In this document: positions 1 through 64,000 of the stretch, piece by piece
How the letters are laid out: each line of letters opens with the position of its first letter
Position numbering within the stretch: the first letter of the stretch is position 1
Assembly: GCA_905331295.1 (NCBI GenBank)
Contig: CAJNYD010000400.1
Coordinates: 1 to 64,000 of the forward strand
Reading direction: 5' to 3'
Length of the DNA stretch: 64,000 nucleotides
Source of the DNA: Rotaria socialis
Lineage: Eukaryota
Notes under the pieces: generated by a model
Seen by the model: the letters and a program-made list of their open reading frames with translations, nothing else
What the model was told of the DNA's origin: nothing
The model's database searches: none
Position numbers and translations under genes: made by a program

Positions 1-255
1 TGAACTAGTTCAAATCAAAATATTTTAATCTGTCCTGGTTCAGATCAAAATATTTGAAACTGTTCTAGTTCAGTTTAAAATATTTTGATTTTTCCTAGTT
101 CAGATCAAAATTTTAAAGTCAACTAGTTGAGATTAAAATGCATTTCGAAGTCAACTAGTTCACTTTAAAATTTTAATCTGAACTAGGAAAAATTAAAATT
201 TTAATCTGTCCTAGTTCGATTTAAAACTGTACTGGATTTTAATCTATCCTACGAC
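1..255. repeat. Degenerate ~30-bp tandem/inverted repeat array, probably a MITE/foldback arm truncated by the window edge
   Basis: Units such as tgaactagttcaaatcaaaatattttaatc and tgtcctggttcagatcaaaatatttgaaac recur at ~30-bp spacing, partly in inverted orientation. Confidence 0.7.
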
Positions 256-420
256 AGATACATAAAGCAGCTTTTGTCATTTCTATTAATTAAAACTGTA
301 TTTTATATCTTACTATTACGCAAGAACACAAAAACAAATATCGACCACAGTGAATCATAGTAAGTAAGACATTGAAATTTTATAGAAAAAAACACACCGA
401 AATATTTTTTCATATTTAAA

Positions 421-1433
421 GTGTCAATCGCCGTTGATTGTTTACATTCAATAGCTAGTTTTACCAATCCATCATTAATTCGAAATGCTACAACAAATGA
501 ATGTAGATTTTCAAGATTTGCTGGTTCGTTACGTCTTGCTACATCTATGATATCATTCATAGTCAATTTACGTACATTGCCAAGAAACAATAAAATTTAT
601 TTTTTACCACTTCGAGACATTGGTCTTTATGTGTCATTACTATTAGTGTACTATCTGTTGTTGTACAATTTTTTCTTTGTCGCCGTTTATGTATACCATT
701 TATTTGTCGAATAGAAGGTTTTAATTCATTTTTCAATGGTTGTGTTACAACGTATATGCTTGTTGCATTATCAGTGGTACGATATGCAACAACAGCAAAC
801 TCATCAATTTCATTACAAATTCAGCAACGAATGGAACAGCACGGTTGGCACCTTGCTATAATTTGCTTTGTAATGGGTGGTGTTTGGGCTGTACCATCCA
901 TATTCGGTCGTATGAGTACTTATGCTCCCGAAGGATTTGGCTTTCATTGTGGTCTCGATTGGTTTGATCGCCCATTACCTGGGCGAATTAATTTTTTTCT
1001 TCTATTTTTCTTCGTCTTGTTTATGCCGATCATAATTGTTATCCATGTTAATGTATATATTCAACATACTGCTTATCATTTAACACATTTGAGACCGTCC
1101 ATTGTACTTGAACTGCAACAAATTTCAAGTGAAAAAAGCATTCGCAGACATGTTTCAGGTACACTATTTGAAAAAGAAGCTCGACGTTTACATGAAGATC
1201 AACGCTTTGTTCTCGCTACCGGAATAAGTGTTTTTGTTTATATAATTGCGTGGACCCCTTATAGTATTGTAGCAGTTGTAAAAATATTTGGCGATCAATT
1301 TTCTTTATATAATCCATGGCTTATGACAGCGTGTGCAGTTTTAGCTAAACTTTCAATGGTAACAAATCCAATTGTATATGGAATTATACTTAAAGATCAT
1401 ACAGGAATGAAGCTAAGATTAAATACGAAATGA
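421..1433 (+). pseudogene. Opsin-like class A GPCR, probably disrupted (GTG in place of the start codon, frameshift near 590-605)
   Basis: The frame of ORF 756 extends upstream to ~594 and gives CRIEGF...SVVRY (TM3), YAPEGFGFHCGLDW (ECL2), AWTPY (TM6) and AKLSMVTNPIVY (TM7, retinal-binding Lys position). A TM1-like segment lies in another frame (421-590). I found no GT-AG intron that restores the frame while keeping TM1. Confidence 0.7.
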
Positions 1434-1574
1434 TTATCATCAAGATCTATTTTTCGTTATATTTTAAAGTCAAGTACAGTGTAAACACAGAAAGAGAAAT
1501 TTAAAAAAACATACATTTTCGTACATCTTGAATGCACTAACTAAATTGAAAGGACGTTGGATTACATCGATTCT

Positions 1575-1955
1575 CTATGTAAATGGTTTTTTATTTTTTG
1601 TTGTGGCTTTTGTTGTTGTACTTGTTGATGATGTTGATGATGTGCGAGTTTTTTCTTGTTGTCGCCGAAGTTCTTTGTAATTTGACCATGTGTCTGTATA
1701 AGGTCGAAATAAAGCTGATATGTATTCTTTTCCTATATCTTGTACTGCTTTAAAATCATATTTCACATCTCGTTTTGTTTTATCCCACCCTCCTGCTCGC
1801 TCATATTTACCTTTTTGTTCAATAAATTTATCTTTGCTTGCATGAAAATAATATGCTGCTAATTGTGCGGCTCGTCGGATAGGATAGGATTCAGATAGGC
1901 GACGAATTAATTCTTCATTATTTGATAAATAACGTATTAATGAACGCCACGGCAT
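1575..1955 (-). CDS. NCBP2AS2: NCBP2-AS2-like small protein (single coding exon)
   Basis: MPWRSLIRYLSNNEELIRRLSESYPIRRAAQLAAY matches the family motif L..RLSES.PIRRAAQL. ATG at 1955. Confidence 0.8.
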   Translation of the reverse strand: MPWRSLIRYLSNNEELIRRLSESYPIRRAAQLAAYYFHASKDKFIEQKGKYERAGGWDKTKRDVKYDFKAVQDIGKEYISALFRPYTDTWSNYKELRRQQEKTRTSSTSSTSTTTKATTKNKKPFT

Positions 1956-2217
1956 ATGAATTTTTTTTTTCTTTCTGAAATGAAACAAAAATCAAGTATA
2001 TCGATATTAAAATAGTATGATAATCTTTTCATAGATATGCATTTTCTTTGAGCATCGTTTGAAACAAAACTAGTCTGAATAAAAACAAAATATTTATTTA
2101 TTTTCAACAAAGACAAATAAAAATTGTCGAAAATCACCGTGAAAAAGAAAAGAAAGTTAATTATTCGATAGAAATAAATATACTGGCATCAATCATAGGA
2201 TTCTTTTCAAAGGTTAT

Positions 2218-4626
2218 CTAGTGGCAATTTTGACAGTCTTTTGAACACAATTTGCCTTTATTTAATCGACATCGACATCCACCTGATGTATCGCCACGAC
2301 CACCAGGACCCCATCGAGGACCACGAGTTGGCCACTAAGATAAATAAAGTTTCATCCTAATTAAAAAAAAAAGAACAAAAAGTTACAACTCGTCTACTTA
2401 CACAAATTTCCATTTTACACTGTGTACATTGTAACCAATCACAGCCGGATAATTTTTGTATAATTACTTGACAACCAGGACTAAATATAGTTTGTATGAT
2501 ATAGATAATAATGACAATATACAAAATACTTACCAGTGCATCGCTTCTCTTCGTTTGATCATTTCCTAGAGAGAATAATTTGATAATATTTATAATCTGT
2601 AATTTAATTTTAATCTCACTTCTAAATGTTCTTGATCTTTACGAGCTGTTATATCATTCATAGCTCTAATTTTAAGAGCTTCTTGATATTCAAGACCTAA
2701 ATATATGTATTTGAAATGGATAGTGATAATAGTAAGATCAATAATAATAATAAAAACTTACAATTTTGACCCTCATGGACAGCTACACAGGTCATACAAA
2801 TCCAATGTTTACATCCCTACAAAGATAATCTTCATCGATGAAAATATTTGCTACGCAAAAAAACGACGAGTAAACATACATCACAGTAGACAATATTATT
2901 TCCTTGCAGTTGCTCAATGAACCACCATTGATTACAATCGGGTGTAATACAATGAAAAGTTTTATGCCGACTTTCAGCCCAACGTACACCGATTTCATTT
3001 AATCTATCAACTATTTTTTGATCACGTTTCATATCTTTCACAATCTAGTGAAACAAAAACAAAAACTATTTCTTGCTATCATTGTTAATTAAACTCATTA
3101 TTCTTTTTCTTACACCACGCAATTCTCTTTCACCGATTATAGTAATGCAATCATCATGTGGACATCGCAGCAATGGTTCCGTACTTGTTTCAATCATTTG
3201 TAAAACGCAACGTTTACACATAGGATGCAAACAATGATGAAATAAGACACCTTTATTTTTTCCAGTCAATTCATAACAAATAATACATTCGAATTCATCA
3301 CTATTTTTGTAATAAGCAGCAGTTGCCTGTTGACGTAAATCTTCTTGGAATGCTTTTGAATCTTCTTGATAACGTAACAATTGTTTTTCTTGTTCATGTA
3401 CAAAATTAAGATATTCAACATTTGTCATAAAGATACTTCCACAACCAGCACATGTCGGTGCTGAATCATTCTTACAGTTATGATGTGAACAAATAACACA
3501 ATACCAATTTGGTGGCTATCAATCACAGGTAAAAATGAATATTTAATGCAATTCTGAAGATTTCAAATTCTAGTTTCTTACTGGCTTCGTTGTTGTAGGT
3601 GCATAAGAATTTGATTCAATATGATTTGTTGCTATTCGAGTTGGTTTTGGTTCGACACTGGTTGATTCCGGCTATTATGAAGAATGAAATGAAGATCATC
3701 TTAAAAATATTCATTGTTACATTTTGTACTTTAGAGTCTTTAAGACATTGATCAAGTAAATCTTGACGAAGGCGACGACATGCTTTACATGCTCGACGTG
3801 CTGATGGATTATAACTATGACATTCAACACATTCCCAATATGAAGACTAGAACAAAAAAAGCTTGTTAGCGTAGCCTCTTTGGGGCTAAAATGTGGAACT
3901 CACATATATCCCTTCGACTTACTAAAATAGTTCAAAATAATTCATCTGAAAAATCTACCCTGATTTCCAAAACCTATAATTAGATCATTTCCTATTTGCA
4001 CTTATGTCTGTAATTGAGTATTAATTGTTAGCTCGTATATTTAACAAGGGCAGAGACAGGTTTCTATGGTCTGTAATGAGCAAACATTGCTTTTTTCGTG
4101 TAGTCTGTAATTGAAAAAGGAAGAAATAGCAGCCTAATTAGTCAAGCTCCTAATTAGCACAATTTTAAACTCATTAATGTCTGTCATGGGCAGGGGGGTG
4201 GGGAGTCGCAAAAATCTCGCTTTTAAACTTACACTCACCATTTTCTTCGAAAATATATGTGAGTTCCACAAAAAATAAACATATTCTGGGAAGTTATTTC
4301 GAAATCATTGCTTACCACTGGCCGTACAGTTGAAGGTGAATCAGCGGTTGTCTAAAATAAAAGCAACGATTAGTTTTTATCTTGTCACGATTTCTTGTTT
4401 TCGGCTCGTGATCGTATCGAAAACGTCCATCAAATGAAATACTGAATTCATTCCTAATCGTTTAATATTAAAAAGAAATAGTATTCATCATGAAATATAT
4501 TACATCATATTTTCTCTAAGACACGTAGATCGATAGAGTGTTGAACAAGGCTATGAGATTTCCTTAAAATGTGCAGGAAAAAACATCGTTACTTATTCTT
4601 ACGTCTCCAGATGAAGATGTGGCCAT
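2218..4626 (-). CDS. RBCK1: HOIL-1/RBCK1-type RBR E3 ligase (NZF-NZF-RING1-IBR-RING2), lacking the N-terminal LTM/UBL
   Basis: Phase-consistent exons 4626-4603, 4351-4316, 3846-3730, 3671-3582, 3515-3114, 3044-2880, 2816-2762, 2696-2620, 2565-2534, 2480-2402, 2334-2218. RING1 FECIIC...CLHPMCKRC...CPHDDC; RING2 [32 protein letters not shown]-1-diagnostic tail [22 protein letters not shown]...CSKDCQNCH*. Confidence 0.88.
3892..4270. mobile_element. MITE in an intron of the RBR gene
   Basis: Perfect 18-bp TIR tgtggaactcacatatat...atatatgtgagttccaca, flanked by A runs. Confidence 0.75.
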
Positions 4627-4748
4627 AGTTCATTTATTGAAATATAAAACTGAATTATCTAGAACCAGAAATCAATTTGAAACTAAATACACAGAATTAT
4701 CACATTTTATGAATGATAAAATTCAATGGTAAAATAAAATAATCATGA

Positions 4749-6040
4749 TTAGTCTGTCGGTTTCGCTGTACATGTGAGACATCGCTGTTGATGTTGATCA
4801 TTCCGTGTATTGCAAGCGAAACATGTCCAAGGACCCTGCCGTACACGAAAAGAAACAAGTCTTATTTCTAATGAAATTACGCTAGCAGATATACTTGCAG
4901 TTCTATTAAATGTTCTTGGATATGATAAGAAGAATAAAATGAATAAAGAGTTTGGTCCAACATTTAAATCTTTCATTGTCGAATCATCATGGGCTAAGCA
5001 GCCGTTAACAAAAAAATATTGATTATTTGGCGGATATTGATATGCAAATTCGAACTAAAACAAAATCTGATCATTTCCATAAAGCTGAACAGATTTTTTT
5101 TACATACAGCCGCACGTAATTCTCGCACTTTTGTAAAACGAAAGACATCAATAGGAATTTTACCACCGTTTTGATCAATACCATATTCATCACCATCTAG
5201 TTGAACTTGAATTCTATAAGAAAATATTAATATTAGCAAGAAATAATTTCGTTAACATACGTGAATGATGCTTCATCGTTTTGTTTGTTTAATGCTTTTG
5301 CTTGCAGTCGAATATGTTGTGAGGCGAATTGTGAAGCTAATTGAACAGCCGCAATTTCATCGCCTTCTTGAATATATTTATTGAGACGCTGAATATCAAG
5401 TAGAAGTTCTAAAAATAGATTGAATTTTTGATCATGTTCACATTAAATGAAATATTATATTGGTCAAAAACAAAGTTTATACGATAACTAATCTACATTC
5501 AAATCTTACCTTTAGCAGGAACAACATTTATAGGGGGTATATCAATTTTGCCCTGAATCATCTCGTAGGGAATTTCCTTGTCTTCACTAATATTATCTTC
5601 TTCTTCCATATCTTCATTGGATGATTGTGAATTTGAATCATCTCTGGATATTGTATTTAGCTGTTCGATGCAAACATCTAATGCGTCATGAAATTTTTCA
5701 ATTGTTTGTGCAAACAACCATAAGAAATAAATTCCGGAAGAGCCACGAATTTCATCAGGTTGATTGATTCCGTCACCGCGTTTATATTGTTCGGGTTTTC
5801 GCAATGGAACGTTAAAGATCTCCTAGAATAAAATATTTGTTTCTTTAATTGATTATTTAGTTCAACTATTTTCATAGCTACTAGTTTATTGTTATCTACA
5901 TCGACAGCTCGTATTGAATAATCAGCAAAATTATATTGTCTCAATTCAATGATTGACCTATCAGAATAGTTGATGTCAGGACGTTTCGGATTGTCTGGAC
6001 GGTATTGAATACGACATTTACTATAAGCTGCAAGGTCCAT
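4749..6040 (-). CDS. SHARPIN-like protein A1: PH-like + LTM + UBL + NZF (~328 aa)
   Basis: Exons 6040-5882, 5822-5510, 5408-5261, 5213-5108, 5054-4881, 4835-4749. LTM-like helix pair LNKYIQEGDEIAAVQLASQFASQHIRL; UBL IQVQLD...FTKVRELRAA|FEFAYQYPPNNQYFFVNGCLAHDDSTMKDLNV; NZF WTCFACNTRN...RCLTC. The PH call rests on position and predicted beta-rich character, so it is weaker. Confidence 0.8.
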
Positions 6041-6201
6041 TTTATCTAAATTAGAATAGCAATACAAAAAAAAACTTTTTATAGAAAGTGAACACAATAT
6101 TGTTATCACAATAAAAGCAAAAAAATGAATTATTTTTAACTACATGATGCAAAAATGATGATTCGAAAATATGGATAGATAAAGAAGTTCGATTTAAAAC
6201 T

Positions 6202-7431
6202 TCACCATGACGGAATTATAAAAAGAACAAAAAGTGAATTTGTTTGAATGTTTAACTCGTGCATAGTCATTTTATCATGAGCTAAATGTCCATTAACAAA
6301 AAGACTTTGATTCGTTGGTAGGTTATGTTTAGAATATTCTAACTATGAAAGAAAATTGTTGATTTAATAATAATAGTAGTTCTTATGATTTTATTTTACA
6401 TACCGCAGTACGTAATTCATGAACTGTTGTTGACGGATAAACATTCATGGAGAAATCCTTATATTGATTATTGATTCTTTCATCGGTACTATCGATTTTG
6501 ATTATAATTCTATTGTATGAAATAATAAATGAATTTAAAAAGATGAAAACTATATTTCTGAAACATACTTGATCGTCGGTTGTTCTTTCGATTGTTTAAA
6601 TGAATTAACTGCAAGTGGAGCGCGTATATGAGCTAGCTTTTTACTGAGAACAGCAGCTCCATCAGTATCACCTTGTCTAATGCATTGACCCAATTTATAA
6701 ACATCAACCAAAATATCTAAATCAATAGAAATTATTAATATATGATTGCTTCTCTTTTTTTTGCTAAGAAAATTCTATTCGATCATAAAAAAAATACGCA
6801 AATGTTTAATGAATTGAAAAAAAAAATATATATATATATATCTATACGTAACAAATCCTTAGTCAAATCTAGTTTAAACTTTTTTATTTGTTTCAAAAAT
6901 AAATCCAAAACACTAACTTTCTAAATAATAACAGAATCGTACCATTTTCATCGTTAGGTACCACTGACTTTACTTGGATAGCATCCTTCAGTGGGCTTGG
7001 GTTTATTGTATCATTAGGTGGAGGCTCAGGCGTATGTTCAGCACATAGTTCTAATTCGGCAACACATGTCTCTAATACTCCGTAAAACGAATCTCGCCCA
7101 GCAGCATTTAGATTTAAAAAGAAGACTCCAACGCTACTACGAATTGCATCTGGTTGATCAGCTGTTCTTCCACGTTTATATTGGTCTCCTTTTTCGAATG
7201 GAATGTTGAAGATCTCCTGCAAAAAAAATTGCGTTTTCTGTAATTAATTGTTCGATTCAGCGATTATCATACTGTTTTATTATTGTCCACATCAATACCA
7301 CGCAATGAATACTTAGCGAAATCCAATTGTCTCAATTCAATGAATGATCTATCTGAATAATTAACTTCTGGACGTTGTTCATCCGTTGGAACGAATTGAA
7401 TACGACATTTACAGTAACCTGCCACACTCAT
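6202..7431 (-). CDS. SHARPIN-like protein A2: PH-like + LTM + UBL, no NZF
   Basis: Exons 7431-7273, 7216-6943, 6716-6569, 6509-6404, 6342-6202. Exon lengths 159/148/106 are identical to A1. Paralogy is clear (YCKCRIQ...NYSDRSFIELRQ; LTM LGQCIRQGDTDGAAVLSKKLA; FVNGHLAHDKMTMHELNI). Confidence 0.8.
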
Positions 7432-7756
7432 CGTATTAAAAGCTTTCGAAAACAGAACCAGAAGAAAACAAGGATGGATGCTCCGATAAAATTTCCAACG
7501 AACAGATGAATCAGTCAGCTGTTTTTGTTTTCGACGATGGAATATTAAAAAGAAATAGACAAAATTTAATAAGAAAAATGCTTTGAATTATAGAGACATG
7601 AATTTTGTCTTTACTAGGTAGTGATGTTCACAACAGGTGTTATCCAATTAATTGTAGAGGCTTTCAAGTATATTTCTATTGGTCGAAAGCATGTGTTGAA
7701 AACTATGTTTGCAAAATTTGATTAGACACCTATTTTTTTCTTCCTCGACAATTAAA
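7432..7756. promoter_or_regulatory. Putative bidirectional promoter
   Basis: 325 bp between divergent start codons (A2 on -, ANAPC15 on +). Inferred from gene arrangement only. Confidence 0.5.
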
Positions 7757-8232
7757 ATGTCATCGCATCTTTGGCCAACTATTGAAACATCAAAAGTTAG
7801 CTCATTATGGTTTCGGCCATTGCAAACAGGTAGAAAAATAAATTATTCTAGCTAAATAATCATATGAGTATCTTGAAATGACTTCTTTTAGTTCGCGAAG
7901 ATGTTAGTCTAGCTAAATTTGAAGAAACACTTGAACAAGAACGGCGACGTCATCTTGAAAAAGGTTTTTTCCCTCATGAATATATCGCTTGTATTTAAAT
8001 TCATTTCATTCAAGGTTTAAATTTACCATTTCATGGACGAACAGAAATGGATAATGGCGATGTATGATTATGAAAAAATCAACTGATAAGATTTGTTTTG
8101 TTTTTATTTTAGGATGATGAAGACGGAGATGAAGCTGAAGAAGAAAGTGAAGGCGGTGAGCAAGATGATGAAATGGATGCACAGCAAGGTCCTGGATCAC
8201 CAGGAAACGGAGTCGGCAACGGAGTAGTATAA
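7757..8232 (+). CDS. ANAPC15: Anaphase-promoting complex subunit 15-like
   Basis: Exons 7757-7829, 7892-7963, 8015-8061, 8113-8232. MSSHLWPTIETSKVSSLWFRPL...LAKFEETLEQ...LPFHG followed by an acidic tail, matching the APC15 pattern (L.P....LWF, helix, D/E-rich tail). Confidence 0.72.
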
Positions 8233-8340
8233 CATGATTTGCGTCAAATTTATCATTCTTCTGTCAATTTTTCTGTAGATAAAGATGTTTTTCTTTCGAG
8301 AATATGATGTTTACTTGTATTTTCAGATATATTATCTTTA

Positions 8341-10635
8341 ATGGATAAGTAAGAAATAAGAAAGAAATCAAATTTATTCTTCTTTAATTTTTTTCATTTG
8401 CCAGCGAGTTCGCAGTTAAATTGGTACGAAAACAAGAATTAAACAATAGCAACATCAAATCCTATGAAAATAATGTTAGAATGAGTTATGGATATGATAA
8501 TGAAAGAAATCCACGTTATATTTTCATTATAGCTGATAGCGAGGTTGATCTTGATTGAATATTAATTTCATAAAATTCTTTTGATCGAATTCTATAGTAT
8601 ATCTGGACACACACACTGCAAGAATTAGAATGGGTTACGATATCATCAATCGATGGAGTAGCTACAATTCGATCATTATGTTCTACTGTCATTATTATGT
8701 ACGATAAAACCAATCAGACACTGGCTGATTTCTTTGCTAGTCTGCAAGCAATGCTTGTGCATGGTACGTTGTGTGTACCGTTTTCTTAGACCTAGTTTGG
8801 CATAGAAAATCACCGACTGCTTAATCTTGAGTGTAGTGCTATATATATATTCTTCTTCTAAAAGATATTTTTTGGTTACTTTTAGAACCCAAATTGACGT
8901 TGTCTGGGTCGGATTTATTACTATCAAACAAAGGTATACAGTAAAAACTGATATTATTAATGGGACTTTGACATTTCGAATAGTGATGCATGTAAAAAAA
9001 ACATCTAACATAATATAATGCCTTGCTTGGAGATCATAGATTTCAAAATTAACAAGCAAAGCTATTCTTGGTTTCGTTACCAATGGATTACAGTGAGCTA
9101 ATGATATTTTTGACTTGATACTGATTTCAATCGAATTGAGAAATCTGATTTCGTATTTGCTATGTATAATAATGTTAGTCAGAATGTTTGTATCAAAATT
9201 GTTCAATACGACTGAGCCCTATGCCACTGTAACGATAGTTTCCGGCAATATTGTAGAAAGTTTTCTTTTGCCATCGTATTTAACAAATAAATTTGGGTTT
9301 GAATTCATTAGATTTACTACGCTTTGAACTGATTGCATGTGCTTAAATTCAAATTAGTTATAGGTTCATGAAATTTTAAAGTTTTGTTAAAAATAAATGG
9401 CCATGCTACGACATTTTTATTGAAAGTGTCACCTCTTTACTCTTTTTGAATTGTCAAAAATAATACTCGAGAGATTTTTCTAGGGTTAACATTCCTTGTT
9501 ATCTTACTTTTCTAGCTAGAGTATTGGACATGGGCTCGTTCCATTGGATTGGAGTTGTCTGTATTTTCTTTTCTCTGTTGTTTTTTTTTTATTAAGAATC
9601 GTGTGGATATATTAGATAACAAAGACGCATAATTTACTGCTCTAAACTTGGTGAAATAGTCTCGATTTTTAGAAGAACTCACCTTTATGAAAAATATGCG
9701 AAAATAACGGCTTGCATCTCAAGCATTTGACCAACATGTTATATAGCACGTCGCGAAAGCTCACCATCTAAATTTATCCATAAGGGAGTGCAAGGTCACA
9801 TTCAAACCATAGATATTAAGGAATGAAATTTAGTTTTCGATGAATTTTTCTATACTATATTCGAACTCGTGTCTATTTCTATTACAAAATAATTTTGCAG
9901 ACAAGAATATCTAGAAATTTATGACGAAGAAATAAATATTCTATGCAAGTGATTGGTTCACTAAACCTTCGAATTATTTTGCGTCGGCTAAAAAGCGTCT
10001 TAATTTATAGGTCATGCAGAATCATCAATGATCGATGAGCTCATAAATGCAATTAATACAGGTGCTGTGGATGAGGCTGAGCGTATCGCACAAAAAGTAG
10101 CAACATCTAAAGTCAATGTTCAATTTAGTTTGCTCAATAAAAACGATAAAGAAGAAACGAGAAAAACTGAATCAAAGGCAGCTGAGATTAAAAAGGAATC
10201 TTCTGATAATATTCTTGAGTTAGTTTTAATAATTAGTTTACATTGCTATATTTGATCTACTTCGTTAGGTTAACGCTTAGTATTGAATCTTTAATGGAAC
10301 ATGATCCTTTAATAGCGTCTATCACTGTTAGTTCTGGCACAACACTACAATCCTTAAAAGAACAAGTTAGTTTTTATGAAGAAAGAAAACTTGATTCTTA
10401 TAGTGAATATTTTAACTAAAAAGTTTAATTCATAATTTAGATAGAAAATCAATCGGGTATTAAATCTAGTAATCAATATTGGTTTGCATTTAAACGATAT
10501 CCGATTCCGAATGACTATATTTTCGGATCTTCACTGCCAGTAGTTGCAATTCAACAACAGCAGCCGTCAATCAATTATATTCGATCTGGCGATACACTAA
10601 TTTTGTATATTTCTCAAACACCTCTTTCACGCTAA
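8341..10635 (+). CDS. SHARPIN-like protein B1: PH-like + LTM + UBL (~286 aa)
   Basis: Exons 8341-8348, 8405-8543, 8598-8763, 8886-8933 (optional, phase-neutral), 10011-10218, 10269-10365, 10441-10635. LTM IDELINAINTGAVDEAERIAQKVATSKVNVQFSL; UBL LTLSIES...GTTLQSLKEQ|IENQSGIKSSNQYWF...GDTLILYI. The 8-nt and 166-nt exons match B2 in length and phase. Confidence 0.72.
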
Positions 10636-10999
10636 AATTAAAACCAAAGAATAATTTTTTCTTATTCATTAATCTATTTCGTACAAATTTTCTATTTTAT
10701 TGATGCATACCGAAAAACAAATAAACAACTTTTGTTTTGTTTTAAAGTTCTATATGCGAAAATTATCACTATTCTAGATATGGTGTGTTGATGCCTCTCA
10801 AATGTTTTAAGACAAAACATATGAAAGAATATTTCTGCGTACATGTTGATGAACGATTGTATTTGAAGGAGTTACTCAAAACGTTAAGTAACCATCAAAC
10901 TGTAATTAATAAAATTTTCAATGATTCATACAAAATCAGATTACTAAAAGAGTCACGTGTATAAAGATTTAAATTTGTTTTTCTTTCTAGATACTATTC

Positions 11000-12705
11000 A
11001 TGTCGCTGTAAGCATTGAATATGTTTTAGTATATGCTAACCGTACATTTCTTGTCTATTTTATACTAATATAAATTTAGAACAGGACGTGCTACTATTAG
11101 AATTAAAGATGAAAAAAATCCTGGTGATATTCGTAACTATTCCAATGTGAAGTTACAGCTGACAACTAGTAAATCCAATCCAAAACTTAGTCTTAAACTT
11201 CCAATCGACAATGAGGTATTTTAATATTGACGATGAGATTTAATTTCTATAATTTTCGCACAGGTTGTTGGACGATTTAATTTAAGGGATTGCTCTTACG
11301 TAGAGAAATCATCAGCTCGCGGTACCGTAGAATGTATTCGTAATAATTCTACAGAAGAAATACTGCTTATACTGAATCCAACCGAAGAATCTGCACCGTT
11401 GTTAGAACATTTGCGAAACTATTTGACGGGTTAGTAAGATTTTATTGGAGTAAAACAAATAATTCAGTCCTGCTTCACTTTTTTAAGCTGGTCCTGAAAC
11501 TGCTCGTGGATCTACACCAGAATTTGCTCGTAGACCTGCACCAGGACCTGCTCGTGTAGCTTCACCTGCAGCTATACCCGCACCTATTCCTAATGACGAC
11601 GTGGATCAATTAATTAGAGCATTGAATGATAACAATACCAATGAAGCCAGTCGTTTTGCACGTAAACTTGCTTCGAATCACACAGCAGTTCAATTCTCTC
11701 TTGATATGATTAATGAATACGGAAATGCAGCACCACGACAACCACCAAAGCCTATTATACAACCATTAAAGTAAATATTATAATATTACAGTGCTCTTGT
11801 TTTCTTCGAAAGTGTCAATCGATAGATGTCGCAACAGAAGATTGATTCATATAATGAAATCATAATTTATGCTTTTTTTGAAGCATACTCGATCAAAAAA
11901 TAAAATCTTTACTTAAATATATTAAAATTAAAACATAGACTATGAATATCATGTAATATTGTTTTCTGCAGATTCTTGACGAGGCAATATTTAAAACTTG
12001 TCGATTCGCTCAATCAATTCAGTTTCGCGTACAGTATCATGATAACGGTTAATGCATTTTATAATATAGTTAGTAGTGGATTTTACAAATGTTCAGAAGC
12101 CAACAGCGCTTAGTGAGTTTAGTCTTGGAGATGGAATCTTATGAGAGAAAAACAAAATTGTAAACTCAGAGTCGACAATCCCAAAAGCCATTTTTATCCA
12201 ACATAGAGTAAATATCAAGAATTCTTTTCAGCAACTACTTCTTGACAAAAATAATTATTTCTATGAGTTTTCTTTCAGCTCGTTACTCGATATGCGACAG
12301 ACAATCTACCGATAGCGTTTCTCCCCTACGAAACAAAAAATAGTATTTCAATTTAATTATGTTGCATATATCTTTAGATTGAAGCTAACAATCGAAAGCT
12401 TTTTGATTGACCAATGTACGGATGAAAAATACGATGTGACTATTCTTCCAGGAACAACTATAAAAGATCTTAAACAAATAGTAAAAACGAATACACTGCG
12501 TTGTTTCGAAATTTTTTAAACAACCCATTCTTCTTGTTTTTCTTCTCGTAAGGTCTATCGTGATACAGAAATATCTGTCCAACAGCAGTACTGGTTCATT
12601 AATCGAGAACATCTTACCGATACATATACATTTGGCGTTACAACACCACCTGTGAAAGAAAATACAGTACTTACACTTTATATTGCTAAGCCCCAACAGA
12701 ATTGA
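11000..12705 (+). CDS. SHARPIN-like protein B2: PH-like + Pro-rich linker + LTM + UBL (~282 aa)
   Basis: Exons 11000-11007, 11080-11215, 11264-11429, 11488-11770, 12378-12480, 12553-12705, all phase-consistent. LTM VDQLIRALNDNNTNEASRFARKLASNHTAVQFSL; UBL LKLTIES...GTTIKDLKQI|VYRDTEISVQQQYWFIN...VLTLYI. Confidence 0.8.
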
Positions 12706-12854
12706 CAGCTTTTTTTCTGTGATATTTTATATTAATTCGAATTAATTAAACGCGAGAAAGAATAATTTGAATTTTGAATTTATTTTTAAAGCTTTTTTTT
12801 TCTTATTGAATTTCATTTCTATCTTTCTTTTTCTTCTTTTAATATATTTATGAT

Positions 12855-13533
12855 ATGAACGTAGTTGTATACTTCTCTATCTTATTAATGACTCGGTTTT
12901 CATGCACAGTTCAAAATTGGCAAATAAAAATCATAAATTGTAGTCTGCTCGATGCTAAAAAGCTTCATCCAAATGTAACAGCCATTGTTAATGCTGCTAA
13001 TGTTTATATGCGCGGAGGTAAGAAAACAAATGAGTCAAGAAAATATGTACACATATTTTTCTTCAACGAAACTAGGTGGCGGTCTTGATGGAGCAATCCA
13101 CGCAGCAGCTGGTTCTCAATTATTAGCTGAATTAAAGCAACTTGTACCAGATAAAACTCAAACAGCACAGGTTATTGTTTCAAAAGGATATAAAACAGGT
13201 TTTGATCATATTCTACATGTTGCTGGTCCAGTTTATTCTGAGAAAAATCGCGATGAATCTCGACGACTTCTTGAAGAAACATATAAAAATGTAATACGAG
13301 AAGCTGATAAATTAAAAACAATAACAGCACTTGGCTTAGCATCTATTAGTACGGGTATATATGGTTATCCATTGAATGATGCAGCACCAGTTGCAATATC
13401 AACCGTCGCTCGAGAATTATCACAAGCAGAAAATCTAAAAACTGTTATTTTTACTATGTTTGAAAAACGTGAATTTGATGTATTCACAAAAGCATATGAA
13501 CAATGGAGGAAAAATACTGAAAAAGATTTGTAA
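12855..13533 (+). CDS. Macrodomain protein (MacroD-type ADP-ribosylhydrolase / O-acetyl-ADP-ribose deacetylase)
   Basis: Exons 12855-13017 and 13076-13533 join to AIVNAANVYMRGGGGLDGAIHAAAG; also ILHVAGP and SISTGIYGYP. The start could instead be the second Met (MTRFS). Confidence 0.88.
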
Positions 13534-14270
13534 ATTAAAGTGTTTTCTTATTTCGATAGATAGTAGATGATGTTTTTCTTTTCATAATAAATTATGTCTG
13601 ACTTGTTGTTTTTTCCTCAAAATCTGGATGCACTGAACAGCTTCATATTTAGGAGCAATAAACGTGCATAACTTATTATTTATTTGTATGGTATAAGATA
13701 TTCATTGACAAACTGAATATGAATCCGGAGTCATTGCTTGTATACGACTGGTTGGACAGTATGTTTCTTTTCTCACTTCGATCGTTCTGTGTTGTCTCAA
13801 TGATCATAACAAAAAAATATGTTAAGCAATGAAAGAAACCGTGACGTATACCTTTGAAGATACTTGTGAATGTTTAATGAGTGTATAGAAAGGTAGATAA
13901 AAAATAGACGCTGATATATATTGGTAAATTGAGAAACATTCGATACCTTACACGTGATACGTGCACATACAGTCAGCATTTGATTGATAGCTCGAATAGA
14001 TAAATAAAGACCATTCTTCAATAGCATTTACATGCAATAGAATACGATAAAAGTTAGTAATTATGTATTTCAACGCTTTGCTCCTTTTTTTCTTACTAAT
14101 TTTAAAGACTCACAATATTTTAATAACGGAAAGTCAACAAGAAAGACATGAGATGTAAAAACAAAGACTGATAATAATTCTATTGATTCGAATAATATAT
14201 TTCTTGATCATAGAACACAAGAAACAAGAACGGTTACCTGTTGTTTCATTTACTTTTACAGGCTTTTGAA

Positions 14271-16867
14271 ATGAAAGAATTCGATAATCATCCAGCAAAA
14301 ATAGATATCACAAATATGGATGGACAAGTAAATGCAAGCTTTGTAGGAAATCCTACTGATTATCAGTTGCAAACTATAAGTGAAGAAGAATACCCACAAG
14401 CCAGTGGTTTACTACGAGGAACAGCAGCATCTGCTTCATCCTTTCAAGTTCATTATGAAGCAGCATCTGGTGAAGATTCACATGGAATTACTTTTGCGCC
14501 ACCTCCACCTGCTCCATCATCGGCTTTTACTCATCATCATCAACAACACCATCGATCAAATGAGACAGGTACATTTGAACGGCAATCCTCTATACTCGAT
14601 CCTATGTCAGATCGTGTTAGTACAATTCTTGTTTGGAAAAATTTGGTTGTATTTACGCGAGAAGATAAAAAGAAGTTATTTTTTAAACGTTGTCTATCAA
14701 AAAATGCTGAACCAAAATCAAAACATCTGCTACATAATGTAAGCGGCGCTATTACCGGTGGATTATGGGCTGTAATGGGTGAGTTTTTATTTAATTTTGA
14801 TGCAGACTACGAGTACAAATTGAGTAGTTATCTAATAGTCAACTTAATCAAATTTATTATTAACTAATCAATATTTGAGAGTATACGCTTTCGATTCATT
14901 GACCCTAACTAATGTGGTATAAAATCATACGAATACTTTTCGTACGTTCTTATATTTAATGATCATCCTTATCGCACATGGAAGCATATAAAAGCAAAAT
15001 ATTTCTCATATAGGTCCATCGGGTTCTGGAAAATCAACTCTATTAAATACATTAGCTTGCCGTTTGGATGTCAATACAACTTTTACTGGTGAAATGCGTT
15101 TAAATGGTGCACCGTATGATAATGCTGAATTGAAACGTATTGCTGGTTATGTTATGCAAGATGATTTATTAAATGGATATTTGACTGTTGAAGAAACATT
15201 AATGTATACAGCTGAACTTCGCTTACCACGAACATTCACAAATGAACAACGAAAGCAACGTGTCGATGAAATTCTCGATGAGTTAGGTTTAACACATACA
15301 CGGCATGATGTTATTGGTGTTCAATCAAAACGAGGTATATCCGGTAGTGAACGTAAACGAGTTTGTGTTGGCATGCAATTGCTTAATCGCCCACAATTAC
15401 TGTTTCTTGATGAACCAACAACTGGCTTAGATTCAGTGACAGCACTTGATTTACTTTATATACTTCATGCACTTGCACATGGCAAATCACAAGAAAAAGC
15501 TGTAACGATTGTTTGTTCGATCCATCAACCGCAAGCAAAAATATTTAATTTATTTGATTCGATTGTTTTACTTAAAGCAGGTCATATCATGTATCAAGGT
15601 CCAAGAAAACAATCAACAGTAAGAAGAAGAAGAAAAAGAAAGAAGTTTATTCAAGATTAATAGATAGAATTTTCGATACATTTCAGGAAGTGTTTCGTGC
15701 AGCTGGCTTTCCTTGTCCACTGTTCACTAATCCAGCCGATCATCTTTTAGATGTTATAACACCACCAAAACCTAATCAAGAAAATTCCGATGAAGTTCCA
15801 TTAACAATTGAACAACAAAAATCAGTAGATCAAGCACTTATAAAAGCACAGCCGCCAATTGAAATTGATCTAAACATGGGTGTACATAAACGTGTTGGTC
15901 AAATGGCAAATTTGCCGCGTAATCCACCATGGCATAAACAAATACGAATACTTTTTCGTCGTAATTTACAAGAACAATACCGAAAAAAAATTCTTATCAT
16001 TACTTCTGTTTTACAAACAGTTATCATGGCTGTTTTAATTGGTACCGTTTTTCTAGATATTGGCACTTCACAAACTAGTATACTACGTCGACAACCTGTT
16101 ATTTTCTTTTGTATTATCAATCAAGGTGTTTTTGGTGCATTAACAGTTATTAATTCATTTCCAGTTGAACGAACATTAACATTACGTGAACGAGCATCTG
16201 GAACCTACTTTGCTAGTGCTTATTTTGTAGCAAAAATTCTATCCGATACACTTGTTCAATTACCAATACCAATTGTATTTGTACGTATAATATGAAAACA
16301 ATTAAAATTGAATAATAATGAGATAAATTATTTTCTCTGTTTTTTCCTTCTTCTGATTTTTAGTCGTGTGTTGTTTATTTTCTTATTGGTTTACAGCCGT
16401 ATGCTGCAAAATTTTTTATTTTTATGATTTTTATCATTCTGTGTTCGGTAACATCAACATCAATGGCATTAATGATTTCAGCTCTATGTCGAACGACAGC
16501 ATTGAGTGTAACAGTTTTACCTATGTTACTTGAGTTAACACGTTTATTTGGTGGTTTTTTTGTTCCACCAGCAAATGTACCGGGCTATTTATCTTGGATA
16601 GATGCTTTATCTTATATAAAGTATGCTTTTGTTGGTGCTGCTCTTAATGAATTAGAAGGTTTGCGCTTAAATTGTGACGGAATCGCAGTTACGATCGTAA
16701 ATGCAACATATAATATAACAGCTCAATGTATAACGAGTGGCGAAAAAATCATTCAAACACGTGGATACAATTATATTAGCATCGGTGGTTGTATTGGCGT
16801 TTTATTATCTTTCATTATTTTTTGTCGTTTTTGGGCTTTTGTCGGTGTACGATTTCTTAAACATTAG
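14271..16867 (+). CDS. ABCG (White-type) half transporter, copy 1
   Basis: Exons 14271-14778, 15014-15618, 15687-16280, 16364-16867. Walker A GPSGSGKST, signature ISGSERKRV, Walker B LLFLDEPT, SIHQP, NPAD, C-terminal TMD. Confidence 0.92.
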
Positions 16868-17961
16868 ACTTGGATATGAAAGAATTTCGTCTAATACTAT
16901 TGACATATATACATTTTATGTATTTCATTTCTACTAAATAATAAATTTATCTAATCAGAACTACGCTATTATCTGTTTAAATGTTGATATGATTTCTTCT
17001 ATAGATAAAATGATACCGGTAATATTCAATCTATCATGTATCGGTCTTCAATACAGATCTCTATTGGTCTTTACAACATGCAAGTGCAGTGTAAAGATTA
17101 AATTCTTCTAAAATAATCGTAATCTCAGAGCAAGTTCGAGATTTCGGCTGAATTTTAATAAAAGATGACAATATCACGAGAGTTAGGTCTTTCTAGGATG
17201 CGACAAACTTCCGGCAACATTCGTGCAGGTTCGAATTTCTTAATCTCAAAAGCGAGGAGTCTTTTTTTTAGAAAATTCATTTTTTTTGCTAAAAATCCTC
17301 CTACATAAAAAGCATTGAATTCAATACAAGATCATTACAGTTGTATTATACAAAGAATGCCTTCAACATTTGTCGGCCTCGTATATACTTAGACTACTGA
17401 CAATACAGTGTATTTACGAACTATCACCATTTCAAATCTATTTTCTTACATTGGAAATAAGCAAGATTATTAGGAAAGTATATCATTCTCACTTGCATTT
17501 CAATCATCAACATCATTAGTCGCTTCAACATTCTACAAATGTGCAAGCCGCGTAGAAGAAATTTTCTTGGCATTTGATAGAAATTTGTCATATTGCTAGA
17601 TGATAAAAATATTGAATTGTTTTCCATTACGCAGAAGTATTTTCTTTTTGCAATGTATATGTTTAACAATAACGTATGACATTTAAGAATACTTTACAAC
17701 CCCCTACACAACATTTCTTTTTGAAGATTCATCTCAATTTAAAAATACCCATTTTCTTTTTGCGCTCGTCACATGTTCTTCTCCGTCAAACAAATTAAGT
17801 TTTTAAAATTTTTTTTAACTGTATTTTTTTGTAAATACGTACAGCAAAACAGAAAAAGTCAAAGCTTTTATAATGGAAAAAAATTGAAAAACATATTTAT
17901 AGTGTTAAAGTAAATCTATGTGAAAAAAAGATTCCTACGAGTAGACTTATGGAAGTTAAAT

Positions 17962-19008
17962 CTAATCGATAATCATAATTTCATCATCTTCTATTATTGT
18001 CATCGTTGTTGGTTTTATTTCTGTTGTTGTTATCGGTGATAATGCAGGCGATTCTACTATAATGGTACTTTCTGTGACTTCAACTTCTGTGTCTACTTCT
18101 GTTTCTGCTCCTGCGCCTGCTTCTGCTTCTCCTTCCTTAGTTAGTTGTTGTTGCTTTTTCGCTTCTTCAAGCGTTTCTTTAATTCGATCACGAATACGTG
18201 CTTGACGTCTTTGTAAAAACTCAGTTATTTGTCGTTGTGGTTTAATATCTTTTTTTCGTAGCCATTTGTCAATAGCCTTAAAAACAAAATTTCTTTCTTT
18301 TCATTTGTAAAGAAAAAATAATTTTACTTGTTTGGCATCTTGTTTAAATTTATCAGCTAATGTTAAATATTCATCTGGCTTAATATGACGTCGTACATTT
18401 TCTTTTACAGCTTCATTATAATAATCTCGGATTTGTTCAAAATTTAGATGTTCAGCTTGTTTATTAACAAATTCATTTTTTAAATGTTGTAATTTAGTTT
18501 GTAAAAAGCCCAGCTGGTTTTCATAGGATCTTGATAGTTCTGGTTTAATAAATTTGTGAAAAAGACTAAATTCACGTGAGCAATTGAGACGGGCTAGTTT
18601 TTCTAAATCCGGTGCTTGTAAAGTACGTGCTCCAGATAAAGAAGATGTTGTTGGTTTCGATGATGAAGATGACGATGTCGATTGCGTTTGTGATGTTGAT
18701 GATGGCTGACGTTCGTTAGCATGCGTTGCTGATGTTCTCGGAGGTTTAGGCGGCTTACAAAGTGTAGCTGGTGGTGGTGGTGGCTTTTTGGGTGCTTTAG
18801 GTTTGGGAGGTGGACGAACACGGACTGGTTTTGGTGGTTCAAGACCTTGAGTAATAAGAAAAAAAATATTTGTTCATGACCATTAATCTCGTTTTTTTTA
18901 CTTACGTTTTTGAATTTCACGTGTTTCACATTTTGTAACTCGTTTTACTGTTCTTTCTTTACGTGTTGGAAATCGAACGCCAAATTTAGGTGCGGTTGTA
19001 GACACCAT
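17962..19008 (-). CDS. Uncharacterised ~311-aa protein (basic/Pro-rich N-terminus, helical middle, acidic tail)
   Basis: Exons 19008-18906, 18845-18328, 18276-17962 with GT-AG introns join into one open frame (MVSTTAPKFGVRFPTRKERT...EIMIID*). No family recognised. Confidence 0.7.
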
Positions 19009-21782
19009 CTTAAATAGCAAACGTGAAAGTAGTCATCGTTAACTCAAGGCATTCAAGACAATCGAATATAAGAGAAAGAGAGAACTATGTCGATACTAAA
19101 CATGAATAGTGAAACAGAACAATAGACAACCCAGTTTTTTTATTTCTTCCTACTCGAACACAAATAACCCTGGCTGATGAAAAGAGTATGTCCATGTACT
19201 ATATATCTATACGTAGACGTACGCACATATTACCATCATATGACCTCAACATATACATATAAAACTAAAGAAATACTTTCATCGAACATAGTTTATTTTC
19301 TCATTTCGATTCAATTTCTTATCATATATATTTTGTCGAATGAAAATTTTGTTTTTCTATCAAAAATATTGTTTTTTTCTCAATCGAACTAAGAAACAAT
19401 TAGTTACAATATAAGATTTTTCACATATTATAACCTAAAATTGTTAAACGAAGCTAAGCGAACAACGATAGAAAATGTTGTTCAACAAGAAAAAGATAAC
19501 TTACTTTAAAATACGGGCTGATATTATATCTGCGTTTGTGCTACTCAGTTTTTGAACAATTTTTTGTCAGTCGGCCGACCAACGACAGTCGGAATATTAC
19601 TAAACGTGGGTAGACGCGCACACAGAAGAAGAAAAAAAGAAATGACCGAATGAAAGAACGACGATCGTATGGTTAAGGCGAGTCTCGATTGTAAGAAAAA
19701 GAAAGAATAAAGAGACAGTTGACCGCTTATTGAGAGAACGAGAAAAGGAGAAGAAAAAAACGGGCACCGAGCCCCGAATGAACGAACTGCGTTACATTAA
19801 AGACATACCAATGTTCTACCCCTCCCCCATACTGGGTTATCAACTATGATGCCGTCAGTAGTCATATGATCAGCACGTTTATTTCATGTGGACATTCTAT
19901 TAAAATATATGCTTGTTGACCTCCACTAATAATCAAATTTTGCTCGTTGCTATCGACTCGGTACAAGAATGAATCAAGGCAATCGATACTGTTTGTTCAG
20001 AACTCACGAAATATCTATTTAGCCTAATTTAGTTACATAGAAAAAAAAGTTTATTATCATGATTATTAGATATGTATTTGCAATTTATTTTTTTTCGGTA
20101 GATTCATATCACATTTATCAATTTACCTCCAAAGGTATACGCAGGCCAAATCGACAATAAATAGCCGGTGAAATTTATCCACAAATGTTTACTATTTGAT
20201 TGAAGTTTATAAACGAACTGTTTTTTACTGATTGATCCTTGTATTGATTGTTTAGTTTTACGAGTGAATTTCAAGAGTATCTTCGAAAGCTATCATTGTT
20301 CATAGAAATATTAAAATATTGTACAACAATTCTTTGAAGTATTCTAATATTAATTACTATGTTTCAAAAAAGATAATGGTAGCGTTCATGAAATTTGTGT
20401 ATTTCTGCTAAACTACTGTCCTAGTCGAAATTTTTTTTGCAAGCGCATGCAACTCTTGACTTTCTGGCGCAAGAAAGTCATGCACTATGGACACATCTTG
20501 AGCTCAAGTCTGGGCAAGTGCATGAATAAAAGGTTCGCCTAGGGTGATTATTCAACTTATCGGCCAAACAGAAGTGAACCTTCTCAGAATAGTTAGAGCC
20601 CAGGTTAAAAGAATGTTCAGTATACATCGAAATTATTTTGTTAATGAAACGTTGCGTTACGGTAATCAATTATTAAATGATACAAGGCTGAATGATACAG
20701 GACTCGTCTTACTCAGAATTATACAGTAAGTTTTCTTGAGTTCATTTCAATCTTGAAATGATACATGAATATCTTTGTATCTGGATGCAATGAACCCCTG
20801 TATTTACCGATGCAGAAAGAGTGCATATGCATATAATACCGAAAATAATAATAATAATAATTACATAGTGTTTGTTTTCAATTCTAGAAAAAGGTTAAAA
20901 TAATTTTTACATCTTAGCTTGAGATGATAAACTTTTGAAATTTGCTGCTTTAAAGTGAGGATGTATTTTATGAATGGAGTTTCGATACACTCTGGATGAT
21001 AATTTTTGTCTGTTATTATATTAAAAGAAAATTATCGTCAAATACTCATACATGAATAGATACTATTAATAAACAAGTTTTTGAGCTGAAACATGCGACT
21101 TTATAGAACCCAGGGGCGCATCTATCATAACATGTTACTAAACATGCGCACAAACTAGATACATAACCAGAATTATTACGTGTACATAAAATATTTAAGG
21201 AAAAAAGTGATTTGGTCGACTAGTTTCCTACGATTACTGGTAGAACGAAAGAACGAAAAGCAAAATTTCACGTGCATAATACAACATACATTCATGTGTT
21301 GATCAAGAAAAATACCTGATAACAATGCTGTACCAGGGAGCGATGAAAAACATTTTAGTGAAGGTTAATCATTGGATATACTTTTTTTTGTAAACAGCGA
21401 ACGTTTCATGCTTCATTAAACCGAGTCATGAGTGATCAAGTTATTTTAGCACACTGCTATAAAAGACGTATGAAAAACTCTTGTTGCTAGATTGATAATT
21501 GTAAACAGTACACACATACGCCAGTTCATATTCGATAAAGGTGAGTTTAACACGGAAAGATAACTCTCAAGTTGCCTGATTTCAATCGCAGTTATATTCT
21601 ATTATTTCCCTTTATTTTTTTCATTGATTAATACATATAATTGGAAATAAATTGTACCGAAAAATCTTGAAAAATAAAATAAACTATAGAGAACGCTTTA
21701 GTATTATAGATTTCAGCATTGATATTTATTCATCACTGAAATTTGTATTATTATTTATCTTTGATTTGAAATACGAACTATA

Positions 21783-24161
21783 ATGGATTCAAGAGATCCT
21801 GATTTATTCCCATCATCGTATGCCACTAATTATGAAGACATAAGTCATCGTGGTCTAACAGGAATTATGGGTGATTCGCATTTACCAATATTGAACGAAG
21901 AAGAATATACAGACGATGCATTTATAGTAGAAGAAAAACCTGTATCGTCTATATATAAAGCAAATGTGACAACAGCTGGAAGCTCACATAGTCTACCAAC
22001 AACAACATCTTCTGCTAGTTTTACTGATCAAAGCAACCATCGATCAAGCGCTTTAAAACAAAATGAGCGGCAATTATCAATACTTGATCCACTATCAGAT
22101 CGCGTTAGTACCATTCTTGTTTGGAAAAATTTAACTGTTCACGCTCGACCAAGTAAACGAGAAGAATTTTTTCAACGTGTGAAGTCATATAAAAAATATA
22201 TACCAAAAAGAAAATGCTTACTTAGTAACACTAGTGGAGCAATTACAGGTGGACTATGGGCTGTAATGGGTGAGTTCTATTTTTTTTCGCTTTCGTTCAT
22301 TGATCTACTAATAATATTTTGAAATTCGATTACAATGTATAGGCCCATCGGGTTCTGGAAAGTCAACTCTATTAAATACATTAGCTTGTCGTTTGGATGT
22401 CAATACAATTGTCGAAGGTGAAATGCGTTTAAATGGTGCACCCTATGATAATGCTGAATTGAAACGTATTGCTGGTTATGTTATGCAAGATGATTTATTA
22501 AATGGATGTTTAACTGTTCAAGAAACATTGATGTATGCAGCACAACTTCGCTTACCGCGAGCATTTACAGAAGAACAACGGAAAGAACGTGTTGCAGATG
22601 CTATGGCTGATTTAGGTTTATCACATGTGCATAATGTTATTGTAGGCACACCATTGAAAAAAGGTATATCAGGTGGTGAACGTAAACGAGTTTGTGTTGG
22701 CATGCAATTGCTTAATCGCCCACAATTACTGTTTCTTGATGAACCAACATCTGGTTTAGATTCAGTGACAGCGCTTGACTTACTTCGAACTTTTCATGCA
22801 CTTGCACATGGCAAATCACAAGAAAAAGCTGTAACAATTGTTTGTTCGATCCATCAACCGCAAGCAAAAATATTTAATTTATTTGATTCATTAATTTTAC
22901 TTAAAGGCGGAGGTATTATTTATCAAGGTCCAAGAAAACAAGCAATGGTAAATCTATATTATTATTAGATAGATAGATACTTTATTGTAAAAATTTTTGT
23001 CTTTTTGTTTTTCTTCAGGAAGTTTACCGCATAGCAGGATTCCCATGTCCTGTAACTACAAACCCAGCTGATCATCTTTTAGATGTTATAACACCACCAC
23101 GACGTAATCCAGTTATTGACACGCCTGCAATATCTCTCGAACAACAAGCAGCTATTGATGAAGCTATTCTAAAGGCACAACCATCATTCGATGTTGATCT
23201 CAATATGGGAGTAAATAAACGTTTGGCCCAAATGGCTAACATACCGCCCAGCCCGCCATGGCACAAGCAAGTACGAATTCTTCTTCATCGTACATTCAAA
23301 GAACAACTTCGTCAATCAAGAATTATTATAACATCCCTTGTTCAGACTGTAGTGATTGCTATTTTAATTGGTACTGTTTACTTAAAAATTGGTAATTCAC
23401 AAAAGAGTACTACCTTTCGTGAACCTTCGTTATTTTTTTGTGCTGTCAATCAAGGTGTTTTTGGTGCTCTAATGGTTATTAATTCATTTCCTGTTGAACG
23501 TGCATTAACATTGCGTGAACGAGCATCTGGCACTTATTTTGCTAGTGCTTATTTTATAGCAAAAATTGTTGCCGAAACGCTTATTCAAATACCTGTACCA
23601 ATTATATTTGTAAGTATTTTATTTTAATTTGAACTCTTCAACATTTCTTTCCTTTTTATTTTGTTATCTTCTATTTTATAGTCATCTATTGTATATTTCC
23701 TAATTGGTTATCAAGCAACAGTTGGAAAATTTTTTATCTTTGCACTTTTTATGCTACTATGTTCACTTGCAGCAACATCATTAGCATTAATGGTTTCAGC
23801 TATTTGTAAAACAACAGATATGAGTGTTACTGTATTGCCATTAGCACTTGAAATCACACGTTTGTTTGGAGGATTCTTTTTAGCACCATCACGTTTACCA
23901 ACATATTTTGTTTGGCTTGATGCAATATCCTACATTAAATATACATTTGTAGGCACGGCTTTAAATGAATTAAGTGGTCTAAAATTAACATGCACAGTTG
24001 AACAGGTAGCACAATTTGCGTGTATTACAACTGGCGAATATTATATTAATGAACGTGGCTATGGGTATATTAGTATAGGGGGTTGCATTGGTGTACTACT
24101 AGGCTATATTATTTTTTGTCGTATTGTTGCATTTCTTGGTGTTCGATTTCTTAAAAATTAA
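21783..24161 (+). CDS. ABCG (White-type) half transporter, copy 2
   Basis: Exons 21783-22269, 22343-22947, 23019-23609, 23682-24161, same intron positions as copy 1. Canonical ISGGERKRV. TATAAAA near 21458 and a probable 5'-UTR donor at 21541. Confidence 0.92.
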
Positions 24162-27100
24162 AAACAAAAATATTTTATCTGTGACAAATTGCATGTTTAT
24201 TTTTACATTATCTCTCGCACTTTATTTATTTTTTTAGAATTCTTTTGAGTAACGTCGATATTCTTGGTGTATACATGATTTTATTGTTTTATTGTGAGCG
24301 AAAAAGACATTTTTATTAAGAACAATGAGTACATATTGAAACAATTGCTTCTTTCAAAATAATTGGTCTATATTAGTGAGAAGGTTCTACTTGAAAACGT
24401 TTTTCCTAGCAAAGTATGCATTACTATTATAGTTAAGTTAGGTTCAATGCCACTTTAACAATAAAGATTTTATCTATACTGATTTCAGTTAGTTGTGTTT
24501 TTTCTTGAAAATTCAAACGAATGCTCGTAACATATTAGCTATGGAGATGAAATATGGAAGAAAGAATTGATTATGTGGTAGAGATAAAAAAAATCAAAAT
24601 GTCAATTGAAGTTGAATTTTTCATAGTAATAAACGCATTAAAATGATGTAACATGCAAACTAAAGTAAAAAGGATATTTACTACTATATGGAACTTTTCC
24701 TTGTGTATTTTCAATTGCTCGAGAAGCTTTTTCAAAATGTTCGTTTGATTATATTTATTATAGTGTTCATCAGAAGTATTGTGCACTATTAAAATTGAAG
24801 TAGAAAAGCAAGCATAACAATCTTACTAGAATGATAACATAAATTAATCGGACGTAGAGTATGTTTTATTATTTAAAATAGCCTAGTAATTCTAATTACT
24901 TGATAGAAGATTTATAAGAATGTATGCTAAATGTTATTCTCATTGTTTTTGAATACCTGTATATCCAAAGTATCATTGATCAGATTGTTTAAATGGCTCT
25001 CTTTTAAATAAATACTTATGTTCTGCTATCAGTTCCGTTGAAAATATCAAATGAGTAGTATCAACGATTTGATATTTGGTCAATTTTTCATTAGATGGGA
25101 AGTCGTTGTTGCTGTTGATTACGATTTATCATAAAAGAATCGAATTCTTTTGAATTCATCTTTACAATTTTAAATAATATAATAATATTGCACAGAAAAA
25201 AAAACGAGAACTCTGTGATGCGTGGCATTTCTTTTCGGTAATGGTTGTACGATTGGAAATATCATCAATCTATACGAATATGAGTAGAAATGTGTCAAAA
25301 TATTTCGTTGCATAAAAATGGCCTCTGTTTACTCTGACATTTATTTTTTTCTAACGTAAGAATAAAAATAATAAGGCCTTGAGCACTGTTTTTATCAAGC
25401 ATTAGTAACATATAAGCCAAGTATGAACACAGGGCTCTCGTATTTGGAAGTAAGACATTGAAAATTTAGAAGTAGCATTCCTACGAACAATATTTTAATG
25501 TTCGAGTTCAATCTATGATGATTCATGTTGGACGAGAAGTAATCAGTGATCATTAATATACTATAAAATCATCCTAAATGTTCACAACTTCTTTGTTTTA
25601 CGTAGAAAACTCACCAAGTGTGTTCAATGAATGAATGCGAGATTCGATCAAATTGAAAGTAAACGTTGACTTGAGAAGCAATGCCGTACATAGAGTTCAG
25701 GAGCAGATATCTATTGTAGTCCTATGAAAGATATTCGTGTGAGAAAGTAACAAGTGATTCAAATTAATAACTTTCTGTTCTTAAATAATTGGCTGATTGT
25801 GGTAAGGGAGAAAGTCAACTCGATTTCTCTTTTGTATTGTTCAAGCGTGGCCGCGTTGACTAGGAATCGTTTTCGATTTAATGAATTTTTTAATGTGTCT
25901 AACTTCAATGAGTATTGATTGTTCAATCAGTCAAAATATTCCTTGACTCTATTCGCAGTTCGTTACAGGTAATCAAGAAAATATTTTTTTACTGATTCCA
26001 TCCATTGGGTTAATATTTCTCCAATGCAGTGTGTTATACCTGGCTACTTGCGTCGCAGCGTAGTTAAAAAAATTTAGGTGCAGTAGATGGTTCGAAAAAG
26101 AAGACAATTTCCTACCAATTATATATAGATAAATTCTTATTTCAAAATTATGGAGAAAATTGATGAGAATAGTATATTAGAGAAAATTTCAATATCTATT
26201 GGCAATTCTATGGTTAGTGACTCTTTGATCAGAATTTGTTTTGGCTATGTAATAATCCATTAATGATTAGTCAAAGTTTCTATATTATTATTTTTTGTTC
26301 ATCGCCACTATGTATTCTTGTACATGACATGATAGCATTGGCGCAAACATGTATGACAATAGTACGAATCAAATTGATCGAAGTATTGATCAAATGTAAA
26401 AAGACACGAATATATTTTCCGCATGAATACTTTTATTCGTGGTTGTTTATAGCGGTAGTCATACTGCCGAATCGATCGAAAATAACAGGGCAACTACATT
26501 AACGTCAGTTCTTTTTTGTCTAACCAATTAAATTCGTTGGTTAAATCTATATATATATATATATACATTGGCAAAAAAAGGAACTAATTTTAATAATATG
26601 TCCTTTATGTAAATCAATTATTCAAAGAATAATAAGGAAAATAAAATAATTATTGATAGATGATAAGATCGATGTAAAAAAATTATATTATAGCGATGAC
26701 AAAAAGGAATATATATATATATATATATATGTTTGGTTTTCATATACATATTTATAAAAGATTCGGTATTTGCGAAGATCAACAAGCGAAAACTGTTGCA
26801 ATTATGTCAATGATGGATTTTTTTATTGAGTGCTTCAGTTGAATGAATAACAATTCCATAGAATAAGTTCGAAAAAATATATACGTGATCGAACAAGACA
26901 CAGCAGCAATTTTGCTGAAAAATAAAATATTCAATATTGATAACTATCTTGAAGAAAGATTAAAATCAATGTCGATGTAGTTTGCTTCATTTATCATTGC
27001 ATAGAAAAATGTTTTTTTCGTATTTCAATGACTACTGCCGAGTCAAGAAAAAAACTGTTCGAAATGGCAACATCGGCCGTAACTATTTCAAATAAATAAT

Positions 27101-27416
27101 TTGTCATCGCCGTTGAATCGATGGAGTAAGCGAGAAGGTTGTTGTTCGATACAAATTGTGTATTGTAACGAGATACAGTTAACGCAATACAATTCATATT
27201 TTTCTCTTCAGTTCTTCATAATCACTAAAAATCCACCCACGCATTTGATGTGATGCATGGTAACGCTTCCTTAATATATAATAAACAGTAGGAACAAAAT
27301 GCATACTACATAAGGTGAAGAGCTTTATTGGAAAACAACCGGTTATTTCAACATTCTTTTTTCACGAACCTGTAAACTATTAACTGAATTAAACAATAGA
27401 TTATATTACTTCAAAT

Positions 27417-28007
27417 ATGAACAATTATAATGATAATAGAGATTTAAGCTCATTGCAACTTGAAGAATTAGAATCAGTAGTTGGCATCAATGAAAATCAA
27501 TCGAATAATGAAAGGTCTTTCCCCGAATGTTTCTGGATAAATCAAAATATTAAAAATAAAACAACGATTTATAACGAATCACTGCCTGCTATGTACACGT
27601 TATCCGTAATTAACAACCAAGACTATTCATTATTCAATAATATCATTCAATCTTATGAAGATTCTCATGAACGTTCATTTAATCCTAGAGATTGGTTAAT
27701 TGCTGATTCACTTTCAAGAAGACTACGAGCTCCACGGCAAAACGAATTTCTCTACCGTCTTTTAGAACATCCATGTTATGCATCTTGTCTAACGTGGTTA
27801 AATAGAAATGAAGGTTTATTTAAAATTCATGATCCTGAACGTGTAGCGACACTTTGGTCACGAGTTAAAAATCGAAGAACAAATGGAGTTATGACTTACG
27901 ATAAATTCGCACGTGCATTAAGATTTTATTATAAATCAGGATCAATGATAAAAACACATAAAAAACATACATTCCGTTTTAGACTACCTCTACATAGTGC
28001 CTGTTAA
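27417..28007 (+). CDS. Intronless ETS-domain transcription factor
   Basis: EFLYRLL...LTWLNRNEGLFKIHDPERVATLW...MTYDKFARALRFYY...TFRF is an ETS winged-helix domain. Confidence 0.88.
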   Translation: MNNYNDNRDLSSLQLEELESVVGINENQSNNERSFPECFWINQNIKNKTTIYNESLPAMYTLSVINNQDYSLFNNIIQSYEDSHERSFNPRDWLIADSLSRRLRAPRQNEFLYRLLEHPCYASCLTWLNRNEGLFKIHDPERVATLWSRVKNRRTNGVMTYDKFARALRFYYKSGSMIKTHKKHTFRFRLPLHSAC

Positions 28008-28916
28008 GCAGGCTTTATTATGTTGATAATTATCATCGAAAACTAATAAATAGTTTTGTTTTGTTTATTCTATAAAAAAAGTTGTTTTTTGGAAAAAGTA
28101 GCTTTGCCAATGCAATTAATTGCCAGTTGGAGAAAAACAGTTCCTTTAGTTTAAATTGCCTTACAGTGAATAGGTTATAATTAGTCGAAATTAATGTGAA
28201 AACAATTTTCCAACGATATTTTTTATTATAAAATTGGGTAATTTGAAACAGCGAAGCAATTTTTCTATGTGCGAAGAAACTAACAAATAAACTACGCTGT
28301 TGATGGCAGGTTAAGATAACATACCTGGTTTGTTATGAGAAAGCAAAAACAATGTTCTTGTCAACAGTAGAGTGTATGTTTAGTTGTATAAATAGATATG
28401 AGAGAATAAAATAGAAACCTATTGAATTGAGATGTGTTCATCACGTTGCCAGTCTTCATCGAAAATTCATCAAAATCAATTGAAGACCGGATAAATTAAA
28501 ATCTATTCTCTCTCACTTTAATTAATACTAAGAAAATAATTCCGACCATATGTAATCTTCTGAAAAAAGAAGATCGAATGAATTTTCTATTTTAAAGAGT
28601 ATCCGAGATTTCGAAAACGAAAAACTAACAAAAATTTGAACAAGATATTTTAATAATGTATTTTATATTAATGAAATTGACTATTAAAGATTTTGTGAAA
28701 CGTGAATTTGCTTCCAATAATTTGCACAGTTATAAATGAAAAGAATAGAAATTTGTTTCATGATAATGAAACACCTATAATAGTTAGGAATAACATTGTT
28801 TCTTACTCAATGTGTATTGAACGGCAATAAATATGTACTCAAGTGTTAATTTTCTTTGATCGGTTCAATGCATTTTTAGAAAGGTGATTACTAATAAAAT
28901 TCTGTATACATATAGC

Positions 28917-29852
28917 GGTATTGTGTCGAAATCTCGAAGAAAAAACCTGGAATAAAATAATTTCGAAAAGTTCTTATCTCGAAAACTCGTTGTTAAGAAA
29001 TCAAAAATCTCGACACAAGGAGTTATCGAAAACAAAAGTTTCGAAAAATTAAAACATCGAGGAAAGATATGTTGAATAGGTGGTTGTTCATGATAGTCAT
29101 GATTATAAATATAAGATAGCATGTAGATAAGGATGTGGGAGTTGGCAGAGGCTTAACTTGATCACCAAGACTGGGGACGTAGCGCTCCCATCCGATACTT
29201 TAAAATATCGAAGCAGGGAAAACGTAACGTCTTCGTTCGCATAGATACATCTCTAAAATTCTGCTGACAACAGTTTGTCGATCTTATTTGACCAAATATA
29301 GCAAAATTTTGAAAAGCAGAAGACGTCATCTCTTTTCCATCTTATTCACGTCCCTGGATGTGAGTGCCAGTGAGGATGTTGATCGTCTCCTCATATTCAC
29401 ATCGCATCTATAATCTCAAGAAAATAGTGTTTTTGAAACGGCGGACGAGAACGAGACACGATGAATGAAGATAGATTTTGCGATACAGACGATGTACACA
29501 AAAGAAGAGGAACAAGAAGAATCGCTTGTGAACATAGACCGTCAGACCAGACTAAATAAAAAAAAGCACACGTCATACTGACATCTATTTTAATTGACCA
29601 AGTGATCGTAGAGTAAGGGGGCATGTTTCATGATGCCCTTTTCTAAAATGCGATGTAGAAAAGTTTGAATTTTTATGTTCGAAATTTCATTTTTTTCTGG
29701 ATTCTGTTTTTTGTGGTGTTACTTTTTCGGGATTTCCTCTTTCGAAATAGTTTTTTCGAGATTATCTATTTTCGGGATTTTGTCTTTCAAGATTTGTTTT
29801 TCGAAATTTCTGCTTTCAAAAAACTTTCTTTCGAGTTTTGAACAGCAATTCC
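28917..29852. mobile_element. Degenerate foldback/MULE-like non-autonomous element
   Basis: Oppositely oriented arrays of ~15-bp tcgaaa-containing repeats at 28920-29060 and 29660-29850. Termini ggtattgtgtcgaaatctcga / tcgagttttgaacagcaattcc; similar flanks atatagc / atataac. Confidence 0.5.
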
Positions 29853-31191
29853 ATATAACAAGCTGGATATTATTGAATGATTTCTATGTGCTACTTGTTT
29901 TGAAGCTTCACCGAAAAAAGTTGTCATGGCCCTTGATGGTTTTTTCTCAGTTCTATTTTGTATTGAACAGTTTTTATTTGTTGTACTATGATGAATGCAA
30001 TCACTGTACGAAATTCTTAAATATAAAATATATCATTAATATTGAGCCTTTACAGCTTAATTCGATGCCTTCGAATCTAATTTTTAATGTAAATTTTGTT
30101 TTCTGTATCAAAACATCACCTTCAAGTATTTCTAAATAAACTTAATCAGCAAAACAAATCGGCTAGCCTGTGCGAAAAGAAAATCTTAATGTGTATTCAC
30201 CGTAGGTACATTAAAATGCAAGTGACAGACGACGCCGTGATAATAAATAAATCATATTTATTTAATATTGTCTGTCCCATTAAAGATGAAACCAGATTTT
30301 CTGATTAGCTATGACTTTCGATGTTTTGGGGTATTTCTATTAAAAAAACAAGGGTGATGGAGAAACTGATCCGTCATTTCGAATATGTAGACAGTACGTA
30401 TAAATATTTTAGATATTGCTCGCACAGAACCACCTATCAAAACCAGCGATAGATGATGAATTAACGAATAACATGCATTTCTAAGATGAAATTTGAAAAT
30501 AGCAGATCGTTGAAACGCCTATATAAGCTTCATAAGGTCTTATGATCAGTCATGAAAATGTGAAACACTGCTCATATTTATTCATTTTTCGACAATGAGC
30601 GTAGCGATTGGGTATAAAAGCGAGCGAGGATTTCTACTCTATCAAACTTATAATCAATTTTTACTGAATTTTTCTCATTCGTAGGTATTCAAAACGAAGA
30701 TGTGATTATAAAATGTAGAATTTCTTTGGCCGATAAATGCTTTTGAAAAGATAAATAACTGTTTTTCTCGTATTCTACACTATGTTACTTTCAATCATTG
30801 ATTATCTGCAAATTCAAACCAATAAGTCATGTTTGTTGTCGAGCGAATCTTTCTTTTTCTTTTTCTTTTCATGACTCAAGCAGTATATTTCTGCTCTCTA
30901 TCTATTTTTCTCTCATCATGACATTAACGTACAAAACATTAATCTAGTCTGCTTATCGAAAATACATTCTATTTTAAAGTATGTACAACGTACTGATTTT
31001 TTTGTCACTTGGTACATTTGAATACTTTATTTGGCTAAAAATCATAATTGTCGTTATATCAGTATGATATCAGTTCGTCATAAATTTAGCTTCGTTAGTA
31101 TAAAAACACTCAAGAATATCAAAGCCTCACCAGTGGCCTTCAATGCTATATTGATACTCATTGAATTCTGTATTTTTGTATCAACATAAAA

Positions 31192-31848
31192 ATGTGTGGC
31201 GAACAAGAATCACCAATCCAGTCACCTTTCACAGTTGATTCATTGGAAACACTATTTGAATATATTGATTCAATTGATTTAAATGAACTGAATTTCGATG
31301 GAAACAACGAAGAAGAAATTAACGAAATGTATAGATATTTATTATCAATAGATATGCATCCTTCAGAGCAGTCACCAGCGATTTATGATCCAGCAACAAC
31401 TTTTCAAGAACTCGTGGACAATCAACAATCGCCTCCAATGCGCCACCGAGAATCGCCTCCAGTGTGCCATCAACAATCACCTCCAATGTGGAGCAGTGTT
31501 GCAAATATGAATGAAAATGAGCCTGCAGCGTCTTTTGATCGTAGCTATTTCCTGATTAATGATACCGAAGCATCTAAAATTCGACCTCCAAAATTGTGCG
31601 AATTTCTTCTATTGATTCTCAATAATCCAATTTATCATTCGTATGCATCTTGGATCGACGATGATAGTGGCGTATTCAAAATTCATGAGCCAGAAAAACT
31701 TGCTAGTCTTTGGCGAAGAGTTAAAATACGTCAAACTAGTGGATTGATGGATTATGAAACATTTTCACGTAGTATTCGTTATTACTACAAATCTGGTCTA
31801 ATGCTTCGAACACACAAAAGACATACCTATCGATTTGCGAAGAAATGA
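31192..31848 (+). CDS. Intronless ETS-domain transcription factor, paralog
   Basis: KLCEFLLLIL...SWIDDDSGVFKIHEPEKLASLW...MDYETFSRSIRYYY...TYRF. TATAAAA near 31099. Confidence 0.88.
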   Translation: MCGEQESPIQSPFTVDSLETLFEYIDSIDLNELNFDGNNEEEINEMYRYLLSIDMHPSEQSPAIYDPATTFQELVDNQQSPPMRHRESPPVCHQQSPPMWSSVANMNENEPAASFDRSYFLINDTEASKIRPPKLCEFLLLILNNPIYHSYASWIDDDSGVFKIHEPEKLASLWRRVKIRQTSGLMDYETFSRSIRYYYKSGLMLRTHKRHTYRFAKK

Positions 31849-32116
31849 AATTTTTAATGAACTTTTCTATATGCTAAGCTGGCCGATTTTTGTTTTTATA
31901 TTAATCACTGCATCCCAAAAGCCAGTCTTTTTTCTATTTATTTTAGCGGACAATATGTTTTTTTATAATACGAAAATTGAAATTTCTGTGTGATGCAAGA
32001 CAGACACTTGAATAAATTTTAAATAAACAAGTATTTTATTTGATTCGATTGATTCGAATCTTATTTAATTAGAGTTCACTTTCTGCACACTCGATCGAAT
32101 AAGACTCAATGGCAAT

Positions 32117-32199
32117 CAAGGGGGGAAAAGCGCGACTTCCGTACTTCCATTTACTCCCATCGTACTTCGAAGTACAGAAGTCGCGCTTTTTCCCTCTTG
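32117..32199. mobile_element. Tiny hAT-like MITE (hairpin)
   Basis: ~31-bp TIR caaggggggaaaagcgcgacttccgtacttc / gaagtacagaagtcgcgctttttccctcttg; degenerate 8-bp flanks atggcaat / gtgataat. Confidence 0.65.
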
Positions 32200-33949
32200 G
32201 TGATAATACAATCATTTCGCTGATTCGTTGAATTACAAGAGCATCGGCAAAAAAAGTTTAGTTACGGGTTGAATTAGAAATAATTGCAATCTATTCAGTC
32301 AGTATTTGATAATTTCGGAAGATATCTGTAATTTAAACAGAACTTATCATCATTCTGTGTTATGCCGAATAACAAAATATCTTGCTATTCCATTTGTGTA
32401 CTGGTTAAACAATACCCGATCGGGATAAAACATGTCGAATGAAAAATTTCGATTAAAATAATTGTGGAAAAAATCCAAACAGATTAAATGAGACAATTGA
32501 ACTGAAGGTTATATTTATATAATTTGCAACCATACTATTGACTAAATAATATTTCATGACGCCTAGTTATATATATATGGTCAGACAAAGTCACCAGATT
32601 AGAATAGTAATTAAGAAATTATAATCCATTTCGTTTATTAGTTGACAATGAAAAGCTTAGTCTCGAATGTGCCATGAAAGGCAACAGTCATATTCTATGG
32701 TTTTGCCTATTTTCATACATACACCATGTTTTCGATTGTTTCTTACTTACGAAAAGACTCTATATGTTTACAATTATCCAAGGTTACCAAGTGATTTCTA
32801 CCTATAAATTGTTTTGTATCTATTTAACTTTTCTTCAACAAGACTTTATTTTTATTAGAAAGCTTTCTAGTTAATTTTCTGTTATAATAATTCTTTTCAC
32901 ATTTTATTTCAAGACATCTACTCTACGCTACGATATCAAACATATTTTATTAACATCGAATTTTGATGAATACTTTTTTTCTGGAAGTTCAAAATGAAAT
33001 TAAAGATAGCAGAGTAGAATAGAGAATAGAGAATAAAATAAATAACTTGTAGAGAGCAAAAAACGATTTGAACGTAACTAAAAGAGAATCTATAACGAAA
33101 CACAACAATATTCTTTTTCGTTGACAGGGCTAGTCGAATCGTATCCTATCCTAATGAAGGTTGTCTTATAGGCTTTTGCTTTGAATCGAAACACGTACAA
33201 ATTTTTGCTTGTACTGACTAGACACATGACTTTTCTCATGTTTACAAATAAAATCTGAAACGATAATATCTATTATCGGCAGACTATTTAACGAAATGTG
33301 AAGTCAATCATCCATATATATAAATATATATTCTACGATAATTAATATCATAAGGTGACAAAACACGTCATGCAATTCACGAAAATATTATACGACCGTG
33401 ACGTAAATATTTAGACAGTGTTGGCCGATGAAAAAAAGCGATTAAAGACAAAATTTCAGATATTGAAAAATTATCAATAATGATTTTCAAAAACTGAAAT
33501 GAATGTGTCATTAGCTTCATTCATTTCTGCATGTCATGAAAACAGAAGCGTACATGACTAGTTTTCTATAAATAAACTCAGTCTAATAAATGGTTGCTTC
33601 GATGATACTTCTTTTTTATTAATGATATTTATGCGTTATCTCGAGTAAAATTAGGTGCTATTCAACTGTGATTTGTAATCTCGAAGTTTCATAAATGCCG
33701 ATGATCAATAAAAGAATAGACTTCATGTCGAATATAAAAATAGAATGACTCATTTTGAGATTCTCACTAAGAGAATTGTGTATCATTTTAATTTTGAATA
33801 ATGAAAAACATTCACTTCATATTATTTAGTATTTTTGCACGACTTTCTGTAAGAATATGGAGCACACCAGAGCCCCAAGCTGGCCACGTCTTCGAGACCT
33901 GTGGACCTGTCAGCATTTTATAGCTAAAACAAAAATGATGAGAGACTAG

Positions 33950-34189
33950 AAACTAGAGGTACATACAGAGCACCGAGTGTGCTTTTATACCTGGAGGTAA
34001 CCGACCTGTCATAGGCACAGGCCGCGAATTTCGGACCACTACTTATCAGAGGTTCAAGCGATTTTTGGCCTGTTGGCCTGTCTGAACTTGCCAGATTCAC
34101 TTCTCAGAAAATCGTGGTTCATGCCTATGATAAGCGGGTTATCTCCAGGTATAAAAGCACACTCGGTGCTCTGTATGTACCTCTAGTTT
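33950..34189. repeat. Inverted-repeat element abutting an assembly gap
   Basis: ~50-bp near-perfect inverted arms aaactagaggtacatacagagcaccgagtgtgcttttatacctggag. Confidence 0.7.
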
Positions 34190-34208
34190 NNNNNNNNNNN
34201 NNNNNNNN
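34190..34208. other. Assembly gap (N run)
   Basis: Run of n. Confidence 0.98.
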
Positions 34209-34390
34209 GGCGCAGTTATGCGTAACTGTGATTTTTCCCCCGTAACTACGCGTAACTGCGATTTTTTCATCGTAGTTGCGCGTAACTACGTCGCAATTAC
34301 GGGTCACAGTGCGATCGCAGTTACGGCGTAACTGCGCCGCAGTTACGGCGTAACTGCGCCGCAGTTTCATCGTAATGAAACACATGGGTA
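34209..34390. repeat. cgtaact/agttacg-rich repeat, probable MITE end
   Basis: Repeated cgtaactg and cagttacg units ending in cacatgggta. Confidence 0.55.
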
Positions 34391-35343
34391 CTCTTAAAAA
34401 TAGTATTTCTATAAATGAAAACTGATTTTTACAATAGAAAATGTTGAAAATTACCTTCTTCTTTATTTGTGAGACTTCTACCATTGCAAGTTTGTCAAAA
34501 TTTATTGTTCGATAATAAACGAGGATTAATACACGTTCGTAAACTTTATTATAATAAGCATAATACCATATTTGATAGTGAAAACTATGATATTTATATT
34601 CATTTTTACCTAAGGATCTTTTCAAACTCGAGCAATCAGGTTAGAATACCTCACAGGGCGATCACAGCTTATTCAGCTGCCCACGTGAATGAATCCGACA
34701 ATCACTCCTATCGGATCTCAAGGGATCCGGCAAGCCGACAAAATCCGATCGAATTCCGAGTCACTAGATTTTCATTGGAGTCTTAACGGTGATCAGTTGT
34801 TCTTCTGTTGCCTTTCTATGACAATATCTAAACGGTTTTTTTTATATGATAGGTAAAAATAGATATTAATGCCCATAATCATCATCGAATATAATTCAGA
34901 AACGTTCATATCTTATAATCAAGACTAAAATAGATGATTCAGACACACCGTCGAAACTCACAGAACTGTTACTTGAATCATTTCAATGACGTAACCAATA
35001 GATTTTTTCTTTAGAAATAATTGTTGGGAACATTTTCAATACCCTTTATTAGATTACTATCATTTTGTTTTTTGTTGATTGATCGGCCTATTATTGTTTT
35101 ATTTTATTTCAAATTCATTTATTTGTCAAATTCAAGTGCACTAATGTTTACTTTTGTTGCTCTCATTAGAATAGAAATCACATAAGAAATAACATTTCGA
35201 ATCAACAGAATAAGCTACGAATAGTTTTTATTGAAGAAGAAAACAAAAAAAACCGCAACAATAATAAAAGAGCCAGAGCAAAAACAATGAAAAGTGTATA
35301 AATATGTTTAATCAATCAAGTCGGTTTTATAACCAATAAATAT

Positions 35344-38312
35344 TTATGATTGACCACGATTCTCTTCTTTTTTCACCTTGTATATACGCACAAGCCAATG
35401 TTCGGTTGTATATGCTTCTTCTAATTTTTCTAATTCAAAATTTTTATTACCAATTTCAACTGATCTTGTACGATCATAACCAGGTGGTTTATCTAAATTT
35501 TTATAATAATAAAAATTTACAACTTTCTAAACATTCACAAAATTACCTTGTTCAGTATAGGTTTCACCGAATCGATAATAAGATAATTTATACATTAAAC
35601 AATTAAGTAATGTTGGTGAACCTTCTTTATCCACACGAAATTCTCCTTGTGGTGTAAAATAGTCACTTTCCTTAATATGAGCTCCTTTATCTGTGGAACC
35701 ACCAATACGAACCATCCATAAAAATTTATTTATATCATCAGATGAATAACCAATTAAACCACCAAATATAACCAAGACATAATCAACATCAAGTTCACGC
35801 ATTATTTCATAAGCTTTATCTTCTGTTGATGACATAGCCTAAACCAAACAAAAACAAGAGTGCATTTTAAAATCATTCTTCAGCAAAATAACGTTTCCAT
35901 AGACGAATATACATTTAGGCAACTTAACTCAGAGAAATATCACTAAAATGTTAACTAATTTTTGGAGTCTATTGTCGACTGAAAAGTTTCTTCATTGAGT
36001 CTATATTTTTTTCTCTTATCACTAGAGATATTCATGAATTAACATTTAATTTAAAGCAACTACAAAAATCCATCGACTATTTTTATTTTTACTTCGGAAT
36101 CATAGTTTACCTGTCCAACTCGACTAATATGTGTATTATTCCATGTATTGTTATCGACTAAAATTGTCCTATTAGCCATAGCAGTTATTTGATATCCATA
36201 ATCCCACCATGACATAACTTTGGCATCCTATAAAATTCAAACATGATTATAACAAAATAAATATCTATGCAAACACTAACTTCATCTGTATTATATCTTA
36301 ACCACCAATATGCTTCACGAAAATCATCAAATATATACCGTGATCCGTCACCGCCACGAGCTGATAAAACAATCGATGGTGATGAATAAGCTTCACTTGT
36401 AACCCATGTACAATGGAAAACATAGGTTATCAAGAAAAATGTCATCAAACAAACAACACCAAATGCAATTTCATTTTTTCTTGGATATGTCGATGAATCA
36501 TCAGTACGACGTGATCGTGAACCTGCACTGGCAGTACCTGCAGATTTCTTCGGTTGACTTACATCCAAATTGCGCATATAAGTTGTTAAAATACTCGATA
36601 TACCAATACCAGATAGAACACACATAACAGGTGCAAGTACTAACATTAAACGAACCATAACACCCTTAAAACAAAGATAATTTATTTGCCAGAAAATAAA
36701 TTTTTTTCTTTAATTATCTCACAGCAAAATAGATTGATGTCATTCCATATATAATAATAAAGATATTGGCATCAGTTAATTCTTTGAAACAATAGTAGAT
36801 TCCAACTAGAATTTAAAAAAATCAAGCTTAGAAAATAAAAGAAGCAAATCATTTCAGTCATACCTGGAAACATGAAAACAAGTAATTCAAAATCAAAAAA
36901 GAAACTTGACCAAGCTGTCGGCTGATGTTCACTAACACTAGCAATAATAGGAATGTGATTTTTAGCATAGGATGGATCCAATAAGGCATAAAATCGACCA
37001 GTCCATGGTGCAATTTCTAAATAAAAACAAATTCTCTTATTAATAATCATATAAAATATTTAGGAAGTTTAAATGTGTGAAAATATTAAACGAACATATC
37101 TTTTCTTTTTCTATCTCTTCTTATCTAATTAATGAAACAATATTGATTATAATTCTTACTTCCACTAGCCCATAAAACTAATCCAGCAACACTAAGAGCA
37201 AAACCGACTGTAACAAGTGCAAATGAAAAAAGTGCATCGAATTGTGCTTGTGTCAATTTTGATTTTACATATTCAACAAATGAAAATAATTGACATAAAC
37301 CAAATGTTCCAAATGCCTAAACAAAGATAACATTTGAAAACAAGATTATCATTTAATTACAATCTTACAAGCATATGTTCGCTCGATTGTACTGGTTGAA
37401 ATCCAACAAATGAAATTTGCATCGATAAAATTGTTCCCATAATATAGAACTGTAAAATATACAATAAAAATCTTAAAAATTCAAACAAATGAAAACTATT
37501 TACAGTTGAATATGAAACATAAATTCTATGTGAAAAATGGCCCGTAAACATCAATGCTAAAACGTGTAGTGGTATTAAATTGATTAAAAAGACATAACCA
37601 CCCCATGATGAAACCATATAAAAATAAGCCAATGCACATGATGCTGACCACATAATAGAGCCGGTTTTAATTGCTTTTATCCATAAATAGTATGTTAATA
37701 ACATACAAAATATGGCGATACCTTCATTATCATATGATCCAGCAACTGAACGTGAAATATAACCGGGTACAATCGATATGAGACATGCAGCGACAAGGCC
37801 AGCACTTGTATTCTAAATAATAACATGAACATATTTTTACTAAAGAATTAAATTAAATTAATTTTTACCTTCAGTTCTTTTGTTAATAAATAGGTGACAA
37901 TAACAGTAAAACTGGAAAATAATGGTGCCAGAAAAACGCAAACATTACGTATATCAATTGTAATATGAAACCAACGTAATGCATGATAAAGAGCAGCCGA
38001 TGTGACCATTAAACCAGGATAAATTGTACCACCGATGATACGTCCCAATGGATACCATGCTCGATCGTCAAACCAATTATGAAATGAATAAAAGCCTTCG
38101 TCAGTTAGAAATTTTGTTGTACGATAGTTAAAATATGGATCGAACTCATGAATAACTGATTCATAACGTAAAACAGAGAATAAACGTGTAGCAAATGCTA
38201 ATATACCAGCCGAAGCTAAGATAAATAATTTCAAAAATGTTTCTTGCTTATCATACGATAATTTTTGCGGTAAAAGTTGTTTGAAAGGGAGAATAGATGT
38301 AAATGCATCCAT
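35344..38312 (-). CDS. STT3A: Oligosaccharyltransferase catalytic subunit STT3A (multi-exon)
   Basis: [40 protein letters not shown] (A-type); [27 protein letters not shown]-terminal [17 protein letters not shown]. Confidence 0.95.
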
Positions 38313-38738
38313 TTTCTAAAAAATTAAATTGAAGAATAAAAGAATTCAATAGGACAAATATTTATTAACGTATTATTTAAATAAAGTTTTTATAAGTATT
38401 CATTAGAAGTGTTTAAGACCAAAATAATAAAAAAAATAGCAAGTCGCAGATGTTGGTTTGCTTTCTCTGTTCTCTGATTCGTTCGTTCGTTTGAAAACGT
38501 GGACAACAGCAAAAAGGCATCAGATGGATGGAGATTAGATGCAGTGACGTGTTCGTTATATGGATTGTGCCTCCCTCTATTCGAATCATTTATCAAAAAT
38601 TATATTGTTTTTGTAATCATTTTATAAATGAATATTTTTTAAAAAGTATTTTATCAAGAAAAGAAATTAAAATGGAGTCTCTCACTGGACGTAGATAATA
38701 GTGAAACGACACTTATGGCAGCAGTAATCACACTTCAT

Positions 38739-39984
38739 CACTCTAAAAAATGCCAAGCGTCTTACAAGACGGTTCATGTGTCTAAAATCTAATTTAGACG
38801 CGAAATAAGTCTTGTTTTTAGACATGTAGTGGCTACCGACAGGAAAGCGTCTTAAGTTCCTCTTTCTCGTAAAACATTGTTATAGCTATTGACCAATAGA
38901 TCAATTTTTTTACTTTCTTTCGTAGCTATGAGAATTTACTTTCGAATGTGAAACAAAGAGTCTTATTCGATTTCTTGTAAATATTTAGGATTTCACTCTT
39001 TCCAGAACTAGTTTTTCCGATGACTTTTCTGCCGTGAACTACTTCACATTTTAACTCGAATTGAGGATATTCGTGGTTTTGAAGAGATCAGTATCTCTTG
39101 ATTCGATATCTGAAGTGAAGGGGCTTTATAAATAAGCAAACCATTTTATCAAAATATATTTTTATTTATTTCTAATATATTTTCAAGTTTTTTATTTGTT
39201 TTCTAGATGATAGAAAAATTATCAAAAATAACTGATTACAGTTATATTTTAATATTGTATATTTAAAAAATACTTAAGACTTTTATTTTTTCGTTTTAGC
39301 CCTGTGTTGCATGAGTTTTCCCAGACGATTCAATCAATTTTTGGTTCACTGATTCAAGAATTCATGTTTTTATATGGACATTAGATATTAGAATGAATAT
39401 TCTCAGTGAAATAATTTTTTTTATACTCTACTTGAGTTAAAATTATATTTAAAAACTAGAGAAATTATTATAAAATTTTTTATATATATTTTTGATGTTT
39501 AATGAAATTCCTCAAAACTGAGACTTACTCAAATAAAATTTTTTCGAAGATAATATTTTATTCCACAAGAATATCACCTTCGAGAAATTTCATTAAACAT
39601 CAAAACATATATATGAAAAATTTTACAATAATTTCTCTAGTTTTTAAATATAATTTTAACTCAAGTAGTGTAAAAAAATTATTTCATTGAAAATATTTAT
39701 TCTAATATCTAATGTTCATATAAAAATATGAATTCTTGAATTAGTGAACTATAGATTGATAGAAGCGTCTAAAAAAGACTGCTGTAAGACGCCTAAAAAC
39801 ATTGGTTTAAATACTCCAATCAGGATCGATTAAGACGCTCGAGTGTCTAAAATCGGTCATCCGTTGACGCTTGAAGCGTCTTATCGAGTTAGATATGAAC
39901 CAATCAGAAAGAAGACGAAGCGTCTTGTTTTAGCGCACGAAACGTCTTGCATGTACACTACATACGTCTTGATTTTTTAGAGTG
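38739..39984. mobile_element. Non-autonomous DNA transposon with CACT termini, containing a nested foldback
   Basis: TIR cactctaaaaaat / attttttagagtg; subterminal aagacg/cgtctt repeats. Confidence 0.65.
39342..39751. repeat. Long inverted repeat (~190-bp arms), nested MITE
   Basis: 39342-39535 is the near reverse complement of 39555-39751. Confidence 0.8.
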
Positions 39985-41041
39985 AATTTAGAGCGTTAAT
40001 CACATCGATTCTGCACCAAATCAGTCAGCTTAATGCCATATTTTCAGATGACTGTAATGGTCTACCTCGGTAAGCGTCCGATTTTCTTTTTTGAGATAGT
40101 GCTGACTTATCTGCAAGATTAGTCAACTATTTTCAGATTTCATACTATTACGATTAATTTTGACAGGCAGAAGTATATTCTTCTTCAAACAAGATTTTTA
40201 AACGTCAAATCAAAAAATATTTGTCAGGCTATAAAGAAAACTTTCTACCTTTGAATTTGATGCTATCACTAAGAATGTGTCTTAAATCAAAGTTGCTACC
40301 AGTTTCTTTTTTATAATTTGAAGGAAGTTTTAGCTTCGCATGTGTACGTCGTAATTAGCTTAGTCAATTGCTGCAATAAAAAGTTTCTAATCTATTATTC
40401 TACGCATATCAATTGAAAAATTTAGGTAGAATATGACTCATGACGTTACTTGAAATAGCAAACGAATGAAGAAACAACGCAAATATGCCTTCAATGCATG
40501 TAAATTTTTTTAGCGATTGCAACGAGTCACATGTTCCCCATCCGTTATCTAAATCAGTGCGATATCCAGTGAAATAATTATCAGCAATAGAAATATTCCT
40601 CTAGTATGTATAATCTTGACGACATCTGGAAGAGTCTCTTATATCGATAACTGCCACTATTGAAAATAGCAATGAATGTAATACCCAAGCAGATAAAATT
40701 TTAGCTCATAAATCAAACTTTAATAGACGTCGCGTTATCGTACTGTAATTGTCTAGAAAAAAAGTGACTTTTGACAAAATGAAAAAATGCAATACCCGTA
40801 TGTTGCCTAAATTAAATAAAATCGAACTAATTGAATCGATTTTAATTGGAAAATAATAGAATTTTTCTCGTTGAAAGCTAAATTATCCTATCAGCCAATG
40901 TTCTCATATCTACTTACTGCCATTTTTCTTTCATAAAACTAATCAAACTCAGTGTATTTGAATACGGTACTCAAGTGGCCACTCTTTAGGCATTTTGACG
41001 CTTCGGGTCGACGAAATCATAGCCATCGATATTTAAAATAC

Positions 41042-41360
41042 CCCAGGTCGTGGACGTACGGCGGGAAACGGCCGGAAAGCACAGGAAAGCACTGGAAACT
41101 GGAAGCAGTATTCCAGTTGGAAGTTACCGGATTTTCTTCCTGTAGATTCCGATCAACTTCCAGATGTAAAACACAGAAAACTGACCGGAAAACACAGGAA
41201 ACTGACCGGAATCCACAGGAAAAAAATCCGGTAACTTCCAACTGGAATACTGCTTCCAGTTTCCAGTGCTTTCCCATGCTTTCCGGCCAGATACGGTGAT
41301 TTTTCCGCATCTTTCCGGCCGGTTCCTACAGTATCCGTCCTCCGGAATCATTGACCTGGG
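41042..41360. mobile_element. GC-rich palindromic MITE
   Basis: Termini cccaggtc / gacctggg; long internal inverted arms gcactggaaactggaagcagtattccagttggaagttaccgga. Confidence 0.8.
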
Positions 41361-41766
41361 ACTCCCCTCAGATTCTTATTTCCGATGGTTCGAACACTCC
41401 ACGATGGGTTAATAAAAAATTGAGTTTTTCAATCAGTTGAATAACTTAAGCCGACGGAATTATAATAATTAAAAAAACCTTTTTAGTAGTTGCAAAAAAC
41501 TTTCGAAATTTAGAAAAGTAATTTAATCAAAGGTGAAAAAATTATCATTTGTGTAACCAAATGGATCGTCTTCTCTTCGAACTTCAGACGAGATAAAAGG
41601 AGTCTATTTGATAATTATTGGATTTTATACACAGCTGATTTTTGAGATACAGTGTAAAATCAATATTTATAAATTTTATCAAAGATTTATGAAACAGCAA
41701 TTATTCGGATTCTGTTTTCGTCAACATAAATTAACATAGAATTTTTTTCAAATTTTTGATTGTTTA

Positions 41767-42714
41767 CACTGATAAAAAAATCCGGGTAATGATCTACCCC
41801 TACATTAAAAAAAGTCGCTATTAAACCCTTGAAGGGCTTATTTCGATGTGATGAACCCTTTTAGCGTTTATTAGTCGAAGGGTTTATGACGCTATGGGTT
41901 TATGAAAACTCAAGGTGTATATGATGGGTACATAAGGATTCATTATTCTACGATTTTAAGATAAGAGTATATCCTTCAACGGATGATAGTAGATTGTTGT
42001 TCGCTTTCAAGGTAGGAGTATTTTATTCTTCGTTATCGGGTTTACTATTTTATTTTTTCGTTAAAAGGGTACATCACTCTGCCTTTCTGGGTAGAGTAAG
42101 ATACCCTTTCTCAGAAACAGTTCATTATTCTACGCCTAAGGGTAGATTATGCTACCATTTCCTGCTAAGGGTTTCATATATGTCAAACTTGAAACTTGAA
42201 TTCAATCTTCAACTTTTAAACCAATAGCATTCTGAATAATCGTGACTCATACATATATCGCTATGAGTTGAAAGTTGAAAGTTGAAATTTTTTATTTTCA
42301 ACTGAATTCAAGTTTCAAGTTTCAAGTTTGACACTACTGCAGGGTTTAGTATTTCACGTTCAACAGTTGATTCATCTACGTCTTAATAAAAATGGTTTAG
42401 TACTGTAGGTGAATGCTCGATTCTATGCCTCTTTATTGACAGGTTTTTCTATTCTACTGACAAATATCGACTTATCTACCTTAGCATCTCAAGGGATAGT
42501 TTTATCGTCGGTTGATGGTTGATTCTACTTCTCTTTCGTTGAAAGAAGTTCATTTTTTATCGTACAGGGGTTGATCTTTCCGCTCTTTCGTTGAACGGGT
42601 TTATCATTCTACGTACAGAGATTGGATGTTCTACTGTTCGATCGAAAAGATTTATTACTCTACACACAGGGGTTGATTATTTTACCTTTGCGTCAAAAAT
42701 GTTTTATTAGGGTG
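41767..42714. repeat. Degenerate tandem-repeat-rich element
   Basis: Recurrent aaggg...ttcattattctac units at roughly 25-36-bp spacing; ends uncertain. Confidence 0.45.
42181..42333. mobile_element. Nested MITE
   Basis: TIR tgtcaaacttgaaacttgaa / ttcaagtttcaagtttgaca. Confidence 0.7.
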
Positions 42715-43311
42715 TCGGTGAGAGGGTCTGGGTCTGGTTAATGTTATTTTATACAGTCACCCACGCGCTAACTTGATGAAAAGAAATAGTTAGATGTCCA
42801 TCGTTTTTTTGCACTGGTCACAACCGAAAGGAAAATGTGGATCACTTATTTGATGAAGTTGCGGTGTACATAAAACAGTGTTTTGATATACGAAAATAGG
42901 AAGTAGCGAAATTAGAACCACACTTCATTGACCCAGGTAAATATTTTATGTTAGAAAAAAAGAAAAAATATCTAACGCCTATATATATAAAGTAATACCT
43001 CGTGCAGACTCACCTTAAAAAATAAGCATTTTGATATCGGCTAGTAAGTAGGCTTTCTTCGAGATCATCGATATTTTTACCTTAGCGATGTGTTTGATTT
43101 TTACAATATAGCAGTGTAAATAATAATGACAGAAAAAATGAGGAAAGATAAACATGTATTTTTGTGTTTAATATGAAGATATTGAAAAAACTGAGATAGA
43201 AAGTGTTACAGAGGCCCCGCTGTAACTTAAATCAATTCACACAATAGAAATTTATGTTTCTATTTAACCAATCAACAACAAATTTCCTATTTTCTATTCA
43301 TAATCTGAATC

Positions 43312-43417
43312 CAAGGGGAAACAAACTGATTTCGTGATTTCTGATTTCCAAAATCAAAACGTGATTTCAATTGATTTCAGTTGATTTCAGAGATGAAAAC
43401 CAGTTTGTTCCCCCTTG
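43312..43417. mobile_element. hAT-type MITE
   Basis: TIR caaggggaaacaaactg / cagtttgttcccccttg; perfect 8-bp TSD tctgaatc (43304-43311, 43418-43425). Confidence 0.85.
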
Positions 43418-43475
43418 TCTGAATCTTAATCTTTTCTTTATTATTCTTTTTTTTTTCTATTTATACTATACAACC

Positions 43476-43485
43476 CACACACACA

Positions 43486-43515
<30 letters not shown>
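43476..43515. repeat. Compound (CA)n(GA)n microsatellite
   Basis: Directly visible. Confidence 0.9.
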
Positions 43516-43520
<5 letters not shown>

Positions 43521-45263
43521 AAACAGTGAAAGAAAAGGCATTTGTTTCTTCGAGTAGACTATTTTGTATATAAAGATGATGGTGCATCATTCTATAAAAG
43601 CACTTAAATTCCAGTCAAAGAAATGATGCCATTATTTATGTCGTCACGCACGGGAGGAAAGAAGACACAATAGAGAGATATGCAGAGAGAGGTAAGAAAA
43701 AATGAAAAAGAGCGGCTGATGTATGTGCATCTCGAGTTGGATTGTACACATAAGACATACATAACGTACAAAGACGAAACAAGAATGTATAAGAATACAT
43801 AAATAAGTAACTTGTTAGAGTACTCTCTAACACCTTCGATAGGGTTTATGAAAATGCAACGTATGATACACTCTTTTTAAGTTGTTCAGTCGTATAAACG
43901 CTATTGTGCCGATATTGATGGCACGCTTCGATGATTCTCCTTCTTCTTCCGTATGTTCTCTTTCCATTGTTGTAATATATCTATTTTCTGTCTCTCTTCT
44001 ATCTCTCTCCTATATATACGTGTGTTATGCATAAAGTTGTTACACTCTGGATATGTGAAGAAGCGAATAAACATCATTCCGAGAGTGGCGGTAAGCTACT
44101 CCACCTCTATCCAGTTTGTCATTAATATATAAATCACTAAACAGAGTCGTATATATTTATCGTTACACATGCTATTTATGAAGTGCCTGCATCCAACGCA
44201 GTTTCTTTTTAGCAAAGTAAAAATGATTGTAAATTTTGTTCTTTCTCAAGAGGCAATATAGATCTGCAAACGATTGAGAGGGGTGCATATCATATACTTT
44301 ATACGATACTGAATTTTAACTTTCTTTTACTTTCAATTATTAAATATCATTCCGAAATGAAGCGTTTCATTTATTTCCTGTAAGTTCATGGAAAGTCGCA
44401 GGAAGTTAAAACTTGGTAGTGTATAAAATATATTGAAGTTACTGCTTTCTACTGTTTACATATAGATATCATATAATTATGAGGACGATTTCAATCTGCT
44501 GAAGATCCTTTTTGTTCGAGGCCCTCTCATAATTATTCGAGAATATAGTCACAGAAATCAGCATTAAGCCGAATCGAATCGTACACAACGCTTTCTAACC
44601 GAAAAATAAACCATGCGAGTCATTTTGCGCCCTTAGCTCTTAGTTTATAGATATAAATCAACCAGATTATCACACCAGTTATCGCATAGTAAATGTGAAA
44701 ATTTTAGAGCCACATGTCTTGGAGTGGTTCTTTTCAAAGAAATCTATTTCAGCGCTTACCACATGATACAAAAACATTTCACATTGAAATTTTCAGAGAA
44801 ACTAATTCTATACTCTGAGTACTTTTCACTAGAATCGAACTTATGATAAGACTATTTTGTTATGTCTTTTTGCATAAATACTGAAGATTTACTATCAACT
44901 GACGTTCACTTTTAATGTTTTTACCACAAAATTTCAAAAATCTTATCATAATAGCGAATAGAAAGCTAGCTTTTTTTTAGAGCATGTGATTGATTCTAAA
45001 ATTGAATCAGATACTACTCAGGTCTTCATTCAACAAATAGTCGAGATTCATACATTACATTTACAACAATCATCTCTCAACAAGTTTACGAGATCATAGC
45101 GAATAACGTGTGACGAACATTCCTCTGCATCATTAGAAATTTACATCATTCTAGTAAAGTATCTTCTATAAATAGACTTTCGTTTGAATTGAAAGAATCA
45201 AAACTCCAATTCAGTACTTATTCTGCACAAAGTGTTTCAGTCACAATTATTGATTTTAGCAAA

Positions 45264-46397
45264 ATGTTTTTTAAACAAAAAATATTTCTTCGATACGTGA
45301 CAGTTTTTATCGTGTCTCTCGTTCTTCTGGACCTACTTCGGCTTCATTTATTTGAATGTAACCATTATTCAGACGATGGCGAAGAAAGTAAGACAAATTT
45401 ATTATTCCAGAGAAATCCCAAACTACTGTCTGTAAATTTAGATCATTTGACTGCTTTTCTTCCAGATCCACATCCAATCGATGTACACAAGAGTTATTCG
45501 TGTTTTGACATTGAAGATCTTCTACTAATCACCAAACTGCCCAAGGTACTATCATGGATCGAATTAGACAATCAGTCGAATAAATATATATCTTCTCCAA
45601 ATCCTATTCATCTAATTACTCAATGGTATCATGAACAGAACCATCGACGGCGTCGTGAACTTCTAACCGTTTTACAAATGAATTTGTTGAATGATGCTGT
45701 TACTTCTATTCATTTTATACAGTATTCAAAGAATTGCACTGTTTATGATGATATTATGTTAGATCCGAATTTTCGTGTTGATCTTCTGAAACTTAAGCTA
45801 ATTATCTCCTATCAAACAGAAGTCAATGAGACAGAAAGATTAACTGTTAGTAAGGCATTGAAGTATGCCAATGGAGTAATATCCCGTGGCTATGCAGTTG
45901 TGCTCAATCTGGATATTTTCTTTGATCGTTCTCTGAATTTTCTACAACGAACACCTCTCGTCGATAAATCAACTATTTTCTATTTATCTCGTTACGAAGT
46001 CGATCGCACAATTAGTATGTCAAATGCGCACTGTACTGATAAAGGATACGAGGGTAGTCATGATACATTAATCTTTCAACCACCTCTATCCAAAACTGTT
46101 ATTGAACAATTTCCGTTTGAATTAGGGACATGGTATGTCGAAGTGAAGATTATAGAAGATTTAACACTAGCAAATTATACAGTTCGAAATGTATGTAAAA
46201 CGGTTCGCAGTTGGCATCTTCATTCTAGTCAAGTACGACATCGCCTGATGCCATCAAAACGATATATACCCGATAAACTTCTATATCTTCATCTACGCCA
46301 ACCAGAATTTTTATTGAGTGCTTCTTATTCCTGTTTCGAAGTGTCATACTTTTTGCCATGGATCATTATCATTTTCCTACAATTTTTTTTGACTTGA
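45264..46397 (+). CDS. Intronless membrane-anchored protein with a putative GT-A-like (glycosyltransferase-like) domain
   Basis: 377-aa ORF with good ATG context, N-terminal TM (YVTVFIVSLVLLDLL) and hydrophobic C-terminus. Motifs LITQWY...RRREL...NL.N, VLNLDIFFD, YLSRYE, GSHDTLIF, F.LG, VRN.C, WHLHSS. Function is inferred. Confidence 0.7.
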   Translation: MFFKQKIFLRYVTVFIVSLVLLDLLRLHLFECNHYSDDGEESKTNLLFQRNPKLLSVNLDHLTAFLPDPHPIDVHKSYSCFDIEDLLLITKLPKVLSWIELDNQSNKYISSPNPIHLITQWYHEQNHRRRRELLTVLQMNLLNDAVTSIHFIQYSKNCTVYDDIMLDPNFRVDLLKLKLIISYQTEVNETERLTVSKALKYANGVISRGYAVVLNLDIFFDRSLNFLQRTPLVDKSTIFYLSRYEVDRTISMSNAHCTDKGYEGSHDTLIFQPPLSKTVIEQFPFELGTWYVEVKIIEDLTLANYTVRNVCKTVRSWHLHSSQVRHRLMPSKRYIPDKLLYLHLRQPEFLLSASYSCFEVSYFLPWIIIIFLQFFLT

Positions 46398-46675
46398 AAC
46401 AATATATGATCAGCATGTCTTCGTTATCTCAATCAATATTGTTAGAACGATCCGAAAACAAAATTCTAACTTTGAGAGAGATCAATATGCTCATGATTTC
46501 CATTTGAAATATAATTGTTATTCTCAGCAAGATTATAGTTTTCTCGCTATTTCTTCTTCATCAAATTACATTCAATTTCAATCTCAGATTTAAGAAAACG
46601 TAGTTCTAATGGGACATGATGATGTGGGTGCGAATGGATGATTTTATGATCTATATTTCAAGTTTCAATGAAAAT

Positions 46676-46801
46676 CAGGGACGTGCACAGAGCATAATTT
46701 TTTCTCCTGTCCTTGTCTGTCCTGTTGACTACCTTGGTCCTGGCGGGCGGTAAGACAGAACACCAGGACAACAGGACCGCCCTGCCCTATGCACATCTCT
46801 G
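46676..46801. mobile_element. hAT-type MITE
   Basis: TIR cagggacgtgca / tgcacatctctg; 8-bp TSD atgaaaat / atgagaat. Confidence 0.75.
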
Positions 46802-47002
46802 ATGAGAATAGCAATCGGCAGTTGTCTTTCGCTCTTTCATATCTGCTTAAATGCTTCCGAATATTCGTCTAACTTGAAGTAGAATTCAATCGAACGTTTT
46901 CTATTCACACTACTAATTTCATCGCTTATGTTATTATATTCGGTTATAGTGTACTGATCAACTATGACAACATATAATGAACACAAAGTGTAGCAAAAAA
47001 TC

Positions 47003-49962
47003 CAGCAGTTGCAGAATGCCGACCCAGCAGAATTCAGAATTCTGTAAACCTATAATATTTTTAAACGAATCAATGCTTATAGAATAGAATTCTATAGAAT
47101 TCTATATTGACACGATTAAAGTATATCAATTTTGCTCTTCATATGATATTAGAATTCTATTGTAGGTTGTTTGAATTCTGCTTAGAATTCTATAGAATTC
47201 TAGAGTAATGGAATATGTTTTAGGTAAACAAATGCGTTGGATATGTTGTTCGCTTGGCGCAAATTTGGAGGATTAAAGTTGTTTTCATAAATTTTATGGA
47301 TAGAGGATAAATTTTATACGAAATGAAGGGAATCTAAAACGTCTAGTTTAATTAAAAACATCGTCACTTCTAATTTATTTCAAACTTACTGATGTCTCTG
47401 GTAAACGTGAAATTTATACACAACAATGCTCTGCGCATGGCAGAACTTCGAATTCCAATCAACACAATGTTTAGTGAAGGACTGGTGAAAAATATGGAGG
47501 CGTGGCAGTCGTTACTACGAATGGATTCATTATCGTGTGCGATCGCTTTATTCAACATCGTAGCAACTACTCTTGAATTCAGTTCCGTATCGCGTTCTTC
47601 AGATGGACGACATCACATTCCATTAAATATTTACGACATGGTTATTACACGAAGCTGTTTGTAGATGATATTTTAATGTACTTTGTCCGAATATTTTTCA
47701 TTTTAGCTTTCGGTAAAAGTGATATAATAAATCTCATCCGTAATGTGCTGCATTCGATATGCGTGGCTAATGATTAAAGTATGAACTTATGTTTGGATGA
47801 ATTTACCAGAGCCGGACTCATGAATTGTTTGGATAAGAGTACGAAGATATTTATGACAGATGAAGCTGGTATGGCGTTTGTGGATGCTGGTTTATTTAGT
47901 AGTTTTCCTAAACCTTCAGCCGAAAATAATTGTAGATGTATGTTTTGCGTTGTTATAATGCTAAGCTTGATTATAAATAGATTGCTGTTTTAGCTTCAGT
48001 AATGATATTGTATGATCGTATGTTTTGTCTTTACGCGCGTCGATTAGCAAATAAGACAGTGGTTGTTGAAAAAAGCAAATAAAATCTTTTAGTAAATTGT
48101 TAATTTTAATTTGAGAATAATATAATTATAATTTCTTTCAAAAAATATAGGGTTTATCTACAGGCAAAGTAATGGGAACAATTGTTTCTCGTTTGAAATC
48201 AGGTGGGTCATGGGATCCTATAATAGGAAGGTTTTGTTGGTGGGTATTGGATGGTCCACCGATTATGGAAGAATTGATAGAGCCAGTTTTGGATTGCTCA
48301 AGGCATCGATTGAGCGCTTGCTTTTGCTTGTAGTTTGATTAATAATTGTACGTTCAAATATGATGTTGATGCGTTATCACCCGTAGTCGTCTGGAGAAAC
48401 TCAATGAAACAAAAAAGTATGTCATGATTTTGATCATAGATTTAGAAATTATATTGTATTGAATTATTATTTCTGCAGGCTATGACTATCGTCAAGATGT
48501 ATTATTATCATCTTTATTAGGACAGTCAGTACAGCATGTCGATCGATTTGCTGCATTCATACAAACAATAGAATATGGATTTGATTTGTATGTGGAATAT
48601 TCTGATCGTTTTGAACGATTTCCTTCATCAGGGAAAATTGGTCATGATTTTTCAGAACGTATTGAAGGAATATTTCAAGAATCCTTTCAGGAACAAACTA
48701 GAGTTGATAAACAGCTTCGTCAATTTTTTATCAGTGATCAACTTGATGTTCGGGCAATTGATCTAGTATCTGGCTTACTACAGCAAATGACAATACTATT
48801 GGACGACACAAATGCACCAATATGGGCAGCTAGTCAAGCAAGACCGTTCATTGTATTACCGATCAATGATGACCGAAGTTTCGATACTGAAAAACATGAA
48901 AAAAAGAAAAAGAAGATCTTAGTATGTATGTTAACCACTTAAATATATTATCTCTGTTTTATTTATAGCCCATTATGTATCTACTGAAAAGCGTCAGCGT
49001 ATTGCTATGGAAATTCTATTATTTCCATCTATATGTTTTACAGTAACTCAGTTACACACGAATTCATTATTGCGCAATGCAGCTTCATCAGAGATTCTTT
49101 GTGTCTTGGAGCATCTCATGAAATGTGACTTACTTGAATGTGTACATAAAGACGTTAAAACTAATCGATGGTTTACAAGCGTATATATAAAACAACTACC
49201 AAGTTGTGATCACGATGAGCAAGTGAATGCTGATTATAGATCAATATTCGATGAAAAATTAAAAGAGTTTAAATATTCTCATTCGGCATTTACACTTGAC
49301 GAGTATTTAAAAAAATAGCATTATAAATGTTCATGCAACTGGTACTGTTACGGGTGAATTGACGTCAATTGAAAGACAACTTTCCAACTTATTGATAATA
49401 TAAAAAGCTGTTTGTATAACTGCTTAAGTGCTTTTGTAAGATAAGCCTATGTGTAGCTTTATTAAAAAGAAAAGAATGAAATTATAAAGATACGAAGCAA
49501 CTTGTTCATTAAATAGCTTGTTTAATTCTACAATCCTGACTTTAGCGTGTACAAAATATTTCATTCTCAGTAATGCATGATATTGTTATATGTTTGATAT
49601 AGATGCCAATGTAAATGTTTCTTCTTTTCTCTCATTTCATGATGTAATTATGATCAACTATCTTTGATGTGTATCTATTTCTTCTCTAGACATGGATGAT
49701 TAAAAAACGAAATCTAGAGATGAACAAACAATCATCATTATATCAACATCTTTTTACAAGCATACTTCTCAACAGTTGACTAAAATAAATCACACAAAAT
49801 CTTTGATTTTTAAATAAGCATTTGAGCTTTGTATTATGCTACTACCGATAGAATTCTATTTTCCACTTATGGTAGTCCGTATGTTTATATTATGCTACTT
49901 TTTCGCTATGTACGAAATAAAAAAATTCTGAATTCTGCTGGTTAGGCATTCTGCAGGCCCTC
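47003..49962. mobile_element. ~2.96-kb TIR element with hAT-like ends and a cargo gene
   Basis: TIR core tgcagaatgccgacccagcagaattcagaatt / aattctgaattctgctggttaggcattctgca; aaaaaatc on both flanks (probable 8-bp TSD); subterminal agaattct repeats. Confidence 0.75.
47392..49318 (+). pseudogene. Decayed multi-exon P-loop ATPase, DUF3987/YfjI-like (family call tentative)
   Basis: Splicing 47656 to 47707 gives PLNIYDMVITRSSFGKSDII (Walker A-like), then FTRAGLMNCL and IFMTDEA (Walker B-like). In-frame TAA at 47775-47777 and further stops downstream. Confidence 0.55.
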
Positions 49963-50138
49963 AAAAAAATCTCAAGGAAATAGAAAAATAAACATAAAAC
50001 ATCTCTATTTGTAATATTATGCAAGCATGATATTTCAAAGGTACATTATATAAGTCTCGATAAATAATCTAGATTATATTTTACATTGTGTGGAGAATTA
50101 GTCATTTAAATAATAGAAAAAGTTCTTTCAATGACAGC

Positions 50139-51380
50139 TCATTGAAACTTTGGTTCGAGCCACCGACGAATATTTTCAAGAGTATCTCTTGCTTCAGGAA
50201 AATAGTTAACAAAAAGAGGATGAACATGCATTAAATTTTGACCCATTTCTAATGTTATATCAACTTCTTCTGCACGTGCTTTATTAGCTACCCCTTTGGC
50301 ATCGTCCTCCAAGATTTCGGCTGTGCCAGCTGTGATGTAAAGTGGTGGAAATCCTTTGAATGAACCAAATAGCGGACTGTATGATGGATCATCACGAAGT
50401 ATTTGCTCATGATTCGGACCTAAAACTCGTTGTATACCCCATGCTAGGCTCTCGGCTCGAATCATCAAGTCAGTGAAACGATTACGGGTATAACTTTGAC
50501 CAGACGCCGAAAAATCTGCCCATGGTGACATTGTAACAGCAGCACGAGGTATAGGTAATTGACGTGCAAGAAGAGCTTGAATTGTCAATAGTGTAAGACC
50601 ACCACCAGCTGAATCTCCCATAATGGCTAGACGAGAAGCAGAAATGCCACCATGAAGAAGTGCACGATAAAGTGTTAGTGCATCGTCAACTGCTGCTGGC
50701 AATGGATGTTCAGGAACAAGACGGTACTCCAAATGAATTACAGTGACATTGAAAAGTCGAGATAAATGACATTCAAAACCACTATAGGCTATTAAACAAA
50801 TACAAAATTTGTGTGTTAACATAGGACAGACAGAAATGATGTAGTAACTATTTTACATGATACTCCCTATTTTTCTTTTTCTCAACGAAGATATTCATTC
50901 TTACCTACCTTGTACATCACCAACTATGTAACCTCCACCATGCAGATAAATGATGATTCTATCAGCATTTAATTTTGGTTTAGCTCTTTCATGATGAATC
51001 CAATGTGCATCAACTGTGTGTCCTTCGTTTTCATATACATGTTTGTCCACGTGACATGAAGATGAGCGAGGAACAATTGTATCAAGTGGAAATGATGCAC
51101 GTATATTTTTTGCTAGTTCCAGCGGATCTAGATTTGGATCAATTTGAAAAAGAGGTCGTCGTCGAAGCATACTTTCAAATGCTCGATATTCAGGACTCAA
51201 CATAGGTCGATCTGTATCAGACACGAAAGTATTTTTAATTGATATTAAGGAGTGTAAAAAGCGTAGTCCCAAATATTTTGGATTTGTTGAATTATAATAA
51301 ATCGGAATAACTATGGCTACCAACACAGCCAATATGGTTAGTTTTTTTATAATTGAAAAGAGGCTATTAAAAAATGCCAT
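50139..51380 (-). CDS. HSL-family alpha/beta hydrolase (esterase/lipase) with N-terminal membrane anchor, 373 aa
   Basis: Exons 51380-50909 and 50788-50139. YLHGGGY, EYRLVPEHPLPAAVDD, GDSAGG, SPWAD, AEILEDD, MHVHP. Confidence 0.92.
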
Positions 51381-52651
51381 GCTTTTGAAATATGTGACAA
51401 CACGCGTAAAGTTGCCTTTTGTGAATAAACACTTTTTTGATAAACGTAAGCGAAAGCAGAACTTTCAATGCGTATTTATTACGTTGGCATTTTTTTATCA
51501 TACAACATCTAATCTCGGTAAAAACACACAATTGTATATGAAGAATGATAAGGACAAATTATCTGAGTCGCTTTTTAACGATAAACAACGCTTGTTTTCA
51601 TCAACATGCGGCTAAATTACAGCGCAACCAATTTGTTACTGAAATAATGAAGAATCTTCAATTCATCGGCTCTTATACTTTACGATAGGCAAATTCTATA
51701 GACGAGTGTAGACAAAGAGATACAGTTACATGGAATCTTTATTTTTATCGATTTCGATATTTTTTATATCTTTTTTTTTATTCTATTCAAAACTGAACTA
51801 ATACATCTATTGGATGTAGATGCTAACCAACACAAAAATATTCAATAGAAGGACAAGATCAAAATTGCGTATTTATAACATTCTTGTTACGCAGATCGGC
51901 CAGCATGGAGTAGATTACTGAGCGTTGGTTCATTTATCGGGAGTTCAACCATTAATAAAGTCGTACAGAATTGTTGAGTCAAACATGGAAGTAAATGAGT
52001 CTCTCTTGATAGACGATCCCTTACCATTCCATAGCTCCATATGCCTGCTAGAATCGTGAAAATAATTGTAAATTGAATATTGCCAACTCTTTCCTATTGA
52101 AATAAAACCGTTTTCTGACACACAAAGAAGATACATTAATCAATGCAAGCTTTGATTTATGAGAACGTAGAGTGGGTTTCGATGTATGAATAATAGCTCT
52201 AAAGTAGCACTAGCAACCACATCTATAATCATTCATGGCTTAACTCAAAACCGAACATCATCAAATAATTAATAAGTTCATAATGATAGCTCATTCTAAT
52301 TCTTGATAGATTTAATGCATACTATTATAAAGAACAAAATATAACACTCAAAACGATAATAACAGATAAACTATCTGAATGCTTTCGTTCACTTTGTCTT
52401 TTTAATCAACATTTCATCAATGCGAAATCATATAAGCTACGATAGAATAATCTAGATGATACTAGGGATGTTGGAACTTGCTTGTTTAACAACATTTGAA
52501 TAGCCCCTTCTTCTGTTATCCTCTCATTTATTGATCTTTGCCTTTTTGAATTCGAAAAAAAATAATATAATTTAGTCTCTTATGCCGGTATTATTTTATG
52601 CAGACATCAACGAGAAAAACACAACAAAACTCTTAAACGACTCGTGACGAT

Positions 52652-53445
52652 TAGGGGTGGTCATTTAGTGTTACTTTACTAAATAAAGATAAATGATTCA
52701 TTTATCTTTAGAAAATAAAGCAAAAATAAAGGAATATATGATTTTTATTTTCAATCGATAATCAAGTGGAAAATATTCTAGAATTGTAGAACTCGCGTTT
52801 TGGGAATATTCTTATCATTGAATCGATGTCTTTTGACTGAAAACAGGGATCTCTGAAGTGAAATCAACTGATATTGCTTAATAGTATTTTGGGAATTTTA
52901 GTTAGAAAAACATAGATTAAATTAAAACTAATACCATATTCTGAATCAGCATTACAAACTGAACAAACCGATGTGACTTTCGAATANNNNNNNNNNNNNN
53001 NNNNNNNNNNNNNNNNNNNNNNNNNNNNNNNNNNNNNNNNNNNNNNNNNNNNNNNNNNNNNNNNNNNNNNNNNNNNNNNNNNNNNNNNNNNNNNNNNNNN
53101 NNNNNNNNNNNNNNNNNNNNNNNNNNNNNNNNNNNNNNNNNNNNNNNNNNNNNNNNNNNNNNNNNNNNNNNNNNNNNNNNNNNNNNNNNNNNNNNNNNNN
53201 NNNNNAATTTATTAAATTTAAAATTTAAATTTAAAAAAATTTATTAAATCGAGAATTAAATTTTCAAAAAGTTAATTTAAATTAAATTTAAATTCTGAAA
53301 ATTTAAATTTTATTTAAATTTAAATTTTTGCATCAGAAGAATTTAAATTTATTTTAAATTTAACTTAATAGAATTTAATTTAAAATTAAATTAACTTTTC
53401 AAGAAGTTAAATTTAAATTAAATAAAATGTAAATTGACACCCCTA
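52652..53445. mobile_element. hAT-like MITE end(s) spanning an assembly gap
   Basis: taggggtggtcattta at the left, taaattgacaccccta at the right, AT-rich aaattt repeats. May be two separate elements. Confidence 0.45.
52987..53205. other. Assembly gap (N run)
   Basis: Run of n. Confidence 0.98.
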
Positions 53446-55454
53446 TTCATACTTTTTGTTTCAATTTCATATTGCAATGGAATATTTCCTTTTTTATTGC
53501 TTAAAACGAAGACAGACAATTACGGAGTTCATTTTTCTTTACGATATCTGGGTCACAAACGAGTAAAAAAAGTCGAACATATTCGAAACGTTCGAAAAAG
53601 TATGTTTAATTTTTCTCAAAAATAAGAATGTAATCTGTTGGTTAACAATATGAGAAGCTATGAACTCATTTCATCGACAAAGGGCAATTATTAAGAAACT
53701 TTAAACAGTGAATTTTAGATATAATACAACTAATATAGCACCAAATATTGGATCTCATCATGTACAGTAGTGAATGGTAACGTTCTCCGGGTGAAAAGAG
53801 CACTTTTCTACTCTTGTAACACTCTCCCCGTTACAATCTTGATCATGATTACAAGAGCGAAAATATATTTCAGCAATTTGTTTTTATGTAAATAGTTTAA
53901 GTCATACTTGACACGAATGAAAAAGATAATTTTTCTGTGTGTGATCGTTAGAGATTTCTCATTCGGATGATTTTTAAAACTATAAAGTTTTCTAGCGAAG
54001 ACGATGGTGTAGATTACCAGAAGTTCTCATTAAAGTATTTATTTTCACTTTGGACACGAAAAGAATGTAGTTTTTTCGAGTCACCTATGAATATGTCGAA
54101 TTTACGTCACTCCGACCCATATAGTTTTTCTTTTATTACATAAAAGAAAACATTGGAACTGCTGGTAAGTATCTTGTAGAGAAAGCAAAAAACATATTGA
54201 ATCACAGTATTCAATATAAGAAATATTGCAGGCGCAATAGTCTTTGTTCATTCAAGTATTTAACCGAGTACCTACCTTTGATATACAAAATTATGATTCA
54301 CATCATACAGATTCTCATCATAGATGAAAAGAAGTTCGTGTCAATTAAAATACTCTAAATAATATTCGCTTTCATTGAATATATTTGTTGAATACTTTTG
54401 ATCAGATGGATTGTGGGCGTTGATCTTCATGTTGTACATTTGTTGTGTTTATAGGTTTCAGGGAACTGATTTACGTTATTTGGCAATGGTGATATATACG
54501 AGGAACAAAAATGTGCACCATGAAGTCTTTGCTTAATTATGCAATTAGCTTCTTACAAATACTAATGAATATTACGATGTTCTTTCCTATATTCAAGGAG
54601 TAAAAATTAGATGCATTCATTTCATAATTGGTATCGATCTTATTTCTCTTTAATTTTGTGATAAAGAACAACTGCAGCGACGTAGGATTTTAAGTCAAAT
54701 CATCAATTCCATTGGTGACGAACCAAACGTAAGTGACCAAGTCTCGTATTGTAGCTACTGGATGTTGTATTTGGTCGAAACAGAAGTTATTCAAAATAAT
54801 AAAGATAGAATCCAATTGTTTTTGTTGCCATTACATATAAGAATTGTGTAAAATCAACAGAAAAAAGCATGTATCGTTGATTGATTTTGATGAATAAATG
54901 TTCAGATTTTATTGATTATTTTCACTCTTTTTGTTTAAAATCGATTTAATATTTGGTATAAGCAATGCTTTCAATGAATATTGCTTTATTCGAAAACACT
55001 ATAGAAATTGAGTGCAGCTGTTTCACTTCTGAATAACTCATCTGCAATTTCTTTGTGCTTACTATATCGACTTTAATCAAAAATAATCAAAACGATCAAT
55101 AAAAACTCGATGGTTTTGGTCACGCTTTGATTAGAATTGATTTTTAACCGCGTAGAAATCGATTTAAAATTCATTATTCTGATCTGACTTTTCACATAAC
55201 CGCCACTTATTCCTCGTACGATTCTCTATATTTTCTGTCTTATTCGTGTTAGTTTGAGACGGTAAATGAATGATATCAGAAACAGCATGATGATAAAAGA
55301 AAAGGCTTTAGTAGAAATGCGATATCTTTCATTACACCGACGAGGATTGGCTCAAGCAATTAAAATGAAACAAAGCTAACTGGAAGATCCCATTTAATTG
55401 AATCAGCTTTGTGCAGCATAAAATGTAAGTAAATTAGAAATTTAGGATTGTTGC

Positions 55455-56985
55455 AATCATCACTAGTTGTTTAATAATTTTGTTTTGTTTTTCTCCTTAA
55501 CGTCTTCATAGACTAATACTGGCATAAGAGACTAAATTATATTATTTTTTTTTTCGAATTTTAGAAGGCAAGAATCAATAAACGAGAGAACAACCAAGGA
55601 CGGGGCTATTCAAGTGTTGTTAAACAAGCAAGTTCCAATAGCTCTAGTATCATCTAGATTATTCTACCGTAGCTTATATTATTTTCCATTGATAAAATGT
55701 TGATTAAAAAGACACAGTGAAAGAAAGCATTCAGATAGTTTATCTATTATTATCGTTGTGAGTGCTATACTTTGTTCTTTGTAATATTATCTATTAAATC
55801 TATCAAGAATTAGAATGAGCATCATTATTAACTTATTGTTTGATGATGTTCAGTTTTGAATAGAATAAAAAAAAATGATATCAAAAATATCGAAATCGAT
55901 AAAAATAAAGATTCCCATGTAGCTGTAGCTCTCTGTGTACACTCCCTCTATAGAGTTTGCCTATCATACAGTATAAGAGCCGATGAATTGAAGGTTCTTT
56001 ATTATTTCAGTGACAAATTGGTTGCGCTGTAATTTGTCCTTATCATCCTTCGTATACAATTGTGTGTTTTTATCTAGGCTAGATGTTGTATGATAAAAGA
56101 AAATGCCAACGCAATAAATACACATTGAAAGTTCTGTTTTCGTTTACGTTTATCAAAAAGTGTTTATTCACAAAAGGCAGCTTTACTCGTCTTGTCACAT
56201 ATTTCAACAGCCTAGCATTTTTTAATTGCCTCTTTTCAATTATAAAAAAAAAACTAGCCGTATTGGTTGCGTTTCCAGTCATAGTCATTCTGATTTGTTA
56301 TAATTCAACAAATCCAAAATATTTGGGGCTACACATTTTACACTCTTTAATATCAATTAAAAATAGTTTCGTGCCCGATACAAACAGACCTATGTTGAGT
56401 CCCGAATATCGAGCACTTGAAAGTATGCTTTGAGGAAGACCTCTCTTTCAAATCGATCCAAATCTGGATCCGCTAAAGCAAGCGAAAAATATACGTGCAT
56501 CCTTTCCACTTGATACAATTGTTCCTCGTTCATTTTCATGCCACGCAGACAAACATGCATATGAAAACGGAGGACACACAGTTGATGCACATTGGATTCA
56601 TCATGAAAGAGCTAAACCAAAATAAAATACTGATAGAATCATCATTTATCTGATTGGTGGAGGTTACACAGTCGGCGATGTGCAAGGCAGGTAAGCATGA
56701 ATACCTTGACTGATGAAAAGAAAAATAGGGAGTATCATGTAAGATAGTTATTACATTATTGCTGTCAATCCTATGTAAATATGCAAATTTTGTATTTTGT
56801 TTACTAGTCTATATCTATAGTGGTCTTGAATGTGATTTTTCTTGACTTTTCGATATCACTGTAATTCATTTGGACTATCGTCTTGTTCCTGAACATTCAT
56901 TGTCATCAGCAGTTGATGATATACTCACACTTTACCATGCACTTCTTCATGATGAGATTTATACTTCTCGGCTACCAATTATGGA
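55455..56985. repeat. Inverted duplicate of ~50620-52652
   Basis: Reverse-complement similarity covers the hydrolase 5' part, its intron and upstream DNA; ~51800-52245 is missing from this copy. Confidence 0.85.
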
Positions 56986-57000
56986 AGTTTAGCATTTATA
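56212..57000 (+). pseudogene. Pseudogene copy of the alpha/beta hydrolase
   Basis: ATG replaced by CTA; TGA at 56431-56433; TAA at 56623-56625; HGGG changed to IGGG; donor GT changed to GC; GDSAGG lost. Confidence 0.88.
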
Positions 57001-57708
57001 CTACTGACGAGAACATTTCAGATTCAAGTGGTATTGATATGGGAGTTATAAATATATGTCGATAGTTTTTCCTCCAATGAATATTGATTGAAAAATAGGA
57101 TTTATTTTTTTCAAAATCTTAATAGAAACGATGATATTCTATTGTAATTTATTCATCGCATTAAGTTCCTCGGCAACTATTCAATGTTAACTATCATATT
57201 AGTTCTGTGATAGTTTCATACAGTTGTCAATAGTTGCAGTGATAATATCTCACTAACAACTTAATACTCGTTGTGCACGGTCTCATAGAATGCATTCATT
57301 TACAATATGTTTTATTTACAAAGAATTGAATTAACTATACTGAACATTGCTTGTCGTAGACTTTCTATTTAACATCTCATTCATGGTAGATATTCAGTTG
57401 TTATCAATCTGGCCTCGGATTCCTCCTATATTTTCTATATTTAAAAAAATTCCTATTTTTTCTCCTATATTTCGATGAATTTTCCTGTATTTCCTATAAA
57501 AATGAAAAAAAAGTAGAAAATTGATAAAAAACCGCTCTTGTTTTAGTATAATTTTCATGTTTTTTAAACAAATCTATTCGATAATTATTGATTCTTTTGT
57601 ATTCTTAGAATTTTTTTACAGGGACTATTTTATTTACAATCTCTTTTCACATTATCAAACGGACAAAATGAAAATAACTGACTATTTTAAGTATAGATAT
57701 TCAAACAN

Positions 57709-58205
57709 ATACTTACAAGCAGTTCTAGTGTTTCCTTTTATGTAATAAAAAATCTATATAGGTCGGAGTGACGTAAATTCGACATATTCATGACTGGCTC
57801 GAAAAAAGTACATTCGTTTTTTTTGTCAAAAGTGAAAATAAATACTTCAATGAGAATTTCTGGTAATCTACACCATCGTGTTCTCTAGAAAACTTTATAC
57901 TTTTAAAAATCACCTGAATAAGAAATTTCTAACGATCACCTACGGAAACATTATCTTTTTCATTCGTGTCAAGTATGACTTAAAACCATTTACATAAAAA
58001 AAAAACAGTTGTTGATGTATACTAATTACATTCTTATTTTTGATAACAATGGAATATACTTTTTCGAACTTTTTGAACCATTATATTCGACTTTTAACTC
58101 ACTGAGATCTAAATAGAGTAAAGAAAAACGAACTTCGTAATTGTCTGTATGTGTTTTAAGGAATCAAGAAAGAGGTATTCAGTCTCACTATGGAATTGAA
58201 ACAAA
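57709..58205. repeat. Inverted duplicate of ~53455-54171
   Basis: For example ggtcggagtgacgtaaattcgacatattcat (57761) is the reverse complement of ~54087-54117. ~53635-53875 is missing from this copy. Confidence 0.85.
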
Positions 58206-58259
58206 AAATATTTAAAAAATTCACAATCATCAAAATATGGACAATAATATGATTCTTTG

Positions 58260-59480
58260 ACGTTGAGATAGATTTTTGAAGAAGCTGATGATCATTACAA
58301 AACGATCGTCACATAAGTCATTCTGCACTACTGTAGTAAGTTTCGCATTTTGACTTTCAACGGATTGCGTAATCAAACGTTTTCATGAAGCATACATCTT
58401 AGCATAGGTTAGATTGAGATTGACACAATGTTTGGACTCTTTTAACCAAAAGGTAGCTCAGTCATGACAAACTATTTTTCCACAGCCATCTTTTTCAAAG
58501 GATCTGTAGATTTATTAGTTATCTTTGAATCATACAAAATAGACAATAGAATATTTGATTATGCAAGCTTTATAAAGATAGCAACATTCCACAAATAAAT
58601 TTAATAAGATTGGTGTTATTTGTGGTAATGAGAAGACGCATTCGATTAGCAGTTTTATGTGAAGAAAATCGCTTGAGGTAAATTCTATTTGATGATTGTC
58701 AATGAATTATTGTTAATCACTGACCACATAGTATCACAATCAGATGGGATAACGTTGTTCCAGAAAAATTGACAATATTTGTGATATTGGTCTCAGCTTG
58801 TTATAGCGTTTTTTTGCAACTCTGTGTTGATGAATAGATTCATTCTTAATGTTATGCGTTGCTCATTGCGATACTTGAGTTTAGCATAGCAATAGTTTTC
58901 TAGTGCATATTTTCTTGTAGCGTTTTAAGAACCAACAAGCGTACTATGAAGTTCTCGGATTCCAACAATATGCTTCAATAAAGTCAACATAAAATATGAT
59001 TCAGATGAGGACAGAAGCTTAACATATTGAAGTAAAAGTTATCGGATTGAAAAAGTTTCTTCAAACGCTATTGTCAAAATCTCAAAAGGAGCAAAGTGTA
59101 ATGAAAAGTTGGCAAAATACATGCCGTCATTCTCTCTATCTGGTATGAAAATCATCAGATGTTTAGGAATAAATCTTTTTCAAATGTCAAAATTTAATAA
59201 GAAGCATGTACTGATTCGTTTCGATTGGTATTTTCTCTCACAAATCAGTTCTACTCTAGATCAATACCCGGAACGACATTTTTGTTTATTTCTTGAGAAG
59301 CATTTGCACAATATGTTTCAAAGAGTTGTAAGATGTTATAGTCGCCATTTAATAACAAAATAGTTGAAGAACACGCCATATTCGATGGATGCATACCTTT
59401 GAATCCTCCTTCCAAAGAATGCTATGTGATGTATGAGCTGGATAATCATCTGCGACGATCATTGACTTTTGCACATCTAT
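58260..59480 (-). mobile_element. Possible heavily decayed non-LTR retrotransposon (RTE-like)
   Basis: Only motif remnants on the minus strand: FMKTFD (cf. DF.KAFD) and WNNVIPSD (cf. W....IP.DW). No intact ORF. Confidence 0.3.
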
Positions 59481-60754
59481 CGTGACATCGATCATGAATA
59501 ACTATCGATTGAGGATGAGAGCTATAGTTCAATATTTTGATAAAGAATGGCAGATAAAATAATACACATACTGATACTGCGCATTATCGATGGATTTTAA
59601 TCACAGCTATGTGACATCTATTTGTATAACTCTATCAGAATCAAACATGTTCAAGGTTCCAGTGTAATCGAACGAAAGCTACAAAAAAAACTGGTGATTT
59701 TCTATCTGGGATAGTCAGCAGTCTAAGTGATAATACTTTTTTCAGCACATTTGATTTTGGTACTAACCAATGATTGTGTACCTGTGATTTTTTTTCACTA
59801 AACTATCAAATGTCAGAAAAATTGATAATTTTTAAAGAGATCAGGATCATATTACTACAAAAAAACCACTATCCACGCGGTTGATACATGAATCGATCAT
59901 TTTTTTTTATCGAGTTTTACTAAAAATAACTAATCAAATCTGATGCTCATCGTTTCTTAACTACTTGTTTTTATTGATATCACGCATTATTTCATCTTTG
60001 AAATATAATACATTCACTGTTATTTCAAAGATTAACGATTCGAAAATCTTGTGTTATGTGAACTAATTAATGTTCTAAAATAATTACCCATACGAAAAAC
60101 TATATATACTCAATTGAGACTAATGAGAAAACGGGTACCGACCTTCTCTAACGAACCATATCTTCTGGTGATACAATACCGGCCCAACTGATTTGCTCAA
60201 TAGTGTTCAAAACTTTTTTACTGAAATGCTCAATAATACAATGAAATGCAAGTCTTTGATACGGGTGATTTTTTTCCTAGTCGGCGTTATTGATTTGATA
60301 ATGTTCTACGTCCAAGCAGCAGCATTAAATCCTTGTGGAAGTCTCGGTTCTCAAGAAAGCACTCTTCAATTGATACAAGAACAAAAAGGGGTCACTTCTT
60401 TTGTGGATTCGTCATCTTAAGTATTTGATATTTTTGTTAAAAAAGTTTTAAGACTTAATTCATCTTCATCGTTCTCTTCGAATTTGTTGGAGATAGAAAA
60501 TATTTTAAAGAACTTTTTCGCTTATCACATAATAGTCTGTTCTTCTATTTCTGATCAATATACTAGGTATAAGAGTAATCGAATTACACAAATTTAACGA
60601 GTCTTCGTCTAGAATAGCTTGCTAACGCGCAGAGTTATGTATTCCTTATAATATGGTATGACCAAATCGGAAATATTTTGCTTGAATTATACTGTTTCAT
60701 CGATCATTGTTTTCTTGTTCTCGTTCTAAACGACGAGATAGATAGGATTATTAA

Positions 60755-61441
60755 GGGCTCCCCCCCTCAGAAAAGCCGATTTTTCAAAAAAAAACGGAAT
60801 CGAGTTTTTATCATAGGAAGATTCCCCGTGATTTCCTCTCTCAGAATATATATAATTATTTGAAAAAAAGGTTACGTTTTGACAGACTTATTGAAGAAAT
60901 ACTCTTTCATTTCCCTTACTACCGCACACCTTTCTAAAAATTCCTAAATGTTGGTCTGAAAACATGGGTCTCAAGCAGAAAAATTGTTATAACTTTCGTT
61001 TGGCTTTAGCTTTCCCCGATATTTTTATTTATTTTAAAGGTTTGAATCTGAGCTAACTTTTCATCGACCGGATTTTCGATATTTGATTCCTGCACTGAGA
61101 AAAGTCTGATTTAGTGCGTTTTTTATACCTAATTTGGCTGTCATACGGAATAAAATGCTGATAAAAAATAAATAGAAGAGAATTTAAAAATTCCGTCCGA
61201 TGAAACGTTGCGTATGGATGCTAGCTTTAATTTGAAATCTACTCGACCTCGATAACTTTCACAGTCAAAAGAGTTATTTCGATTCTCGTGAAAGCTATAA
61301 AGCAAGTCGTAAGTCCAGTTTAGTAAGGTATACATGGCTGAAATTGTTACCACAAGCGTTTCTCACTGCCACCATGTATCCCTGAAAGTTTCAGCTCAAA
61401 CCTATGCTCAAAACTGGCAAGTCGATTCTGAAAGGGGGCCC
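60755..61441. mobile_element. Non-autonomous Kolobok-like DNA transposon
   Basis: TTAA on both sides (60751-60754, 61442-61445); purine-start termini gggctccccccctcagaa / ttctgaaagggggccc. Confidence 0.65.
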
Positions 61442-62168
61442 TTAAATTCTTCCAATTTCTTTTTCACTCATAATTGTCCTTAACACAAAAATACTGAGTA
61501 AAAAGTCTGATACATATACTATAGATAAAATATTGTATTTATAATGATCGATACATATTGACTGGCTCACTAAACGTTTTACTTCCATTTTAGTTGAATT
61601 ACACATATTTTTTCATCAAAACGATGTACTCAAGTATTCTCTACAATATTGCTTTGATGATTTTTCTCATTAGCATTCCTGTGCGATATACATTAGCAAT
61701 CTAGTGTTATACATCAGATCTGAGAAATATCTTTGCCTGACGTACATCTAAAATCTTCGAACATAAAGATATTAATGTTGATAGTGATTGAAGGTGCGCC
61801 GTTCTCGATATTGTGGGTATAAGTTGGCTATGAACTATATTTTCAATGAAATATTCAACATTTTCAGGTTATAGTTAGACGCTGCAATGTTTAGTTATTC
61901 TTAAAAAACAGGGAGCTCTTTAAAAACTCTATTGTCTCTTCGATTCTTTTAAAGCTCTGAGTATTGATTAATAAGCTAAAAGTTTATTTCACTGTCACAT
62001 TAGTCATCATATCATTTATCGTGGCCAAAATAATAGTTACTATAGAGTACACGAAATAAATGAATTAGATGTACTAAATTTTGACCTTCGTAGTAACAGT
62101 TCATTACATCGATAGTTTGAAAAGGTAGACACTTAGAATTACGTATCCTAGCTGTTGTTAGCTAAAAA

Positions 62169-62541
62169 TAGGAGTGTGGATGCATTGTTATCGATATCAA
62201 TAACAATAACTTTTTTTGTGGTTTATTATTGATAACAATAACATTTTTTACTATTTGTTATAAATAACAGATAAATAGCAAATAACTTTTTTTTCTGAAA
62301 AAGATCATGTCTCAGTTCGTTGTATGTTTTAATTGTATCCACTATATGAGCTGATGCTTGAGAACCAATTTTTAGCTTCTATATTGCTACTTAGCATAGT
62401 ATAATGGATAAAAACAATGAACTGAGTTTTCACAAAAAAACGTTGATGTTATTTATCTTTGATTTATAACAAATAACTATCGAAAAAAGTTAGTGTTATT
62501 GTTATTAATAACAACAAGATAACAATAACTTTTCACCCCTA
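62169..62541. mobile_element. hAT-type MITE
   Basis: Termini taggagtg / caccccta; perfect 8-bp TSD gctaaaaa; subterminal ataaca repeats. Confidence 0.85.
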
Positions 62542-62890
62542 GCTAAAAAATAAGCCTACATTTAAGTTTTCAGAACTACCAAAAGAAAGTGACAATTTAG
62601 GGAATATTATAGATCCAAGTTTGAACTGGAATATGTTGTCACCTTTAGGTATAGCCAGATTGAAACCCTTCCTAATCGCTTCGAAGCATCCGATGTTTTA
62701 CTGTATCGTGACAACCAAATGATATTCGTAGTTTTCGACAACACATATCATATTGGCACCTTTTGTACACCATTTGGCCAATCTTTCAACTGTACCGATC
62801 AGCTACTTGCTTGGCCAGATGCATCATTAGCCACGACAGACTCCCAGTTCGAAGGGATTAATTTATTTTGTTTTTATTTTAATGTGTATG

Positions 62891-63015
62891 CATTTTTATG
62901 TATCCTCAGAGCTGAGGAATTTGAGTGCATTTGGTGTAACGAGAATGGGTATCCATTTTTATGTATCCTCAGAGCTGAGGAATTTGAGTGCATTTGGTGT
63001 AACGAGATGGGTATC
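62891..63015. repeat. 63-bp tandem duplication
   Basis: catttttatgtatcctcagagctgaggaatttgagtgcatttggtgtaacgaga(a)tgggtatc occurs twice. Confidence 0.9.
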
Positions 63016-64000
63016 GGAAATGGATACCCTATTGTAAGAATGCGTGTCTTCATAATTATAAATAAGGAAAAGTGATGCTATGTTGAAATTTATTGTATTC
63101 ATGTAGTCAGCTTTATGCCAATGTTTATGGATGTGTTCAGATTTGTTTAATGAGTTTTGTAGATGGCGTGCAATTGCAGGTAAGTGTTCGTTGAACAACT
63201 TGATTTTCACCGGGTCACAATTTATTACAACTTTGATCACAATGACTCGTTGAAGTCGTGTTGAAACTGTAGCATGCTGTGTGGTTGGTGTTATTGTGGA
63301 TTGTCACATGTATGTTATGTGAATTGTGCCTTATATTATTTTGTTTGCAGTAGGACCTGTCAGTAGGAAAATTCGTGATTCGTTCTCGAGAAGTTTTTTG
63401 AAAATGGTAGTAGTATCCTAGTTTGATTTTTGAACTAAACTTATTGAATTCGACGGAAGCGGTAAAAAGGATGTGAAGATAAGTGCACCTGTGTGGAAAC
63501 ACTATCAATAAAAGACATCTCTGGCTATTCACATACAAATACGCTACCGAGTTGTGTAGCAATCCACGGTGGATGACGAACAAAATATTAATCAATATAA
63601 GCCATCAACAAATATCCGAAAATATTTTTCAAAACACAACATATTCCCATAATAGAGCATTGAGCATGAAATTATGAAGAACCTATAGTATCGTTAACTC
63701 GTTAATCGTTTAATTGCAACACATAAACTTCAAAAGACCATATTCACTTATTTTAACACAACTATTTCACCGTTAGAAAAATTTAGTTGAAAATCTAACT
63801 TGATACATGAATGTGTTTGATAGTTAAAAGTTTTTCTGATTATATTCTTCTGCTCAGATTTATTTTAAACAGCGTCTCCATTCTCAGCATGAACGAAATT
63901 CGAATCGATAGTCGACATCAATCTTCTTGCTTTAATACAAGTTATCGAATCGTTTATAAATGAATTAATTCGAAATTCGAAATTATCTGCACTTTTTTTC

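What the first reader, a model, noticed from the sequence alone, without database searches (positions are those of the whole stretch)
2218..12705. Expanded LUBAC accessory-subunit cluster: four SHARPIN-like PH-LTM-UBL genes beside a HOIL-1-type RBR ligase
Seen: four genes (4749-6040 and 6202-7431 on -, 8341-10635 and 11000-12705 on +) each encode an LTM-like helix pair followed by a ubiquitin-like domain. All share a phase-1 intron before the LTM exon, a phase-2 intron before UBL strand 1 and a phase-0 intron after the L(K/R)xx helix. They form two divergent subfamilies. Known: vertebrate LUBAC is HOIP + HOIL-1L + SHARPIN, the last two co-folding through their LTMs and binding the HOIP UBA through their UBLs; stand-alone SHARPIN is usually regarded as vertebrate. 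Inference: this invertebrate independently evolved a family of SHARPIN-like adaptors that could build combinatorial LTM dimers and variant LUBAC complexes, or act as NZF-less decoys in immune or stress signalling.
Basis: partly seen in the sequence, partly recalled or inferred. Interest (0 to 1): 0.9.

Follow-up and report, generated by a model that had tools for sequence, protein, structure and literature searches.

The report
Rotifer HOIL-1 gene split in two
In bdelloid rotifers the HOIL-1 ubiquitin-ligase gene lies in two pieces, an enzyme-only gene and a multiplied family of SHARPIN-like adaptor genes made as separate leader-spliced messages, which would separate the scaffold and enzyme jobs that one protein does in most other animals, although binding to the partner ligase HOIP is untested.

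Summary
The cluster is real. The window is bdelloid rotifer DNA: genes R and C match proteins labelled Rotaria socialis letter for letter. Four genes encode a PH-fold domain, an LTM helix pair and a HOIL-1/SHARPIN-type UBL, and spliced RNA-like contigs support the models. Corrections: gene A (4749-6040) ends in an NZF, the pre-LTM intron is shared by three genes rather than four, and an APC15 gene sits in the middle.

The neighbouring HOIL-1 ligase R has no PH, LTM or UBL and is its own spliced-leader mRNA, starting 90 nt after A's stop. This split and the gene order recur in Adineta, Rotaria and unnamed bdelloid-like contigs. Hydra, molluscs, echinoderms, amphioxus and sturgeon keep one fused protein. 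A second bdelloid HOIL-1 paralogue is PH-RBR, again without LTM-UBL.

Best reading: an ancestral PH-LTM-UBL-NZF-RBR gene was split, and the adaptor half then duplicated (at least six in R. socialis records), independently of vertebrate SHARPIN. A LUBAC role is inferred only. HOIP could not be looked for, LTM dimers are unshown, and the NZFs lack the usual Thr-Phe pair. Verdict: new variant of a known kind.

The parts
2218..4626 (-). Gene R: HOIL-1 (RBCK1)-type ligase, 397 aa, NZF-NZF-RING1-IBR-RING2 with HOIL-1 C-terminal tail; no PH, LTM or UBL; 11 exons; a separate SL-trans-spliced mRNA
   Evidence: Model; identical to P0220; Adineta orthologue P0004 vs human HOIL-1 E 1.9e-62, next family ARIH2 1e-6, catalytic Cys position kept; no LTM/UBL hit; RNA joints and SL end
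4658..4660 (-). Trans-splice acceptor of R, 90 nt after A's stop; A's 3' UTR contig runs over it to 4637
   Evidence: SL loose ends at 4660 in X1 and X5; a matching acceptor and own first exon in L002, L004, L008; spacing
4749..6040 (-). Gene A: PH-fold, LTM, UBL, NZF (322 aa; full SHARPIN layout); 6 exons, last intron GC-AG; SL acceptor at 6045
   Evidence: 1-2 differences from P0225/P0222; fold of orthologue P0007 has top Foldseek hit 5y3t_A, E 1.1e-6; PH superfold Z 12; Atlas 'sharpin' 0.94
6202..7431 (-). Gene B: PH, LTM, UBL, no NZF (275 aa); paralogue of A (38%); first gene of the minus-strand run, 3' UTR contig reaches 6040
7432..7756 (.). 325-nt head-to-head spacer between B and APC15; candidate bidirectional promoter for both gene runs (inferred)
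   Evidence: B 5' UTR contig to 7603; same divergent layout in L008/L009
7757..8232 (+). APC15 (ANAPC15)-like gene, 103 aa, unrelated to the adaptors
   Evidence: Model; Pfam ANAPC15 E 2e-9 on the identical stretch in P0022; 3 introns spliced
8341..10635 (+). Gene C: PH-fold, LTM, UBL (286 aa); SL acceptor 8327; a possible PH-only form by read-through of exon 4
   Evidence: Identical to P0024; model's top Foldseek hit 5y3t_A, E 3e-5; PH superfold; SL end 8325 and contig 8906-9256; read-through stop
11000..12705 (+). Gene D: PH (inferred from homology to C), proline-rich linker, LTM, UBL (282 aa); SL acceptor 10991; 26% identical to C
1578..1955 (-). Small gene following R, about 260 nt downstream (resembles NCBP2-AS2 from recall; no Pfam hit); part of the conserved run
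   Evidence: ORF; Pfam blank; same position in L002, L003, L005-L009

Best explanation
This cluster is likely a split HOIL-1/SHARPIN gene: an ancestral PH-LTM-UBL-NZF-RBR gene broke into an adaptor gene (A) and a ligase-only gene (R) that still lie in the original order and are made as separate leader-spliced mRNAs, and the freed adaptor half then likely duplicated into B, C, D and further copies elsewhere. Shown: the domain layouts, the separate SL-bearing transcripts, the conserved split and gene order in bdelloids, and the fused state in outgroups. Inferred: the adaptors pair through their LTMs and present two UBLs to the double UBA of HOIP, so they would fill both the HOIL-1L and SHARPIN seats of LUBAC. 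R, and the PH-RBR paralogue found elsewhere, keep the HOIL-1 active site but have no known way to dock on HOIP, so they would act outside the complex or be recruited by another route. Tight head-to-tail packing with a leader on each downstream gene suggests that the pieces are co-transcribed (inferred).
For: R is a separate SL mRNA in two organisms. An intronless R-only contig from a more distant species (75% identity) begins with the SL's last six bases (L001). R-only proteins of about 400 aa occur in A. ricciae, A. steineri and four Rotaria species. A ends in a stop and R has its own first exon in L002 and L008. Of 100 non-bdelloid HOIL-1-type RBRs with 250 or more residues before RING1, 75 carry LTM and/or UBL; named fused examples are Hydra, Haliotis, Solemya, Ylistrum, Diadema, Patiria, Branchiostoma, Acipenser and Macrostomum. 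In Aplysia one gene yields HOIL1 and a SHARPIN-like isoform (PMC9334734 passages). The PH-RBR paralogue (A. vaga P0028; Didymodactylos P0032, partial; L010, L012-L016) has an A-type PH with PH and RING1 in one exon, and groups with R at support 1.0. LTM interface positions named in PMC6044281 (L176, I180, A192 of mouse SHARPIN) map to L/L/L/L, I/I/I/L and A/S/A/A in A-D. Two UBL introns are shared by 4 of 4 genes.
Against: HOIP in bdelloids is not shown: no genome was held, and no gene-name hit was found in four papers' supplements. None of 28 distinct bdelloid NZF strings has Thr followed by F/L/Y, against 49 of 52 outgroup NZFs, so ubiquitin binding may be lost. Monophyly of A/B with C/D is only 86/78 with long branches and unsupported in the larger quick tree. 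Their PH domains share no detectable sequence similarity. PH-RBR could be a secondary fusion made by deletion in a duplicated A-R locus; a chimeric R/A model exists in R. magnacalcarata (P0006). Of those 100 outgroup RBRs, 25 also lack LTM/UBL (Culex, Lycorma and Dermacentor among them), so losing the docking module is not unique. Some NCBI models fuse A and R (P0001-P0003, P0227, P0232).
Confidence: 0.6

Rival explanations
1. Same split and expansion, but LUBAC is gone or uncoupled: bdelloids lack a usable HOIP, the PH-LTM-UBL proteins have become general dimeric UBL adaptors for other UBA-domain partners, and R is a free ester-forming ligase.
For: The NZF Thr-Phe pair is absent in 28 of 28 bdelloid strings. 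The adaptors diverge fast (18-21% identity between subfamilies). Both bdelloid HOIL-1 RBRs lack the docking module. HOIL-1 can ubiquitylate glycogen in vitro (PMC9527308 passages).
Against: LTM interface residues are kept in all four genes. The UBLs still match the HOIL-1/SHARPIN type. The mollusc Aplysia has HOIP. Ten A. ricciae genes carry the GO term 'LUBAC complex' (which genes is unknown, and they may be these adaptors).
Confidence: 0.25
2. A and R are still one gene with alternative ends: a full-length HOIL-1 is made by splicing from inside A's last exons into R's second exon, as Aplysia makes both forms from one locus, and the SL forms are side products.
For: Fused NCBI models exist in R. 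socialis (649 and 689 aa) and R. sp. Silwood2 (638 and 683 aa). An in-frame donor at 4880 can join acceptor 4351. Contigs drop rare variants.
Against: No A-R joint appears in the four runs laid on 3400-6150. The SL is on R in two organisms. R's own first exon is conserved in L002, L004 and L008. The same gene finders also fuse clearly separate neighbours: APC15+C, C+D (P0020-P0023, P0025). Of 15 listed members of the P0001 cluster, 12 are unfused.
Confidence: 0.08
3. C/D are an older or separately derived stand-alone lineage, not copies of the fission product, and their place beside A/B reflects later clustering.
For: There is no PH similarity between A/B and C/D, and the union is weakly supported. 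C/D were found only in Rotaria records, with a low-sensitivity search.
Against: C/D share the phase-2 and phase-0 UBL introns with A/B, and a phase-0 PH intron at residue 48-53. All 12 bdelloid rows form one side of a branch in 86% of bootstrap trees. They lie in the same cluster.
Confidence: 0.12

Closest known systems
Mammalian SHARPIN (PH-LTM-UBL-NZF; PDB 5Y3T, 8K6P, 4EMO)
   Same: Gene A has the same domain order without an RBR. LTM and LTM-UBL best match SHARPIN/HOIL-1L chains. ESM Atlas nearest cluster is 'sharpin' (0.94 for the A orthologue; 0.83, a lead only, for C).
   Different: Not orthologous by tree; no Sharpin_PH sequence match; the NZF lacks the Thr-Phe pair; at least six paralogues instead of one; B, C and D have no NZF.
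HOIL-1L / RBCK1
   Same: R keeps RING1-IBR-RING2, the catalytic Cys position and the C-terminal tail ending in His.
   Different: No LTM or UBL, two atypical NZFs, and a sister paralogue with PH fused straight to RING1.
Fused 'SHARPIN and RBCK1-related' proteins of invertebrates and fish; Aplysia HOIL1 locus with a SHARPIN-like isoform (PMC9334734)
   Same: The same set of domains in the same order when A and R are read in line.
   Different: Elsewhere they are one gene, and Aplysia makes the adaptor as an isoform. Here they are two genes, and no LTM-UBL-bearing RBR mRNA was seen.
SL-resolved operons of nematodes, tunicates and chaetognaths (PMC7986045, PMC12460157 passages)
   Same: Co-oriented genes 90-355 nt apart, with a leader on downstream genes.
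   Different: A polycistronic precursor is not shown here. PMC7986045 (2021) says operons had not been reported in rotifers; PMC12460157 lists rotifers loosely among lineages with trans-splicing and operonic transcription.

Membership tests
SHARPIN | N-terminal PH superfold | tested here: met
   Fold level only: A-type residues 1-112 Z 12.1 to RanBD/EVH1; C residues 1-104 Z 8-10, 4EMO Z 8.5 at rank 29. B and D inferred by homology.
SHARPIN | PH belongs to the Sharpin_PH sequence family | tested here: inconclusive
   No Pfam hit and no hhalign match; Hydra and echinoderm HOIL-1 N-termini also miss this family
SHARPIN | LTM helix-helix-strand with conserved interface residues | tested here: met
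   scores are below Pfam's cut-off
SHARPIN | UBL of HOIL-1/SHARPIN type directly after the LTM | tested here: met
   Outgroup-only HMM 43-50 bits; UBL part alone 18-32 bits vs best shuffle 6.1; Foldseek
SHARPIN | C-terminal NZF with the ubiquitin-binding Thr-Phe pair (motif recalled) | tested here: not met
   NZF in A only, without the pair; none in B, C, D
SHARPIN | Orthology to the vertebrate SHARPIN lineage | tested here: not met
   Tree; AU p=0.032. Proxies were vertebrate-like fused proteins; no mammalian SHARPIN sequence was in the set.
HOIL-1/RBCK1 (gene R) | HOIL-1-type RBR with catalytic Cys and C-terminal tail | tested here: met
   (orthologue P0004)
HOIL-1/RBCK1 (gene R) | N-terminal LTM-UBL for LUBAC docking | tested here: not met
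LUBAC | HOIP present with double UBA | not testable with these tools
   No genome held; no HOIP query available; supplements blank
LUBAC | LTM-mediated dimerisation of accessory subunits | not testable with these tools
   Needs biochemistry; see Tried and rejected
LUBAC | Met1-linked chain assembly | not testable with these tools
   Needs biochemistry
SL-resolved operon | Spliced leader on downstream genes | tested here: met
   Loose ends at 6047, 4660, 8325 and 10989 match the rotifer SL consensus in PMC3795323 Table 1
SL-resolved operon | Polycistronic precursor from one promoter | tested here: inconclusive
   Upstream contigs reach or cross the next acceptor (L003), but a contig across two genes shows no single transcript

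The most novel reading that the evidence does not exclude
Bdelloids run a rewired LUBAC in which HOIL-1's two jobs are on different genes. Six or more stand-alone LTM-UBL adaptors pair in different combinations to occupy both seats on HOIP. Two untethered HOIL-1 ligases (NZF-NZF-RBR and PH-RBR) work independently of the complex, for instance on sugars or Ser/Thr. The parts are held together as leader-resolved operons flanking one bidirectional promoter, and trans-splicing is what let the gene break without needing a new promoter.
Probability: 0.3. Interest if true: 0.75.

Novelty: new variant of a known kind. Interest (0 to 1): 0.55.

Why it matters
Mammals divide the ancestral protein asymmetrically (recalled): HOIL-1L keeps LTM-UBL and the ligase, while SHARPIN keeps PH and has no ligase. 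Bdelloids appear to have cut it cleanly between scaffold and enzyme. That offers natural reagents for an open question, namely what HOIL-1's catalytic activity does apart from stabilising HOIP. It also gives a second, independent origin of SHARPIN-like proteins, with a paralogue set on which to test LTM pairing rules. The locus also has RNA-backed spliced leaders on tightly packed genes, evidence towards operons in rotifers, and it shows that public gene models in this region are often false fusions. No paper linking LUBAC genes to rotifers turned up in ten searches; the library lacks most subscription papers.

Tried and rejected
Complex prediction of A's LTM (156-202) with C's LTM (122-168): no verdict, score 0.02, alignments not used.

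HOIP search: no genome held. No RNF31/HOIP/RBCK1 name hits in the supplements of PMC11258130 (12 of 16 files, file 13, which was cut at about 4 million characters; one file too large and one unreadable), PMC10809525, PMC11043679 or PMC12460157. These files may simply lack gene names, so the blank says nothing about absence.

No run is on record as RNA; X1-X5 are treated as RNA because their contigs are spliced and carry leaders.

Alternative last introns of A, either unspliced or a 45-nt GT-AG intron, were dropped because the contigs show the 63-nt GC-AG intron. D's long intron 11771-12377 was checked for extra exons; the contigs skip it whole.

SHARPIN PH 4EMO was not among the top 50 VIA rows for the A model (inconclusive). 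Whole-profile PDB searches were led by polyubiquitin through summed repeats. P0073, an unnamed fused protein, sits next to the bdelloids in three trees with weak support and is not the best outgroup match to a bdelloid profile, so it was not used to date the split.

Earlier-findings look-ups for this genome, the LUBAC words and the sequence were empty. The Fujita 2018 text holds nothing on invertebrates.
Full report
Organism and models. The window is AT-rich eukaryotic DNA with introns mostly 47-75 nt long. No genome was held. Exon-by-exon models give six open genes between 2218 and 12705: R (4626-2218, -), A (6040-4749, -), B (7431-6202, -), an APC15 gene (7757-8232, +), C (8341-10635, +) and D (11000-12705, +). 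R and C are identical to proteins labelled Rotaria socialis, and A differs from such records by 1-2 residues, so this is a bdelloid rotifer.

RNA support. Five runs hold the stretch; none is on record as RNA. Four were laid on 2000-13700 and four on 3400-6150. Their contigs skip the predicted introns: B 4 of 4, A 5 of 5, R 4 of 10, C 3 of 6 and D 4 of 5 are listed, and 19 joint rows were not shown. The X1 contig for R is 1301 nt, which equals leader plus UTRs plus all eleven exons by my arithmetic. An 851-nt contig fits C's last three joins by length. A's last intron is a 63-nt GC-AG intron, which puts an NZF at its C-terminus. Loose ends at 6047 (A), 4660 (R, in X1 and X5), 8325 (C) and 10989 (D) match the rotifer spliced-leader consensus in Table 1 of PMC3795323 (passages read), each two bases beyond a genomic AG.

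Domains. An HMM from 73 non-bdelloid HOIL-1 LTM-UBL regions scores A, B, C and D at 50.5, 43.0, 44.2 and 44.3 bits and gives nothing on R. The UBL part alone gives 18-32 bits against a best shuffle of 6.1. The LTM part alone is uneven: D 15.3, C 10.5, B 3.7, A 3.4, best shuffle 2.5. Pfam LTM hits A, B and D below its cut-off and misses C. A profile of the four LTMs finds SHARPIN LTM chains first in the PDB, and interface positions named in PMC6044281 (passages read) are kept. Predicted models of an A orthologue (mean pLDDT 62, PH region about 84) and of C (mean 52) both have the HOIL-1L LTM-UBL chain of 5Y3T as top Foldseek hit, and a PH superfold at the N-terminus. The PH domains of A/B, C/D and vertebrate-type SHARPIN show no sequence similarity to one another. 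The phase-2 and phase-0 UBL introns align in 4 of 4 genes, and the pre-LTM phase-1 intron in 3 of 4.

The ligase has lost its front half. R's orthologue matches human HOIL-1 at E 1.9e-62, far above other RBRs, with the catalytic Cys position and terminal His kept (the His's role is recalled). R starts with its own short exon and leader, 90 nt after A's stop. R-only proteins of about 400 aa are recorded for A. ricciae, A. steineri, R. sordida, R. magnacalcarata, R. sp. Silwood1 and R. socialis (15 of 42 and 15 of 18 cluster members listed). Of 16 metagenome loci, L002 and L008/L009 keep B-A-R-small gene, L006 keeps A-R-small gene, and L008/L009 also keep the divergent APC15. In L002 and L008, A stops and R has its own first exon behind a matching acceptor; in L008 the A-position gene has no NZF. 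L001 is an intronless R-only contig that starts with the leader's last bases. A minority of NCBI models fuse A and R, but the same pipelines fuse APC15+C and C+D, which the leaders show are separate. A rare fused isoform is not excluded.

Ancestral state. A profile search of 1.84 billion representatives (best 150 of 1509 seen) gave 132 non-bdelloid HOIL-1-type RBRs. Of the 100 with at least 250 residues before RING1, 75 have LTM and/or UBL and 62 have both (the HMM was trained on this set). Named examples run from Hydra to molluscs, a flatworm, echinoderms, amphioxus and sturgeon, the last two with Pfam Sharpin_PH. Aplysia makes HOIL1 and a SHARPIN-like isoform from one locus (PMC9334734, passages read). 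The other 25 lack the module, including insect and tick proteins, so loss of docking recurs. The search also revealed a second bdelloid HOIL-1 with PH fused directly to RING1: A. vaga P0028, Didymodactylos P0032 (partial) and six metagenome loci. Its PH is of the A/B type (E 8e-37), it has the same phase-0 PH intron, PH and RING1 lie in one exon, and its RBR is sister to R at support 1.0. Neither bdelloid RBR type that I saw carries LTM-UBL.

Expansion and origin. R. socialis records hold at least six stand-alone adaptors: A-D plus P0014 and P0177, which lie outside this window. Further A/B-type paralogues occur in Adineta and other Rotaria; C/D were found only in Rotaria. In a 33-row tree of LTM-UBL, the 12 bdelloid rows form one side of a branch (86/78), split into A/B-type (96/98) and C/D (95/95), while the vertebrate-like rows (98/94) go with amphioxus. 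Forcing bdelloids with the vertebrate-like rows is rejected modestly (AU p=0.032). Long branches weaken both results, the 58-row quick tree left the bdelloid union unsupported, and the rows were my selection from the hits.

How it likely works. In mammals two LTMs co-fold and hold two UBLs on HOIP's double UBA (PMC6044281). With no LTM-UBL on either bdelloid ligase, both seats could only be filled by the stand-alone adaptors, as homo- or heterodimers; this is my preferred inference (0.6 for the whole reading; the fission itself about 0.85). The ligases would act untethered; HOIL-1's in vitro sugar ubiquitylation and activation by ubiquitin chains (PMC9527308, passages read) suggest what to test. 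Two cautions. HOIP was not found or excluded. The bdelloid NZFs lack the Thr-plus-F/L/Y pair seen in 49 of 52 outgroup NZFs (0 of 28 distinct strings; its role in ubiquitin binding is recalled), so the system may have drifted from LUBAC signalling.

Gene layout. Two runs diverge from a 325-nt spacer: B>A>R>small gene on minus and APC15>C>D on plus. The stop-to-acceptor gaps are 156 (B-A), 90 (A-R), 94 (APC15-C) and 355 nt (C-D). Upstream contigs end at or just past the next acceptor. This fits leader-resolved operons, which PMC7986045 (passages read) says had not been reported in rotifers, but no precursor is shown. An earlier AI note on another bdelloid locus proposed the same without RNA (e1-2593265); it is not independent support.

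Literature. Ten searches found no paper on LUBAC genes in rotifers (listings seen). Passages only were read of 10.1101/046789, PMC12460157, PMC6044281, PMC9334734, PMC7986045, PMC3795323, PMC9084887 and PMC9527308. Supplement searches only were done for PMC11258130, PMC10809525 and PMC11043679 (and for PMC12460157). Unread supplements and subscription papers on RBR evolution may bear on novelty.

Verdict. Known parts, a new arrangement, function untested. Interest 0.55.

Noticed in passing
window 3892-4270: MITE-like insert in R's second intron with perfect 18-nt inverted ends. Diverged copies appear in all four runs laid, and the same intron is only about 50-60 nt in L002, L004 and L008.
   Followed up: partly
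window 8886-9256: A contig runs through C's exon-4 donor into the intron and meets a stop three codons later, which would give a PH-only form of C; it may be unspliced RNA.
   Followed up: partly
P0028, P0032, L010, L012-L016: Second bdelloid HOIL-1 paralogue with a PH domain fused directly to the RBR; its genomic neighbours are unknown.
   Followed up: yes
P0006 (R. magnacalcarata record): Chimeric model: R's two NZFs followed by A's LTM-UBL-NZF, 16 member sequences; a real rearranged duplicate or a gene-model artefact.
   Followed up: no
P0026/P0176 (R. socialis), P0027 (A. ricciae): Further tandem pairs of PH-LTM-UBL genes elsewhere, fused by gene finders.
   Followed up: partly
window 1-231: Degenerate tandem repeat of about 30 nt with a 62-nt-arm palindrome at 79-202.
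   Followed up: no
window 594-1430 and 12979-13530: An apparently intronless rhodopsin-family 7TM gene, whose position is conserved in L002 and L005-L009, and a macro-domain gene just after D.
   Followed up: partly
window 14214-16864 and 21765-24158; 27393-28004 and 31165-31845; 35530-38315; 50142-51464: Two ABCG-type half-transporter genes, two Ets-domain genes, an STT3 gene and an alpha/beta hydrolase with a partial second copy near 56083. Origins not examined.
   Followed up: no
P0039, P0042, P0046, P0047, P0055 and others: Many unnamed HOIL-1-type proteins have very long N-termini, some with CAP-Gly or BTB domains; others have lost LTM-UBL (Culex, Lycorma, Dermacentor).
   Followed up: no
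PMC11258130 supplement 14: One of ten A. ricciae genes tagged 'LUBAC complex' (g30943) is listed as up at 7 h of fungal infection; not significant as a category, and the gene's identity was not checked.
   Followed up: no
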